A stretch of 64,000 nucleotides of DNA, from positions 13,578,001 through 13,642,000 of the forward strand of contig CM022677.1 of NCBI GenBank assembly GCA_012295275.1. Reading direction: 5' to 3'. A program made the position numbers and the translations under genes. This DNA is from Chrysomallon squamiferum. Taxonomy: Eukaryota; Animalia; Mollusca. Positions 1-64,000 of the stretch are shown one piece after another. The notes beneath the pieces are model-generated. The model saw only the letters and a program-made list of their open reading frames with translations. It had not been told where the DNA came from and did no database searches. Each line of letters opens with the position of its first letter. Positions within the stretch are counted from its first letter, which is position 1.

Positions 1-1028
1 CCCTGGAATCACGACAGTTCGTAGTGATTAGCTGAGAACAAACAAGGTTAACTTGTTGTTTTATTATGATAACTGCGAATTTTTCGCTATTTTTTTCTCA
101 TTACATTCAAGGTGTATAGTGTAATATACTTTATATTTCTTATTATACCTGAAGATCTCTTATTACATTAGATATTAGTATAACCGCTCCACCAGTAATT
201 ATCAATATAACAAGTATTATATTTGTCAACAATAGAAGAATCACAACAATAATAACACCATAATATCGCGCCTTCTCACTTCTTTATTATTATTTTTGAT
301 TTTTCTGACGCTATTCTCTTAGTTTCATTAGAACTGTTCTGAGAGTGGATATAAAAATGGCTTCTTATTTTTTATTGTAATAAAATCTTTTTAAAATTAA
401 TCTGAAACAGATATATTTTTAATTACATAATTTGATAAATAACCTCTGAATTTTAGGTAAATCATGTAATTTCATGTAGAGAGAGAGAGATGTATATTAT
501 GTCGCGGAATCTCCTGTTACTATGGTGATACAAATAAAATATCACATATTGTCAGTAATATCAATACAATAGAAATTACAATCTTCATCTAGCATATCAC
601 GCTCTTCGGTATAGTCCTGTTTCTGTTAATAAAAAAATTACTTAATATGAAAGACCATCATTTTTCAGTACAATGAGAACGACATTAATTTGTGGGGGGG
701 GGGAATATATAAGAACATATTCGTATTTAGATGTGGAGCGAAGATGTTACGCTTCTGTTTTACGTTAATTTCACAAAATCATTCATAACTTTAATGTCGT
801 TTATAATAAAATATTCCATAAGACAGAGAATTCTTTTTGAATTCATAACAAACATCAAAAAATGTCTATGAATCTCAGTTTTGTCGTATAAACAGCCGTG
901 ATGTTAGTTGAAGGAGTTTTTCTTTCTTTATTTATTTATTTATTTATTTATTTTGTCGTATAAACGGCCGTGATTTATTTTATTTTTTCGTTTAGTAATC
1001 GTTCTGGACACGTAAAAAAAAAAAAAAG

Positions 1029-1310
1029 CTATGTGAGAAGTAAATATATGCATTTAGTCATCAAACACTCACTAAAATATTACCCAAGCCACGCTGAATC
1101 ACATACATGTATGTAACAGAAAAATAAGTAATACTCAGATGAAACTATATAAAGAGAGAGTTACCAGCTTTTGATGATGAATATCAGCAGACAGTCATAA
1201 AAGGAAGTTATTATCTGAAACATTTTAACACTATAAAAGTAAGAATAACAGTTACTGAAAAAGACAACATAACTAGGAGTACAACGCAGCACGACTCCAA
1301 TGATGGCGAC

Positions 1311-1360
<50 letters not shown>

Positions 1361-2573
1361 TGGGTGAACACACTACGAAAGTAAGAACAATAGTTAATAA
1401 AAAGGCAACATAATAACGAGAAGTAGTTCAAAATTGTAGACAATGCAGACACGACAGCAACCTCGGCGACATTAACAAAATTAATAATAATATATTTTAA
1501 TGTGGGATGCACACACTAACAAAGTGAGGATAACACTTAATAAAAAGCGGAACAGAATAATTAAAACTACTCCAAAAGCGCGAAGAACAACTCCTACACG
1601 ACGCCAGCTACGGCGACTATAATAAAATATGAAAGTTTAACAACGTTATTAACATGCGCAACAGGATAAAGAGAAGGAAACCAAAAACGTTAAGAACAAT
1701 GCAGCCACGGCGACAGTGACATCGTCATTAACAGAACAATGAAAAGACAGCACAATAATTAAACTAATAACGTTAAGAACAACTCAGGTACGACGGCAAC
1801 GACGTCGACATGAAAACAAATAGCAATACTATATTTTGAAATAGGATCTACACACTAAGAAATTAAGGACAGAAGTTAATAAAAACCTCAAAAGAATAAT
1901 GATAAAGACAAGAATACCGTGCAGGACAACGCAGACACGACGCCAACTTTGGCGACAGCAATAGTAATAATAATAATATTTTTCATATAGGGTGCGCACA
2001 GTACAATACTTTATAAAAAGCGAAACAACACGCAGCATCAGAATTTGTAACAATGACAACGGTAGCGAGAGTATGCAGTAACGTTACAGCTAAACAAACA
2101 GGTTGTTGTTCACTTTCACCAGCTACTGAAACCAGACACATCAGTAGCAAACAGGGGAGCATTGTCAGGATATACTTACATCGAATGCAGTGATAAATGG
2201 TCCTCAGTCTGAATTAGAAAAAATAAAAACAAAAGCATATTCTTGAGAATAAGAAAGGCTGATAAATCTCCAGATACAAACAGAGCCTCAGTCATGTCGT
2301 GTTAAATATGGGCATCGTGGACTGATTATAAACAGATTGGTCTTTGTTCACTGACACGTGTAGGCAGTGGGCAGATGTGGAACCAAATCACCAGTAATAA
2401 CAGAATTACCAAGTCTTGTTCAGCTAATGTTCCTTGTCCTTCATAAATTATTATAGTTAAATTATTTCTCTGTTTTCTTCACAACTCGTGCAGCTGTAAG
2501 CAAGGTAAGCAAAATATTTCTTTATATTGAATATATGAATAATTAAATGTGAATTTTAATTTGGGTTTTCATT

Positions 2574-2627
<54 letters not shown>

Positions 2628-3084
2628 TAATAATAATAATAATAATAATAATAAACGTGGTTATAAAAAGAAATTAGGATTATCTTGTTTAATTATACTT
2701 TGGTTCATTTTATTATTATTATTATTATTATTATGATTATCATCATTATTATTATTATTATTATTATTATTTCTTTAAAAAATATTATTCATTTATGTGT
2801 AGGGGGTTGGAATTAAAAACTGATAGAAAATAAATAGATATTTCTTTTCATTTGACTAACTGATCATAATGACTACGAGATATTGTTCCAGAACCAACCA
2901 TAGTTCACAAACATTCTGCAAAAGATAAGCATGTTTTCAATACAAATTTGCTAAATGTGTGTTTGTGTGTGTGTGTGTTTGGGTGTGTGTGAATATTGTT
3001 ATTTTTTCTTTCTTATTTTGCTTTATAATAGAAAAATGCAAGGACAAAAAGACAGAAATAATAATAACATGGAGGGCAAACACA

Positions 3085-3119
<35 letters not shown>

Positions 3120-4686
3120 TAATAATAATAATAATAATTTTCACAGACTCTGGCGCGTGAATATGAACACGATTGTTCTCATTAGGTACAATAATGTGGA
3201 CACGTTACTCTGCTAAAACTCCATAGCGGTCAGTTCTGAGTACGTACTTGTAAAACAATACTTGAGACCATTATAATTCATTTTTATTTGTTGATAATTA
3301 TTAGTCCCATTTACAATGCATTAAAGGTCGTATTACATGTAAAAAGCAAATTGTTATTTGAATGATTGCCTTGATACATTCATTATAATGCTTGATGCAG
3401 TTTTACAACAGAAAATAAGAAATACAAAAATAAAATACAAAAACAAATTAAAGGTCCGTCAACAGGCCGTATAAAAACAATTAGTTACAAATTAAGTTTT
3501 CACTCTTTTTCGTTAAAACAAAAAGCATTCAACTTCTAAAGCAATGAGTTTCCTATTTTAAGCTTTTTTTTTAAATCATTGGTCCGTGATAATCCAGGGC
3601 TCGAAATGGCCCGTCGCAAGGTCACCAACAACATTTGGGTTAATCGCCCAAAAAAGATATTACTAATTTTATCGCAAATATTTATTTCACATAAAAGGAT
3701 TGACCATAGTCCCATAAGCTGGAGGTATCGACTTACCTTATTTGCCGACATCTATTTATAAACACTAATGCTATAGTGAAATCTTACCTTAAAGAATTAT
3801 CGGTTGGTTAACGGAGAAAGTTATCATAGGAGATAACTCTATAAGCAAGTGTTTGCTATTGTTTTTCCTTTTCTATTCAAGCATTAATTAGCTAGAGTGA
3901 AGACATCCAACAAACCTAACGAACTTAGTTAAGTTAAAGAATGATCGGTTGGTTAACGGAACAAGTTAGCATGGGAGATAACTGTATAACCTTGTATTTG
4001 CTATTGTTTTTTCTTTTCAATTCCAGTAGGGTTACTTACCGAGAATAAAAAAAAAAAAATTTAAATAAATAAAAATAAAAACAAAAATAAAATTAAAAAG
4101 TAATTGTTTTCATGTTTTTGTCACACGCTAAACTTTACTTATTGTCGTCATTTCACATTGCTTTAATTTTTATTTCTTATAACGTATTATAGCGTGCATA
4201 ATCATCAGCTTGAACGTTGAAAATGTCAGTGATAGATATTCATAAGAAAAAAAAAAGTAAGTTCTTCTGGAGTAATATTATTTATTCATGTTGGAGGCGT
4301 ATAGAATTAAATTTGGAAATCAAAATATTTAAAGTGTTAAATCAATTGTAATATATTTTATCTGGACAAATAAGACTCAATAAAATGATTTTTATATATA
4401 TATATTTTTCATCTAGGTTAGGTCAGTTATTGTAAATAATGTACCACTATTAGTATGTATATGTATCAGTATTATAAGAATTTAGATTGTTTTTGTTTTG
4501 CAACTGAAAAGGATATGATACTTCTAATTTTAAGGCTATTGTATTAATTCTTAGATTAATTGATTTTATATTGCATATTTTATAATTTTGTTTGTTATTT
4601 TAAATTATGTTTTCATTTTTATTTATAATAAAAAGCTATTGTCTTCTTCAGTTTGACTTGTCAGTACAGAAAGTTCACATTCCAAA
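1029..4686. repeat. Tandem duplication, copy A (3658 bp)
   Basis: Starts CTATGTGAGAAGTAAATATATG at 1029; the same text restarts at 4687. Copies differ mainly in microsatellite/homopolymer lengths and a few single bases. Confidence 0.97.
1240..2070 (+). repeat. Diverged ~120-bp satellite-like array (also in copy B at ~4900-5730)
   Basis: Recurring unit core (ACG)GCGACATTAA..AAAT..TAATAATATATTTTAAT....GCACACTAAGAAAGTAAGAA at ~1305, 1465, 1800 and 1950. Confidence 0.7.
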
Positions 4687-4968
4687 CTATGTGAGAAGTA
4701 AATATATGCATTTAGTCATCAAACACTCACTAAAATATTACCCAAGCCACGCTGAATCACATACATGTATGTAACAGAAAAATAAGTAATACTCAGATGA
4801 AACTATATAAAGAGAGAGTTACCAGCTTTTGATGATGAATATCAGCAGACAGTCATAAAAGGAAGTTATTATCTGAAACATTTTAACACTATAAAAGTAA
4901 GAATAACAGTTACTGAAAAAGACAACATAACTAGGAGTACAACGCAGCACGACTCCAATGATGGCGAC

Positions 4969-5018
<50 letters not shown>

Positions 5019-6233
5019 TGGGTGAACACACTACGAAAGTAAGAACAATAGTTAATAAAAAGGGCAACATAATAACGAGAAGTAGTTCAAAAATTGTAGA
5101 CAATGCAGACACGACAGCAACCTCGGCGACATTAACAAAATTAATAATAATATATTTTAATGTGGGATGCACACACTAACAAAGTGAGGATAACACTTAA
5201 TAAAAAGCGGAACAGAATAATTAAAACTACTCCAAAAGCGCGAAGAACAACTCCTACACGACGCCAGCTACGGCGACTATAATAAAATATGAAAGTTTAA
5301 CAACGTTATTAACATGCGCAACAGGATAAAGAGAAGGAAACCAAAAACGTTAAGAACAATGCAGCCACGGCGACAGTGACATCGTCATTAACAGAACAAT
5401 GAAAAGACAGCACAATAATTAAACTAATAACGTTAAGAACAACTCAGGTACGACGGCAATGACGTCGACATGAAAACAAATAGCAATACTATATTTTGAA
5501 ATAGGATCTACACACTAAGAAATTAAGGACAGAAGTTAATAAAAACCTCAAAAGAATAATGATAAAGACAAGAATACCGTGCAGGACAACGCAGACACGA
5601 CGCCAACTTTGGCGACAGCAATAGTAATAATAATAATATTTTTCATATAGGGTGCGCACAGTACAATACTTTATAAAAAGCGAAACAACACGCAGCATCA
5701 GAATTTGTAACAATGACAACGGTAGCGAGAGTATGCAGTAACGTTACAGCTAAACAAACAGGTTGTTGTTCACTTTCACCAGCTACTGAAACCAGACACA
5801 TCAGTAGCAAACAGGGGAGCATTGTCAGGATATACTTACATCGAATGCAGTGATAAATGGTCCTCAGTCTGAATTAGAAAAAAATAAAACAAAAGCATAT
5901 TCTTGAGAATAAGAAAGGCTGATAAATCTCCAGATACAAACAGAGCCTCAGTCATGTCGTGTTAAATATGGGCATCGTGGACTGATTATAAACAGATTGG
6001 TCTTTGTTCACTGACACGTGTAGGCAGTGGGCAGATGTGGAACCAAATCACCAGTAATAACAGAATTACCAAGTCTTGTTCAGCTAATGTTCCTTGTCCT
6101 TCATAAATTATTATAGTTAAATTATTTCTCTGTTTTCTTCACAACTCGTGCAGCTGTAAGCAAGGTAAGCAAAATATTTCTTTATATTGAATATATGAAT
6201 AATTAAATGTGAATTTTAATTTGGGTTTTCATT

Positions 6234-6284
<51 letters not shown>

Positions 6285-6399
6285 TAATAATAATAATAAT
6301 AATAATAATAAACGTGGTTATAAAAAGAAATTAGGATTATCTTGTTTAATTATACTTTGGTTCATTTTATTATTATTATTATTATTATTATGATTATCA

Positions 6400-6431
<32 letters not shown>

Positions 6432-6762
6432 TCTTTAAAAAATATTATTCATTTATGTGTAGGGGGTTGGAATTAAAAACTGATAGAAAATAAATAGATA
6501 TTTCTTTTCATTTGACTAACTGATCATAATGACTACGAGATATTGTTCCAGAACCAACCATAGTTCACAAACATTCTGCAAAAGATAAGCATGTTTTCAA
6601 TACAAATTTGCTAAATGTGTGTTTGTGTGTGTGTGTGTGTTTGGGTGTGTGTGTGTTTGGGTGTGTGTGAATATTGTTATTTTTTCTTTCTTATTTTGCT
6701 TTATAATAGAAAAATGCAAGGACAAAAAGACAGAAATAATAATAACATGGAGGGCAAACACA

Positions 6763-6821
<59 letters not shown>

Positions 6822-8372
6822 TTTCACAGACTCTGGCGCGTGAATATGAACACGATTGTTCTCATTAGGTACAATAATGTGGACACGTTACTCTGCTAAA
6901 ACTCCATAGCGGTCAGTTCTGAGTACGTACTTGTAAAACAATACTTGAGACCATTATAATTCATTTTTATTTGTTGATAATTATTAGTCCCATTTACAAT
7001 GCATTAAAGGTCGTATTACATGTAAAAAGCAAATTGTTATTTGAATGATTGCCTTGATACATTCATTATAATGCTTGATGCAGTTTTACAACAGAAAATA
7101 AGAAATACAAAAATAAAATACAAAAACAAATTAAAGGTCCGTCAACAGGCCGTATAAAAACAATTAGTTACAAATTAAGTTTTCACTCTTTTTCGTTAAA
7201 ACAAAAAGCATTCAACTTCTAAAGCAATGAGTTTCCTATTTTAAGCTTTTTTTTAAAATCATTGGTCCGTGATAATCCAGGGCTCGAAATGGCCCGTCGC
7301 AAGGTCACCAACAACATTTGGGTTAATCGCCCAAAAAAGATATTACTAATTTTATCGCAAATATTTATTTCACATAAAAGGATTGACCATAGTCCCATAA
7401 GCTGGAGGTATCGACTTACCTTATTTGCCGACATCTATTTATAAACACTAATGCTATAGTGAAATCTTACCTTAAAGAATTATCGGTTGGTTAACGGAGA
7501 AAGTTATCATAGGAGATAACTCTATAAGCAAGTGTTTGCTATTGTTTTTCCTTTTCTATTCAAGCATTAATTAGCTAGAGTGAAGACATCCAACAAACCT
7601 AACGAACTTAGTTAAGTTAAAGAATGATCGGTTGGTTAACGGAACAAGTTATCATGGGAGATAACTGTATAACCTTGTATTTGCTATTGTTTTTTCTTTT
7701 CAATTCCAGTAGGGTTACTTACCGAGAATAAAAAAAAAAAAAAATTTAAATAAATAAAAATAAAAACAAAAATAAAATTAAAAGGTAATTGTTTTTCATG
7801 TTTTTGTCACACGCTAAACTTTACTTATTGTCGTCATTTCACATTGCTTTAATTTTTATTTCTTATAACGTATTATAGCGTGCATAATCATCAGCTTGAA
7901 CGTTGAAAATGTCAGTGATAGATATTCATAAGAAAAAAAAAAGTAAGTTCTTCTGGAGTAATATTATTTATTCATGTTGGAGGCGTATAGAATTAAATTT
8001 GGAAATCAAAATATTTAAAGTGTTAAATCAATTGTAATATATTTTATCTGGACAAATAAGACTCAATAAAATGATTTTTATATATATATATTTTTCATCT
8101 AGGTTAGGTCAGTTATTGTAAATAATGTACCACTATTAGTATGTATATGTATCAGTATTATAAGAATTTAGATTGTTTTTGTTTTGCAACTGAAAAGGAT
8201 ATGATACTTCTAATTTTAAGGCTATTGTATTAATTCTTAGATTAATTGATTTTATATTGCATATTTTATAATTTTGTTTGTTATTTTAAATTATGTTTTC
8301 ATTTTTATTTATAATAAAAAGCTATTGTCTTCTTCAGTTTGACTTGTCAGTACAGAAAGTTCACATTCCAAA
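4687..8372. repeat. Tandem duplication, copy B
   Basis: Near-identical to 1029-4686 and ends ...AAAGTTCACATTCCAAA like copy A. The ORF track shows duplicated spurious ORFs (1829/5489, 3579/7262). Confidence 0.97.
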
Positions 8373-11029
8373 CAGTCCACTCCAGCCTGAACCAGTTTAC
8401 TTCCTTGTGCCAAGAAATGTGGAATTTTTAAAATATGTTCTGAAAGCCAATCTATCAGCTGGTGATTCAGTTAATCTATTAATTAATTTATTTATTTATT
8501 TGTTTTGATGTGTTTGCTTTTTGTCTTGTTTGTTATTGTGTATGCTATATATTTATTTATTTTTTTGACCTATGTGATCGTGATATTTTATGTTATGTTT
8601 TTGAATTTAATTAATCAAACATTTGTGTCTATTTATTTGTTTGAATTAAAGTTTGGCTCTCAGTTTTTCACTGTTTCTATCAAGATGTTTTTAAGTGTAA
8701 ATTCAATTTTTAATTCATTGAATGTGTTATGTAGCATTTGGTTGTCACTGGAAAAATGTGGTCAGAGAAATAAGTAATATTTCATGGTTTCAGAAATTTC
8801 ACCAAATTTACAGTTTGGTGTTGTGTTTATTTTGTGTTTGAATTTGATTGTGTTTAGATTTGGAGTAGCTGATTCTGAGTTTGGTAATGTTGATGTTATG
8901 TAGTTTGCTACTAAAATGATTTTGTGTTTGAATTTGATTGTGTTTAGATTGGTGGAGTAGTTGATTCTGACTCTGGTAAGGTTGTTATGTAGTTTGTTAC
9001 TAAAATGATTTTGGGTTTTGATGATGAAAGGTGTAACTAATGTTTATTTTATTTGATTACTGTTTGCTGGTTGCAACATTCACCCACTCCAGTCTCCATT
9101 TCAATATGGCTGACTGTTGTTTAAAAACTAGATTATAGTGAAAGGTGTGTTTAAAACTAGATTGTAGTGAAAGGTGAGTTTTAAAGGGTTGATCAGGGCC
9201 TAGATCCTTCATGAGATGTGTATTACAGAGAGTGGATTTTAACACAGTATTTTAGTATCTGTAGGTTTTTGTCTGTATTTCAAGTGTTGTATATTTTATT
9301 CTAACATAAGACTGTCAGGCAGTGTGATGTTTGGTAAAAGTTTTTACAAGATGTGATTATCTTCTGTATGTGGCATCCAAACTTGGCTGTCGAATGTGAC
9401 CATATTAAAGTCTTTTTCCATAATCTGTGAAAATTGTAATTACTTTTCATCCATTTACTGAATGTTTGATTTATGGAATTTAGTAAATTGTTGTTCATGC
9501 AGTGTTTTGTTCTAATGCTGTTTTGTTAGTTACTTATTAAACTGTTGTTGTTTAAGTTTTGTGTTTACAGTGTGTCAAGGGTTTTACATATGTGATGTTA
9601 CTGTAACTGGTCTGCAGTTGATTGGTAGTGAATGGTCTTTGTAAGGTTTATGTTGACTAAAACATTCAGCAAGTTTCCAGCCTGTTGGTATCTTACCTAT
9701 TGACCAAATTACATTAAAGAGATCAAGTATTATTACTAATGTTTTTGACTATTTTGTATTTTTCTCATGTGGATTGATTCTTTTTTTTTTTAGATTTGTT
9801 TTTTTTATTTTTTTTTTTATATTGTCTTCTGTATTTATTTATTTCCAATAAGCTCAGTTCATAACAGAAATAATAATAACAATTTAAAAAAAATGTAGGT
9901 AGGATTACAGTTTTATTTGACACTATACTTGTCACATGTAGTTACAGTATCCAGTGTTATGTCTGAAATTACAACATATGAAATGTTAGTCATTCAAAGT
10001 TTAAAATTACATATGTGTGAGAGTGTGTATGTATGTGTGTGCGTGTGTGAGTGTGTGTTAGATATTAAAATACATAAGGATGATGACTATGATAATAATA
10101 ATAATTACAACAACAACAACAACGATAATTATAATAATGGTCATTTAGTTTATACATTCTGGTTCTTTTGAAGTGTGTTCGAGCAAAAAAAATAACTTAG
10201 ACATTAATGAATAAAATATTAGAATTATGCTTTTGTGAAAGCTCAGATAAAAAAAAAAATATATATATAGAATTACATATTTCTTTTTTAATTCTCAAAA
10301 TTTGTTTGTTTTACTGTTAATGTGAGATGTTTGCAATATTTGGATCATATTAATTTTGAATTACATAATAATAATAGGAATTTACTGTATACATTTTGGT
10401 TCTTTTGAAATTTGTTTTAACACTAAACTATCTGTTAAAAGATGACAGTTTATGAAAGATTACATAAAAAAATTTAAAATTGCATGTGTATATAATAGTA
10501 GACATTAAGTTTAGAATTACACTTATAATGACATGTTTATTATTATATATGTGTGAAATGTTTAATAAACATGGTAAATGTTTTTATTCTATGAATAAAG
10601 AAAGGAGTCTATGAGCTGAAAAGACTGAGTACTGAAGTAGGTACATGAAAGTATTTGTATATAAATAAATAATGTATGTAAGAACAGACACAGATAATAT
10701 ATATCTATATATAAATCATACTTCATGGTTGATTAAAAATATACAAAAAAAACCCAAAACAACAAAAATACTAAATAAATACAAGCATCCTCTCTCTCTC
10801 TCACACGCAACATATTAACACTTTGTGGTGTAGGCAACAGAATATATATCTACGTATGTGCGTCTGTGACTGTGTGTATGAGTGTATAACAGTAAACTTT
10901 AGACTAATTTACTAATGTCTAAATAAAGTAAGAATATGGGCCAAAAGAATCTATTCTTTATTTCTATAATCTAACAATTAACAGATAGATCACAGAGATT
11001 CTTTTTATAAACATTTTCCAATAACATAG

Positions 11030-12300
11030 CAGACATAGTGCCTCAGTTGCAATAATTCGACTCACTCAAAAGGCAGTACATACCACATTATCTAACATAC
11101 TAGACAGAGTGCACTGGATGGACAAAATTGACTCATTGACAGGGCAGTACGTATCACAGTCTCTAATATACTCTACACACAGTGCAATGGATGGAACAAA
11201 TGAAATCACTGACAGGGTAACACATACCAGACAGACTATAAAACACTATGCAGAATGCACTTGCTGGATAAAACTGACTGACACAGAGGCAGTATGTACC
11301 ACAACCTCTAATGTACAGGACACAGTGGACTAGATGGACTCACTGACATACACAACAGCAGTCTTATATAAAACAGCTCTCTTATATAAAACAGCAGTCT
11401 TATATAAAACAGGTCTCTTATATAAAACAGGTATCTTATATAAAACAGCAGTTTTATATAAAACAGGTCTCTTATATAAAACAGCAGTCTTATATAAAAC
11501 AGCGCTCTTATATAAAACAGCTGTCTTATATAAAACAGCAGTCTTATATAAAACAGCTCTCTCATATAAAACAGCTCTCTTATATAAAACAGCAGTCTTA
11601 TATAAAACAGCAGTCTTATATAAAACAGCTCTCTTATATAAAACAGCTCTCTTATATAAAACGGCAGTCTTATATAAAACGGCAGTCTTATATAAAACAG
11701 CTCTCTTATATAAAACGGCAGTCTTATATAAAACAGCTCTCTTATATAAAACGGCAGTCTTATATAAAACAGCAGTCTGATATAAAACAGCAGTCTTATA
11801 TAAAACAGCTCTCTCATATAAAACAGCTCTCTTATATAAAACAGCTCTCTTATATAAAACAGCAGTCTTATATAAAACAGCTCTCTCATATAAAACAGCT
11901 CTCTTATATAAAACAGCAGTCTTATATAAAACAGCTCTCTTATATAAAACAGCTCTCTTATATAAAACAGCTCTCTTATATAAAACAGCAGTCTTATATA
12001 AAACAGCGCTCTTATATAAAACGGCAGTCTTATATAAAACGGCAGTCTTATATAAAACAGCTCTCTTATATAAAACAGCGCTCTTATATAAAACAGCTCT
12101 CTTATATAAAACAGCGCTCTTATATAAAACAGCAGTCTTATATAAGTGAACTGGCTGGAACAGTTGGGCTCGCTGAGATGGTAGTGCGTACCACAACCTG
12201 TAATATACCAGATACAGGGCACTGGATAGAATAAACATACTCACTGACAGGGTAGCACATACCACAGTCTCTACTAGACATCATACACTGGATGAACAGA
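11030..12300 (+). repeat. ~60-bp diverged tandem repeat array interrupted by an 18-bp minisatellite
   Basis: Units like GCACTGGAT..A..AAA.TGACTCACTGACAGGG.AG.ACATACCACAGTCT lie on both sides of the 18-mer block (11030-11350 and 12150-12300). Confidence 0.75.
11354..12145 (+). repeat. 18-bp minisatellite (~44 units; AAACAGCAGTCTTATATA / AAACAGCTCTCTTATATA variants)
   Basis: Direct reading of the sequence. It produces the spurious YKTAVL and FYIRLL ORFs. Confidence 0.98.
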
Positions 12301-13388
12301 TCTATATATATATATACACACATCAATAATTTCCATTTTATAGAATTCTGAAATATATTCAAATATTTAATAGAACATTTTAGAATAAGGCATTAAATAT
12401 CATAATTCAGTTTAATGTTATTTTATTTAGAAGATTAATTATTTTTGTTACTTTATTTTTGACAGCTAGTGAGTATCTCTGAGTACAATTTCATAAATAT
12501 TTTAAAATATTTAAATATGTTTTCAATGAATATTTTAACGATAACCAACTGCTTAAGGAAAAAAATAATTAAATATTTATGAAAGGCATTAAGATCATGA
12601 TTCATTTATTAGTATTGTTATTTATTTCTGCTGTGGATGTTGAAAACTGAGAGTACTTTCACAAATATTTCTATATTTAAATATATTTTTTTCAGGGATA
12701 TACTACACAGTATTTGAGCTGTACAGAGAGAGAAAACAAATATAAAACACGACTTATAACTTACCATGTAACTAATATATAAAGAAATAAGGTTTAAGAA
12801 ACTATAAAATACATTTTGCTTTTTTTCTTGAGGCTTATTTTAGATCATGGTTTTAAATTTATATGCTTAATAAAAATCGTTTAAATAAATAAAATAAAAC
12901 AAATAATAAAGAAAAATTAAGTAAAACAAAAAATAAAATAAATAAATGAATAAATAAATAAATAGTATTCAAACATAAATATGGATACTCAAACTTAATT
13001 ATAAAAAAACCCATTTATTTTAATATCGTAACAGAACACAAATTTCTGTTTAAGTAGATTGTTTAACAGCTGAGCAGTCAGTTCGGAATATAAACATTGT
13101 CGAAATATTACATACATACATACATATATACATATCCACATCCATTCGTACCCACATACATTATATATATACACACATACATGCAAACATAAATACATAC
13201 ATAATACATCTATTGAAAACATGGTTGGTCAAACTTTTTTTTTTCTTTCCCATCCCCCTCACAAACCAGAAGTTCTTTAATCGCAAGATTTTGTGTTTCA
13301 ATAAAATAAATTATATTAATCGTAATACCAAATCACTTTTCGGTTGAATTCGTCACTTTTCGAATCTGCTCTTTTGCAATAATATTAC

Positions 13389-13436
<48 letters not shown>

Positions 13437-13614
13437 CGGTAATTTATTTCTTACATTATGATTATAAAAAATTAATAATAATAAATAAATAAAATAAAAA
13501 TAAAAATATTAATAGCAGCTGCATCATTGCGAAAGTTTCAAAATATTTTATGTAACTTAAAAAAAGTAAGAAAACAAATATATATTCATTACGTTATGGG
13601 AAAGTTGTATATTT

Positions 13615-13616
<2 letters not shown>

Positions 13617-13703
<87 letters not shown>
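13617..13703. repeat. (AG)n microsatellite
   Basis: Pure AG run; similar runs at ~19165, 39756 and 60716. Confidence 0.95.
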
Positions 13704-13705
<2 letters not shown>

Positions 13706-14109
13706 TGTTAAAATACGTTTGAATCAAAATAATAACAATAATCATATTTTAAATGATTTCAAATAATCATAGTTTAAAAGAACTTGGTTTTAGCATACGC
13801 TTACGCAATTATGAGACAACCCCGCCTTTCTTTTAACTCAAGGTCAAGTCGTTCTGACGCGCGTGCGTCTACGTCACAGTGTAGATCATTGTTGTTTGCA
13901 AAAGGAAGTAACAGTCACCAGAGCGACCTTGATTAAGGTAATTAATTAATTTTTGTTAAGTGTTTATTCAATATGGCCGCTAATTGCACCCGAACAGTGC
14001 ATCTCTATAGAATCTAAGTATTTCATTTTCTAGTTAAGAACTGGATACCACAGGCTCAATAAGCAAATTTATAAGAAATTCTGCTTTTTTGTTTAAGTTC
14101 TCCTGTGGA

Positions 14110-14426
14110 GAAACAGAACAGATTGCAGAACAATGGCACAACAGTGACAGAACAGTGACAAAATAGTGACAGGACAGTGACAAAATAGTGACAGAACAGT
14201 GACACAACAGTGACACAACAGTGTCAGGACAGTTACAGAACAGTGATAGAACAGTGACACAACAGTGACAGGACAGTGACAGAACATATGGCAGAACAGT
14301 GACACAACAGTGACACAACAGTGACATGATAGTGACAGAACAGTGACAGAATAGGTGACAGAATAGATGACAGAACAGTGACAGAACGTTGACAGAACAT
14401 TGACACAATAGTGATAGAACAGTGTC
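14110..14426 (+). repeat. 11-12-bp minisatellite (AACAGTGACAG-type)
   Basis: Repeated ACAGTGACA(C/G)A units. The Cys/His-rich minus-strand ORFs are by-products. Confidence 0.92.
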
Positions 14427-15899
14427 AAGGGTTTCATAAGCATGAAACATTTATGTTTTATCATGACATATTGTGTTTTAAACACTGGAAGACATTATTT
14501 ACAACATATGCATGCAAATAAACACGTATTTTTGGCAATATTGTATCCAACCTTCTTTTTTTTTAACCATCTTGTTGTGCACATAATTTTTAAACTACAT
14601 GAACAGGTAAAATTTATTTTATCTTTATATGTAATTTCTCCTCTAAATTTGAAGCTTATTTTTTCCATAGTCCAGCTAATATAAAAAGTATGGCCTATAA
14701 AGTGACTATAATATTTATCTTAATCAGGTTTTGTATTAACTATCCTGGAGTTTATTATGGGCAGTGTTTTGAAATTTGTGTCATTTGTTTTGGAAGCTGT
14801 TTCTATGAGAGATTTTACTTCTTGGTTTTAAAGTAGTGGAAGCTTAATAATCAGTTAACATTAATAAAGTCACTACAGAAGAAGTGTTCTTAATAGCACG
14901 TTTGGCTCCAGTTAATTGAGTAATTATTTTAATTTTTTTATTTTAATTTCCTTTTTTGATTTTGTTTTGTGTCATTATATGATGAAACACTACAGGGCTG
15001 ATACTTTGTCTACATCTTAGGTTCAAGAATCTGTAAAGAGTTTTTGAAAGTGATAGATATTTATGGATATTTTTCAATGTTTTATGACCGTAATTCATTG
15101 TATTTAGATGTGTATATTTTAATGAGCTTATGAAGATTTATTTTGTTTTTTTTGTATTTCAGTTATATTTTGAATTGGGCTAAGCCGGTGAAGTTTATTT
15201 TTGCCAAGCAAAGATTTCTTCAAGGTGAAAGTTGCTACTTAGACACATCTAGTGTGTTTTTCTGTAAGTTTGTTTTTAATATTACTGTATGTGCAAAATG
15301 CCTGCATGGTGACTGTTGTATTTTTGTGTTTTTTAATGACAGGTGTTGAATATTCTAACATGGTTCATACTACTTTTCAGCTTTTGCAATAACATTCTGA
15401 AATATCCCCTACTTTTTTGTACAGAGAAAAAACATGTGCAAATATAAATCAGTTTCTTTTAAGAACTATTTCATTATTACATATAAATGCATCATTTATA
15501 TGTAATTAGAGATAATTAATTGAAAACAGTTCATATTTTGTTCAAGATGATTATAAAAAAAACTCAACATGATCAAACCTATAGCACACTGATAATCCTT
15601 AAAGTTATTGTTATTATTATCATTCTTTTTCTGATAGCACAAGATTTCATGCAAATTAGATAAACCATAATACATCTCACAAATTTGTGAATTTGAAAGA
15701 ATTGTAGAAACAGTGAATTAATGAGAAATATGTGGGCATCAGTTTACTGTGGACTGACAGTGTTTGTATGACTAAAGTCACGTACGGACTGTAGTGCTGT
15801 AGTACAGAAAATGATTGTCACAGTTTATTATGTTCAATGAAAATTCTTCATTTTACTCAATTTTTTGAAAGATAAACTAAAGTTTGTATTCTCTCTTTT

Positions 15900-16426
15900 C
15901 AGAATTGTACACGTCAAGAATGCCTATGTCACTCTTTGTCACTCTGGCAGTAATTTTTTCAGTGGATTTAATCTTCTTTGTCTTAGACTTTTCTATACTT
16001 TCACACCAGTACTTTTTATTCCTACAAATCAAGAAATCCTTCAAACATGTTTTTTTTTTGCAGTGTCATTAATGATCTTCCCTCTTTTCACCTTCACATT
16101 CTTGCACATCTTTTTCAATTCCACCATTACACATTTTCTGCCACCTTTCTGTTTACTTTTGTGTTCATGTTACCTCTACTTCACTGTTCCCTCTGCTTTG
16201 GTTCATTGAGCCATATCTTCTCCTGGTGGTTTGTGGATAATCTCACGCAGGCCTTCATTAAAACCCAGTCTCCTCTTTCATATGTGTTACTTGTCTTTGA
16301 ACATCTCGTATGGATAGATATCTTTAGGTGCAAGGAATGCAGCCTGATAGGGTCCATAGAAGAAAATTGGATATTTTGGAGTTTTTACTGATGGTGGAGG
16401 TCATCAATCCTTGCCAGCCAGTGTGA
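15900..16426 (-). pseudogene. Inverted 5' part of a LEDGF/HDGF-related (PWWP-domain) processed pseudogene
   Basis: The minus strand 16426->16227 reads [63 protein letters not shown]. This matches the HDGF/LEDGF PWWP pattern [43 protein letters not shown]. It has stops and a frameshift and no introns. The left boundary is approximate. Confidence 0.88.
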
Positions 16427-16429
16427 ACT

Positions 16430-17537
16430 GATTGTTTCGAGTAAAAGGAAAGTATTACATGGCAGTGAAAGCAAATCGAAACTCAGTCTGCTAGAGAAGA
16501 TGACACCAATCAACACAGCATAGATAAACATTGTGATAAAAAGGTGAAGGAAAAGTCAAAAATAGATACTAAAGTAAAAGAGGATGAACACAAAAAGTAA
16601 AATTAAACTAACAAAAAAAGAAAGTTGGGAGCAGATGATTATGAAAACAAGAAAAAAGCTGGATGAAGATCGCATACAGCAGGAATGTAGTGAGAGAATC
16701 AGACAGAAAGCAGAGGTTGTCTTCAACAAGTTCAAAGCTTTTTCTCAAAGATTGATGCAGACAAGCTACAGCAGGTTGATAAACAAAGCAGTGAAGAAGG
16801 TGAGACGCCAAGTGATTTGAAACAGTATGAAATAGTGGATGGGAACATGGATGTGAACAAACCACTGAACATATCAGCAGGTGACTCTCCATTAACTAGT
16901 AATAGTTTAGTGAAAACAGAGAAGGAAGAACATTCATGGTCTACAAGTGACAATAACTTTCCAAGGTGAAACAAAGATAACCACGAGGAAGGAACACAAG
17001 GTCACAAACCACAGCTGGAAAGTGACAATGTAGAAGAGAAAACAACTAAACAGTCTGAAAGGGTTGTTAGTGATGTGTCAGCCACTTCTCTGCTGCAGTC
17101 AGGTTATAATTCTGCTAGTACTGGATTGCATTCTGGGATCACAGTGATGTCTCATTCAAAGACAGAGGATGCTGGGAAGGCTTCTGGGAAATATTCGGGT
17201 ATTGTAAAAACAGGGCTGTTAGATGTTCCTCTCACAGACGTGTCATCAGACAGCAGCAGCTTGAAACCAACACACTGAAACTCTCCTTTATCAAGTGATG
17301 ATGATTCTAGTCCCAACACAAAGTTCACCTCTTGTAAGCTTCCAGAGCAATGGTGATGAAGCTGAATGGAGGAGGGTATCAGTGACAAACTAGAGGAGAT
17401 CATAAAGGAAACGTTAGCCAGCGAGACAGCAAAAAGAGAAGCAGCAGCTAAAGAAGAGAACATAAGACAACGGCAGACAGTAACATGATGCTGTCATGGA
17501 CGATGATGATGAACTCTATAAATTAATTGGTGTTTAG
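16430..17537 (+). pseudogene. Sense 3' part of the same LEDGF/HDGFL2-like retrocopy (charged linker, end of IBD, acidic tail)
   Basis: K/E/D/S-rich frameshifted coding remnant containing ERIRQKAEVVFNKFKAF, which resembles the LEDGF IBD end (IMEKSTMLYNKFKNMF). It ends DDDDELYKLIGV*. Confidence 0.72.
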
Positions 17538-19160
17538 AATGTGTTAGATGTGTGCAGTTTATATGATGTTCGTGGGTTAAGTCTGCATAGCCTGATAGAA
17601 ACACAGATAAACTTTTCTCCTTTATTTTTAGATGTATCAGGTGTAAAATATGGGTGGCATTCATATTTTATAGAAACTTTTTGATCAGTGTTATATCAGC
17701 TAATTATGTCTAGTGAATATTCAATACTGTCCAAATTTCTAGGTTTTTACTTTCTATCTTTTGTGTTAGCATCTTTTTTAACTCTTATTATATTTCTGGA
17801 ATTTGATAAAAGTGCTATTTTAAACATGTACTTATTATTTAATGTTTCCTTGGTGTCTGTTTATAGGTTATTTGTGTGGAGCAAGAGAAAGAGATTTATA
17901 TTCTGCTATCATTGTATGTGTGTATGTATGCCTCGCGCACCTGTGTGTGTGTGTGTAACAACAACTTTCTTTCATTGTATGAATGCTAACAAACCTCAGT
18001 ACTTAAATATGTATTAGTCAGTGATGTTATTTTAATTTTCTATTATAATAATAATTATTATTACTTTTATATTAATTTATTTTTTTTAATTCTCATAAAT
18101 TGTTTGTTTTACTGTTAATGTGAGATTTTTGCAATATTTTGATCATGCAATTTTGAAATCTATACAAAAATTCTTCAGATATAAATGTTAATTCCATTAT
18201 TATTAAATCACTTTGAACAACAAATGTCCAATATTTTCAACAATATGTTTTGATTTGGTGGGTTTTGTTCCCTTCTGTTCGGTTGTGTTATGTTTATTTT
18301 AATTTTATTTAATATGTGTTGGTGTGATATATAATAGATTTGTCAGGTTTTTTTTATAATGTTAACATTTTAGTATTAAAATATAACTTTAATAGTTTAA
18401 TGAAAGTTAAACATATTATTTTAATAAATGATGTTAGTATGTAATTTTCAGCATTAACATTGCTATCTAATTAATGTTTGACTATAAAACAGTTATCCAA
18501 TATATTTAGAATCAAAATTAACTCAAAATGAATATATCGTTTAATAATATCGTCTGTATACCCTTCCCCCATCATATATATATATATATATAAATGTTAA
18601 TAATGTTAGTAATAAATTAATTGTAAAGAAAACAAGCACATTGTTGTTTTAAAACAGTTTTATTTCGATTAATGGTTACAGAAAGTGGTAAATTTTAGTT
18701 TTTAAAATTACTTCATATAATAATTGTTAACACACTAATTTCAAAAACCATATTTATTTCATTTAATAGAAGAATAGTAAAAAAACAATAATTTCAAAAA
18801 TCATTTTATGTCATATAACAATTAATTGTTTACATGAAATATAAAAACAGATGCATTAACTTTACATAATTTTATTATATTTCATTTAATAATAAATTGT
18901 TTACAGAAAATAGTCAAAAGAAATAACAAAATGGTTTTAAAAATTGCTTTTCATATTTTATTTCATATTTAATGTTTACACTAAATATTTAAAAAAAAAA
19001 ACAAAGTAATTTATAAAAATAGTTTCAGTTTACTTCATTTCATTTAAAGTTTACTAAAGTATTAGTAATAAAAATAAAAACAATTAAGTACTGAGCAGAA
19101 AACAATGACTAAGCCTGAATTAATTTTAAAATAAGTTTAATGTTAATACATTTTTCATAA

Positions 19161-19230
<70 letters not shown>

Positions 19231-20145
19231 TGTTTTTGTTTTTTATTATTATTTTTTACTCCTTTTAGTTCTGTTCTTGTTTTATTTATTTATAATTTTT
19301 GTATTTATAAAGCAGTAATGTTGTCCTTACTAGTAACATTGGTAACTTTGTAGTCGGAAGTATTTTGGATATACTGCATTTTGCAGTTTCCCATGGGGTT
19401 GCTCCTATTTATATATTTTTTTTATAATCACAATGAGGCCCATTTTAGGTGGCAGAATAAATTTTGGTTTTGATGGTCAGTTACCAGAATGTCTAGCTCA
19501 GATAATGTAATTAGAGATGGTTTTTATTGTTATTTATTTTAATGATGATTGTCACGAGGCTTTATTTGGGTTATCAGATAATTGGTTTGACTAGACACTT
19601 AAATGGCTGTAGCAGATGTTACTAAAGAAAATAAGTGAATGACAAATTAGAGTTAATCAAAATAATTTGAAATGATGGTGTGTTTTGAATTTAAATGCTG
19701 GACCCTTTTATTTCTCACTGCTCAATAACACTGAGGCCTTTTTTTCTCCATTAAAGTTTTGTTAGCAACAGATAAAACAATTTTTGTCATAGTATCTGAT
19801 ATTGGAAAAGAATAAAAAATAAATGAAAAATAAACATACAAACAAATAAACAATAAATAAATAATTAAATAAAAATGAAATAGATAATAAAATAAAGTAA
19901 ATAAAAATGGATATTTAAAGTTCATTTTCTGATAATCTTTCATTAGAAAATATTCACTTTAGCAAATGAATATAAATCTTTTTACTACAGTATTCAAATA
20001 TAAATGTTGACATTCTTTAGAGATTTGTGTTACAAGTTACAGAATGACAGGAATTTAAGTTACTTAGACATCAGGTTTTTCCTTTTTTTAAATTTTAATT
20101 ATTATTATTAACACTACTAGTACTATTACTACTACTACTACTACT

Positions 20146-20197
<52 letters not shown>

Positions 20198-20375
20198 TTT
20201 CTATTATTATTATGAAAGAGCATGTTACAATGATAAGATTAGAAATGTAAAATTGTTTACACAAGTGTTTATATGTATAACAGACATTTTGTTGATAGTA
20301 AATGAGTTGGCCAGGATAAACATGCACTGAAATATATAAACAAAAACAAGTACAGCTACACACACACACACATAC

Positions 20376-21088
20376 ACGTTTGTGTGTGGCTGTCTCTTTG
20401 TCTCTGTGTCTGTATGTTTGTGTGTGGCTTTCTCTTTGTCTCTGTCTCTGTATGTTTGTGTGTGGATGTCTCTTTGTCTCTGTTTCTCTGTATGTGTGTG
20501 GCTGTCTCTGTCTCTGTATCTTTGTGTGTGGCTGTATCTGTCTCTCTCTGGTATGTTTGTGTGTGGCTGTCTCGCTGTCTCTGTCTCTCTCTGGTATGTT
20601 TGTGCGTGGCTGTCTCTCTGTCTCTGTCTCTGGTATGTTTGTGTGTGGCTGTCTCACTGTCTCTGTCTTTCTCTCTGGTATGTTTGTGGCTGTCTCACTG
20701 TCTCTGTCTTTCTCTCTGGTATGTTTGTGGCTGTCTCACTGTCTCTCTCTTTCTCTCTGGTATGTTTGTGGCTGTCTCACTGTCTCTCTCTTTCTCTCTG
20801 GTATGTTTGTGGCTGTCTCACTGTCTCTGTCTTTCTCTCTGGTAGGTTTGTGGCTGTCTCACTGTCTCTCTTTCTCTCTGGTAGGTTTGTGGCTGTCTAA
20901 CTGTCTCTGTCTTTCTCTCTGGTATGTTTGTGGCTGTCTCACTGTCTCTGTCTTTCTCACTGGTATGTTTTTGTGTGGCTGTCTCTCTGTCTCACTGTCT
21001 GTCTTTCTCTCTCTCTGGTATGTTTGTGTGTGGCTGTCTCACTGTCTCTGTCTCAGTCTTTGGTATGTTTGTGTGTGGCTGTCTCTCT
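20376..21088 (+). repeat. ~42-bp minisatellite (TGGTATGTTTGTGGCTGTCTCACTGTCTCTGTCTTTCTCTC)
   Basis: Direct tandem units; the overlapping ORFs in all frames are low-complexity. Confidence 0.95.
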
Positions 21089-21741
21089 ACAGTATTCAAG
21101 AATACCTTCATCTTCATACATTCTCTTTTTACAAGATAACAAAACACTTAAAAAAGCAAAAATGTTTTATCTTCAATACCAAATGTCACAAAATCAGATA
21201 AATTTGACTAGAAGCAATATACTTCCCATAATTCCCATGTAATAAATACTGTTAACTACTAAATTCCTTGTTAACTGTTATGTACAAGGAAAATACATTT
21301 TGAGTAATCTCCCTTCAATAAATCATACATTACCAATATTGTAATTTATTTTTTTTTTGTTTTGTATATTATACAAATCACTGGAAAATTGTTTTCAACC
21401 ATTTTGCTGATCTAGAGGATAACTCCATTTTAGCAATATCTACATTACATGTTAAGTGCTCTGTATTTTGAATAAATTTTAACAAAGTAGAATAACACAA
21501 GAAGCATTATTACTATTAATTTACTAATAAAATATGTTTTTGTTTTTGTTATTTTATTAATTTTATTTTTATTATTGTCAAACATTCACTACTACTACTT
21601 CTATTATTATTATGGTTTTTGTTCTTCATTTTCTAATCAGTACCCATGTACACATTGTTATAAAAATGTTTTATGAACACATATTAATGCAAACGTGACA
21701 TTGTTATAGAATAATGTTATAATATAAACACATTGTTATGT

Positions 21742-22440
21742 AGAGTGATGCCTCCAACGAGTGCTCCAACTTATGAGTTTTCTGAATTATGAGCAGCAGC
21801 CTGGTCGATTTTTTGCTTTTAGTTGAAAGCCAAAATTCGAGTTACGAGTGAGCTTCAGATACACCGCCGCTAGTTGGCGCAACGAACAACACAACATCCG
21901 ACCAAAATCCCTTGTCTCACTCGTTTACTTCACATGGTTAATTCACCATGGAAACATCTCTGTTGTCTTGTGCTCGCGTTTTGTGCAGTATTTTGCCAAA
22001 TTTACGTTGTTCCTAAGAAAATGAGTGCAAAGGACAGTGCTGAGAACAAGACGCGAATGATGTCCGTTGAATTAAAACATGAAATCACAGAAAAACATGA
22101 GTAAGGCGTGCATGTAGTCAACATGGCTAGGCAGTACGAGCGTAGTAACATACTCAAGCAGGAGTTGATAAAGGCTGTAACTCCAGTGTTAAAATAATTG
22201 CTAAGCTGCAGACCTCTGTCCATGTAAAGATGGAGAAACCCTAACCCTGTACACTTTACAAAAAACAATTTATTTCTTTACATTCTCTTTTATTTTGTTT
22301 TTTCTTATTTAAGAAAATGAAATGGGGTGGTTTTGGGAGGGCTGGCTCGGATTAATGGTATTTCAATTAATTTCAGTTGGGAAAATTGATTTGATATACG
22401 AGAAAATTGAGTTACAAGCTCAGTCACAGAACAAATTAGC
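21742..22440 (+). mobile_element. Internally deleted Tigger/pogo-like DNA transposon
   Basis: ~22012-22180 translates as PKKMSAKDSAENKTRMMSVELKHEITEKHE*GVHVVNMARQYERS, a CENP-B/psq-type N-terminal HTH typical of Tigger transposases. Subterminal TTACGAG/ATACGAG motifs occur at both ends. Confidence 0.75.
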
Positions 22441-22444
22441 TGTT

Positions 22445-23190
22445 GTCAAACACGTAATTTAATTACCTTAGAATGATCGGCCACCTGCCAAACACAACAC
22501 CGTCTGACAGCCTCCTGTCGGAATATGGCATCCAACCACAGAAATACAGAAGAAAGCTGCAGCTACTGAAATACAACCTGAAAATACACACCCTGAACAC
22601 AGACCACCCCGTCAAGGATCTGGTCCCCGACCAACAAAGAATAGGGCAACCCTTTAAGTCTACTTCTATTGAATTTCCCGACAACAGCCAGCGATATCGA
22701 AAGGGAAACAGGAATTGGGGAAATGCCACTGCCAGCAATAAACACACCTTTCCTAATCAAGACAGAAACAGACAAAACAGAGTTACCATCCTTCATAAAA
22801 GCCATATTTCTAGCAGCAGCAAACCACCACTACAAACAACACAGGAACATCTACGCCAACGGATCCAAAACCCCAGACAACGGGCGAGTAGGATTCGCCT
22901 TCATAGCCCAAGATCACAAAAACAAACCCACATGCATACAATTCGACCGTATCACAAATCACCTTTCAGCATGCACGGCCGAATTCCAGCAGACCAGACC
23001 TACTCAGCAAAATACAACATCTACACGAGGACATACAACACAACGACAAACAACTAATCATCAAGTGGCTCCCAGCACGTCAGCATCATCAGCAACGAAC
23101 TTGCAGACCATTACGCCAAAGAGTCACTCAGCATCAAAAAGAAGACAAAACTATACGTACTTACTTTCAGACCATACTAACCTGGTTATC
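22445..23190 (+). mobile_element. Non-LTR retrotransposon fragment with RNase H domain
   Basis: NIYANGSKTPDNGRVGFAF (IYTDGSK-like), SACTAE and frameshifted LIIKWLPA..IISNELADHYAK (WxPxHxGxxGNExAD-like). An A-run follows at ~23197. Confidence 0.8.
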
Positions 23191-24176
23191 AGATTTAAAA
23201 AAAAAAAAAAAAAAAAAGTACTAATAAATGTAAATAAGTTAACAAAGTTCATGTTCTTATTCTTCACAACAGCTTGCTCTAATCAGCACGTTAATTTTTG
23301 TCAAGGTTCAAGGTTCAAGGTAATTAAATTACGTGCTTGACAACAGCTAACTCGGAATAGCACGTTAATTTTTTTCAATTTTAATTTTCCTGCAATCGTA
23401 ACGAGAATCCCTTTCTCTTTCCTTTCACAAAAACTCTTTCTGCAACAGACACGCCTGCTGACCTGTCAGAAAGCGTGCCTCTCGTAGACGTTCTTCACAA
23501 CAGCTAGCTCTGATTAGACGTTCCATTTTTCCAGTTTCCAGTAATTAAAGAGCGAAGTGAAAGGAGCGAAGGAAACGGTCAAGTCGATACTTATGTCAGG
23601 CAGAGAAAAACCAATGTTTTTGAATGACATTGTCTTTACTGAGGAGTATGGTAAGCAACTGTCTATTCTTTTTTTGATAGGGTGTAATGTGTCAGTAACA
23701 TTTATAAAATTATACCTCCGTGCAGATTCTTATTTTGTCTTGGTTCCCCGAATGACAAATCAAAATTAATTAAACATATGTTTTACGAGTGTATAATGTA
23801 TTATTATCAAGTCACCTGTACATAATAATTAAATAATTAACGTGAACTTTAACCGGTGTTGTGTTTATTTCTCTACTCGATAGATAGACTTATTGATTTA
23901 TATAGATTGCTGTCAGTTTAGTTTTAGATTCCTTGTTAGTGGCCATTAAAGCCCTTGTTACCCTCGACTGAGCTTTAATAAAACATCCAAGATGTTTAAA
24001 GGTTTGAGCCCCGTGACACATTGTTTCAGTTTTTTTTTTATTAATTATTATTTTATCATTTTAATTAGTATTATTGTACTTGTAGTTTTTATCGTTAATG
24101 TCTTTATGTCAGATATTATTACTGTCGAGATTATAAACAAAGAAACAATTATCAATAGATAAATAGATAGATAGAC

Positions 24177-24207
<31 letters not shown>

Positions 24208-26767
24208 GAAACAAACACATAGAATAGACAGAGTTTGGTATATTTGTTTGCCTTAGAGGATAGTTGTACATATAAGTTGATATCAGTGATATATGATGTT
24301 TAGGTATGTAGATGATAGATACATTGAAGACAGCTAGGGATGGATATGCTTAAATGAGCTTATGTAAGAAAATGTGTGTACATGCGTTATTATATAATAT
24401 CATATTAACCTCGCTTTTAACATCTTTTCTTTTATTGGTCATTTTAATTACTCAGTTCAGTTTTGTCCTTTTTTTTTCAATCCATCTACCTATCTGTCTG
24501 TCTATGTATCTAACCTATTTATCTAACTCTCAGACTGTAGAGATAAATATAGGTGTCGCTGTAATTATAACTTCAGTAAATTTGTTATAAACACTGCAGA
24601 AAACACTGATAATAAAGCAGCGATGATATTTCACTCATCAGGAGAGGTTCTGTATATGCTGAAAATACTGAAAGATCTTCGAGATTAATATTAATAAATT
24701 TATTTTGCAGTGATGAACAAAAATGTTCTTGTTCAAGTAAATGTAACTCAGTTTTCACATCCTTCTCACGTTTTCAATTTTAACGCTACGTCTTATTTCT
24801 CTCCAGATTATTCCTAGTTGAACATTAATTGTCTAATTATGAATTTAATTTTAACAGTGAATAATAGAATATTACTTGCTTGACTGAAAAAACAATACCT
24901 CTATTTTTCAATACACTGTGTGTGCAATACATAATATTACCGCTACGCCTCTGTTAACAACATAAAACATGTAACACAAACAGTGATGGCGGTACTGTAT
25001 TTTGAGTATTTACTGAAACACGAAACTTTGACGTGCAGTGAAGTTTTCATAACGCCGTGTAAAATTACTCTTACGTAGCTTTTCAGTGAAACATGTTCTG
25101 TTAATAAAATGTCACATTAATATGGAAGCGTTCTCGATATTTTGGATTTCACATATAATTCTACTGTTGTTTATAAAAACACGCTAACCCGAAACCCCAA
25201 TCTACATTTCTGAATGTATCCAAAGTTTTCACAGTAAAATTATACAGTTACAAAAAAAGATCGAATATTGTTTTTTCGTGGGGTTTTTCTCTCTTCCTGA
25301 CAGTAGTTGTAATAGAATAAAGTACCATTTCTATAATTCCAGACAAAGCGTTGGATGTATTTTAGAAATATACTTTTTCTAAGCTGGAGAAAGATGAAGG
25401 TGATTTTCATTAATTACAGCTCGTGTTTTGTATTAGTTTTCTGGTAATTAATATTTAACAAGTGTATTTTAATAAATGTGGGTGTGTTTTGTGAAGAAAC
25501 GTTTGGGTGAAACTTGTGAAGACAAGTCGGGCTGTGCAGACGTTTTCTAGACATAATTTGTGACGCTGGACTGAGTTTACGTTCTATGAACAAATAAAAT
25601 TTCAGTTTTATATGAATAAACTGAGGTTCAACCAAAAATAGAATGTTATAGTCTAAATAATCTATGCCTGAAATAATCATTAAGAAACAGTAAGATTTAC
25701 TTGACAGTAAAGACAATGTTTTAATAGGATGAATCAATTTCGTCTAGCTGACTAAAAACATCCTGATATCTCATAAAACACTAGGCCAGGAGTCCAGGCA
25801 TGTATTCTATGATGTAACTTAAAATTATAATATTTACTATCACGTTATTTTCACTCAGTATCAGTTTATAATATAAACGTCGCTGGTTTTATGTATAAAC
25901 GTGAATTACGTCGCCTTTTTTTCGAGCAGAAAACTTCGCTTGTCTCTGTGAATTTTAATTTTAATGTCGTTAGCTTTGCAAAAATCAAATTTTGTGATTG
26001 AAGTAAACTGTACCTTCTCACGTGTTCAGTATTAACAGTCATTTATTTCTGAATTTACAAATCGATTGCTCAATGCCGTTATAAAATGAAAAGGTCAGAC
26101 CCAGATTAATGTGGTATTTGATTAACAATAGAACAGATTACACTAAAAAGCTCTGTGTGATGTTGAAAACTGAGATTTTATTTTATAAGAATCAATTCAT
26201 TTTGTTTATAAGTTGATAATAAATGATGTTCAGGTAGATTTATGATGAGCACTGTTTTCACAGCTAATTTGAAATTGAACCAATATAATTTACTGTTATT
26301 AAAAGTATCAAAATTATTCTGTAAAAACCGATAAATTTCCTCTGGCTGTATCCAAGATTATACTGACAATTATATATATATATATATATATATCATATTT
26401 GTTATAATGCAAAACAGAGGTAAACTTAATAAAATATCAATGTTAACAGTGGTGCTGTTACTAAGATAGAACGTAATTTTCACTCAATTTATTCGTTTAA
26501 GCTGCACAGCTGCACTAAATAAAAACGTAAATTCTGTCAAGCAGTCTTAAATATTAAAAAAAAAAATGCGCATCCAAATTAAATATGATATTATACATAA
26601 AAATTAAATGATTAACCGGTAAAATATTGGTTATTGTATTTAAAAACCTTTATTTGAAAATCTCCTCTGTATTTCTCAAAAAAGAAGAAAAAAAAAAATA
26701 TATATATATATATTCGTATAAACTTTGCCACATATTAGAAAGAAAACAAAAAAAAAAAAAATATATG

Positions 26768-26800
<33 letters not shown>

Positions 26801-27369
26801 ACATCCAAAAAATAGAGAAAAGAAACATTAAGCTTAACCAGCAGCGCTGTTTATACGGCAAAATATATTCATTTCAAAATCGTCCCCTTTTCCTGTAATT
26901 TTTGTTGTTCTTTATTTTTTTCATTTATTCAAGATCTGTTTTAGATAAGGTAGACTGTGCCGTAAGCAGAAATTCATTAAATAAATGTTTCTCATTTTCT
27001 TCTCTCCAGAAAAACAAACATCTTGAGAAAGAAATGTATTCTTTTGTCACAAAGGGCGTATGTCATTCCATTAATAGTAAATTTATGCTAAATAAAGTAA
27101 TAATCTTATAAAACAAAACAAATATTAGTTTTGTCAACTTTCATTTTGTTTCTCAAATATTAATTAAATCTGTAAATTTGATAAAAATAAGACAATCAAT
27201 ATTTTTCTCTCCCATGTACAGGCTATATTATTACATTAAAGAAACTTAACAGCAAATATTAGTAAAATAATTAATTATTAAACGTTTTAGACAAAAGACT
27301 GAAGGAACCACAATCAGCAGCTGCTCACTTAGAAATGACGTTTCGTTTGCAGCTTCTTGCCTCTAGATA

Positions 27370-27940
27370 CAATAACAACGGCAGGAACAACGCCGTTACG
27401 ACGGCAAATATCGCGATATTAACACAAATAGTAATGCGGACACTAAGCAGCAAAAGAATAAGGAGAATACACCGAGAACGTTGATAACAACGTTGTTACG
27501 TTGGTAATGAGGGCGACATTAATAGAAAATAAAATAATATATTTTAATAGGTGATGTGCCCGCCCAGAAAGTATGAAGAAGAATTAATATAAAAGCCCTA
27601 AAGAATAATGAGAAATACTCGATGAAAGCTAGCAACGATATTTAATAGAAATAGTAACAATGTTTTTTAAGAAAGAATGAATAATAGTTAATAAAAAGCA
27701 AAAGAAAAAGGAGAAGTACACCTAGAACGTAGGGAACAACGTTACAACGGTAATGACGGCGACATTAATAGAGATAATAATAATATATTTTAACATATGA
27801 TGGGCGCGGTCAGAAAATAAGAATAACAGCGAATAAAAGACGAAAAGGAGTAAACCAATAACGTTAGGAACAACACCGGTACGATGGCAACGACGGCGAC
27901 ATTAATAGAAATTAATATATTTTAATAGGTGGTGAAAGTA
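27370..27940 (+). repeat. Diverged ~120-bp satellite-like array (same family as 1240-2070)
   Basis: GGCGACATTAATAGA.AT..TAATATATTTTAA units at ~27512, 27758 and 27895. Confidence 0.75.
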
Positions 27941-28085
27941 TGAGGAGTAATTATAATATCAGTGACCGAATAAAATAAACGTTATCAGCATAATCTATAA
28001 TTATCAATATAATTTCTCTTTTTATATCACTTCTATAATCTAGTTATGTTAATAAGACAAAAGACGTTAGTCTGGAAACAGCTGG

Positions 28086-28116
<31 letters not shown>

Positions 28117-28686
28117 ATTCGGTTAATATTACTGCTTCACCTTTTTTTTTGTAATTTAGAGTGTAGTATTAGATCTGCATAACTGTGAAAAGGAATGTTA
28201 TCGAAGAAATCCTAAATATCTAAATATCTAAAATATCATGTAAACTACAAAACTCTTTTTTCATTACGCCGTGTAAAAATCATCACTGTAATAGTATTCC
28301 TAACAGAATATTCGTTATTACATTAAAATCAGCTACTAACAGTAATTTGTAGAGAACTACAGTCAAATATCACGTTAATATATTTGTATCTTCTAGGCGT
28401 TACCATGCAGGAAGATATAATTTATAGTGCAGATAATAGAATTAGAATTACATAACTGTAAGATTGTTAATTTAAAAAGGACACTATAGCAGAAATACTA
28501 AATATTTTTCAATATATTTTACATGGCGGTGGAGCGCTGATATTATTGTCTTAAGTTATCTGCAGAAAATTATTCATCTTATTAAAATATCACGTTAATG
28601 CTGTTTAGAATTAAATATTTCCTTTTTCTCAGACCCCGTAACTTTTTCCTTTGCAATCTCTACCAGTGTAATTAAAGGCACATTAA

Positions 28687-28943
28687 CAGCGTGCAGCGGG
28701 TGGGGGACGAAGGTCTGTGGCCCCGGGCATCCAAATGGGGAGAACATCCAATCAAAGAAAAGAGGTTGATAAAATTGTGTGATTTGTATTTAAATCAATA
28801 AAGCGTTTATTTTATTTTATTTTGTTTTTAATATTCAAAATATCTTCCTTTCTCAAAATATTTATCGGTACTAGGCCTTGATTCCTTGTGGCATACCACC
28901 AAGGAGTTGACCCCGGGCATCACCAGACCTCTGCATGCCACTG
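28687..28943. mobile_element. hAT-type MITE
   Basis: Perfect 8-bp TSD CACATTAA (28679-28686 and 28944-28951). Imperfect TIRs CAG(---)CGTGCAG / CTGCATGCCACTG. Confidence 0.85.
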
Positions 28944-29772
28944 CACATTAATCTGTATTTCTAGATATTTCTTAAAATAATCCTTCTCTTTTAACGATTA
29001 TATGTTTATTGCCTTATAAAATATAACATCACTTCCCACGAACACTATCTATTTTAATATTATGATTGCAAAAGACGGGAATTCTTAATAAAAATATCAC
29101 GTACTTTTTGGCTCAGCTGCTTGTAACACAAAGATAACTGCCGTTATCTCAAATTATGGCTGAAAATTTGGTCAGAATGTGATAAAGTAAGCTAATATTT
29201 TTTTCTTTATCTGAATATCAGTTTTATCTTATAAACGGCTGTAAACACTTTTTAAAAATAAATATGTTAGAAATACAGGAGAAATTAATGTAGTTTTCTG
29301 TTAGTTAAACGACAATCTTACAGTGATATCAAGAAATAAGAGGTTAATGTTTTAACGAGATTTAACAGTATTAAAGAGTATAAAAAGAAAAACGTTTTTA
29401 TTTTGTCTTCGCCTCCGAAATTAGTCTTTTTTCTTTTAGATGACTTGAAACTAATATCGTAATCGAGACTCATTTCCGACTCGCACGTCACTTCGCGTCT
29501 GCTAGAAAACATTTTAATCTTCGTTTACAATTGAATTCGCTGATAAGAAATATTCACTTATTAATAATGTTAATGACATCAAGGGTAGGCATCATAAACA
29601 GAAACAAAAGAAAAAAAAAAAAAAAAGAAAAACGATTGTGAATGCTCACGATTCGGAACTAAGGACCTCTAAGATTATAGTGTTTTTATCAGATCTCATT
29701 TTCTAAAACAACAGAAATTTAAAGTCAACAAACTTTTTTTAAATTTTATTTTATTAATTAATTAATTAATTA

Positions 29773-29803
<31 letters not shown>

Positions 29804-30324
29804 CAGAAAATTTAAAATAAATAAATAAATAAATAAATAAATAAGAATGCAATATGGAAAGTAATACTGAACAATCTATGCATTTTTCATTATTAACAAT
29901 GGAAAATATTTAAATATTGATTTTCCAAACCAGTTTCATTCACAATAAAAAATAAAAACTTATTTTAAAAAATGTATGGTGTAATAAGAGTATAATAATT
30001 TTATATCAACAGTGAAAAAGTAAATTGAGTAAAATGTACATTCTTCACAGGTCCATAATTAATGGGACACTTACTAAGAGAAAAAATATTTTTAATGTGT
30101 TATTACTTTCTCCTTATTTAAGTTTTTGGAAATCTCAATTTTAACTTTATAAAAAGCAACGTCCATAGTGAAAAGTGAAGTAAAATGTTATTTTTGGGGG
30201 GTGGTTTTCTGTTAAAAAGGAAGAAGTGAGAACACCTGAAATTAAGGAAATGTGTCATTATCTACATGACAGACTGATATTGAAAAGAAGAGGTGTAAAG
30301 TTTAAATCAACTTTTATTGTAAAC

Positions 30325-31259
30325 AAGAAGCTCAGTAGATATGAAGAAAGATGGATGGGTTTCCAGGTAAGTGCCCTTTTTAAATAAATTTATTAGAGAA
30401 AATAGGGTGAAGGTAAAGGTATATCAGATAACTGAATCTGAGAGATAATTTCAAAATATTTACTTTAAAGAGAAGCTCAATGTATATTTAGAATTATAGA
30501 ACAGGTTAAGTGATAAACATTGTTTATTTTAACTTCAATAAAAAGTTTTAAAAATGTCTATAAACACTGACAGATGAACAGATAGATGGAAAGGTGGATA
30601 ATGGATTAATACATAGATGTAGATTATACAGACTGCATGAGAAACAGTTAGACGGTAAAAATGGAATAATCAGATTTTGAAAGTGTGAAAGGAAATATAT
30701 AAAGTTACGTAGATACAGTTTGTTTGTAGATGGACAAACAGAAAGACAGGTTGTAATGTAGGTATGTAGACATAGTTAGATATGTAGGTAGTTAGGTAGG
30801 CAGGGAGTTGGGTAGATGGTTGGTGGATGGTTATGTGTTGCTACATGCATGAACGGACAAGATAAAAGAAAACTAAATAAGATAGAAGAAGCAGATAGGT
30901 AGGTAGATAGATAGGTTTGTGTATAGATAGATAACTCAGCAGGTTGATGGATAGATCCAAAGAGAGATAGAGATTGATGGATAGGAAGGTAGGTAACTAC
31001 ATGAATATGGAAGTGCAGGTACATGTGTTAGATGTGCTAGAACGTATGTGAATGAGAGTGTGCTTGTGTTATAAATGGACAGACATACAGAAACAGGTTG
31101 TAAGGTAGTTATGCTTGGAGGTAGCAGCAGATATGGACAGATGATTTACTGATGGTTATTGAAAGGAGGAGTTAATGTATATATCTTCATATGCATATTT
31201 GTATGTATGTGTGTGTGTGTCTGTATATATCTATATATACATACATATATATATATATT

Positions 31260-31295
<36 letters not shown>

Positions 31296-33271
31296 GGATG
31301 CATGGAAAAGAATTTAGAGGAATGTTTTGATCCACATAGTGTGAGTGATTAATTGATTTACTTAGAGTTTGATGGGCAGATAAATAGACAAATATACATA
31401 CAAATGGATTCATTGAAAAACAGGCAGTAAGATAGAAGGGACATTTACAGTCTATTTCATTTTACTTACATGAATTCATGTCAACAGTGGATTCTTGATT
31501 CCCTCCCTTTTTTGATCCACATAGACCAAAGTATGACAAGAACAGAAACAATAAAAAATGAAAATAAAACTATTTTAATAATATTTAACATAATCCTAAA
31601 ATATGATCCATTAATAACTACAAAAACAATAAAAGTTAAATAAAATTATTTTAATAATATTTAGTATAATTCTAAAAATATGTACAATAACAACAACAAT
31701 AAAAAGATAAAGCTATTTTAATTATTATTTTATTCTGAAACTATCATGCAATAACAACAATAATAAAACGAGAAATAAAACTTTTAATATAAAAATAAGT
31801 CATTGTATCAATATTGAGATATTTCTTTTTAATAAAAACAACAACAACAGATCCTAATAAGAGTAATGCACAAAGCCAGTTATTGATTATATTTTTAAAG
31901 ATTTATTAATTGAATATTTTTATATTATTAGACTGATTACTGGGGTTCAGATCTTTTGAAAAAGAATTAAAATAGGGCTGGATTAAGACAGCAAATGTTA
32001 TAATTGGACACATTGAAGACAAATTGTCATGAACTGATTTGATGATCAATTTAAAATACAGAAATGGGTAAGAAAATATTAGTTTTATTTTTACATTCAA
32101 CCCACAGTGATAGACATAAAGTATGTTTTTCCTAGGAATAGTCTTGTCTTTAAAACTCCGCTTATTGTATTGTTAGATAAGTACATTTTTTCTTATTTTA
32201 ATTAATAGAAAAAAGTATATTTCAAAAATTAGCTGGTTGATGTACAGCTGTTAATATTTGATAATAATACTTTTATGAATGTTATTTAAGAATGAAAAAC
32301 CTGCTTAGGTTCAATACTTGTATATGTGTCTGTAATTATTAGAAAGTCTAATTAAATCATTTATCAGAAATGGTCAGTGAAAATATTTGAATAAGAAGAA
32401 TAAAATTTCATTTTTGTTTGAAATGTCTGCATTTAAAAATATTTTGCGGTAAAAACATATAAGCTGATTGATGAAACAGAGAAAACAAAAATATTAATAT
32501 ATTTTCTGTGGTGACTAAAAGTTACACTGTTTATGAAAAGGTTACACAGAAATAGTTATTAACATTTTTGTATTTATTATATTTATTTATAGAATTTTAA
32601 GTAGTTTTGCACTAAATGTTGTGGTCTTTTTTATTTTATGGTTGTTACAGAATGTAATCCTTAAAATTGATATTCTTTTTCTGTGTCTGTCCATTTTTTG
32701 TTTTCCTAAATCATTTATTTTTCAATGCGAACTCTTAAATAACATACAGCTTACATTTTCAGACACTCAATAAAATTATGAACCTTGATCGAGGAAGACA
32801 CTGATCACCATGATGGTCAAGGTGATAATGGCAGTGTTTCACCCATAATAAACATTACAATGCCAAATACTTTGACAAGGTAGCTAAACTTTTATTTCTT
32901 TGTTTTCTTTTCTCAACTTATTTGTCATTTTCGTCATGGTGATATGCAGCTGTTTGAACTTAAACGATAAGATTTAGGTAGTGAATTTATATTTCATTGT
33001 TCCACAGTATGTGTAACAGGCAGAGGTCCTTCCCTTCTTGTGACCACATTGCTGTATGAAACTTATCAGTGAACTCAGTAAAACGTCCAGCTGCATTTGC
33101 AATGAATAACCTTTTTTTAAATTATTTTAAATACATTTCTTAGTAATTCTTTGTGTTTTTCCAAAATATTTAAATTGCCTACTGACTTATTGGATTTATT
33201 ATCCTTTTATTTTTGTTTCAGAATGGATGACAATAAGCCTGCTGAATATGCAGAAAATGGTGCAGTGAAAA
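30325..33271 (+). pseudogene. Possible degenerate spliced gene remnant (AG/GT-bounded exon-like blocks)
   Basis: Blocks at ~30328-30366, ~31932-32067 (GWIKTANVII..MINLKYRNG, weakly ankyrin-like, with stops), 32763-32878 and 33222-33271 (MDDNKPAEYAENGAVKR then GTAAGT). Confidence 0.3.
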
Positions 33272-33624
33272 GGTAAGTAAAGATTAAATTATGTTTTGCT
33301 ATAAAGTTTTCACACATGATCATAGTAAAATAAAATGTATAGATAAGAATGATGATTATTTATTTTAAGTACATGATCATTAGCCAGTAATTGTTAAGAA
33401 ATATGTTTTTGTAAGTTTGGTTAACAATAGGCATTTTTCCTTCTCAATTTTTACTAAAGTAAAAACATTAATTGTTGTGCATTTCATTTATTTATTTACT
33501 ATTGGTCTTAATAAAAATCAAAATGAGCTTTTTAATCAGTTAAATAAAACACTTTTTAGATTTATCAAGTATAACAAACATACCTTCACTTTCTGTGTTC
33601 ACACATTACTATTACTGACAATAT

Positions 33625-33824
33625 NNNNNNNNNNNNNNNNNNNNNNNNNNNNNNNNNNNNNNNNNNNNNNNNNNNNNNNNNNNNNNNNNNNNNNNNNNNN
33701 NNNNNNNNNNNNNNNNNNNNNNNNNNNNNNNNNNNNNNNNNNNNNNNNNNNNNNNNNNNNNNNNNNNNNNNNNNNNNNNNNNNNNNNNNNNNNNNNNNNN
33801 NNNNNNNNNNNNNNNNNNNNNNNN
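33625..33824. other. Assembly gap (200 N)
   Basis: Run of N bases. Confidence 1.
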
Positions 33825-33974
33825 TGACTGAAGTGTTTGTATAAGACTAAAGTCATGTACAGACTGCAGTGCTGTAGTACAGAAAATGATTGTCACAGTT
33901 TATTATGTTCAATGAAATTTCTTCATTTTACTCAATCTTTTGAAAGATAAACTAAAGTTTGTATTCTCTCTTTT

Positions 33975-34498
33975 CAGAATTGTACACGTCAAGAATGCCT
34001 ATGTCACTCTTTGTCGCTCTGGCAGTATTTTTTTCAGTGGATTTAATATTCTTTGTCTTAGACTTTTCTATACTTTCACACCAGTACTTTTTATTCCTCC
34101 AAATGAAGAAATCCTTCAAACATCTTTTTTTAGCAGTGTCATTAATGATCTTCCCTCTTTTCACCTTCATATTCTTGCACATCTTTTTCGATTCCACCAT
34201 TACACGTTTTCTGCCTCCTTTCTGTTTACTTTTGTGTTCATGTTACCTCTACTTCACTGTTCCCTCTGCTTTGGTTCATTGAGCCATACCTTCTCCTGGT
34301 GGTTTGTGGATAATCTCACACAGGCCTTCATTAAAACCCAGTCTCCTCTTTCATTTGTGGTACTTGTCTTTGAACATCTCGTGTGGATAGATATCTTTAG
34401 TGCAAGGAATGCAGCCTGATAGGGTCCATAGAAGAAAATTGGATATTTTGGAGTTTTTACTGACGGTGGAGGTCATCAATCCTTGCCAGCCAGTGTGA
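33975..34498 (-). pseudogene. Second copy of the inverted PWWP retrocopy segment
   Basis: Minus strand reads [56 protein letters not shown]. Confidence 0.86.
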
Positions 34499-34501
34499 AC
34501 T

Positions 34502-35616
34502 GATTGTTTCGAGTAAAAGGAAAGTATTACATGGCAGTGAAAGCAAATCGAAACTCAGTCTGTTAGAGAAGATGACACCAATCAACACAGCATAGATAAA
34601 CATTGTGATGAAAAGGTGACGGAAAAGTCAAAAACAGATACTAAAGTAAAAGAGGATGAACGCAAAAAGTAAAAATAAACTAACAAAAAAAGAAAGTTGG
34701 GAGTAGATGATGATGAAAACAAGAAAAAAACTGGATGACGATCGCATACAGCAGGAATGTAGTGAGTGAATCAGACAGAAAGCAGAGGTTGTCTTCAACA
34801 AGTTCAAAGCTTTTTTCTCAAAGATTGATGCAGACAAGCTACAACAGGTTGATAAACAAAGCAGTGAAGAAGGTGAGACGCCATGTGATTTGAAACAGTA
34901 TGAAATAGTGGATGGGAACATTGATGTGAACAAACCACTGAACATATCAGCAGGTGACTCACAATTAACTAATAATAGTTTAGTTAAAACAGAGAAGGGA
35001 GAACCTTCGTGGCCTACAAGTGACAATAACTTTCCAAGGTGAAACAAAGATAACCACGAGGAAGGAACACAAGGTCACAAACCACAGCTTGAAAGTGACA
35101 ATGTAGAAGAGAAAACAACTAAACAGTGTGTCTGAAAGGGTTGTTAGTGATGTGTCAGCCACTTCTCTGCTGCAGTCAGGTTATAATTCTGCTAGTACTG
35201 GATTGCATTCTGGGATCACAGTGGTGTCTCATTCAAAGACAGAGGATGCTGGGAAGGCTTCTGGGAAATATTCGGGTATTGTAAAAACAAGGCTGTTAGA
35301 TGTTCCTCTCACAGACGTGTCATCAGACAGCAGCAGCTTGAAACCAACACACTGAAACTCTCCTTTATCAAGTGATGATGATTCTAGTCCCAACACAAAC
35401 AATTCACCTCTTGTAAGCTTCCAGAGCGATGGTGATGAAGCTGAATGGAGGAGGGTATCAGTGACAAACTAGAGGAGATCATAAAGGAAACGTTAGCCAG
35501 CGAGACAGCAAAAAGAGAAGCAGTAGCTAAAGAAGAGAACATAAGACAACGGCAGACAGTAACATGATGCTGTCATGGACGATGATGAGGAACTCTATAA
35601 ATTACTTGGTGTTTAG
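34502..35616 (+). pseudogene. Second copy of the sense 3' part of the LEDGF/HDGFL2-like retrocopy
   Basis: IRQKAEVVFNKFKAFFSKIDADKLQQVDKQSSEEGE is in frame in this copy. It ends DDDEELYKLLGV*. Confidence 0.72.
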
Positions 35617-37234
35617 AATTTGTTAGACATGTGATGTTCGTGGGTTAATAGATAGCCTGATAGAAACACAGATAAGCTTTTCTCCAGACATTAACACTTT
35701 GAAAAAACCATCAGACACCATTTCCAGTTTTATCTCAAAATGTTTACCTCTTTATCTTTTAGAGTAGATGTTTTTTGAAATATTGTTTTAGTTTTTGTTA
35801 TTTTATAAAGTACTGTATCAACAATTTACTTTATAAAGATGTTTTAATACTTTTAGATGTATTTTTGACAGTACAGGTGTAAAATATGGGTGGCATTCAT
35901 ATTTTATAGAAACTTTTTGATCAGTGTTATAATCAGCTAGTTATGTCTAGTGAATATTCAATACTGTCCAAATTTCTAGGTTTTTACTTTCTATCTTTTG
36001 TGTTAGCATCTTTTTAAATTCTTATTATATTTCTGGAATTTGATAAAAGTGCTATTTTAAAAATGTACTTATTATTTAATGTTTCCTTGGTGTCTGTTAA
36101 TATGTTATTTGTGTGGAGCAAGGGAAAGAGATTTATATTCTGCTATCATTGTTATGTGTGTATCTATGCCTCATGCACATGTGTGTGTAAAAACAACTTT
36201 CTTTCATTTTATGAATGCTAACAAACCTCAGTATATAAATATGTATTAGTGATGTTATTTTAATTTTTTATTATAATAATAATTATTATTACTTTTATAT
36301 TAATATATATTTTTTTAATTCTCATAAATTGTTTGTTTTACTGTTAATGTGAGATGTTTGCAATATTTTGATCATGCAATTTTGAAATCACCATCAAAAA
36401 GTCTTCAGATATAAATGTTAATTCCATTATTATTAAATCTCTTTGAACAACAAATGTCCAATATTTTCAACAATATGTTTTGATCTGGTGTGTTTTGTTC
36501 TCTTTTGTTTGGTTGTGTGATGTTTATTTTAATTTTATTTGATGTGTGTTGTGTGATATATAATGGATATATGATGGATTTGTCAGGTTTTTTTTATAAT
36601 GTTAACATTTTAGTATTAAAATATAACTTTAATAATTTAATGAAATATTTTAATAAATGATGTTAGTATGTAATTTTCAGTATTAACATTGCTATCTTAT
36701 TAATGTTTGACACGTGGTTTTCAATATATAACATTACTATCTAATTAATGTTTGACTATAAAACAGTTATTTGGATTCCCTTATCCAATATATTTAGAAT
36801 CAAAATTAACTCAAAATGAATATATCGTTTAATAATATAGGTTTTGTTGATAATATGTCGATGATTTTATATAATAAGTTTAATAATTTTAGTGAAGAAA
36901 AGTATCTGTTATGCTGTGCATCAAACAACTGAGACATTTCACCATTTCAGCTCTTCAGATGAGAAAAAAAAAAACCTCATCCATAATTTGTGTTGTTTAT
37001 AATTATACTACTGCCAAAAAAATGTTCCCCTCAATGTCTGTTTATTATAAAATATTCTTTTATTAGTATTTATTATTTTTATTTTTTTTCAATTGTATAT
37101 TTCTGATTATGTAATTTTAAAAAGTAGCTGGCAATCAAATGGAGAAAATATACTTTTTGAAAAAAGGACAGAAACATTATTTATTTATTTATTTATTTAT
37201 TATTTATTTATTATGGTTTATTATTATTATTATT

Positions 37235-37297
<63 letters not shown>

Positions 37298-38255
37298 TTT
37301 GGAAGAAATAGTTTCATAAAAGTTGGGGGTTGTTAGGTGGGATTTTCTCTTTTCTTGAAGAATTTTATTTATAAATACATTCATTCAAACAATGTGTGTG
37401 TGCATGTGTGTACTTGCATGCGTATGTAAATTAATTTGGACAAAGAACCTCATTTGTTTTAATTGTTATTTGTTTTGTTTTTAAAAACGTTAATGTTTTG
37501 AGGATAAAAATATAATATTTAAAAGTTTCTAAAGTTTTCCTCTTTTATATTCTTCTGTCTCAATCATCCTCATACATTTTTCTTTCATTTCTGTATATTT
37601 TTCTCTCATTCAATTTCATTTAATTTTATTTTTTCTTATTGTATTTCTGTTCTTTAATCTAGTTATGAATCTGTGTTCTGTTTTCTAGTCTGTCTGTCGG
37701 TCTGTCAATTTTTAAAGAATGGTTGTGAAATACCTACATGAATGCTCAATAATAATTTTCAGTAGTTGTATTTTTAATTTTTTTCTCTCATTTTTGCATC
37801 ATGCTTGGAAAAAAGAAAAAAAAATTATATTCCATTTTCATTTGTCTTTTTGTCAAAAATAAATGATTAGTGAAAATATTTTTGTTGTTATTTGTTTCTG
37901 TTATTCTGATATTGTTTGATGAACATGTTACAGCTAATATCTTCATTTATGAAAAACTGGTATGTTTTAACTACTACTTCTACTATGCTACTTCTACTAT
38001 TACTACTACTACTATTACTGCTGCCAGCCATACAATTTATACTACTACTACTACTGCTCCTACTATTATTGCTACTACTAACGATAATAATATTTAATAC
38101 AAAAATAATGTAATAAAAATGTCTCAACCATTACACGATACCATGCAGTTCAGTCTTTCGAGAGTTTTGTACTTGACATTGTTAAAACAGAACAGATCAG
38201 AAAACTTATTGCTATTATTATTATTATGATTATTATTATTATTATTATTATTATT

Positions 38256-38291
<36 letters not shown>

Positions 38292-38859
38292 GCTGTTGTT
38301 TTAATAATAATAATAATAATTATTATTATTATTATTGTTATTATTATTATTATTATTAAAAGGAAAAGACATGCCGATGTGATTTTATGAGTTTCTGTAG
38401 TTACAGGATAAATAAATTGTTGGGGAAAGTATAATCTACTTAATGACATAATCGAAAGAGAAATAACAAAGTAAAGTATTCGGAACGGGAAATTAATCGT
38501 GTTCTCTGTAACTTTTTAATTTGTCACAAAGTACATTTAATTTATGCACAGTAAACGCCATGAAGGAAATACATTTGTACAGTGGGATTTATGTTTTGAA
38601 ATTTCAAAAATCATGTCTCAAATTCACCCTAGCATGCAGAGTTCACGTGAGTTCATATTATTGGGGATTTTTTACATTGTTTTGCTTGTTATTATTACGT
38701 TATAATTTATTCATATAATAAAAATGAATCCGTTAGAGAATATGCATGACGTCACTGCCACAGAATCCCGAAGTATCGCTTCGAGACTATATTGAAAGCG
38801 CTCGATCCGGGGACACGTTAAGAATTACTGTAATTAAGAACGTAATTAAAATTTGAACG

Positions 38860-38925
<66 letters not shown>

Positions 38926-39182
38926 TTTTTGTATGGATACTTGGTTTACGTCATGTCATTTTACTGTGCGTTAGTGCTGTCTTCACTTCGCTGTGGATTA
39001 CCTCTGGACCGGTGAATTTAGCAGACGAATAAGGTAGGTTGGGTTTTGTTTACAAAATGACAGGAGGCTCAAAAACGCGCGCTTCGTTCTCCAAGCGGCG
39101 TTTTTCACCTGGCAAATAAAGCGTTTGTAATATTTGATCGGGCCCTTAGTTTTAGTTTTATTTTTCAATTTAGGGATTAAAG

Positions 39183-39358
39183 CAGGGGTGCGCAAACTGA
39201 GGCTGTGGGAAGGATGTCGCCTCGTCACATTTTCGTTACAGAGATTCATTGTTAAAAATTAGGCAAAGTCATATTATGTTACGCTTTCAGATTTTACGCG
39301 TAATCACAAATGAAATTTGTGCAGCCAGTGAAGTTAAAGCGGAGTTTGCGCAGCCCTG
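39183..39358. mobile_element. hAT/Charlie-type MITE
   Basis: TIRs CAGGGGTGCGCAAACT / AGTTTGCGCAGCCCTG. Degenerate 8-bp TSD GATTAAAG / GTTTAGAG. Confidence 0.8.
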
Positions 39359-39752
39359 GTTTAGAGCGATGACTAGAGGGACACATGTAGTCTGTGTACT
39401 GAATTAGAGAAAAGCGAGAACGGTTAGAAAAGATACTGAATCACTGACTTCATCTGCTTATTTTCTTAGACATATTCTTGTACAGAATGTAAACTTTACA
39501 ATCTTATAATTAATATTTCAAAATAGCTTCTATCAAAACAACAACAATATTAATAACAAATATTTTAAAAAACCCTCCGAAATTTAAGAAAAAATAGTAG
39601 AATGTAAACTCTGTTAGTGTTGTATAGTTAATTATGTTTAAGTGTACGTCACGCACCCTTTCTGTTGTTTCTTAATTCCTTCTATTTATCAACTTTAACA
39701 GTCTTTAACATGATTAGCTATTCTTCTGTTTCTGTCTCCATTCCTTTAAAAA

Positions 39753-39841
<89 letters not shown>

Positions 39842-41680
39842 CACACACACACAGATACACAGTCACCAAGAATCATATCTACATAAACAAGTCACTGAAA
39901 ATAACCATGTTGCCCAAATCCAATTTTTATTTTAAAAAAATGTCCACCTACACCAGCACTTATCTACTGTTTTACTTTGATCTTACCCATCACTTCCCTG
40001 TCCCTAGAGAATTAACACACCCCTCAAAAATATTCAACAGATCTGTATACCCTCCTCCATCATATATATATATAAATGTTAGTAATGTTAGAAATAAATT
40101 ATCCGTAAAGAAAACAAGCACATTGTGGTTTTAAAATCAGTTTTATTTCGATTAATGGTTACAGAAAGTGGTAAATTTTAGTTTTTATAAGTACTTCATT
40201 TAATAGTTGTTAACACACTAATTTCAAAAACCATATTTATTTCATTTAATAGAATAATAGTAAAAAAAAACAATAATTTCAAAAATCATTTTATTTCATA
40301 TAACAATTAATTGTTTACAGAAAATATCAAAACATGCATTAACTTTACATTATTTTATTTCATTTAATAATAAATTGTTTACAGAAAATAGTAAAAAGAA
40401 ATAACAAAATGGTTTTAAAAATTGCTTTCATTTCATATTTAATGTTTACACTAACTATTTAAAAAACAACAAAGTAATTTATAAAAATAGTTTCAGTTTA
40501 CTTCATTTCATTTAAAGTTTACTAAAGTATTATTAATAAAAATAAAAACAATTAAGTACCTAGCAGAAAACAACGACTAAGACTGAATGCATTTTAAAAT
40601 AAGTTTAATGTTAATACATTTTTCATAATTATGAGAGAGAGAGAGAGATTGTTGTTGTTGTTTTTTTATTATTATTTCTTACTCCTTAAAGTTCTGTTCT
40701 TGTTTTAATTATTTATTTATTTATTTATTATTTTTTATTTATAAAGGAGTAATGTTGTCCTTGCTAGTAACAGTGGTGAGTTAGTAGCTGGAAGTATGTT
40801 TGATTACATTTTGCAGTTTCCCATTGGGTTGCTCCTATTTTTGTTTTGTTTTTTCAATCACAATGAGGCCCATTTTAGGTAGCAGAATAATTTCTGGTTT
40901 TGATGGTCTAGATCAGATAATGTAATTAGAGATGGTTTTTATTGTTATTTATTTTAATGATGATTGTTATGAGGCTTTGTTTGGGTTATCAGATACTTAA
41001 ATGTCTGTTGCAGATGTCTGTCAATGTACATCCACTCAATCATGAAGACAGTTATAACAAACAGTTAGATAACTGCTTCCATTGGTCAGCAAGAAAAAAT
41101 ATGTTATAAACACCTTCTCGTAGACAGTAAAACATCTGTCACAGATTTTGATCATTCATTCACTGAGTTCTACTCAGAACAGGAAAATCCTAATACTTAC
41201 TGAGACAAAAACTGATCTTGTTGGTCAGATCTCACTGAAAAACAGTCACCTTCATTTTATTATCACTGTGAAATAAAAACACACCTTGTAATTTCACCTC
41301 TATGCCTGTGTCTAACAAAGTGGAAATTTGCACATTATTAATATTATTTTTGACAAACAAGTAATCTGAACATTGTTCAAAGTTCTTGTACTCTGAACAT
41401 TTTCAGTAACCTCCCTTTGTTTAACTTTCACCAGTTACACCGATTCCCACCATCCCTTTCACAAAAGCTGGTGAACCACTGGTATTATAATTATTATTAT
41501 AATTAGTAGTAGTAGTACTACTATTATTGTTATTACAGCTACTGCTACTAATACTGCTACAAAAAATTATTATTATCTCTATAATTATTATTAGTAATAG
41601 TAGTAGTAGTATAGTACTGGATTGATATTGATTATTACTGGAAGTATTATTATATAAAAGTATTGTTATTGTTATTATTA

Positions 41681-41734
<54 letters not shown>

Positions 41735-41987
41735 CTGTTGTTGTTGTTGTTATTGAGGAATCCGTGGAGAGGAGTGTGCTGACTAGTGCTGTCACCCCAA
41801 GTGTGTTGGGGGTGCAACGGAACTAAGAACACTGACTGTCTGCTGAGTTGAACTTTGACCTCAAACTGAACACTAGCTTACTGAACTGTATATGTAACTG
41901 TCTGTTGTTTGTAATTGCGTGTGTGTGTGCATTTGATACCCACATTTATTAATAGTAATAGTTATTAATATTTATTATTATTATTAT

Positions 41988-42033
<46 letters not shown>

Positions 42034-42296
42034 CAGTGGTACCTTGACTTACAAGTGTTTTTTGTTGTTGTTTTAATGTTTTTTTCAGTCTTGTCGTTTC
42101 CTCAATGAAGGTACCTGCGAGTCCTGCTGTCCCCAGCAGTATACATTGACCTTGACCTTGATAAAATGGTGCTTATTCCAAAAGCAAAGTTCATATTAGG
42201 GTCTCTGTGTGTGAGGAGATGTCCAGGTAAAAAACAAAGAGTGAAAATAGTAAAAATGTATTAATTATAAAAAATAACAACAACATAATCTGTTCA

Positions 42297-42623
42297 AAAA
42301 AGCCATATTTCCAGCAGCAGCAAACAACCACTATAAACAACACACGTACATCCAAAAACCCAGACAACAGGAGAGTAGGATTCGCCTTCATAGTCCAAGA
42401 TCACACAAACAAACCCACATGCATACAATTCGGCCGTATCACAAATCACCTTTCAGCATGCACGGCCGAATTCCAGCAGACCAGACCTACTCAGCAGAAT
42501 ACAACATCTACACGAGGACATACAACACAACAACAAACAACTAATCATCAAGTGGCTCCCAGCACATGTCAGCATCATCGGCAACGAACTTGCCGACCAT
42601 TACGCTAAAGAGTCACTCAGCAT
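42297..42623 (+). mobile_element. Non-LTR RNase H fragment (paralog of 22797-23133), truncated at the viral junction
   Basis: Encodes KQLIIKWLPAHVSIIGNELADHYAKESLS. Homology to the first copy stops at GAGTCACTCAGCAT. Confidence 0.85.
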
Positions 42624-42659
42624 ATTGTTCATTTGATTATTATCAGTTGTTGAATTAGG

Positions 42660-43025
42660 ATGTTCACAGCTTTGGGTATAATTGCTACTGAAATCATTGA
42701 ATTTGCGTTTGATACATCAGTGGAACTTGCTACATCAGCTATTACAGATTCTACCGCTCCAGCTATAGCCGAAATTGTCGGAGCTGACAGTGTATATCTA
42801 CCTCAAGCGACTGCTATCGGACAAAGTATAGTTGAATCTTCTGTAGAAGGCACTGCTAGCTATACTAAAACTCAAATAAACGACGCTTTGGATCAATTCA
42901 CTGATTTTGTGAATTCAAAAGATACAGCAGTAGATAATAACGTTTAATCTGAAGAACGAGAGGAATTGGAAACTGAAGAGGACGAATACGTATCATATAT
43001 GCATACTACTAGTCCAATTTCATGA
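42660..43025 (+). pseudogene. Viral small upstream ORF (~121 aa), genome 1; one premature stop at 42945
   Basis: MFTALGIIATEIIEFAFDTSVELATSAI...V*SEEREELETEEDEYVSYMHTTSPIS*. It is homologous to 48152-48515, and its TGA overlaps the capsid ATG (ATGA). Confidence 0.8.
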
Positions 43026-44664
43026 ATAAAGGGAAACGTATATTAAACAAGAAGGACGTTACCAGACTTTGGGCTATAGCTAAAGCTAAAGCATTTGATA
43101 TATTATCAGAGATAAATGTGCCGGTGGATCAGCGGTTACAAATTCGGCGTCAATATCCAAATTTACAGATTCCAAATCAAGATTTCTATTCGGCAATACA
43201 AAATATTCGGAACGAATATAACCATATTGAAGATCAAGACGAAGAGGACCCTTTTAATACGCCTATATACCCAGAAGACGAACAAGCATTAAAAGCATCA
43301 GAACAACAAGGCATGAAACGACAAAACATCAAACCTGGAGGAGGATCTAGCTCCAAAGTTCCTAATAATAATCAACTATCTACGAGGATATCACAAGATT
43401 TATTGGATCAATATAATTCCAAAGGAACGTATGTTCAACCTCAAGAGTCCGTAATGGAACCTGATTCTATCATGAACGAAGAGGTAACTGATACAGGTGG
43501 AAGTGAAGCCGTAGAAGGTGCTCCTATGGCCTCTGCTACAGGAAATAACGTTTTATACCAAGGATTTGGAGGTACAACGTCTGGAGCTAATCATTTAAAC
43601 GAACATTCACTAGTGAGATTAATTTCTCTAAACAAAGAAAACCTAGTATGTCAGTTATAGATAATGCAACAGATGCTTCAGCATGGAAAAATGCAATAGG
43701 TGATCCAAATGTGTGAATTTACATTCAATCATGGTGGTCACATTATACCTTATTGGTATAAAGCAGCTAGTACGAAGGCAGACGATTGGAATTTACCTGA
43801 TGAGGTTGTAGGCTATAAAATTAAAAAATTCGGATTTAATATAAATAATATGATAATACATGTTCCAAACGAAGTACCAGTAATGGCACCTCCAAATGCA
43901 CGAGTTTGGACATTTACAGATATTTATAATGATTATGGATTACCTGATAAACATTTGGACCTATCTCATAATAATCGATTAAAAGATGAAGAATGTATGG
44001 ACTGCTATCACTACCTATTTTAACCATCAGTACAGGAATGTACACTATTCAGCTTGTTATCAAAATAAAGCTGGTAAAGATTTAGGAGCACGATCGATGG
44101 CAGATGATGCTAGCACCAAACTAGGTAAAAGCGGTATATCTAGCAATGATTTAGATAATCCAAATGTGAACACGTGCATGGACGGTAAACACCGTCGTAC
44201 GTATCAGTGCAATAGACCTCCTATGTTCCTAATAGGTTTATACCCTGATGTAGAGAAAACTAGCAACGGAGCTACATTATTCTTTAATTACCATGCTAAC
44301 ATACAAATAACTTATTATAGCGAGGTGGAGTTTTTAGTCAGAACGGCAATGTGTCCAAAATACATACCTATAGGTTTGGGTGGATGTCCGTCAGGTAATG
44401 GCAGGACTCATTTTTAAATTGAACGATACTACAACTGTAGGAAATAAAGACAATGTGAAACATACAGAACAAGATCAATTCTTAGATGAAACTGTAAAAC
44501 AATATAAAGATCGAATCGAAAAAACATGGAAAATGAGAATATATGCCCCTATATGGGACAATTGGAATAAACGTAAAGCCAGACGACGATTTATCTGGCC
44601 AGTACACGGTGCTTATGGAGATAGAAGTGTACCTATTACAGGAGATTGGTCTTATCCAGTATAA
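43022..44664 (+). pseudogene. Parvovirus-like capsid (VP) gene, genome 1, frameshifted and internally deleted
   Basis: ORF fragments 43022, 43700, 43986 and 44380 are colinear with 48512-50479. Motifs include GGHIIPYWY, WTFTDIYNDYGLP, RPPMFLIG..QITYYSEVEF (reminiscent of parvoviral jelly-roll strands) and a basic C-terminal NKRKARRR. AATAAA follows at 44671. Confidence 0.75.
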
Positions 44665-44754
44665 AAACAAAAATAAATAAATGAAAATACTTTCTCATAG
44701 TTGCGTAAGAATACAGTTAAAAGTATGTTAATATTTACGTTCATTTAGTCACGT

Positions 44755-44806
44755 AACATTTATTACGTCATGTTTGTGACGTCATGTTCATAACGTTATA
44801 AATAAA
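44755..44806 (+). promoter_or_regulatory. Internal NS1 promoter, genome 1
   Basis: GTCACGTA, TTACGTCA and TGACGTCA (CRE/ATF-like), followed by TATAAATA at 44797. The same arrangement occurs at 50551-50608. Confidence 0.7.
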
Positions 44807-44912
44807 AGATCGTTCAGCGAAAAAATTACTCATTTGTTTGTTATCTGTTACATGAAATTGAATATTTTAAACAAACATATACATTTAATTTTGATTGTCA
44901 TCAGGATTAATA

Positions 44913-47012
44913 ATGGATAGATATGTTGAAACCGTTGGAGATAGTTATTATAGTGTGGTTATAGGACACACTAGTTACGACATGGTACACCTGAAATTTT
45001 TGGTACCCAGATCTCTAGCTAAAGACAAAGAAGGTAAATACGTTTACGCACCAGGCAAGAATTATATTAAAAGCTACCAGATGGATCAGCAAGACATATT
45101 AGACAAGACTGTGGATCATTGGGCCACGCCCAATTACGAATATCTGGCAAAAGGACAGGACAGAGTCGTGACAGAATTGAAATCCTTTATACGAAACAAG
45201 AACTGGAAGATACTATTAGTATATCATCAAAAAGATTGTCAAGTAGAAAGTAATTATCCTACTTATGGTTCTCACGTTCACATTATATGGAAAACTAACA
45301 TGAAGACCCCATCACAAGATAGACAATACAGACGACTCCATCGTGCAATTTTAAATGAAAAGGGATACATCAGGATTCGTAAATTGAAGGATCCACAATG
45401 TACATCTGTAGAAAACTACATGATGTATTTGATGAACGATTCAGAGAAGATGTATTTAGGAACAAATGACGAAAAGATGCTACACATTTGGAACGAAACA
45501 GAAAAATGTTCCAACGAGGAGGAAGAAGACTTAATGAACGTTCTGTTAGATTTTTTTGACGATCAACCAATAAAAGATAACAGTACAATTATTTCCGATA
45601 TCAAAGAGCCTGTGAGAAAGGAAGACGTCAATTCCAATAAGAGTACAACATCATCTCATGTCGTGAATCACGGCAAAGAAACATCTTCCGCAGCAGCTAA
45701 GATGGAGGAAGTGATGTTAGAAACTATACCTGAAGACAAAAACAGGATCAACTAGTTCCATCTCATCTGATAACGAACAAATCAGCTGATACATTTGACT
45801 TCTTTTATAAACTAATAGTTAAACATCCAGACGTGAACAAACTGAATTTTTTAATCAGCAAATATGACAGTAACAGTAACGAGTTTAAAGCTATATGTAG
45901 CTAACACATCAGGAGAAAAGCTATTCAAGGCTGCTAGATCGAAATACATGGAAGAGGAAGCAGACAAGAACGCATACGACCAGATTCTGTCATTATCGGA
46001 AAACATCGATAATTACATGACACCAGATAACAGTTTAAAAGTGTTCAACACCTGGTGTGTAGAACAATGCATTCCTGAACGATGGTTGTATGTGTTAATT
46101 GTTTCTGTTTTGAAAGGAAAAGGAAAAAAGAAAGTAGGATTGTACTTACAAGGAGAATCCGATTCCGGTAAAACAATGATATCGAGCAGTATGTTCGAAT
46201 GTCTTAACTGCGCCGGAAAAATAGCCAAGGATAATGTCCCCTGGCAGATGCTAGGTAACAAGAAGATTGTGCTAGGTGAAGAGATTTGTATCACGCAAAG
46301 TAATATAGACAAGTACAAAGATCTACTAAGCGGAAGCAAAGCCACTTGTGAGCGTAAAGGAACTACACCTACCTACTGTCGAGCTAATCTATGCATGATC
46401 AACTCTAACAACCCGTTTGGTCAGATCAGTATAATGAAAACCCGACTCTATTTTCTACAGGATTTAAAGAAAAGTGATACATTGAAGCAAGCCTATAATC
46501 TGATACATCCAGGATTATTCAAAATCGGTTTCAAACCTACAGAGGACGAAATGATGATAGCTTTGGAAAATGACAGGGAATATTTTAGACTAAAACATAA
46601 TAACAATATAAATGACAATACAGTCGACGGCAGGAATAGTTATTTCAGAGATAACTTTGATGACAGTCAGACAGTCAGCGAGCCTACAACACATATACTT
46701 TGCAATTCATCACCTAACAAAAGAAAATATATCGAGATATCGTCAGACGATGACGAACCAGAACAGGAAAATAAGTATTGTGCTTCGCAGGATCTCTTCA
46801 TACAGAGTCAGAAACGATTCAAAGGTGAATCTGATGAAAACAAAGGTAGTAAACGTGAATTAGAAGAAGAGGATGAAGTGGTGTCTCCCACACCGCCTTC
46901 AAATAACAAAACATTAAAGATGTACATACCGGAATCTCAACCGTTCTACGACGACTTCACAGAAACAATTCAAGAGACACAAATGGACATATTTAAACGT
47001 TATAAACAATAA
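44913..47012 (+). pseudogene. NS1: Parvoviral NS1/Rep (HUH endonuclease + SF3 helicase), genome 1, disrupted around 45750-45900
   Basis: HUH motif GSHVHIIW; Tyr motif ENYMMYLMN; Walker A GESDSGKT; Walker B KIVLGEE; B' YKDLLSGSKATCERKG; motif C CMINSNN. AATAAA at and just after the stop. Confidence 0.93.
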
Positions 47013-47314
47013 AAATAAACGTAATAATAAACATTAAAAGACATCAGTGCTGATTTATTGTTCTTACGTTGATATTAATGTTCATTAAAAGTTATTTCTT
47101 GAAATAAAATTATTTATTAAAATTAATTACCTTCGTTTAGTTAATTATTTAAATAAACTATTACTATCGTCTGCAATATAACGGAAATGACGTCATATAA
47201 AATAACTTCATTTAAAGAAACGGATATGACGTCATATCCATTTAAATTATATACTCTCTTCAAAATAAAAAATAGGGGTCGGGGGTGTGAAAATGCAAGA
47301 TATGATAGATTATC

Positions 47315-47758
47315 AACTCTACTCTTGTTATAGTAAAAAAAAAAAGTTCCTCACTACATGGCTTTTTAGCTTTTTGGCTTTTTAACCAAATGTACTTTTA
47401 ACCCGAAGGTGATAATGTTCCTTCGGGCGAAGCCAAAACCCGAAGGATCATAAGTTAAAAAAACAAAGTTCCCCATGATTGGCTTTTGGCTTTCGGCTTT
47501 TTAACCAAATGTACTTTTAACCCGAAGGTGATAATGTTCCTTCGAGCGAAGCCAAAACCCGAAGGATCATAAGTTAAAAAAACAAAGTTCCCCATGATTG
47601 GCTTTTGGCTTTTGGCTTTTCGACCAAATGTACTTTAATTTATGCTCCTTCGGGCGAAGCCTAAGCACCTTCGGGTTAAAAGTACTTTTGGTCAAAAAGC
47701 CAAAAGTCAGTAATGAAGATCTTTGTTTTTTTTACAAATCACAAGAGTTAGGTTGACA
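47315..47758. repeat. Right terminus of genome 1: two tandem half-hairpins (~120-bp period) plus one imperfect full hairpin
   Basis: AAAGTTCC..GGCTTTT..CCAAATGTACTTTTAACCCGAAGG.. units start near 47343, 47465 and 47584. The last one folds back (..AAAAGTACTTTTGGTCAAAAAGCCAAAAG). Confidence 0.88.
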
Positions 47759-48001
47759 ATTTCTACCTAACTCTTGTTTACTGTTAAAAAAACAAAGTCC
47801 CTCATTAACTGGATTTCTGGCTTTTTAGCTTTTTGACCACAATGTACTTTTAGCCCGAAGGTGATAACGTTCCTTCGGGCGTAGCCAGAACCCTTCGGAT
47901 CATAAGCTAAAAGTACATTGTGGTCAAAAAGCTAAAAAGCCAGAAATCCAGTTAATGAGGGACTTTGTTTTTTTAACAGTAAACAAGAGTTAGGTAGAAA
48001 T
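47759..48001. repeat. Left terminal hairpin of genome 2 (perfect 96-bp inverted arms, 51-nt structured loop)
   Basis: 47759-47854 is the exact reverse complement of 47906-48001. The loop holds CCGAAGG..CCTTCGG and GGC-GTA-GCC mini-stems. Confidence 0.95.
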
Positions 48002-48054
48002 CTATCAGGTCATGATTTAAACACCCAAACATTGCTTTTTTTTTTTTTTTAAGA

Positions 48055-48125
48055 GTATTACGTCATATCCGTACTGTCACGTGATATTATGTATATATTA
48101 CAATACATTTTACAATTATATCATT
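48055..48125 (+). promoter_or_regulatory. Left-end viral promoter, genome 2
   Basis: TTACGTCA (CRE-like), GTCACGTGA (E-box), TATATATT at ~48093 and TCATT (initiator-like) upstream of ATG 48152. Confidence 0.55.
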
Positions 48126-48151
48126 TGTGATCAAGTCATTCACTCGATAGG

Positions 48152-48515
48152 ATGTTCACAGCTTTAGGAATTATAGCAACAGAACTAATTGAATACGCCT
48201 TTGATGCTTCAGTGGAATTAGCTACATCTGCTATAATAGAATCTACAGCACCTGCTATTACTGATAGTAGGTGCTGACAGTTTATACCTAGAACCAGCTA
48301 CAGCTATTGGACAGTCGATAGTGGAATCGTCAGTTGAAGGTATTTCTACATTTACTAAGAATCAAATACAAGAAGCATTAAATCAATTTGGTGATTTAGT
48401 TAAATCGAGTGGAAAGGACATTGATACTAACGTTTCTAAGTCTGAACGAGACGACTTAGAACAGGAAGAGGACGAGTACGTAAGTTACGTATATAGAAAC
48501 AGTCCAGTTTCATGA
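48152..48515 (+). pseudogene. Viral small upstream ORF, genome 2 (one frameshift near 48265)
   Basis: MFTALGIIATELIEYAFDASVELATSAIIESTAPAI../..ESSVEGISTFTKNQIQEALNQFGDLV..EEDEYVSYVYRNSPVS*. Confidence 0.8.
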
Positions 48516-50479
48516 ATAAAGGAAAACATCTTCTGAATAAGAAGGAAGTGACACGACTTTGGGCAATAGCTAAATCTAAAGCATAGTCCATATTAGCAGA
48601 CTTAAACGTGCCGGTTGATGAGCGCCAAGATAGGTGGTTACAAATACGACGTCATTATCCAAATTTACAAATTCCTAATCAAAGTTTCTATCAGGCAATA
48701 TAAGATCTTCGGGAAAACCATTACAATCCTGAGAATTCGGACGAAGAAGACCCTTTCAATACACCTTTATACCCAGAAGACGAACAAATACAGGGTAGAC
48801 CACAGTCACAACCAAAACAAGCTATGAAGAGACAAAGAACTGAACCAGCAGGTGGATCAAGTTCGAAAGTTCCTAATAACAATCAATTATCAGATAGAAT
48901 ATCTCAAGATGTATTAGAACAATCTAATTCTAAAGGAACTTACCTTCAACCACAAGAGTCTGTAATGGAGCCTCATTCAATAATGAATGAAGAGGTGGCA
49001 GATACAGGTGGAAGTGAAGCTGTTGAAGGTGCTCCGATGGCCTCAGCTACAGGTAACAACGTTTTGTACCAAGGATTTGGAGGCACCACTAAAGCAGCTA
49101 ATCCACAATATATATAACTATTAAAAAGACATTCAAAAGAACATTTACAAGTGCAATAAATTTTACTAAGACTAGGAAAGCTACCATGAAAATATTAGAT
49201 AATGATACAGAAAATATTAATTGGAAAAAGGCTATAGGTGATCCTAATGTTTGTGAATTAACATTTAATCATGGAGGACATATTATACCGTATTGGTATA
49301 AGCAAGCTAGCACTAAACCTGATGATTGGAATTTACCAGATGAATTTGTTGGATATAAGATAAAAAAAATTGGATTTAATATAAATAATATGATAATACA
49401 TGTTTTAAATAATACTAAATCAGATCCAAACGAAGTACCTGTAATGGCACCTCCAAACGCACGCGTTTGGACGTTTACAGATATTTACAATGATTATGGA
49501 TTACCAGAAAAAAATCTAGATTTGTCACATAATAATAACTTTAAAGACGAAGAATGTATGGATACTACATCTCAAAGAAGCATACTGGTTCAACCAGATC
49601 GTAAACTATATGTACCTAGTGATATAGGTAAGCAATTGTTAAATAATGCTTGGAATGGTAATGGTGTATTATATCAAGCAGAAACACCTAATTATATTTA
49701 TGACATGAAAAAACATGATGGATACCGTGAAACAGTCATAAGTGCTGGAGGATTTGGATTGGATTATACTTGTAAAGATTCCCCATTAGTTATATTTCCA
49801 GGTGAATCTACTCAGACAATTAATTTCACACAAATGTCTGGGCTAACAAAAAAAGATAGATATCAATGTAGCAATGAAAATAAAAACAATCTAGAAGTGT
49901 GGCCAACACATGACATTTCAGTAACTAATGTATCAACACATCCCATGGGAACTGCAGTAGCTACATATTTTAATCATCAATACAGAAAGGTACATTATAC
50001 AGCTTGTTTCCAAAGCAATCCATCTAAAGTTTTGGGTGCTCAATCAATGGTAGATGATGGAGGTACTAAAATGGCTAAAGGTGGTGTAATGTCAAATGAT
50101 GCAAACGATCCGAACGTTGATACATGTACGGATGGTTCGCATGGACGAACGTTTCACTGTAACAGACCTAAGTATATACCAATAGGTTTAGGTGGATGTC
50201 CTGGCCCTATGCAAGGACTTACATTTAAAGATAACGACACAAAACCCATGGGAAATAAAGACAACGTAAAACATACTGAACAAGATCAGTTTTTAGATGA
50301 AAATATAAAACAATATAAAGAACGAATTCAAAAAACATGGACAATGAGAGTGTATGCCCCTGTATGGGATAATTGGAATAAACGTAAGGCTAGACGTCGA
50401 TTATTATGTACACGGTGCATATGGTGATAGAACGGTACCAATCACTGGTAATAGTACTGATTGGCCTTATCCAATATAA
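48512..50479 (+). pseudogene. Parvovirus-like capsid (VP) gene, genome 2
   Basis: Starts MNKGKHLLNKKEVTRLWAIAK. Includes fragment 48824-49117 and the 413-aa ORF 49186-50427, and ends ..WPYPI* at 50479 after a frameshift. Confidence 0.78.
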
Positions 50480-50550
50480 ACTTATGTAAATAGTTATTAT
50501 AGTTGCGTATGAATACAGTTAAAAGTCTTTTTAAACGTTAACGTTCATAT

Positions 50551-50608
50551 TGTCACGTACACATTATTACGTCACTTTCATGACGTCATGTTCAATTTGT
50601 TATAAATA
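50551..50608 (+). promoter_or_regulatory. Internal NS1 promoter, genome 2
   Basis: GTCACGTA, TTACGTCA and TGACGTCA, then TATAAATA at 50601. Confidence 0.7.
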
Positions 50609-50694
50609 AAGACGTTCGTTTTGAGAATTTGTCACTTGTTCGTTGTTCTTTCAACATTGACAAACACTTACAATCACCAATCGGATATAGAAGT

Positions 50695-52858
50695 ATGGAT
50701 AGATTATATCGAGTTGCCTGACGATCGCTATTATAGTGTAGTAATTGGACATTCATTGTACGATATGGTACACCCGAAGTACCTAGTTCCGAGATGCTTA
50801 GCGAAAGACAAAGACGGGAAATGTGTCTATGCTCAGGGAAATAATTTTATCAAGAGTTTCCAAATGGATCCACAGGATTTATTAGATAAACCTGTGGATC
50901 ACTGGGCCACGCCTAGTCACGAGTACCTGGCACGAGGACAAGACAGAGTGATAACAGAACTGAAGTCATTCTTGAGGAATAAGAATTGGAATAAGAATCA
51001 CCAAAAAGATTGCGAGGTGGATCAATCGTACCCAAGTTATGGATCGCACGTGCACATCATATGGCGAAACAACATGAAAACTCCGTCTCAAGATAGACAG
51101 TACAGACGTTTGCATAGAGCCATGTTAAACGAAAAGGGATATATAAAGATCAGAAAAGTAAAGCAGCCACAATCTACTTCGATAGAAAACTACATGTGTT
51201 ACCTTATGAATGATAACGAGAAGATGTACCTCGGTACTAATGATGACAGAATGCTGAAAATTGTGGATAAACGTTGAAAAACGTATTCATGAGGATAATG
51301 CAGAGATTTTAAATATTCTGAGTGATTTCTTTGACAACGATAACGTGTCAGTTGACGTAACTACGTCTAACATTAAAGAACCTGTACGAAAACAGAAAAT
51401 AAATATAAAAACAGAGGAAGTAATTCCACATACGTCAATCGCTCATGGTGCAGGAACTAGCTCTATTGATGCTAAGATTGAGAGTGACTTACTGAATGCC
51501 ATGATGGAAAAAAATACTGATAATACGAATACAACGAATAACGATAAGATACCAACACACCTATTGACAAATAAGTCTGCAGAAACACTAGACTTTTTTT
51601 ACAATTTAATTGTGAAATATCCGGATGTCACTAAACTTAACATGTTAATAAGCAAGTTCGATACATCATCGAATGAATTCAAAGCATTATGCAACTCCGT
51701 TGCCAACACATCGGGAGATAAACTGTTCAAAGCAGCTCGTTCGAAGTATTTAGAAGAGCAATCAGACAAGAACGCCTTCGAACAGATTAACGATTTCAGT
51801 GATAAATAGATCATTACATGACTCCAGAGGACAGCTTAAAAATCTTTAATAGTTGGTGTATTGAACAAGAGATACCCGAACGATGGCTATACTGTCTAAT
51901 AGTTGCACTACTTAAAGGAAAGGGAAAGAAAAAGGTTGGGTTGTACTTTCAAGGTGAATCGGACTCTGGAAAGACAATGTTATCAAGTTCCATGTTTGAG
52001 TGTCTGTCATGCGCAGGCAAGATTGCCAAGGATAACTTCCCATGGCAGATGCTCGGCAATAAAAAAGTAGTATTAGGTGAGGAAATTTCAATTAACTAGA
52101 CAAACATAGATAAGTATAAGGATTTGTTAAGTGGAAGCAAGGCAACGTGTGAGAGAAAAGGGACCAAGCCATCGTATTGTAGAGCCAATATCTGCATGTT
52201 AAATTCCAATAACAAATTTGGTGATGGACTAACAACGTCTCAGATAAGCATAATGAAGACTAGATTGTATTTAATACAAAATCTCAAGAAAAGTGAAGTA
52301 CTAAAACATTCCTATAACTTGATCCATCCAAAATTGTTTACTGTTGCATTTGAGCCATCAGATGATGAGATCAACATAGCTTTAGAAAATGATAGAGATT
52401 ATTTTATTCACAAAGGAAACAATAACATTAATGATAACACATTTGACGGAAGGAACATGTATTTTCATGATAATTTCGATGACAGCCAGTCAGTGTTAGG
52501 AACTCAAGACCCTATGATCAATTGCTTGCAAGAAGACAAAATAGAGTATATAACCATATCCAGTGACGAGGATGAGGAACATGCAAACAATTCATACAAT
52601 CCATCACAGGATCTATTTATTACATCACAAAAGGTTAATGACAGTCAAGATACACATTCAAAAAGAATTAAACGAAAACGTGATGAAGAAATTGATCCTA
52701 ATTATATAACAGTTGGCGAAGAACCAAACGAACCAGAAGAAAAACATTTCAAATTTTATGTACCAGAAACACAACCATTCCATGGAATGTTTACTCAAAC
52801 GATACTTGGAACACAGATGGATACATTCAATAAATTCAAAGCCGAAAATGACTCATAA
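50695..52858 (+). pseudogene. NS1: Parvoviral NS1/Rep, genome 2, split by stops and frameshifts
   Basis: Fragments 50621, 51261, 51818 and 52124 contain GSHVHIIW, ENYMCYLMN, GESDSGKT, DNFPWQ, KVVLGEE and CMLNSNN. Confidence 0.93.
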
Positions 52859-53083
52859 ATTTACAAACATTATGTGATAATTAATTAATGTTATATTGTT
52901 AGTAAATAAATATGTTATATTATTAATAAATATTTGTATTAAAAATATATTAAATAATTACTTAATTAAAATAAAATATGTTATAAACTTATTTATGTTT
53001 TTGTTATTTATTAACAAAAAATATTTTTAAAATATTTACCAATAACGTCTGCAATTAATAACGAATATGACGTCATATATATT

Positions 53084-53396
53084 AAAACAAAGTTCCCCAT
53101 GATTGGCTTTTGGCTTTTGGCTTTTTGACCAAATGTACTTTAATTTATGCTCCTTCGGGCGAAGCCTAAGCACCTTCGGGTTAAAAGTACTTTTGGTCAA
53201 AAAGCCAAAAGCCAGTAATGAAGATCTTTGTTTTTTTTTTACAAATCACAAGAGTTAGGTTGACAATATATCACGTCTTGTCTTTCACTCCCCCCACCCT
53301 ATATACTTTTTTTTATATTTTGAGATGACGTTATGTCACGTGACTATGCACCTTCGGGTGTTAAAGTACATTTGGTCAAAAAGCCAAAAGCCAGTC
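53084..53396. repeat. Right terminal hairpin of genome 2, plus inverted ITR sequence and a final hairpin fragment
   Basis: 53084-53267 is nearly identical to ~47578-47759. 53205-53322 resembles the reverse complement of 47260-47367. 53348-53396 repeats a hairpin half. Confidence 0.88.
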
Positions 53397-56026
53397 TGTT
53401 CAACTCTGTTATTTAAATAGGTCAACTGATTCCATTTTATGTTTTAACGATGTTTTATAGGGTACATTTTTACCAGAACTCTTGGTATTTATTTATTTTA
53501 AGTTTTGATTAGATTATTAAGTACAGTATTCTTTCAAAACAAAATTATTTAAAAATATAAAATTAAATTTAAAAAAAAATATCTCCCTTAAACCAAACAT
53601 TTTTTAATACGAAGTCTGTACTTTTATTTTAAGTCAGTAATAAAGGATTTCTGACACTAAATCATTTTAAAAAAGTAACTTCTTTTACCACAGACTTGCC
53701 TGTACTTGGTGCTGTGTCTGGTCCAAACGTTCAGTATACTGAATAAATCTGATCACATCTTTCATGAACAACATTGTAACTTTGAATCTAAATTCAGTAT
53801 CACAATATTATAAATTCTTCAATAAGAACAGTCCATGATTCACACAAGTAATGTTTTTAAAATGTTATTTTATCCAGTTATTCAGTTCTTTATATTTACT
53901 GTGGAGATGTTTTCTTCTTTTATTAGTTCATTCAGTTCCTTATAACTTAGAGGCAAACTTGTTTTTAGATTCAGTTTACATCAGTTCTTGTTAATAGCTT
54001 TCTGTGGTGACTGAAATATAAAATAGTACATTCAAACATTTTAACAAGACCCACTATAATTTTATATTTTATCATTTGAATCTGAAGAAATGTTTTCAAC
54101 CAATAATAAGTACAGTTAATTTAACTGAAATAAAATAGAGTTTAATTATATTTATTTAAACAGTCTTGTTGGACCTCTATTTTTCATTGTATATATATAT
54201 TTTTTTTTTTTCTTTCTTAAAGCAGTAACTTCCATTTTACTTTTAATTAAGTACATAAATTAATATATTTTATAAAAATTGACAACAAGTAAGATCAGTA
54301 ATATTTATCTGTTAATTTTTGAACATACATTTTCTAAAGTACAGTCCTTTTCTCCCAACTGCTGTATCAATGTCACGTTTTGTCTTTTTCTTTGCATCTA
54401 CAGATACCATTATTTAAAAAAAGAAAATTATATATAATAATAATATTAAAATATTCTCATATGGCATTAAATGATTTATATTTTACAGTTTATAAAATCT
54501 AGTTGTAAACTGAATTACCTTTCCATTATACTCAGCATTTGGTTACAAAACATTGAACTCATCTGAATTTCTGAGTTTGTACAAATTTCTTTTAACACCA
54601 CGAACTGGAGAAGTGATTGTTCTTCACTGAATTGTACTACAAGCCTGGTCATGTGGTCATCCTTGGCCTGATAGAACTTGTTGTGGTCAGCAAGGGCTTG
54701 TTTATCCTGTAAAAGTAGTAAACAAAACTTATCCTGATAACCCTAATAAATAAAATTGATTTACTTAAAAACTATAACATTTATCATTGGAAATGATAGC
54801 AAATTTTTATTTAAAAGTTACTTGAAGTATTAAAAATTACAAATTATTTAGTCATAATAAATACATTTTACATCTTATATCATCATTAAGATATCTCTTG
54901 AAAATTATCTGCTTGTCTGTTATTTTTTTAAAAATACAGAAGTTTATAATTTTTAGTGTTCATAACCAGCAAGTTTCTTCAGTTTTGTGTCAAACTTTAT
55001 AATTAACAAGATTGTTCACCATAAATAAACAAAATAATATTTTGGATGCCTTTTTTTCTTGGATTTTAATAATAAAGAGTTAATTTTTTTATTTTTTTTT
55101 TTTAATTTCCAAAACATAGGATGTTGTATATAAGATTTTTGTTAATAATAACTTTTCTGTTTTACTTTTTTTCTTATGCAATATTAGTTTAATTATATCT
55201 TTGAAAAACAGCAGTTTCAAGCCTTTTGTCTGTAGTTTCAAGCCTTTTGTCTGCCCGGACAACATGGGGACAATGTGAGAATTCTGTCACATGAACTGAC
55301 ATGATCAACATCGTGGACAACATGGACTGCAGTGGAAGTTCAGTCATCTTAAATATAACACAGAAGTACATGAGTTATTAAAACTTATAACATACATATA
55401 TATGATTAATAGTTTGTTAAATTTTTAATTTATCAGTATTTAAATTGATAAATGTTTTAATTACAACTAGTTTTAATAAATAAAAATCTGAAATGATCCC
55501 AGAGCTCACTCTATCCTTAAAACATTACCCTGTTTCCAATTCCACACTGAGTTCCATTCATAATTTATCTTGTATTGTGTCTGTGCCGCGTCTTAAACCA
55601 TCATTAATTTCTACAGATTTTGGAATAATTTTTTTAAAGAAATAAACAGTTTTATAAACTTTCAAATTCTAAATGAAAATTAGGATTATGTAATATCAGG
55701 TTTTAATTTTTGATCTTTTTTTTAAACATTTACAGTGTTTAAAGTTAAATTCTGTTAATTTATGTATAATAAAAATAATAATAAATAAATAATTAGTAAA
55801 ATAATAGGTCTGTTTCAATAGCTATTATATCGGTGAGAAACGTGATTTATAAATATTTTTTTAGCTGCTTTTCCTAATTATTTTCTTTCCTTATTTTATT
55901 TTATTTTATTTTATTTTCTAGTCAAATTGGTTATCAAGTATTTTATTTCACAGTGGTTAATCACTGGAATAAAGTGAGAGAGAAAACTGTAAACTATGAA
56001 TTAAACTGACTGCTGTGTTTTCTGTA

Positions 56027-56220
56027 TGATTATCAAACACTTCTCACTAGTCAGTGTGTAAGAAGTGTGGGTAGTCACAGAATCAAATCACATTAGTGCT
56101 TCCATCAGACTGTTTTCAGTGTGATTATCAAACACTTCTCACTAGTCAGTGTGTAAGACAGTGTATGAAGTGTGGGTAGTCACAGAATCAAATCACATTA
56201 GTGCTTCCATCAGACTGTTT
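56027..56220. repeat. Short tandem duplication (~95 bp x2)
   Basis: TGATTATCAAACACTTCTCACTAGTCAGTGTGTAAGA...CATCAGACTGTTT occurs twice. Confidence 0.9.
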
Positions 56221-56599
56221 CTGGCTCCATTATAAAAGAAATTGAAATGTGTCTTCCTGTCCATGTGTACACAAGTAATTAAACATTTCAGACAGAAAAT
56301 CAGTGAATCTAGAAAACACAACAGATTTAGATAATTAAACCATTCAACACAATCTGCAAATACTTCTGTTTTTCAGGTCAAAAGGATATTTTCTAAGCCA
56401 TTCTAAGACAGTATTTATTAATTATAATTGTATTTATGTTTGTAGAGAGGAAGGAATGTGATGATATTTCTTCTAGATAAGATGAACAGCAAACAGTCTC
56501 TTGATGTGTTTGAGTTGATGTTGAAGAACTGGACATTCATCGCCAACAAATGAAGTAAGAACTTTTTAATGTTACAAACAAAATAAATACTAGAAAACA

Positions 56600-58590
56600 T
56601 AAAGTCATGTTTAAGACATTTTCTTTGCCTCTTGAAGATGGCTGCAGCACTGTGAAATCCATGGCTACAATCTCATGAGGTCTAATAACAATACGATGTC
56701 CCAAAGGTAGTTTCAGTTTGAGTTGTGGCAGTTCTGCCACCATACACCTTTCACACTCTTTACACCACTTGTTCCACATCTTTGTGCACTGCAAGCCAGC
56801 AACAACTTCTTCTAATAAGACTCATTCTTCTTTCAAAACCCTGGTGTCCTGTCTGATTGTGTAAACTCTACAGAACTTTCTTCTTCATCATTCCTGGTAG
56901 TACAGTCTGCTTCATTCTTCCCAAGTTGGGGTCCTTTACTTTTCTGTAAAGTGCTTTGTTTTCACGAAATAATCTGTCCCACTGCCAGATTACTGTGAAG
57001 AAACCTGATTCTTCTAATCTTCTCTCAGCTCTGCATGGTAGCCATGTAATACAGCAATCTCCTTATTAACTTGTCTTTTGCCTGCATCACTGCTAGTTCT
57101 GGTAAAGCTGGGAGATGATGTTGTGGCTTCCATAGTTTCATTAAATTGTTCCACTGCAACAGTTTATTGTGTGTTTTCTTCCACCACAATTTTATAACTT
57201 GTTTCATTGTCTGTGGAACTTCTGTACTACTAGCAGTATCTCTAAAGCAGCTTCCACTGAAGTAGACATCATTCCATGAAATTTCTTCCTGGATAGACCA
57301 TCAGTATTCTTATTGTGTTGAATGATATTTCACATCAAAATCAAATTCTACCAGCTGAGACCCCCATGTTTCTTCCACTGCCAATTTCAGACCAACAAGC
57401 TCTAACTTCATGGAACTGTAATTATTCATGTTTCTCTCAGTGGGTCTCAAGCTCTTTCTAGCAAATGCAATTTTTTTCCTTTGCCCATTCTGCTCCTGTG
57501 ACAGTACTGTTCCCACAACTCTCAACCCAAGTACCCTTTAACAGTGCTTGATATTTGATTTTTGAGTAACTAAGAATCCTTTAACATATCATCTGAAGTA
57601 ACTGGCAAACTGCAAAAATGACACCAGGCCCTTTGGTGTTTTTGGAACCTACCATTCAAGAACAGCCTTTATTTTGTCTGGATCTGTAACTACCCCATCT
57701 CTAGACATCACGTCCTAGATATTTCACTTCTTTCTTAAGGAAACAGCGTTTGCTTGGTTTTAGTTTGAGCCCATGCTGTTTTAAAATGTTAAATACCTCT
57801 TCTAATTTATCTATGCACACAAAAAAAAAGAACACTGAAATATCTGCTCTGTAAAGCAATGCTGCATAAGTCTTTGAAATGTGGCCGGTGCTCCTGATAA
57901 ACCAAACAGCATATGATTGTATTTAAACAAACCCATTGGAGTGATGAATGCAGTTTTGTCTTTGTTTTTATCCTCAACTGCAATTTGGTTGTATTCACTG
58001 GCCATATCCATATAGTGAACCAGTTTGCTCTGTGCAAAGCATCTAATGACTTCTATTGTAGGTAGTGGAAAGCAGTCTTTCCTAGTTTTAGCATTCAGCC
58101 ACCTGTAGTCCACACACAGATGAATTGTGTTGTCTGTTTTTCTCACTATAACAATAGGAGATGAATATGGGCTGTGGCTGGGTCAAATTGCATCTTGTTT
58201 TATAAGTTTCTTGATCAGCTTCTTGACTTCCTGATACTGACTGTGTGAAATTCTTCTGTATGGTTGTGACACTGGTATGTTATCAGTTGTGCATATGTGA
58301 TATTTTACAGAGTCAGTAAACCCCAAATCAAGGTTATCTTTAGCAAATACATCAGTTAAATATTCTCTTTAACATCAGAGTATTTGTTCAGTATTCTTTT
58401 TAACTTTTTCTTCTGCTCATCAGAAATATCAACTTGAAATCTATCAAACTCTGTGTATACTAACTGTAATCTGCTCCATGCAAACTTCTTCTCCTTGTCC
58501 TTTATTGACTGAGGCTCTTCTACTTCTACCACTGATGACAAAACACCCACTTTAGTTCTTGGTTTCAACCCTATTTTACAACACAAATCT
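56600..58590 (-). mobile_element. Degenerate Ty3/Gypsy LTR retrotransposon pol (RT-RNase H-integrase)
   Basis: RT: LCVDYRWLNAKTRKDCFPLP and KTAFITPMGLFKY..FGLSGAPATFQRLM. RNase H: GTVLSQEQNG..IAFARKSLRPTERN..YSSMKLEL. Integrase: CKECERC..PHEIVAMDF. Domain order is RT-RH-INT; many stops; no LTRs seen. Confidence 0.93.
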
Positions 58591-59792
58591 AAAAGACTTG
58601 ATAATCAAGTTCACTATCAAGATAAACAGTAGTTAGATTAATTCATAGTTTACAGTTTTGTTTTTGTCACAGTCTACTGAGTAACAAGAGGCTCACCTGG
58701 TTTTTGACACTGAAATCTGGGTGACTTTCTAGAATCTTCCACATTATTTTAGCTGAAAAACTAAAAATCCAAAGATCGCTGTAAAACCAGGAAACAAAAA
58801 TTATTTAAATATTTTCACATGAGCAAGTCCTTGATTGTCATCTTAAATTTTGTTATAAACAAACATGTTAATAAAGTTATAACAGAATACTGTTATGAAC
58901 TAGCTCTATCTCTGTACTTAATAACTGAACATGTTAATAATTAAGTGTAATACTATAGTGTTATTAACTGTTTATATTTTGTATTTAATAAATAATACAG
59001 AACAATCTACTGGGACACTTCTGTTAAGAATATTTTACGACACTGGTTTAAGTAAATTTCAAATTCCTGATACTGGTAATAAAATAGTCTTTATTTATAT
59101 GTTCAAACTAATTCAATTAGTAAAATTGTTATAATAACTTTACCCAGTAGTATTTGCTGATATAGGTAGGAGTGTTGACATCAGCATCACACAACAACAC
59201 CATTGTAAAATCTTGGATACTGAAAATTCTGTAATAGTAAATATTAGTTATTTTGTTCTTGATGTAAAATGATGTAATGGCAAGCTGACATCAGTATTTC
59301 TAAATTATTAATAAAAATATTTTTATCTTTATTTTATTTTTTTTTTTTTTTACTAAAATATACAGAAACATTAATATATGTGTACATTTCCAGATTCCTA
59401 AATAAAACATAATTTAACTAAATGTTTTTTCTTGATACAATGTCAGGACAATCTATAGACACTGATATTATAAAATATAGAATCATTAATTTAAACTATT
59501 ACAAAGATTTAAACTTATGATGTTTAGCATGATTAATTAATCATATCACATTGTTTAATAATGTAAAAAGTCTGAGATCAAAATAACGATTAAAATTACT
59601 ATTATAATTTCATTTTAAACAATTATTCATGAAGAAATTATTTATTTTATTTTTATTTAATTTGGATAATTAAACCAATATAACTTCACATTACCTTGTT
59701 GAATAAATTGATATTACATGTTAACCTCAATAGGGCCTTCTGCACTTTCTGATCTCTAGAACACCATAAATCAATCCTGAAATTAAGATTTA

Positions 59793-59844
<52 letters not shown>

Positions 59845-59999
59845 ATATGATAAATCAAATCAATTTAAAATGATGGTAATAATAAACTGCATGTCTCATT
59901 GTGAAAAGTCAAAGTCAAAAATTCTTTCTGGAATTTTCACTAATAGAAATGCTAATAATATATTTTAATTATCACTGAAAGTGAGTCTAAGAATTAATA

Positions 60000-60385
60000 G
60001 AAAGAGAATAAGTAAAAGTACACAAATAACATCAAGGAGAACACAGATGCGAAGGCAATGATGGCGATGTTAACAGAAATAGAATAACATATTTTGAAAT
60101 AGAAGGTGCACACTAAGAATGCAAGAATAATTTTAATAACAAGTGAAAAAGAATAATGAAAAGTGAACCTTAAGAAAAACAGAGATACAACAGCAACGAC
60201 AGTGACATTAACAGAAATAGTAATATTATACTTTAATGCAGACACAAAGAAAGTAAGAATAATAGTTATTAAAATGCTCAAAATAATAAAGAAAACTTAC
60301 ATTAATTCTAATAAGAGTAACATATTTCAATATAGGATGTGCACACTAAGAAAGCAATGACGGTGATGTTAACTGAAATATGTAT
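60000..60385 (+). repeat. Diverged ~120-bp satellite-like array (same family as 1240-2070 and 27370-27940)
   Basis: GGCGATGTTAACAGAAATAG..TAA.ATATTTT...GTGCACACTAAGAA units. Confidence 0.7.
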
Positions 60386-60539
60386 TAAAAGGGTAAGATA
60401 AAATGTATAATGAATGTGAAAATAAACCTGAACAATCTGCAAATTTTCTTCAAAAATCCAGTTTCATTCACAATAAACTGAAATCTTATAATGTAAAATG
60501 AACATTAAAAAACATGCATTTTTCACAGAAAAAAAAATA

Positions 60540-64000
<3,461 letters not shown>

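Follow-up and report, generated by a model that had tools for sequence, protein, structure and literature searches.

The locus at 42624-53396, about 10.8 kb of the 64-kb stretch of DNA that we analysed (the window), contains a tandem pair of decayed parvovirus-like genomes. In each, the capsid gene (VP) lies upstream of NS1 on one strand, and hairpins are confined to the outside of the coding blocks. The pair probably represents germ-line fossils of a capsid-first lineage that is unclassified and whose gene order already existed in free viruses, a reading to which we give a probability of roughly 85%. Reading of the sequence and comparison of translated ORFs gave the same + strand order for both units, small ORF, VP, spacer and NS1, and the placement of a capsid-like gene before NS1 on the same strand, first made in a sequence-only reading, was upheld in both units by ORF reading and tblastn. 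No ORF follows NS1 in the units, and every gene of both units in the window is broken by stops, frameshifts or a deletion. The features are as follows, in window coordinates:

42394-42636, + strand: host flank, the RNase H end of a high-copy LINE-like repeat (Pfam RNase_H, E 9e-5), cut at the left junction of the element
42660-43023, + strand: unit 1 small ORF, ~120 codons, acidic, stop-broken in this assembly, 3´ end overlapping the VP start
43022-44664, + strand: unit 1 VP pseudogene with stops, frameshifts and a ~125-codon deletion; 43-66% identity in three pieces in tblastn with P0005
44665-44912, + strand: unit 1 spacer between VP and NS1, without a hairpin; the VP stop is followed by AATAAA and further on by CRE-like sites and TATA, the predicted promoter of NS1
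44913-47012, + strand: frameshifted NS1 pseudogene of unit 1, in which a putative nuclease region with an HUH motif precedes the SF3 helicase; Pfam PF01057; aligns with P0002-P0004
47013-47308, + strand: poly(A) signals of unit 1, an AT-rich tract and the inner portion of the right terminal repeat, which has two TGACGTCA sites
47309-47762, no strand: rearranged hairpin block, two incomplete copies and one full hairpin
47759-48001, no strand: unit 2 left terminal hairpin, perfect 96-bp stem and 51-nt branched loop
48002-48151, + strand: unit 2 leader, read from the sequence and predicted to drive the cassette of small ORF and VP
48152-48515, + strand: unit 2 small ORF, frameshifted, stop overlapping the VP start codon
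48512-50479, + strand: unit 2 VP pseudogene, 441-codon open stretch; 51% identity to P0005 over 480 columns
50480-50694, + strand: unit 2 VP-NS1 spacer, CRE-like sites and TATA, no hairpin
50695-52858, + strand: unit 2 NS1 pseudogene with frameshifts and one helicase stop; Pfam PF01057
52859-53083, + strand: poly(A) signals of unit 2, an AT-rich tract and a shortened inner terminal repeat, which contains TGACGTCA
53084-53267, no strand: right hairpin, 98% identical to 47579-47762
53268-53396, no strand: inverted piece of the inner terminal repeat and hairpin-arm fragment, at the junction to AT-rich host DNA

The capsid was identified through structure prediction alone: VP sequence searches against PDB and Pfam returned no match, and no Pfam capsid family matches the VP of the window or of the relatives scanned. 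P0005, an intact natural homologue (the sister capsid) that is 42-66% identical to the main VP pieces, gave an AlphaFold2 model (pTM 0.56, core blocks mostly at pLDDT 80-95) whose top Foldseek matches are parvovirus capsids (E 3e-10) and which the VIA comparison aligned with Bombyx mori densovirus 1 over 270 residues (Z 15.2, rmsd 4.1). The upstream ORF is thus predicted to encode a parvovirus jelly-roll capsid, as had been proposed, with the fold modelled on this homologue rather than on the broken gene of the window. We also considered the non-capsid ORF of the megaparvoviruses for this position and rejected it, given the predicted capsid fold and the lack of an ORF after NS1. The PLA2 motif found in VP1 of most Parvovirinae and Densovirinae is absent from both window VP regions: HDxxY does not occur in the three + frames of either region, and Pfam PLA2 is absent from the window ORFs and from P0005. 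Among 32 capsid sequences scanned, one, the distant relative P0049, carries PLA2, at its N terminus.

NS1 is recognizable by sequence. Pfam Parvo_NS1 (PF01057) matches unit 1 at E 3.7e-7 (29.9 bits, above the curated cut-off of 20) and unit 2 at E 3.7e-4 (20 bits, at the cut-off), and NS1 thus has the SF3 helicase domain expected of Parvoviridae at the family level. An HxH motif and a conserved downstream Tyr align in both units and in P0002-P0004. For the NS1 homologue P0002, the top BFVD matches are parvovirus NS1 proteins and the best relatives of solved structure are AAV Rep40/68, a weak match; its nuclease model has AAV Rep nuclease domains as top VIA matches at a weak Z of 6.0, tied with unrelated folds at 5.8. 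The closest named NS1 to P0002 in BFVD is a 1,093-aa unclassified "Parvoviridae sp." protein (25% identity, E 4e-33; next match 2e-16). Classified NS1 proteins among the BFVD matches listed, which are cluster representatives only, are 10-16% identical to the P0002 model, against a yardstick for membership in classified groups of at least 35-40% NS1 identity to a classified member.

Palindromic hairpins flank the coding region, as in the parvovirus family, and lie outside the coding blocks only. Both terminal hairpins fold far better than shuffled sequences (z -26.3 for 47759-48001 and -7.0 for 53084-53267; 0/200 shuffles as good in each case), and blastn of both against the whole 64-kb window confined matches to 47309-48001 and 53084-53395, in agreement with the earlier claim that hairpins lie only outside the VP-NS1 block. 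A CRESS-type circular virus was rejected as a candidate on the long branched terminal hairpins and the parvovirus-type NS1 and VP. The left terminus is preserved for unit 2 only, that of unit 1 being lost at the LINE junction; hairpin-to-VP adjacency is thus observed once and NS1-to-hairpin adjacency twice, in the two units. At its right end, unit 2 has a hairpin with 98% identity to the one at the end of unit 1 (47579-47762) but only ~70% similarity to the left hairpin of unit 2, so that a recombinant or borrowed origin of this end is likely. Unit 2 (47759-53267) had been described as complete; its size of ~5.5 kb stands, with this qualification on its right end. Within the rearranged block, the two incomplete copies form a 119-nt tandem repeat (96% alike), and the loop of the full hairpin resembles their reverse complement, a flip/flop-like arrangement.

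Such rearrangement, with its tandem 119-nt copy, mixed orientations and a 184-nt hairpin shared by both ends of unit 2, is what might be expected if a standard NS-VP parvovirus had undergone circular permutation or scrambling when it integrated, with the array as a host duplication of that one event. However, a head-to-tail NS-VP concatemer would place hairpins between VP and the next NS1, and there are none there. The two spacers fold no better than shuffles (z -0.24 for unit 1, +1.13 for unit 2) and contain no palindrome; they align with each other as homologues, each holding one TGACGTCA and then TATAAATA. TGACGTCA occurs five times in the 10.8-kb locus versus once in the remaining 53 kb of the window, and a canonical AATAAA is absent directly after the unit 2 VP stop. 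Motif reading and shuffle folding thus confirmed, for both spacers, the CRE/TATA elements without a palindrome that had been noted, whose role as a promoter is predicted.

Divergence between the units also speaks against a scramble. Their coding DNA differs by 26-31% with strong third-position bias, which is not expected from neutral host duplication. For VP, dN/dS was 0.15 over 374 codons (differences by codon position 65/39/144); for NS1, pS was 0.83 (saturated) and pN 0.20 over 553 codons (133/88/323); and the small ORF, with 65% amino acid identity over 57 codons, gave dN/dS 0.22, all computed from local alignments, which favour conserved stretches. This substitution pattern indicates that the units diverged under purifying selection and, since the spacer is homologous in both, the gene order is likely viral and not an integration scramble, as the sequence-only reading had argued from the order common to two diverged genomes. 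With a printed precedent for the capsid-first order as well (PMC9001828), we consider a scrambled standard genome very improbable and already largely refuted. The small ORF itself matches no Pfam family and had no match better than E 0.01 among the fetched proteins; its matches in an Atlas search, at 0.81 or lower, are noise.

The same junction bears on a bipartite origin, in which VP and NS segments of a virus like the Acheta domesticus segmented densovirus were joined at or before integration. Bipartite parvoviruses are known (PMC13426907), each cassette here has its own predicted promoter, with CRE-like sites also near the termini, and the contigs that carry the three distant NS1 relatives are 2.6-4.4 kb long. 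Neither spacer, however, holds a hairpin remnant, and the VP-NS1 junction is the same in two viruses diverged under selection. Capsid-bearing contigs elsewhere also argue against it: Logan records were listed for 19 of the 57 capsid matches described below (n = 39), of which 20 lie on contigs of 6.0-7.5 kb, with space for both genes, and none on longer ones, and the goose genomes discussed next are single records of >7 kb. We therefore regard a bipartite origin as very improbable.

Free viruses with this order have been described, in one sentence of Shan et al. 2022 (PMC9001828), as two goose-cloaca genomes of >7 kb with the structural ORF upstream of NS; the pair (MT138329 and MT138334), which is unclassified, has lengths of 7,244 and 7,497 nt. 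Searches with the capsid yielded 57 matches at E ≤ 0.001 among 50%-identity cluster representatives, mostly unnamed. A named match, QKE54994.1 (Parvoviridae sp.), is 27% identical to P0005 (E 4e-47) and 36% identical to the window VP over 207 columns; it likely derives from the goose genome MT138329, judging by accession order and length arithmetic rather than by the record. With the order in print and a homologous capsid in QKE54994.1, the suggestion that the lineage is possibly undescribed did not hold. The capsid-first layout has precedent, and no classified genus in the literature examined shows it; what is new here are the endogenous copies, the hairpin termini, the compact 5.5-kb branch and the breadth of the family. 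Among the main texts searched, MT138329 and MT138334 appear in PMC9001828 only, and QKE54994 and the goose strain names in none; the literature searched, with subscription journals and ICTV proposals outside it, held no second treatment of a capsid-first group. In a VP tree (a quick, unrooted version with no outgroup, leaving out P0017 and partial matches), the window VP groups with P0005 on a separate long branch, and QKE54994.1 belongs to a different clade of 20 rows.

Like the locus, the goose viruses have a structural ORF upstream of NS, plus an extra ORF. They differ in size (7.2-7.5 kb versus a unit of ~5.5 kb) and in that an additional major ORF, said to hold a transglutaminase-like domain, stands against the 120-codon acidic ORF and the NS1 of ~700 aa found here. 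PMC9001828 mentions neither hairpins nor terminal repeats in the text examined and does not assign a host; the locus, in an animal-like genome, adds terminal hairpins and an animal host link.

Parvovirinae, Hamavirinae, Penbrevirinae, Hepanvirinae, Metallovirinae and Iteradensovirus share with the locus an NS1 with an HUH motif (in the locus, of a putative nuclease) and an SF3 helicase, a predicted jelly-roll capsid, terminal hairpins, a 5-6 kb genome and one coding strand. The usual order that had been assumed for comparison is stated by a review (PMC11357303), according to which all parvoviruses carry NS left and VP right; in contrast to this rule of the six classified subfamilies and to classified monosense Parvoviridae, both units have VP before NS1. 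Ambisense Densovirinae resemble the locus in that both ends have related hairpins and in the (here predicted) VP promoter next to a terminus. In the locus, by contrast, NS1 shares the strand of VP and is directed outward from a predicted internal promoter; the capsid-first layout may have arisen from an ambisense ancestor whose NS cassette became inverted. The Swazi bat megaparvovirus group and beetle EVEs, as described in PMC13426907, are likewise unclassified and likely homotelomeric; they, too, have additional ORFs ahead of NS1, and their full-length endogenous copies served, as here, to infer the host. Their order is PLA2 ORF, ORF of no known function, NS1 and VP, with the capsid downstream of NS1, unlike the locus.

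We propose a virus with a linear single-stranded genome and related hairpins at both ends, which would replicate by the rolling-hairpin mechanism, NS1 acting as both nickase and helicase. It would use two separate same-strand cassettes, a promoter beside the left hairpin driving the small ORF and VP and the internal CRE/TATA promoter in the spacer driving NS1, such that the early and late promoters would be in swapped positions relative to the usual ones. The array may go back to replication intermediates of two related viruses that recombined via their similar hairpins and entered host DNA, either at the same time or with one virus inserting at the terminus of the other; decay of the locus would have followed. 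We lean towards the broader view of one widespread parvovirus lineage of subfamily level, probably of invertebrates, that comprises the goose-swab genomes, the fossils described here and at least 57 capsid clusters. Its members would have a monosense genome in which the capsid comes first and the early and late promoters have traded places, and PLA2 would be replaced by a small amphipathic protein or by a helical domain at the N terminus.

The NS-left, VP-right order is treated as universal in parvovirus reviews (PMC11357303). As germ-line copies, the units show that capsid-first viruses infected an animal lineage; the preserved hairpins fix the genome ends of such viruses, and the order persisted in two members during their divergence under selection. 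Should the family of 57 clusters share the layout, it would be a candidate new subfamily and would offer a natural way to ask if the early-late switch depends on having the NS promoter next to the origin.

Searches of IMG/VR viral contigs with the window VP, P0005, P0027 and alignments A2, A4, A5 and A6 confirmed no locus. In JGI metagenomes, one of 118 pattern matches was confirmed, but its contig of 1,011 nt is too small to show gene order, and the capsid-first order was thus not observed directly in a relative by these searches. The capsid clusters that an Atlas search with P0027 brought up, at 0.87, are no more than a lead. The length ceiling of the Logan records fits the 7,244- and 7,497-nt goose genomes, though only as a hint, given that short contigs are common in Logan anyway.

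Several copies of the sister capsid, one of them intact, lie on contigs of 8-452 kb in another assembly, where NS1 is on contigs of equal lengths for two of the copies. Together with RNA-run contigs over unit 1 and the perfect left stem, these copies would suit a host-propagated mobile element or a domesticated parvovirus-derived locus rather than a plain fossil. Yet all window genes are broken, a 332-nt deletion within the unit 1 helicase is present in 4/4 runs (alongside the undeleted form in three DNA runs), and no target-site duplication was seen at the locus. Contigs of the RNA run (X5), which lie over unit 1 with a share of 0.08 for unit 2, also cover the host flank and may be DNA, and this run is no evidence of transcription. 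A mobile or domesticated element is very improbable, and we retain the reading of decayed germ-line copies.

Read support was assessed by placing run contigs on unit 1 and the hairpin block. Unit 1 was covered in all four sequencing runs examined (two studies): an X2 contig (44427-46039) bridges its VP-NS1 spacer, an X3 contig crosses the spacer too, and an X5 contig (42541-43302) spans the left junction between the host LINE and the element. The host-flank LINE contig had a depth ~12 to 20x that of the adjacent element part in all three DNA runs.

The window has a GC content of 0.31 and abounds in microsatellites and retroelement debris, a composition that suits an animal, probably an invertebrate; within it lie two homologous units with a GC content of 0.35-0.36. 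The features of the region are:

42.62-53.40 kb, + strand: units 1 and 2, two tandem endogenous parvovirus-like genomes
42660-42947, + strand: small ORF
46039-46370: part of the unit 1 helicase spanned by a 332-nt deletion
47309-48001 and 53084-53395: the only hairpin-related sequence in the whole window
47579-47762 and 53084-53267: one 184-nt hairpin that flanks unit 2 as a direct repeat
47759-48001: left hairpin of unit 2
53400-54200: AT-rich right flank, into which the LINE of the left flank does not continue
56537-58182, - strand: degraded remnant of a retrotransposon pol gene (Pfam RVT_1, E 9e-10)

Both units read small ORF, capsid-like ORF (VP), a spacer of ~230 nt, the replication gene NS1, poly(A) signals and a terminal repeat, all on the + strand, which bears out the sequence-only reading that the capsid-like gene lies upstream of NS1 on the same strand. 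Stops, frameshifts or deletions break every gene of both units, and the left end is missing from unit 1. Each VP-NS1 spacer holds one TGACGTCA followed by a TATA-like box, in agreement with the CRE/TATA promoter placed there earlier; TGACGTCA occurs five times in the locus versus once in the other 53 kb of the window.

Searches of Pfam and PDB gave no sequence match for the window VP. Structure prediction for P0005, an intact natural homologue of 690 aa, drew on 34 relatives and gave a model that matched the capsids of parvoviruses in PDB (Foldseek E 3e-10; VIA Z 15.2, rmsd 4.1, 270 aligned) as well as in BFVD. Lack of a jelly-roll fold in the upstream ORF would have spoken against the sequence-only reading; because the model matches parvovirus capsids, this ORF is, on its predicted fold, the capsid gene. 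The window VP lacks PLA2, which a scan of 32 capsid sequences found in one. Of 54 long capsid sequences, cluster members counted, 38 carry a W[GA]x[AT]K motif near the N-terminus. Residues 10-60 of P0005, which include the motif region, form confident helices in the AlphaFold2 model, and in P0049, a distant capsid relative, PLA2 sits N-terminal to this region, which may be a folded VP-unique domain.

The downstream gene is, by its sequence, a parvovirus-type NS1: it matched Pfam Parvo_NS1 (E 3.7e-7), and HxH and Tyr motifs are present in its N-terminal part. Relatives include P0002 (53%), P0003 and P0004 (35%), and P0094-P0097. The P0002 model matched parvovirus NS1 proteins in BFVD, the best being an unclassified 1,093-aa protein (25%, E 4e-33), with classified NS1 proteins among the matches listed at 10-16%. 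The nuclease fold of the predicted NS1 model was weakly resolved. At its start the small ORF is mildly hydrophobic, and its body is amphipathic and acidic. We take this make-up to resemble the N-terminus of polyomavirus VP2, and for this reason the ORF may encode a membrane-active minor protein; a Pfam search gave no polyomavirus VP2 match.

Between units, pairwise counts over open fragments gave a dN/dS of 0.15 for VP (374 codons) and 0.22 for the small ORF (57 codons), ratios that local alignment pushes somewhat low, while in NS1 synonymous sites were saturated (pS 0.83, pN 0.20; 553 codons). The two spacers also align with each other over ~200 nt. Since the codon ratios are low and the spacers homologous, the units come from an ancestor that already had the VP-spacer-NS1 junction, and they were working viruses while they diverged. 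A permuted NS-VP concatemer predicts hairpins in the spacer, and neither VP-NS1 spacer folds as one (z -0.24 and +1.13). The earlier view of an order shared by two diverged genomes, with hairpins only outside the coding block and an integration scramble unlikely, was upheld.

In unit 2, the left hairpin (z -26.3) pairs perfectly along its 96-bp stem; the right one gave z -7.0. The stem is free of mismatches despite the broken genes adjoining it, as would follow from recent insertion, from repair of one arm by the other or from an assembly effect. The hairpin block is scrambled, with two incomplete copies and a loop resembling their reverse complement; flip and flop isomers of rolling-hairpin replication would yield such loops. 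Because the copies of the 184-nt hairpin flanking unit 2 are 98% identical, versus 69-74% for the coding DNA of the two units, the sequence suggests insertion by recombination between termini. Given the scrambled block and the hairpin at both ends, the best reading of the 5.5-kb unit previously taken as complete is a recombinant whose right end was borrowed, its gene order unaffected. The termini of two related viruses likely recombined into an array, which then joined repeat-rich host DNA and decayed. No target-site duplication was seen around the insertion; a likely reason is the loss of host DNA during integration or later.

The feature is real, and we infer that it works like a parvovirus. 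Parvoviruses have linear ssDNA genomes, rolling-hairpin replication and NS1 nicking at the termini, and by analogy the genome would be linear ssDNA copied in this way, with its NS1 nicking at the termini. The anatomy points to two same-strand cassettes, in which a putative promoter next to the left hairpin would drive VP and a putative internal CRE/TATA promoter in the spacer would drive NS1. The usual early and late promoter positions would then be swapped, and NS1 bound at the origin could switch on the capsid promoter.

A search with P0005 against 1.84 billion representatives (E<=0.001) returned 57 matches, a family defined by capsid homology, gene order having been read directly in the window units. 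The 20 matches looked up comprised 19 unnamed Logan proteins and QKE54994.1 ('Parvoviridae sp.'); of the 39 Logan records listed, 20 have contigs of 6.0-7.5 kb, and no contig exceeds that length. A quick VP tree, unrooted, put P0005 and the window VP together on a long branch of their own and QKE54994.1 in a separate 20-row clade. A second assembly holds several sister-virus copies (P0001, P0005-P0016, P0094-P0097) on contigs of 8-452 kb, one capsid being intact, and its VP and NS1 matches alike fall on contigs of 8,418 and 60,905 nt; tandem endogenisation may recur in the branch of the window VP and P0005.

Accession anchors in the available text of three other papers tie QKE54950 to the strain with record MT138302 and QKE54964 to that of MT138314; QKE54986 likely pairs with MT138323, and the capsid QKE54992 comes from a bar-headed goose virus. 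By these anchors, QKE54994 falls in the goose series. A 734-aa VP and a 1,093-aa NS1 need 5,487 nt if one virus supplies both, more than goose genomes MT138331-MT138333 offer (4.7-4.9 kb). Accession order and size make it very probable that QKE54994 comes from MT138329 (7,244 nt) or MT138334 (7,497 nt), both from bar-headed goose swabs (Shan et al., 2022; PMC9001828). The lineage had been called unusual and possibly undescribed: its layout does lie outside those of the classified subfamilies, but in the available text of the same paper one sentence provides a precedent for capsid-first order. As far as its text was available, a 2024 review places NS left and VP right in all parvoviruses (PMC11357303), and a 2026 paper names six subfamilies as well as a megaparvovirus group in which the capsid, unlike that of the window units, is still downstream of NS1 (PMC13426907). 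The capsid-first layout was not found in the available text of PMC9896142, PMC6631224 and PMC12297876, and a literature search of text outside subscription journals gave no second paper on the goose genomes; ICTV proposals, figures and bioRxiv supplements lay beyond its scope and may affect how new the layout is. As far as tested, the units have the helicase, the predicted capsid fold and the termini of Parvoviridae; their layout differs from that of all classified subfamilies, and we file the feature under none. Within the reach of these searches, novelty lies in the endogenous copies, in the termini, in the compact branch and in how large the unnamed family is.

Unit 2 words occurred in five runs (two studies, one organism label), more than half of them in three of the five, and the window's source may be among these runs. 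Read alignment, done over unit 1 and the hairpin block, covered unit 1 in all four runs aligned. A contig from run X2 (44427-46039, 23 differences) crosses the VP end, spacer and NS1, and one from the RNA run X5 (42541-43302) crosses the LINE junction; the locus is seen beyond a single assembly. In all three DNA runs, contig depth over 42617-44500 (small ORF and VP) was ~1.5-3 times that over 44900-47200 (NS1), which hints weakly at another copy of the junction-plus-VP part at some other place in the genome. The deletion across the unit 1 helicase was present in four of four runs, with the undeleted form too in the three DNA runs; the locus is polymorphic, and its decay is ongoing.

Follow-up and report, generated by a model that had tools for sequence, protein, structure and literature searches.

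Tandem parvovirus-like genomes at one host locus: a probable concatemer of two divergent viruses with a putative capsid-first gene order

Introduction

Two tandem parvovirus-like genomes, nearly complete yet broken, lie within a host contig in the window (the whole 64-kb stretch of DNA that was analysed), and both carry on one strand a small ORF, a capsid-like gene, an internal promoter and NS1, in that order. The assembly sequence makes it likely that they derive from two viruses as distinct as species, which were joined through their telomeres after co-infection of the germ line and entered the host recently, in a single insertion, as one concatemer. A fuller reading, to which we lean slightly, is that the locus would be the fossil of two (possibly three or four) species of an undescribed parvovirus branch with a capsid-first, single-sense genome, in which a small ORF coupled to VP replaces the PLA2, and that these species met in one germ-line cell, underwent telomere recombination and were inserted as a single hetero-concatemer, which still has an intact replication hairpin. 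Endogenous parvoviral elements are often fragments; this one, from an unclassified lineage, has kept its hairpins, its promoters and its gene order.

Organisation of the locus

The preliminary description had placed the pair at 42660..52858, a span that does belong to the element but is too short, the full extent being 42623-53395 (Table 1). Unit B measures 5,429 nt despite its deletions and unit A, whose left end is lost, 4,831 nt, both within the 4-6 kb of Parvoviridae genomes. Homology of A to B begins at ~42623-42656, just 5' of an initiator-like TCATTT at 42629.

Table 1. Features of the element and its left host junction (positions within the window; lesion positions are approximate where "near" is given)
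Feature	Position	Strand	Remarks
Host LINE-type fragment (RNase H), left junction	42293..42623	+	3' end truncated where viral DNA starts
Virus A (unit A)	42623..47453	+	left telomere and first promoter lost
ORF1 of A	42660..43025	+	~121 codons; nonsense codon 42945; stop overlaps VP start (ATGA)
Candidate capsid gene VP of A	43022..44664	+	frameshifts near 43593, 43714, 44003, 44397; ~130 codons lost near 44003, 7 near 43870
VP-NS1 spacer of A	44665..44912	+	AATAAA 44672; TATA 44797; initiator-like 44830
NS1 of A (HUH nickase and SF3 helicase)	44913..47012	+	PF01057 E 3.7e-07; frameshifts near 45730-45755 and 45899; 6 codons lost near 46421
Right telomere of A	47175..47453		CRE motifs, inner arm, stem type 1, branched loop; without outer arm
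119-nt repeat	47454..47572		inner stem from type 2 (32/32); outer stem and loop from right end of A (77/78)
Telomere module 1	47579..47760		stem type 2, short loop, stem type 3
Unit B	47759..~53080	+	
Complete hairpin, left end of B	47759..48001		perfect arms 96 nt; branched loop 51 nt (stem type 4); 243-nt palindrome
Inner left arm and first promoter of B	48002..48151	+	CRE-like 48058; E-box 48078; TATA-like 48092; initiator-like 48121
ORF1 of B	48152..48515	+	frameshift near 48263
Candidate capsid gene VP of B	48512..50479	+	nonsense codons 48584, 48701; frameshifts near 49110, 50407; ~46 codons lost near 50166
NS1 of B	50695..52858	+	PF01057 E 3.7e-04, at cut-off; frameshifts near 50703, 51257, 51805; nonsense codon 52097; 3 codons lost near 50992
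Telomere module 2	53084..53267		attached to 3' CRE of B; inner arm seen in A missing
Inner left-type arm of a further genome end	53268..53395		CRE-like and E-box motifs, then 52-nt hairpin fragment

The RNase H match of the LINE fragment at the left junction (PF00075, E 9e-05) falls under the curated cut-off, and a second copy at 22792-23134, 90% identical to it, extends ~75 nt further to a poly(A) tail. Host DNA resumes at ~53396, to the right of the element. No target-site duplication was seen at the insertion, a search of the window against itself for repeats found no duplicated host flanking DNA, and no additional copy of the element lies within the 64 kb.

The VP-NS1 spacers of the two units share one layout, with CRE-like motifs at 44763 and 44777 upstream of the TATA and initiator-like motifs in A and the corresponding motifs at 50567, 50581, 50601 and 50632 in B; the names CRE, TATA and initiator are consensus labels. 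No hairpin was found in the spacer of A or in that of B.

Divergence between the two units

The preliminary description had noted that the Walker A motif QGESDSGK is written with different codons in the two units, and each codon string indeed occurs once, at 46149 and 51950. Its statement that differences fall mostly at third positions holds across 18 ungapped in-frame blocks from tblastx hits (1,144 codons, a choice that favours conserved stretches), where mismatches at codon positions 1, 2 and 3 number 222, 149 and 574 (574/945 at the third). In the codon alignment and dN/dS estimate that it had proposed, maximum-likelihood omega is 0.038 for ORF1, 0.27 for the VP N-terminus and 0.046 for the VP core, and within NS1 ~0 for the nickase (saturated), 0.011 for the helicase and 0.077 for the C-terminus, with omega=1 rejected in all six partitions (2dL 12.5-354).

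Values of dS above ~2 are no longer a measurement, and Nei-Gojobori distances are undefined for NS1 (pS 0.87-0.95). Identity at four-fold sites is 0.30 in the nickase (n=37) and 0.33 in the helicase (n=58), against 0.27 and 0.30 expected at saturation.

The NS1 proteins of A and B are identical at 452/687 residues (65.8%). The helicase core is identical at 81/94 residues and the nickase and helicase-flank pieces at 70-76%, whereas identity drops to 39% (34/87) in the linker and 44% in the C-terminal blocks, the two parts that had been described as strongly diverged. Parvoviruses count as one species under ICTV rules when NS1 identity exceeds 85%; by that threshold, the sequences of A and B would differ in the manner of separate virus species. 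A and B nonetheless stand as sister rows (99/94), adjoining an intact relative from other assemblies.

Decay after insertion

Lesions were placed by alignment to intact natural relatives together with pairwise alignments of A and B. Nine were found in A and 11 in B, none of the 20 being shared, which agrees with the earlier observation that the disabling changes fall at different places; the closest coincidence is a pair of distinct frameshifts at VP residues 185 (A) and 187 (B). No ORF is left intact in either unit; as a virus, the element is dead.

Time spent in the host can be gauged with three independent clocks, all of which give ~1% or less: neutral change is 0.9% (0.2-2.3%) from 4 nonsense codons in 2,844 codons and 0.55% per branch (0.07-2.0%) from the repeated telomere module, and the arms of the palindrome of B show 0/96 mismatches. 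Set against saturated silent sites, ~0.9% neutral change since insertion means that the divergence predates insertion, and the claim that the units are different exogenous viruses, not a host duplication, is thereby strongly supported. Dating must not take tandem viral copies for host duplicates; in this case the age obtained from their divergence would be too high by two orders of magnitude.

Tandem duplication in the host of an old domesticated element, selected there and lately inactivated, would account for A and B being mutually closest relatives, and low dN/dS alone is silent on where selection acted. Saturated silent sites are, however, incompatible with a perfect 96-nt palindrome and a 98.9% identical module unless these are young, selection spans the capsid gene, ORF1, NS1 and promoter alike, no host flank is duplicated, and the lesions are spread across all genes of both copies. 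Neither dN/dS near 1, nor shared lesions, nor even divergence of coding and non-coding DNA, each expected of such a duplication, was found, and we hold this origin to be very improbable.

Telomeres and the joining of the two genomes

The hairpin at the left end of B holds the longest perfect inverted repeat of the window, the next longest being 31 nt of TA repeat. The right telomere of A is 69% identical over 180 columns to the reverse complement of the left arm of B, and the arm 3' of B is 68% identical to the right end of A and 71% to the left end of B. Modules 1 and 2 agree at 180/184 columns, differing by 2 substitutions and a 2-nt difference in a T run (98.9%). The unit bodies share 0/4,579 40-mers and the two junctions 49/281. 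The 119-nt repeat is a recombinant duplication. There are four stem types in total, which require either that the two ends of each virus differed or that a third and a fourth virus contributed. The distal stems are 85-95% alike across all types.

As routes for the joining, the preliminary description had offered a co-infection concatemer or sequential integration at the same site. The presence of the 184-nt module at both junctions, together with the similar lesion load, favours one concatemer, and it is this first route that we infer; the lesion load itself is compatible with one event or with two close in time. Sequential insertion would have required the NS1 of a later, related virus to recognise the resident telomere and insert there, for which AAVS1-like targeting offers an analogy. 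The arm of module 1 ends at the position that corresponds to the palindrome end of B (the two overlap by 2 nt, 47759-47760), an outcome expected of nick-and-join at a resolution site, the likeness of the distal stems makes cross-recognition plausible, and the module flanking B might also be a target duplication that encloses B. This alternative is nevertheless improbable: a single module, beginning in the same A run on either side of B, flanks it with only 2 substitutions, the lesion loads are similar, and a further left-type arm stands 3' of B.

An assembly chimera, in which the assembly process linked two separate endogenous elements, or an element and free viral DNA, across the repeated hairpin module, could have arisen at the 184-nt repeat and the 119-nt tandem repeat at the A/B boundary, a possible short-read mis-join point, and hairpins are hard to sequence; some parvoviral elements are reported to have turned out to be assembly artefacts (PMC12287923). 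Decay in both units, however, means that neither is a free virus, and the sole assembly gap in the window (200 N at 33625-33824) is 9 kb from the element. The repeats are short relative to read-pair and long-read spans and have unique sequence on each side. The lesions include in-frame losses of 3-46 codons, and none of the seven short frameshift sites inspected is a long homopolymer. We rate a chimera as decidedly unlikely, and the two-virus and capsid-first conclusions would stand even then.

For the favoured concatemer, the free viruses would have had linear single-stranded genomes of ~5.5-6 kb bounded by inverted terminal repeats, with a capsid cassette followed by NS1 and a separate promoter for each, and coding divergence would have built up in these free viruses. 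Members of Parvoviridae package linear single-stranded DNA in T=1 particles and replicate it by the rolling-hairpin mechanism. Both viruses would then have infected one germ-line cell, where recombination between their related telomeres would have joined them at short homologies, by template switching or by end joining; such homologies are the TTAAAA present at both module entries and the 2-nt overlap. Capture at a chromosome break may have cost A its left end and the neighbouring LINE its 3' end, after which ~1% neutral decay, mostly small deletions, would have followed.

NS1, its relatives and the candidate capsid

NS1 of both units has the HUH and SF3 architecture of Parvoviridae, with PF01057 matches and the GSHVHII and YxxYL motifs. 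By structure comparison, the model of the NS1 relative P0014 (pLDDT 76.5) resembles parvoviral NS1/Rep; its top match is NS1 of an unclassified Parvoviridae sp. (A0A7D3UI69, E 5e-53, 25% identity), followed by AAV Rep68, and no named match exceeds 17% identity. The searches also brought up about 30 NS1 relatives, with nickase domains ~25-32% identical to that of A; A0A7D3UI69 is 1,093 aa long and the relatives are mostly 760-1,120 aa, compared with ~700 aa at this locus. The lineage of A and B is unclassified and, outside this locus, known from unnamed proteins.

Parvoviridae have a single jelly-roll virion protein, and VP is a candidate for it, judging by language-model features and by motif likeness. 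The intact VP relative P0002 is 58% identical to VP of A over 519 aligned residues and 53% to VP of B over 637; all 10 Atlas feature sets listed for it are capsid proteins of small DNA viruses, the first being PF00740 at 0.91 with 187 shared features (recognition 1550, weak according to the tool). Pfam and PDB sequence searches with VP returned nothing, VP homologue searches return only cluster P0001, and a single-sequence fold of the candidate (pLDDT 30.8) is unusable. A PDB profile search with VP yielded nothing beyond chance matches, among them a plant PLA2 at E 0.1, which we reject. No family match to a PLA2 domain, which is optional in Parvoviridae, was found in P0002, ORF1 or the VP fragments, and ORF1 has no Pfam match and a best language-model Atlas score of 0.81, which is uninformative. 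Scans of viral contigs, metagenome contigs and phages gave no relatives with DNA context.

A putative capsid-first gene order

VP lies upstream of NS1 on the same strand in both units, and hairpins are confined to the regions flanking the VP-NS1 pair, which would make the genome capsid-first and single-sense. In Parvoviridae the coding region is bracketed by hairpin termini of 120-600 nt (PMC6537627); here the palindrome lies left of B, homologous inverted arms lie right of A and of B, and the left end of A is lost. NS genes occupy the left half and VP the right half of parvoviral genomes in the reviews as excerpted (PMC12297876, PMC6521121), an arrangement found in neither unit. The capsid-first order, if true, would depart from the layout given in reviews for the entire family, and it poses the problem of producing NS1 early from a second gene, the likely answer being its own CRE/TATA promoter. 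Neither the capsid-first order nor stem types three and four figured in the preliminary description.

A different origin for the arrangement would be a circular virus or families of parvovirus-derived mobile elements, the tandem being a product of rolling-circle replication or nested insertion and the gene order meaningless. The intact relative is multi-copy in other assemblies (91-99.9% identical to P0002, contigs of 8-452 kb), P0002, P0009, P0017 and P0051 being on contigs of 61-452 kb, and a palindrome with arms on either side resembles a circle junction. Against this, NS1 relatives from sequencing-run assemblies sit on free-virus-like contigs of 2.6-7.5 kb (8/10 clusters looked up), the relatives P0021, P0022 and P0023 are encoded on contigs of 6-7.5 kb, the inverted homologous ~180-nt arms at opposite ends and the branched loop fit linear hairpin telomeres, loops occur in both orientations (best alignments 44 vs 41 matches, a weak difference), and the window holds no other copy; we consider such an origin even less probable than a chimera.

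Comparison with known systems

The literature, covered mostly as titles and abstract openings with few subscription journals, yielded no case of a capsid-first parvovirus or of an endogenous concatemer of two species, and the available part of PMC5013282 mentions neither tandem nor concatemer. A heterologous concatemer, if true, would be direct genomic evidence of different parvovirus species co-infecting germ-line cells and swapping or joining telomeres. Other work on this route to recombination between species has relied mainly on AAV vectors.

For AAV and JcDV, reports describe concatemers driven by ITRs as well as integration with rearrangement (PMC2765622, PMC5978394). The closest likeness is EmuDNV of the tapeworm Echinococcus multilocularis, which, in the excerpted account (PMC6880638), forms endogenous head-to-tail concatemers of whole parvoviral genomes whose loci also carry NS1, VP, separate promoters and ITRs, the best of these having 95-96-nt stems and a 37-nt loop, compared with 96 and 51 nt here. 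The EmuDNV copies are, however, versions of one virus (VP 91-97% identity), whereas the present units are 66% identical in NS1, and the EmuDNV VP has 321 aa and lies 67 nt 3' of NS1, whereas VP at this locus has ~690 aa and lies upstream.

IHHNV clusters in Penaeus monodon likewise consist of recent parvoviral DNA in a repeat-rich invertebrate-type genome with two virus types per host, but the portions available (PMC9357335) describe scrambled fragments with one virus type per cluster, whereas here two types are collinear and near complete in one array. In AAV vector concatemers, as far as the excerpted source goes (PMC2765622), distinct genomes are joined by intermolecular recombination at hairpin ends with junction deletions, much as at this locus; those vectors are engineered and joined in somatic cells, whereas A and B would be two natural viruses of species-level divergence, preserved in a host assembly.

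Gene content and identity

The two units, virus A and virus B, can be aligned with each other in three collinear blocks of 69–74% nucleotide identity, with their genes in the same order on the + strand. NS1 of A and NS1 of B both match PF01057. For P0014, an intact natural NS1 relative, the structural model (pLDDT 76.5, 28 rows) has NS1 proteins of parvoviruses and AAV Rep68 as structural matches. The gene upstream of NS1 (VP) is assigned as the capsid gene with moderate confidence. In language-model features (0.91, recognition low) its intact relative P0002 (690 aa; 58% identical to VP of A and 53% to VP of B) comes closest to the capsid proteins of parvoviruses; it had no sequence match in Pfam or the PDB, and its single-sequence fold gave no usable structure. 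The element is parvovirus-like in its NS1, telomeres and size, departs from the gene order of the family and has so far been placed in no genus.

Features of the element and of its host surroundings
Feature	Position	Strand	Description
Viral sequence	42623-53395		whole element
ORF1	42660-43025 (A), 48152-48515 (B)	+	~121 codons; stop overlaps next start (ATGA) in both units
VP		+	~690 codons, both units
VP N-terminal region	43110-43289 (A), 48606-48827 (B)	+	mismatch pattern 22/7/23
VP–NS1 spacer		+	240 nt; CRE-like motifs, TATA box, initiator-like motif ~30 nt downstream
NS1		+	~700 codons, then poly(A) signals
Hairpin-type sequence	47260-48030, 53080-53395		confined to these stretches
Assembly gap	33625-33824		200 N, sole gap in window
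Host tandem duplication	1025-8373		about 3.66 kb, 98.9% identity
Dispersed repeats	15752-18482 with 33826-36711; 18580-19580 with 40062-40995		85-96% identity; one copy begins immediately past the gap
Satellite	11200-12200		18-nt period; unit near-palindromic (75% self-complementary)
LTR-retrotransposon-like remnants	56500-58200	-	broken; RVT_1 (E 8.5e-10), RT_RNaseH
Open stretch	54518-54742	-	75 codons, ordinary composition

The CRE-like, TATA and initiator-like labels are consensus names that we take to apply here. The motif TGACGTCA has 6 copies in the window (0.38 expected), 5 of them within the element. A canonical AATAAA 3' of VP is absent in unit B. Third-position GC is 0.20–0.24 in the VP core and ORF1 of both units, versus 0.38–0.46 for the nickase and helicase of their NS1. 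A second frame within the VP N-terminal region is open in B and has one stop in A which, together with the mismatch pattern, suggests a putative overlapping ORF of ~60–70 codons. Purifying selection on ORF1 is strong; its N-terminus is hydrophobic and rich in Ala and Ile, its C-terminus acidic. From a presumed resemblance to minor capsid proteins we conjecture a membrane-entry role that might replace PLA2, for which searches with ORF1 returned nothing in support.

Divergence and age of insertion

As the preliminary description had noted, A and B differ mostly at third codon positions, with 222/149/574 mismatches at positions 1/2/3 across 1,144 aligned codons (drawn from tblastx matches and hence biased to conserved parts). 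The dN/dS comparison bore out the purifying selection it had proposed: pairwise codon models gave omega values of 0.038 for ORF1, 0.27 for the VP N-terminus, 0.046 for the VP core, ~0 for the nickase, 0.011 for the helicase and 0.077 for the NS1 C-terminus, and omega=1 was rejected in six of six partitions. Four-fold sites are saturated in NS1 (identity 0.30 versus 0.27 expected, and 0.33 versus 0.30) and slightly below saturation in the VP core (0.48 versus 0.37). The NS1 proteins are identical at 452 of 687 positions, which would place them far under the 85% ICTV species line for NS1. A and B group as sisters (99/94) in a tree built from 34 nickase-domain rows, with a relative from other assemblies as the next branch.

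The disabling lesions do fall at different places (9 in A, 11 in B, none in common); an extra 12-nt indel near 48614 is assignable to neither unit. Nonsense codons (4 of 2,844) correspond to 0.9% (0.2–2.3%) neutral substitution after insertion, and the telomere module repeat to 0.55% per branch. The palindrome arms, with 0 of 96 mismatches, are a weak clock because hairpin arms may be homogenised. Since change after insertion is ~1% or less and silent divergence is at least ~2 per site, the divergence predates insertion. Plain host duplication of one element is therefore largely ruled out, and the two units are almost certainly different viruses, as had been proposed.

Host setting

The window is AT-rich and crowded with microsatellites and transposon remnants, a pattern of invertebrate-type animal genomes. 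At the left edge viral DNA begins a few bases 5' of the first initiator-like motif, directly against a LINE fragment that lacks its final ~75 nt and tail; this missing end was not found in the right flank. The 75-codon open stretch on the - strand, without a Pfam match, is possibly a host exon; if real, the element may sit within or next to a host gene.

Junctions and joining of the two genomes

The A/B junction consists of A's right arm with a branched loop, a 119-nt repeat, a 184-nt module and the complete hairpin opening B, whose 96-nt arms are perfect. The 119-nt repeat has arisen by recombination between two stem types, its inner part matching type 2 (32/32) and its outer part and loop A's end (77/78), whilst the module comprises stem type 2, a short loop and stem type 3. 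The four inner stems are alike at 24–27 of 33–36 columns in pairwise comparison and the three full arms are 68–71% alike. The four end types fit either two viruses whose left and right ends differ, with type 3 then being the lost left end of A and type 2 the right end of B, or as many as four viruses, each with identical ends.

The module recurs past B (180 of 184 columns the same) and there leads into an arm of left type that bears promoter motifs, followed by a 52-nt hairpin scrap and by host DNA; mis-assembly through this repeat is improbable. Shared 40-mers number 0 of 4,579 in the bodies and 49 of 281 at the junctions. TTAAAA stands at the entry of both modules, and the end of module 1 corresponds in position to that of B's palindrome.

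Two joining routes had been offered, and with a module common to both junctions we favour the first, a co-infection concatemer, as the probable one. Two related viruses would have multiplied in a single germ-line cell, recombination between their telomeres would have given a head-to-tail array, and this array would have been captured at a chromosome break with loss of ends on both sides. Sequential insertion, with the second virus aimed at a resident telomere, is unlikely, though it keeps some weight because the module flanking B on both sides could be a duplication made on insertion.

Gene order and relatives

In both units the hairpins lie outside the VP–NS1 pair and the spacer holds a conserved promoter and no hairpin, so the viral genome order would be capsid, then NS1, on one strand, as read from these two units. 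The alternative, a circular genome whose origin is palindromic, would be unusual too. NS left and VP right is the order given for the family and densoviruses by two sources (PMC12297876, PMC6521121); the ICTV profile names two cassettes without their order (PMC6537627). Deposited unclassified genomes, such as that behind A0A7D3UI69 (NS1 of an unclassified Parvoviridae sp. and best structural match of the P0014 model), may already have the capsid-first order.

A sister virus is present in other assemblies (P0001-P0013, P0017, P0050, P0051; contigs of 8,418–452,437 nt) as several intact and broken VP copies and NS1 fragments. Its VP copies are 91–99.9% identical to P0002. There are several entries per contig size, and another host thus probably carries endogenous arrays of this lineage in many copies. 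About 30 NS1 proteins (P0015-P0049, mostly 760–1,120 aa) make up a wide, unclassified group of parvovirus-like proteins; the entries looked up are on 3.7–7.5-kb contigs.

In the open-access literature, covered mostly at title and abstract depth, no two-species parvovirus array or capsid-first parvovirus was found. Whitefly is reported to carry a 29-copy NS1 array (PMC12297876), and the IHHNV clusters of shrimp are scrambled, each specific to one virus type (PMC9357335). The Echinococcus endogenous densovirus forms head-to-tail arrays with similar ITR stems, as in the A/B element; its arrays, however, consist of versions of a single virus in which NS1 comes first (PMC6880638), whereas the A/B element joins two viruses with the putative capsid gene first.

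Follow-up and report, generated by a model that had tools for sequence, protein, structure and literature searches.

The palindrome at positions 47759 to 48001 of the window (the whole stretch of 64,000 nucleotides analysed here) probably derives from a young endogenous parvovirus, whose left terminus it would represent in extended form; the viral initiator protein NS1 may have linked it to an older terminus of viral origin. It lies within an array of about 11 kb in which two broken parvovirus-like genomes, units 1 and 2, stand head-to-tail on one strand, each with a likely capsid gene followed by an NS1 gene, and it closes, between the two units, a run of hairpin-derived modules that starts at 47309. 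From left to right the array comprises a retroelement piece, unit 1, a right inner ITR, modules A, B, C and D (D being the palindrome), an inner ITR with promoter, unit 2, a truncated inner ITR, module C', another inner ITR and a partial arm ending at 53395. Its features are the following:

42289 to 42297 and again 53395 to 53403, plus strand: TCTGTTCAA, a possible 9-nt target-site duplication around the whole composite
42293 to 42623, plus strand: left edge of the array, a 331-nt internal piece of a retroelement with RNase H (RNase_H E 9e-5, short of the curated cut-off)
42660 to 43025, plus strand: small upstream ORF of unit 1, with a premature stop at 42945
43022 to 44664, plus strand: likely capsid gene of unit 1, broken by several frameshifts and, near 44000, by the loss of about 390 nt
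44913 to 47012, plus strand: NS1 gene of unit 1, broken by frameshifts within about 45740 to 45900
47150 to 47308, plus strand: right inner ITR of unit 1
47309 to 47572, plus strand: modules A and B, arm-plus-loop halves with a 119-nt period, joined through GTTAAAA microhomology
47573 to 47760, plus strand: module C, an imperfect chimeric hairpin whose left arm is B-like and whose right arm is of another type
47759 to 47760, no strand assigned: C-D junction, TGATA(G/T)A-TT read toward the loop (the hyphen marks the cut), predicted nick (terminal resolution) site
47759 to 48001, no strand assigned: hairpin D, 96-nt perfect arms and a 51-nt spacer; unit 2 likely has its left terminus here, in extended (duplex) form
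48002 to 48150, plus strand: inner ITR and left promoter region of unit 2, an inverted homolog of sequence inside the right end of unit 1
48152 to 48515, plus strand: small upstream ORF of unit 2, about 120 aa, frameshifted once near 48263 and overlapping the capsid start with its stop
48512 to 50479, plus strand: likely capsid gene of unit 2, broken by stops at 48584 and 48701, frameshifts near 49110 and 50408 and an in-frame deletion near 50170
50693 to 52858, plus strand: NS1 gene of unit 2 (putative HUH nuclease, and SF3 helicase), broken by frameshifts near 51260 and 51805 and a stop at 52097, with a short in-frame deletion near 50995
53040 to 53084, plus strand: right inner ITR of unit 2, shortened and joined to C' within an A-rich stretch
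53084 to 53267, plus strand: module C', a direct copy of C with 2 substitutions and one 2-nt poly-T difference
53268 to 53395, plus strand: inner ITR of the third terminus type and partial arm (module E), the right edge of the array

The flanks of this region are microsatellite-rich and hold retroelement fragments, which points to a eukaryotic host chromosome. The retroelement fragment at the left edge has a second copy, 90% identical, at 22792-23134; that copy sits at 22436-23350 between inverted repeats (perfect 14- and 19-nt arms, 850-890 nt apart), and the whole resembles a small terminal-inverted-repeat element carrying a retroelement piece. Elsewhere in the window, broken ORF pieces on the minus strand at 56400-58200 resemble, judging from their motifs, the reverse transcriptase and integrase of a Gypsy-type element. 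At 11347-12231 both strands have open frames that run over a short-period tandem repeat and translate as repeated SYIKQ units, and an element of about 500 nt is present in two copies, at 15841-16388 and 33916-34416.

As the first-pass annotation had described, the palindrome consists of two 96-nt arms (47759-47854 and 47906-48001) that are 100% complementary around a 51-nt spacer. It is the longest perfect non-microsatellite inverted repeat in the window among those with arms less than 2 kb apart, the runner-up having 33 nt, and the best preserved of the several hairpin modules of the array; its arms contain no CpG. Folding it as ssDNA, a check proposed at the same time, gives -121.5 kcal/mol (z -26), a value reached by none of 200 shuffles. 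The loop had been credited with branched mini-stems: three CCGAAGG/CCTTCGG motifs and a GCGTAGC mini-stem are indeed present, but at the computed energy minimum the main stem extends further, with bulges, and no clean T or Y branch forms. GCGAAGC is found in four loops (47427, 47546, 47654 and 53159) and GCGTAGC in hairpin D (47879), and both retain a GNA triloop, a feature of an unusually stable DNA mini-hairpin. The hairpin had also been called terminal, which fits its likely origin as the viral terminus of unit 2 but not its present place, internal to the insertion and between two viral units. An Rfam search of the whole window returned no match.

Its parvoviral nature, likewise proposed from the letters, gains support from the Pfam family Parvo_NS1, from language-model features of the capsid, from the ITR-like flanks and from the occurrence of both loop orientations in sequencing runs. 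An NS1 with an SF3 helicase, a criterion for Parvoviridae, is indicated by Parvo_NS1 matches of 29.9 bits in unit 1, against a cut-off of 20, and of 20.0 bits for a fragment of unit 2, along with weak PDB matches to AAV Rep (E 0.005). The HUH motif (HVH/HLH) and the Walker motifs are kept in both units and in relatives of about 700 aa; the N-terminal HUH nuclease domain, a further trait of the family, matched no Pfam profile. Hairpin D and C' span about 5.5 kb, with inner ITRs inverted around a capsid-NS1 unit, so that terminal palindromes flank a unit within the 4-6 kb expected. Module A is likely the right terminus of unit 1, whose left terminus is absent. Clusters of the motifs TGACGT and CACGTG precede both NS1 genes and recur in every inner ITR (44765-44790, 47188-47235, 48060-48084, 50569-50590, 53068-53076 and 53326-53342); by resemblance, we presume these clusters to be promoter or origin factor sites.

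The upstream gene of each unit likely encodes the capsid. A natural 690-aa relative (P0015, residues 150-690) was compared with the ESM Atlas, where the top matches were parvoviral capsids (0.94), with 208 of 256 features shared, PF00740 among the families, and agreement in 8 of the 10 best family matches. Pfam and PDB sequence searches with the capsid gave nothing relevant, the PDB matches for the alignment being at chance level (E >=0.15), and two AlphaFold models, with pLDDT of 27 and 30, were too low for use; since the identification comes from one language-model search to which Pfam, PDB and folds added nothing, it is likely rather than proven. Relatives of the capsid gene were found only on a handful of ENA contigs. 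In both units the capsid gene is also preceded by a small ORF of about 120 aa whose stop overlaps the capsid ATG and whose protein sequence is conserved; the piece from unit 1 had no match in Pfam. In both units the likely capsid gene precedes NS1 on the plus strand with no terminus sequence between the genes, a layout that departs from the usual parvoviral one (NS cassette 5' of VP, or ambisense), although the latter is no formal criterion. A genome unit of the form NS1-hairpin-capsid was rejected, as the ITR flanks point inward to capsid-NS1 units.

The two units are 74% identical over 4253 aligned nt. Over ten natural blocks, pooled pN is 0.135 and pS 0.72, corresponding to a pooled dN of 0.15 against a dS of about 2.4 (dN/dS about 0.06), with the synonymous sites of NS1 saturated. 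Such values indicate that the units diverged as working viruses under purifying selection, that is, as two different viruses: identity of about 74% with dN/dS near 0.06 is the mark of separate viral lineages and not of a host duplication, and tandem duplication of one element within the host was rejected on the dN/dS between the units. Unit 1 carries larger deletions than unit 2, which hints at an older age.

In a helicase tree, units 1 and 2 are sisters (99/92) inside a clade of 39 of the 54 rows (100/99); these rows, kept from 56 and drawn from the best matches, include no classified virus. Ten further clusters were looked up and two proved to be named, one a pot worm parvo-like virus outside the clade and the other a group of Elysia proteins inside it, among them KAK3777758.1, KAK3765289.1 and KAK3765280.1 of Elysia crispata. 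The close locus tags of these three copies suggest an array in that gastropod. As the one named cluster within the clade is from a sea slug, the host of units 1 and 2 is likely an invertebrate. The clade, which appears to be unnamed, comprises 36 protein clusters at E up to 1e-30; in public assemblies (P0001-P0062) several NS1 and capsid copies are found per long contig, and scans of viral contigs and metagenome contigs returned no related locus. Proteins P0028-P0062 and P0187-P0189 are parvo-like NS1 of this clade, many of them with 900-1100 aa on Logan contigs of up to 7.2 kb. The array differs from many members of the NS1 clade, which have 900-1100 aa and lie on short Logan contigs of about 3-7 kb, in that its NS1 has about 720 aa.

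The genes next to the hairpin are decayed, as noted at first pass, with stops and frameshifts in both units. The 4489 coding nt of unit 2 contain 5 frameshifts, 3 in-frame stops and no fewer than 2 in-frame deletions. As 4.0-5.5% of substitutions make stops, the stop-codon clock gives a decay of 1.2-1.7% for this unit; between C and C', 2 substitutions in 2 x 182 nt amount to 0.55%, assuming an identical start. On these clocks the predictive chance of finding neither substitution nor indel in the 192 nt of the arms is 0.08 (stop codons), 0.15 (pooled) or 0.25 (C/C'). The stop-codon clock alone, as a plug-in estimate before indels, yields 0.04-0.10 and makes perfect arms somewhat unlikely. Rolling-hairpin replication makes one arm from the other, according to the available text of one account (PMC12297876), and the arms would on that ground have been identical at the start; this copying is likely why they are perfect. 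The first-pass annotation had offered either intrastrand conversion or recent integration as the explanation. Under a local decay near 1%, a chance of 8-25% leaves the paradox of the perfect arms weak, so that a young insertion suffices and conversion is not needed. We regard it as highly improbable that the insertion is older and that its arms were kept identical in the host chromosome by intrastrand conversion, through hairpin extrusion and repair. In its favour, the coding sequence of unit 2 has at least 8 lesions over about 4.5 kb while the 192 nt of arm have none, and the stop-codon clock gives no more than about 8%; the pooled (15%) and C/C' (25%) clocks speak against it, as does the neighbouring hairpin C, imperfect in both copies, even if its complementarity of about 80% may fall below a conversion threshold.

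The boundary between C and D bears on how unit 2 came to its place. Three terminus types align at the junction bond as TGATA(G/T)ATT, read toward the loop; this one homologous bond is where C stops and the palindrome starts, nothing being lost or gained if both were cut between A and T, and C' runs across this boundary into inner ITR exactly where C is cut. Hairpin D and unit 2 are thus flanked by a 98%-identical direct repeat of 184 nt (C and C') of the resident terminus, and the insertion has one exact join, C-D, and one ragged join at its other end. GGCTTTT, a candidate initiator-binding repeat near the putative nick site, has 17 of its 20 window matches inside terminus modules. A single junction underlies the predicted nick site, and its match between the termini came to attention post hoc.

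These features could be accounted for by a sequence of four steps. NS1 would nick the resident terminus at the C-D bond and stay on the 5' end; the free 3' end would copy about 184 nt of the resident hairpin, giving C'; the nascent strand would then switch template to the incoming genome and copy it to its natural end through hairpin D; and the new end would finally be joined to the 5' end held by NS1. Nick, copying of C, template switch and final joining would together produce all four features, with direct repeats running to the boundary and one exact and one ragged join. Judging from this geometry, we give NS1 nicking of the resident terminus with partial target duplication a probability just short of even. 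The incoming genome may have been inserted in the chromosome or, ahead of capture, in an episomal concatemer. A model of AAV2 Rep-mediated integration at AAVS1 was reportedly put forward by Henckaerts in 2009. For AAV, the accessible parts of the literature describe Rep nicking of the terminal resolution site and an induced partial target duplication (PMC2761290, PMC2900306), as well as integrations that mostly lie far from the nick site (PMC2900306), so precise joins are no rule even there.

Alternatively, host repair may have strung the extended replicative forms of co-infecting viruses together, end to end, as a mixed episomal concatemer; a single capture at a chromosome break would then have brought it in along with the retroelement fragment, C and C' being two copies of an abundant terminus. 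We think this rather unlikely. The points in its favour are these: if two natural ends were joined bluntly, the junction would show the same absence of loss; modules A, B, C and E are chimeric pieces that recur, with microhomology at their joins; the possible 9-nt duplication surrounds the composite as a whole; and endogenous densoviruses with head-to-tail concatemers are known, as the consulted portion of one report describes (PMC6880638). C-type termini are common in the sequencing runs, so C and C' could each have come separately from a module that is abundant, and need not be a duplication. A shared 9-mer occurs in 0.17% of 200,000 random pairs of 20-nt windows, the TCTGTTCAA repeat having been noticed post hoc, and no single repeat elsewhere in the window matches both host flanks of the composite. 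On the other hand, one capture would require the same chimeric hairpin on both sides of unit 2 in direct orientation, and a C' that continues into inner ITR exactly where C is cut, and the hint of an older unit 1 in its larger deletions sits poorly with it. Blunt joining in a concatemer explains the exact join as well as NS1 nicking does, but the duplication less well.

A fold-back artefact of sequencing or assembly had been named at first pass as what would refute the reading of the palindrome. Seven of the eight listed runs, from three studies, hold some of the stretch, the best DNA runs containing 0.70, 0.55, 0.48 and 0.42 of its words and the RNA run X5 0.10. Contigs from four runs (107, 48, 40 and 85) were compared on 47200-48020 only. 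The A-B join is crossed without difference by contigs in X1 (47403-47489) and X4 (47431-47489), the loop and both arms of module C lie on one X2 contig (47614-47728), and a D-related loop with arm on both sides is carried, with 5-8 differences, by contigs in X2, X3 and X4. In X1 and X2, loose ends at 47402 continue into the loop in inverted orientation, a flip/flop signature; others support the continuation of C' into inner ITR (X1 and X2) and the right join of unit 2 (X2). A single X1 contig among the pieces listed starts at 47759 and has unrelated letters past that point, which is what a natural end would produce. The termini have higher summed contig depths than the inner end of unit 1, depth here being no copy number. 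The terminus architecture is thus real in short reads, with related hairpins in both loop orientations, but as relatives rather than as this exact copy: the exact loop of hairpin D is absent from all four runs compared, every contig in all four carries at 47895 a letter other than that of the window, and the C-D join is not among the contig pieces listed (32 of 292).

These reads bear on a further possibility, that the palindrome is real but owes its perfection to an assembly in which polishing or graph collapse equalised slightly different arms. The many similar termini and the loop missing from four of four runs are in keeping with it, and the assembly is a scaffolded one, given the gap of 200 N at 33625-33824. 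Against it, related loops with an arm on either side are spanned by short-read contigs of two studies (for example X4 47836-47937 and X2 47853-47932), a fold-back from C would have copied the arm of C whereas the left arm of D is of another type (69 of 82 identical), and the palindrome ends at a homologous boundary and continues into ITR-like sequence. We consider equalised arms very unlikely, and a long-read fold-back of the whole palindrome much less likely still.

If the reading of the junction as an NS1-made join is true, the locus would be a natural, inherited record of initiator-driven parvovirus integration, which is known mostly from AAV in cell culture; the nick site would be predicted to the base, and multi-copy clusters of several relatives would be explained. 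A broader and more doubtful proposal is that a lineage with the capsid gene before NS1 homes into its own fossils, its NS1 nicking resident endogenous termini and inserting divergent genomes with a short target duplication, so that head-to-tail mixed arrays would be built in invertebrate germlines through insertions datable by their duplications. A capsid-first layout would, moreover, widen the known parvoviral genome plans. In the open-access literature, as far as its accessible text extends, no report was found of a capsid-first single-strand parvoviral layout, of that order in mollusc parvoviral elements in particular, or of a mixed-virus concatemer with a nick-site join. Endogenous densoviruses are already known to have perfect ITRs and to form concatemers, and the hairpin alone is ordinary; the less usual features are the 184-nt direct repeat flanking the hairpin and unit 2, and the zero-loss join at a homologous bond.

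Among the closest known systems are the endogenous densoviruses of Echinococcus multilocularis (Herz and Brehm 2019), which in the available text of that work (PMC6880638) are likewise multi-copy, with head-to-tail concatemers, frameshifted genes and 100% identical ITR stems of 95-96 nt. They differ in that VP lies downstream of NS1, NS1 has 431 aa and the loop 37 nt, whereas in the array the likely capsid gene is upstream, NS1 has about 720 aa, and the tandem is made up of two different viruses whose synonymous sites are saturated. With AAV2 Rep at AAVS1 the array would share an HUH/SF3 initiator, a nick at a terminal resolution site and a partial target duplication beside the insert, as described in the accessible parts of two papers (PMC2761290, PMC2900306). 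Unlike that system, the putative target is a resident viral terminus and not a host site, the host is likely an invertebrate, the event is inherited, and the nick is deduced from sequence alone. Homotelomeric parvoviruses have in common with the array terminal palindromes, an invertible loop, an inward ITR extension and NS and VP cassettes; the genomes described in the consulted part of the source (PMC12297876) have NS on the left and VP on the right, or the two on opposite strands, whereas here both are on one strand with the likely capsid gene first. Finally, the lineage of Swazi bat megaparvovirus resembles the array in its ORFs upstream of NS1, its likely ITRs and its complete endogenous invertebrate copies, but in that virus, as far as the available text goes (PMC13426907), only a PLA2-bearing ORF and one of unknown nature precede NS1 and the main capsid gene follows it, while in both units of the array the likely capsid gene comes first.
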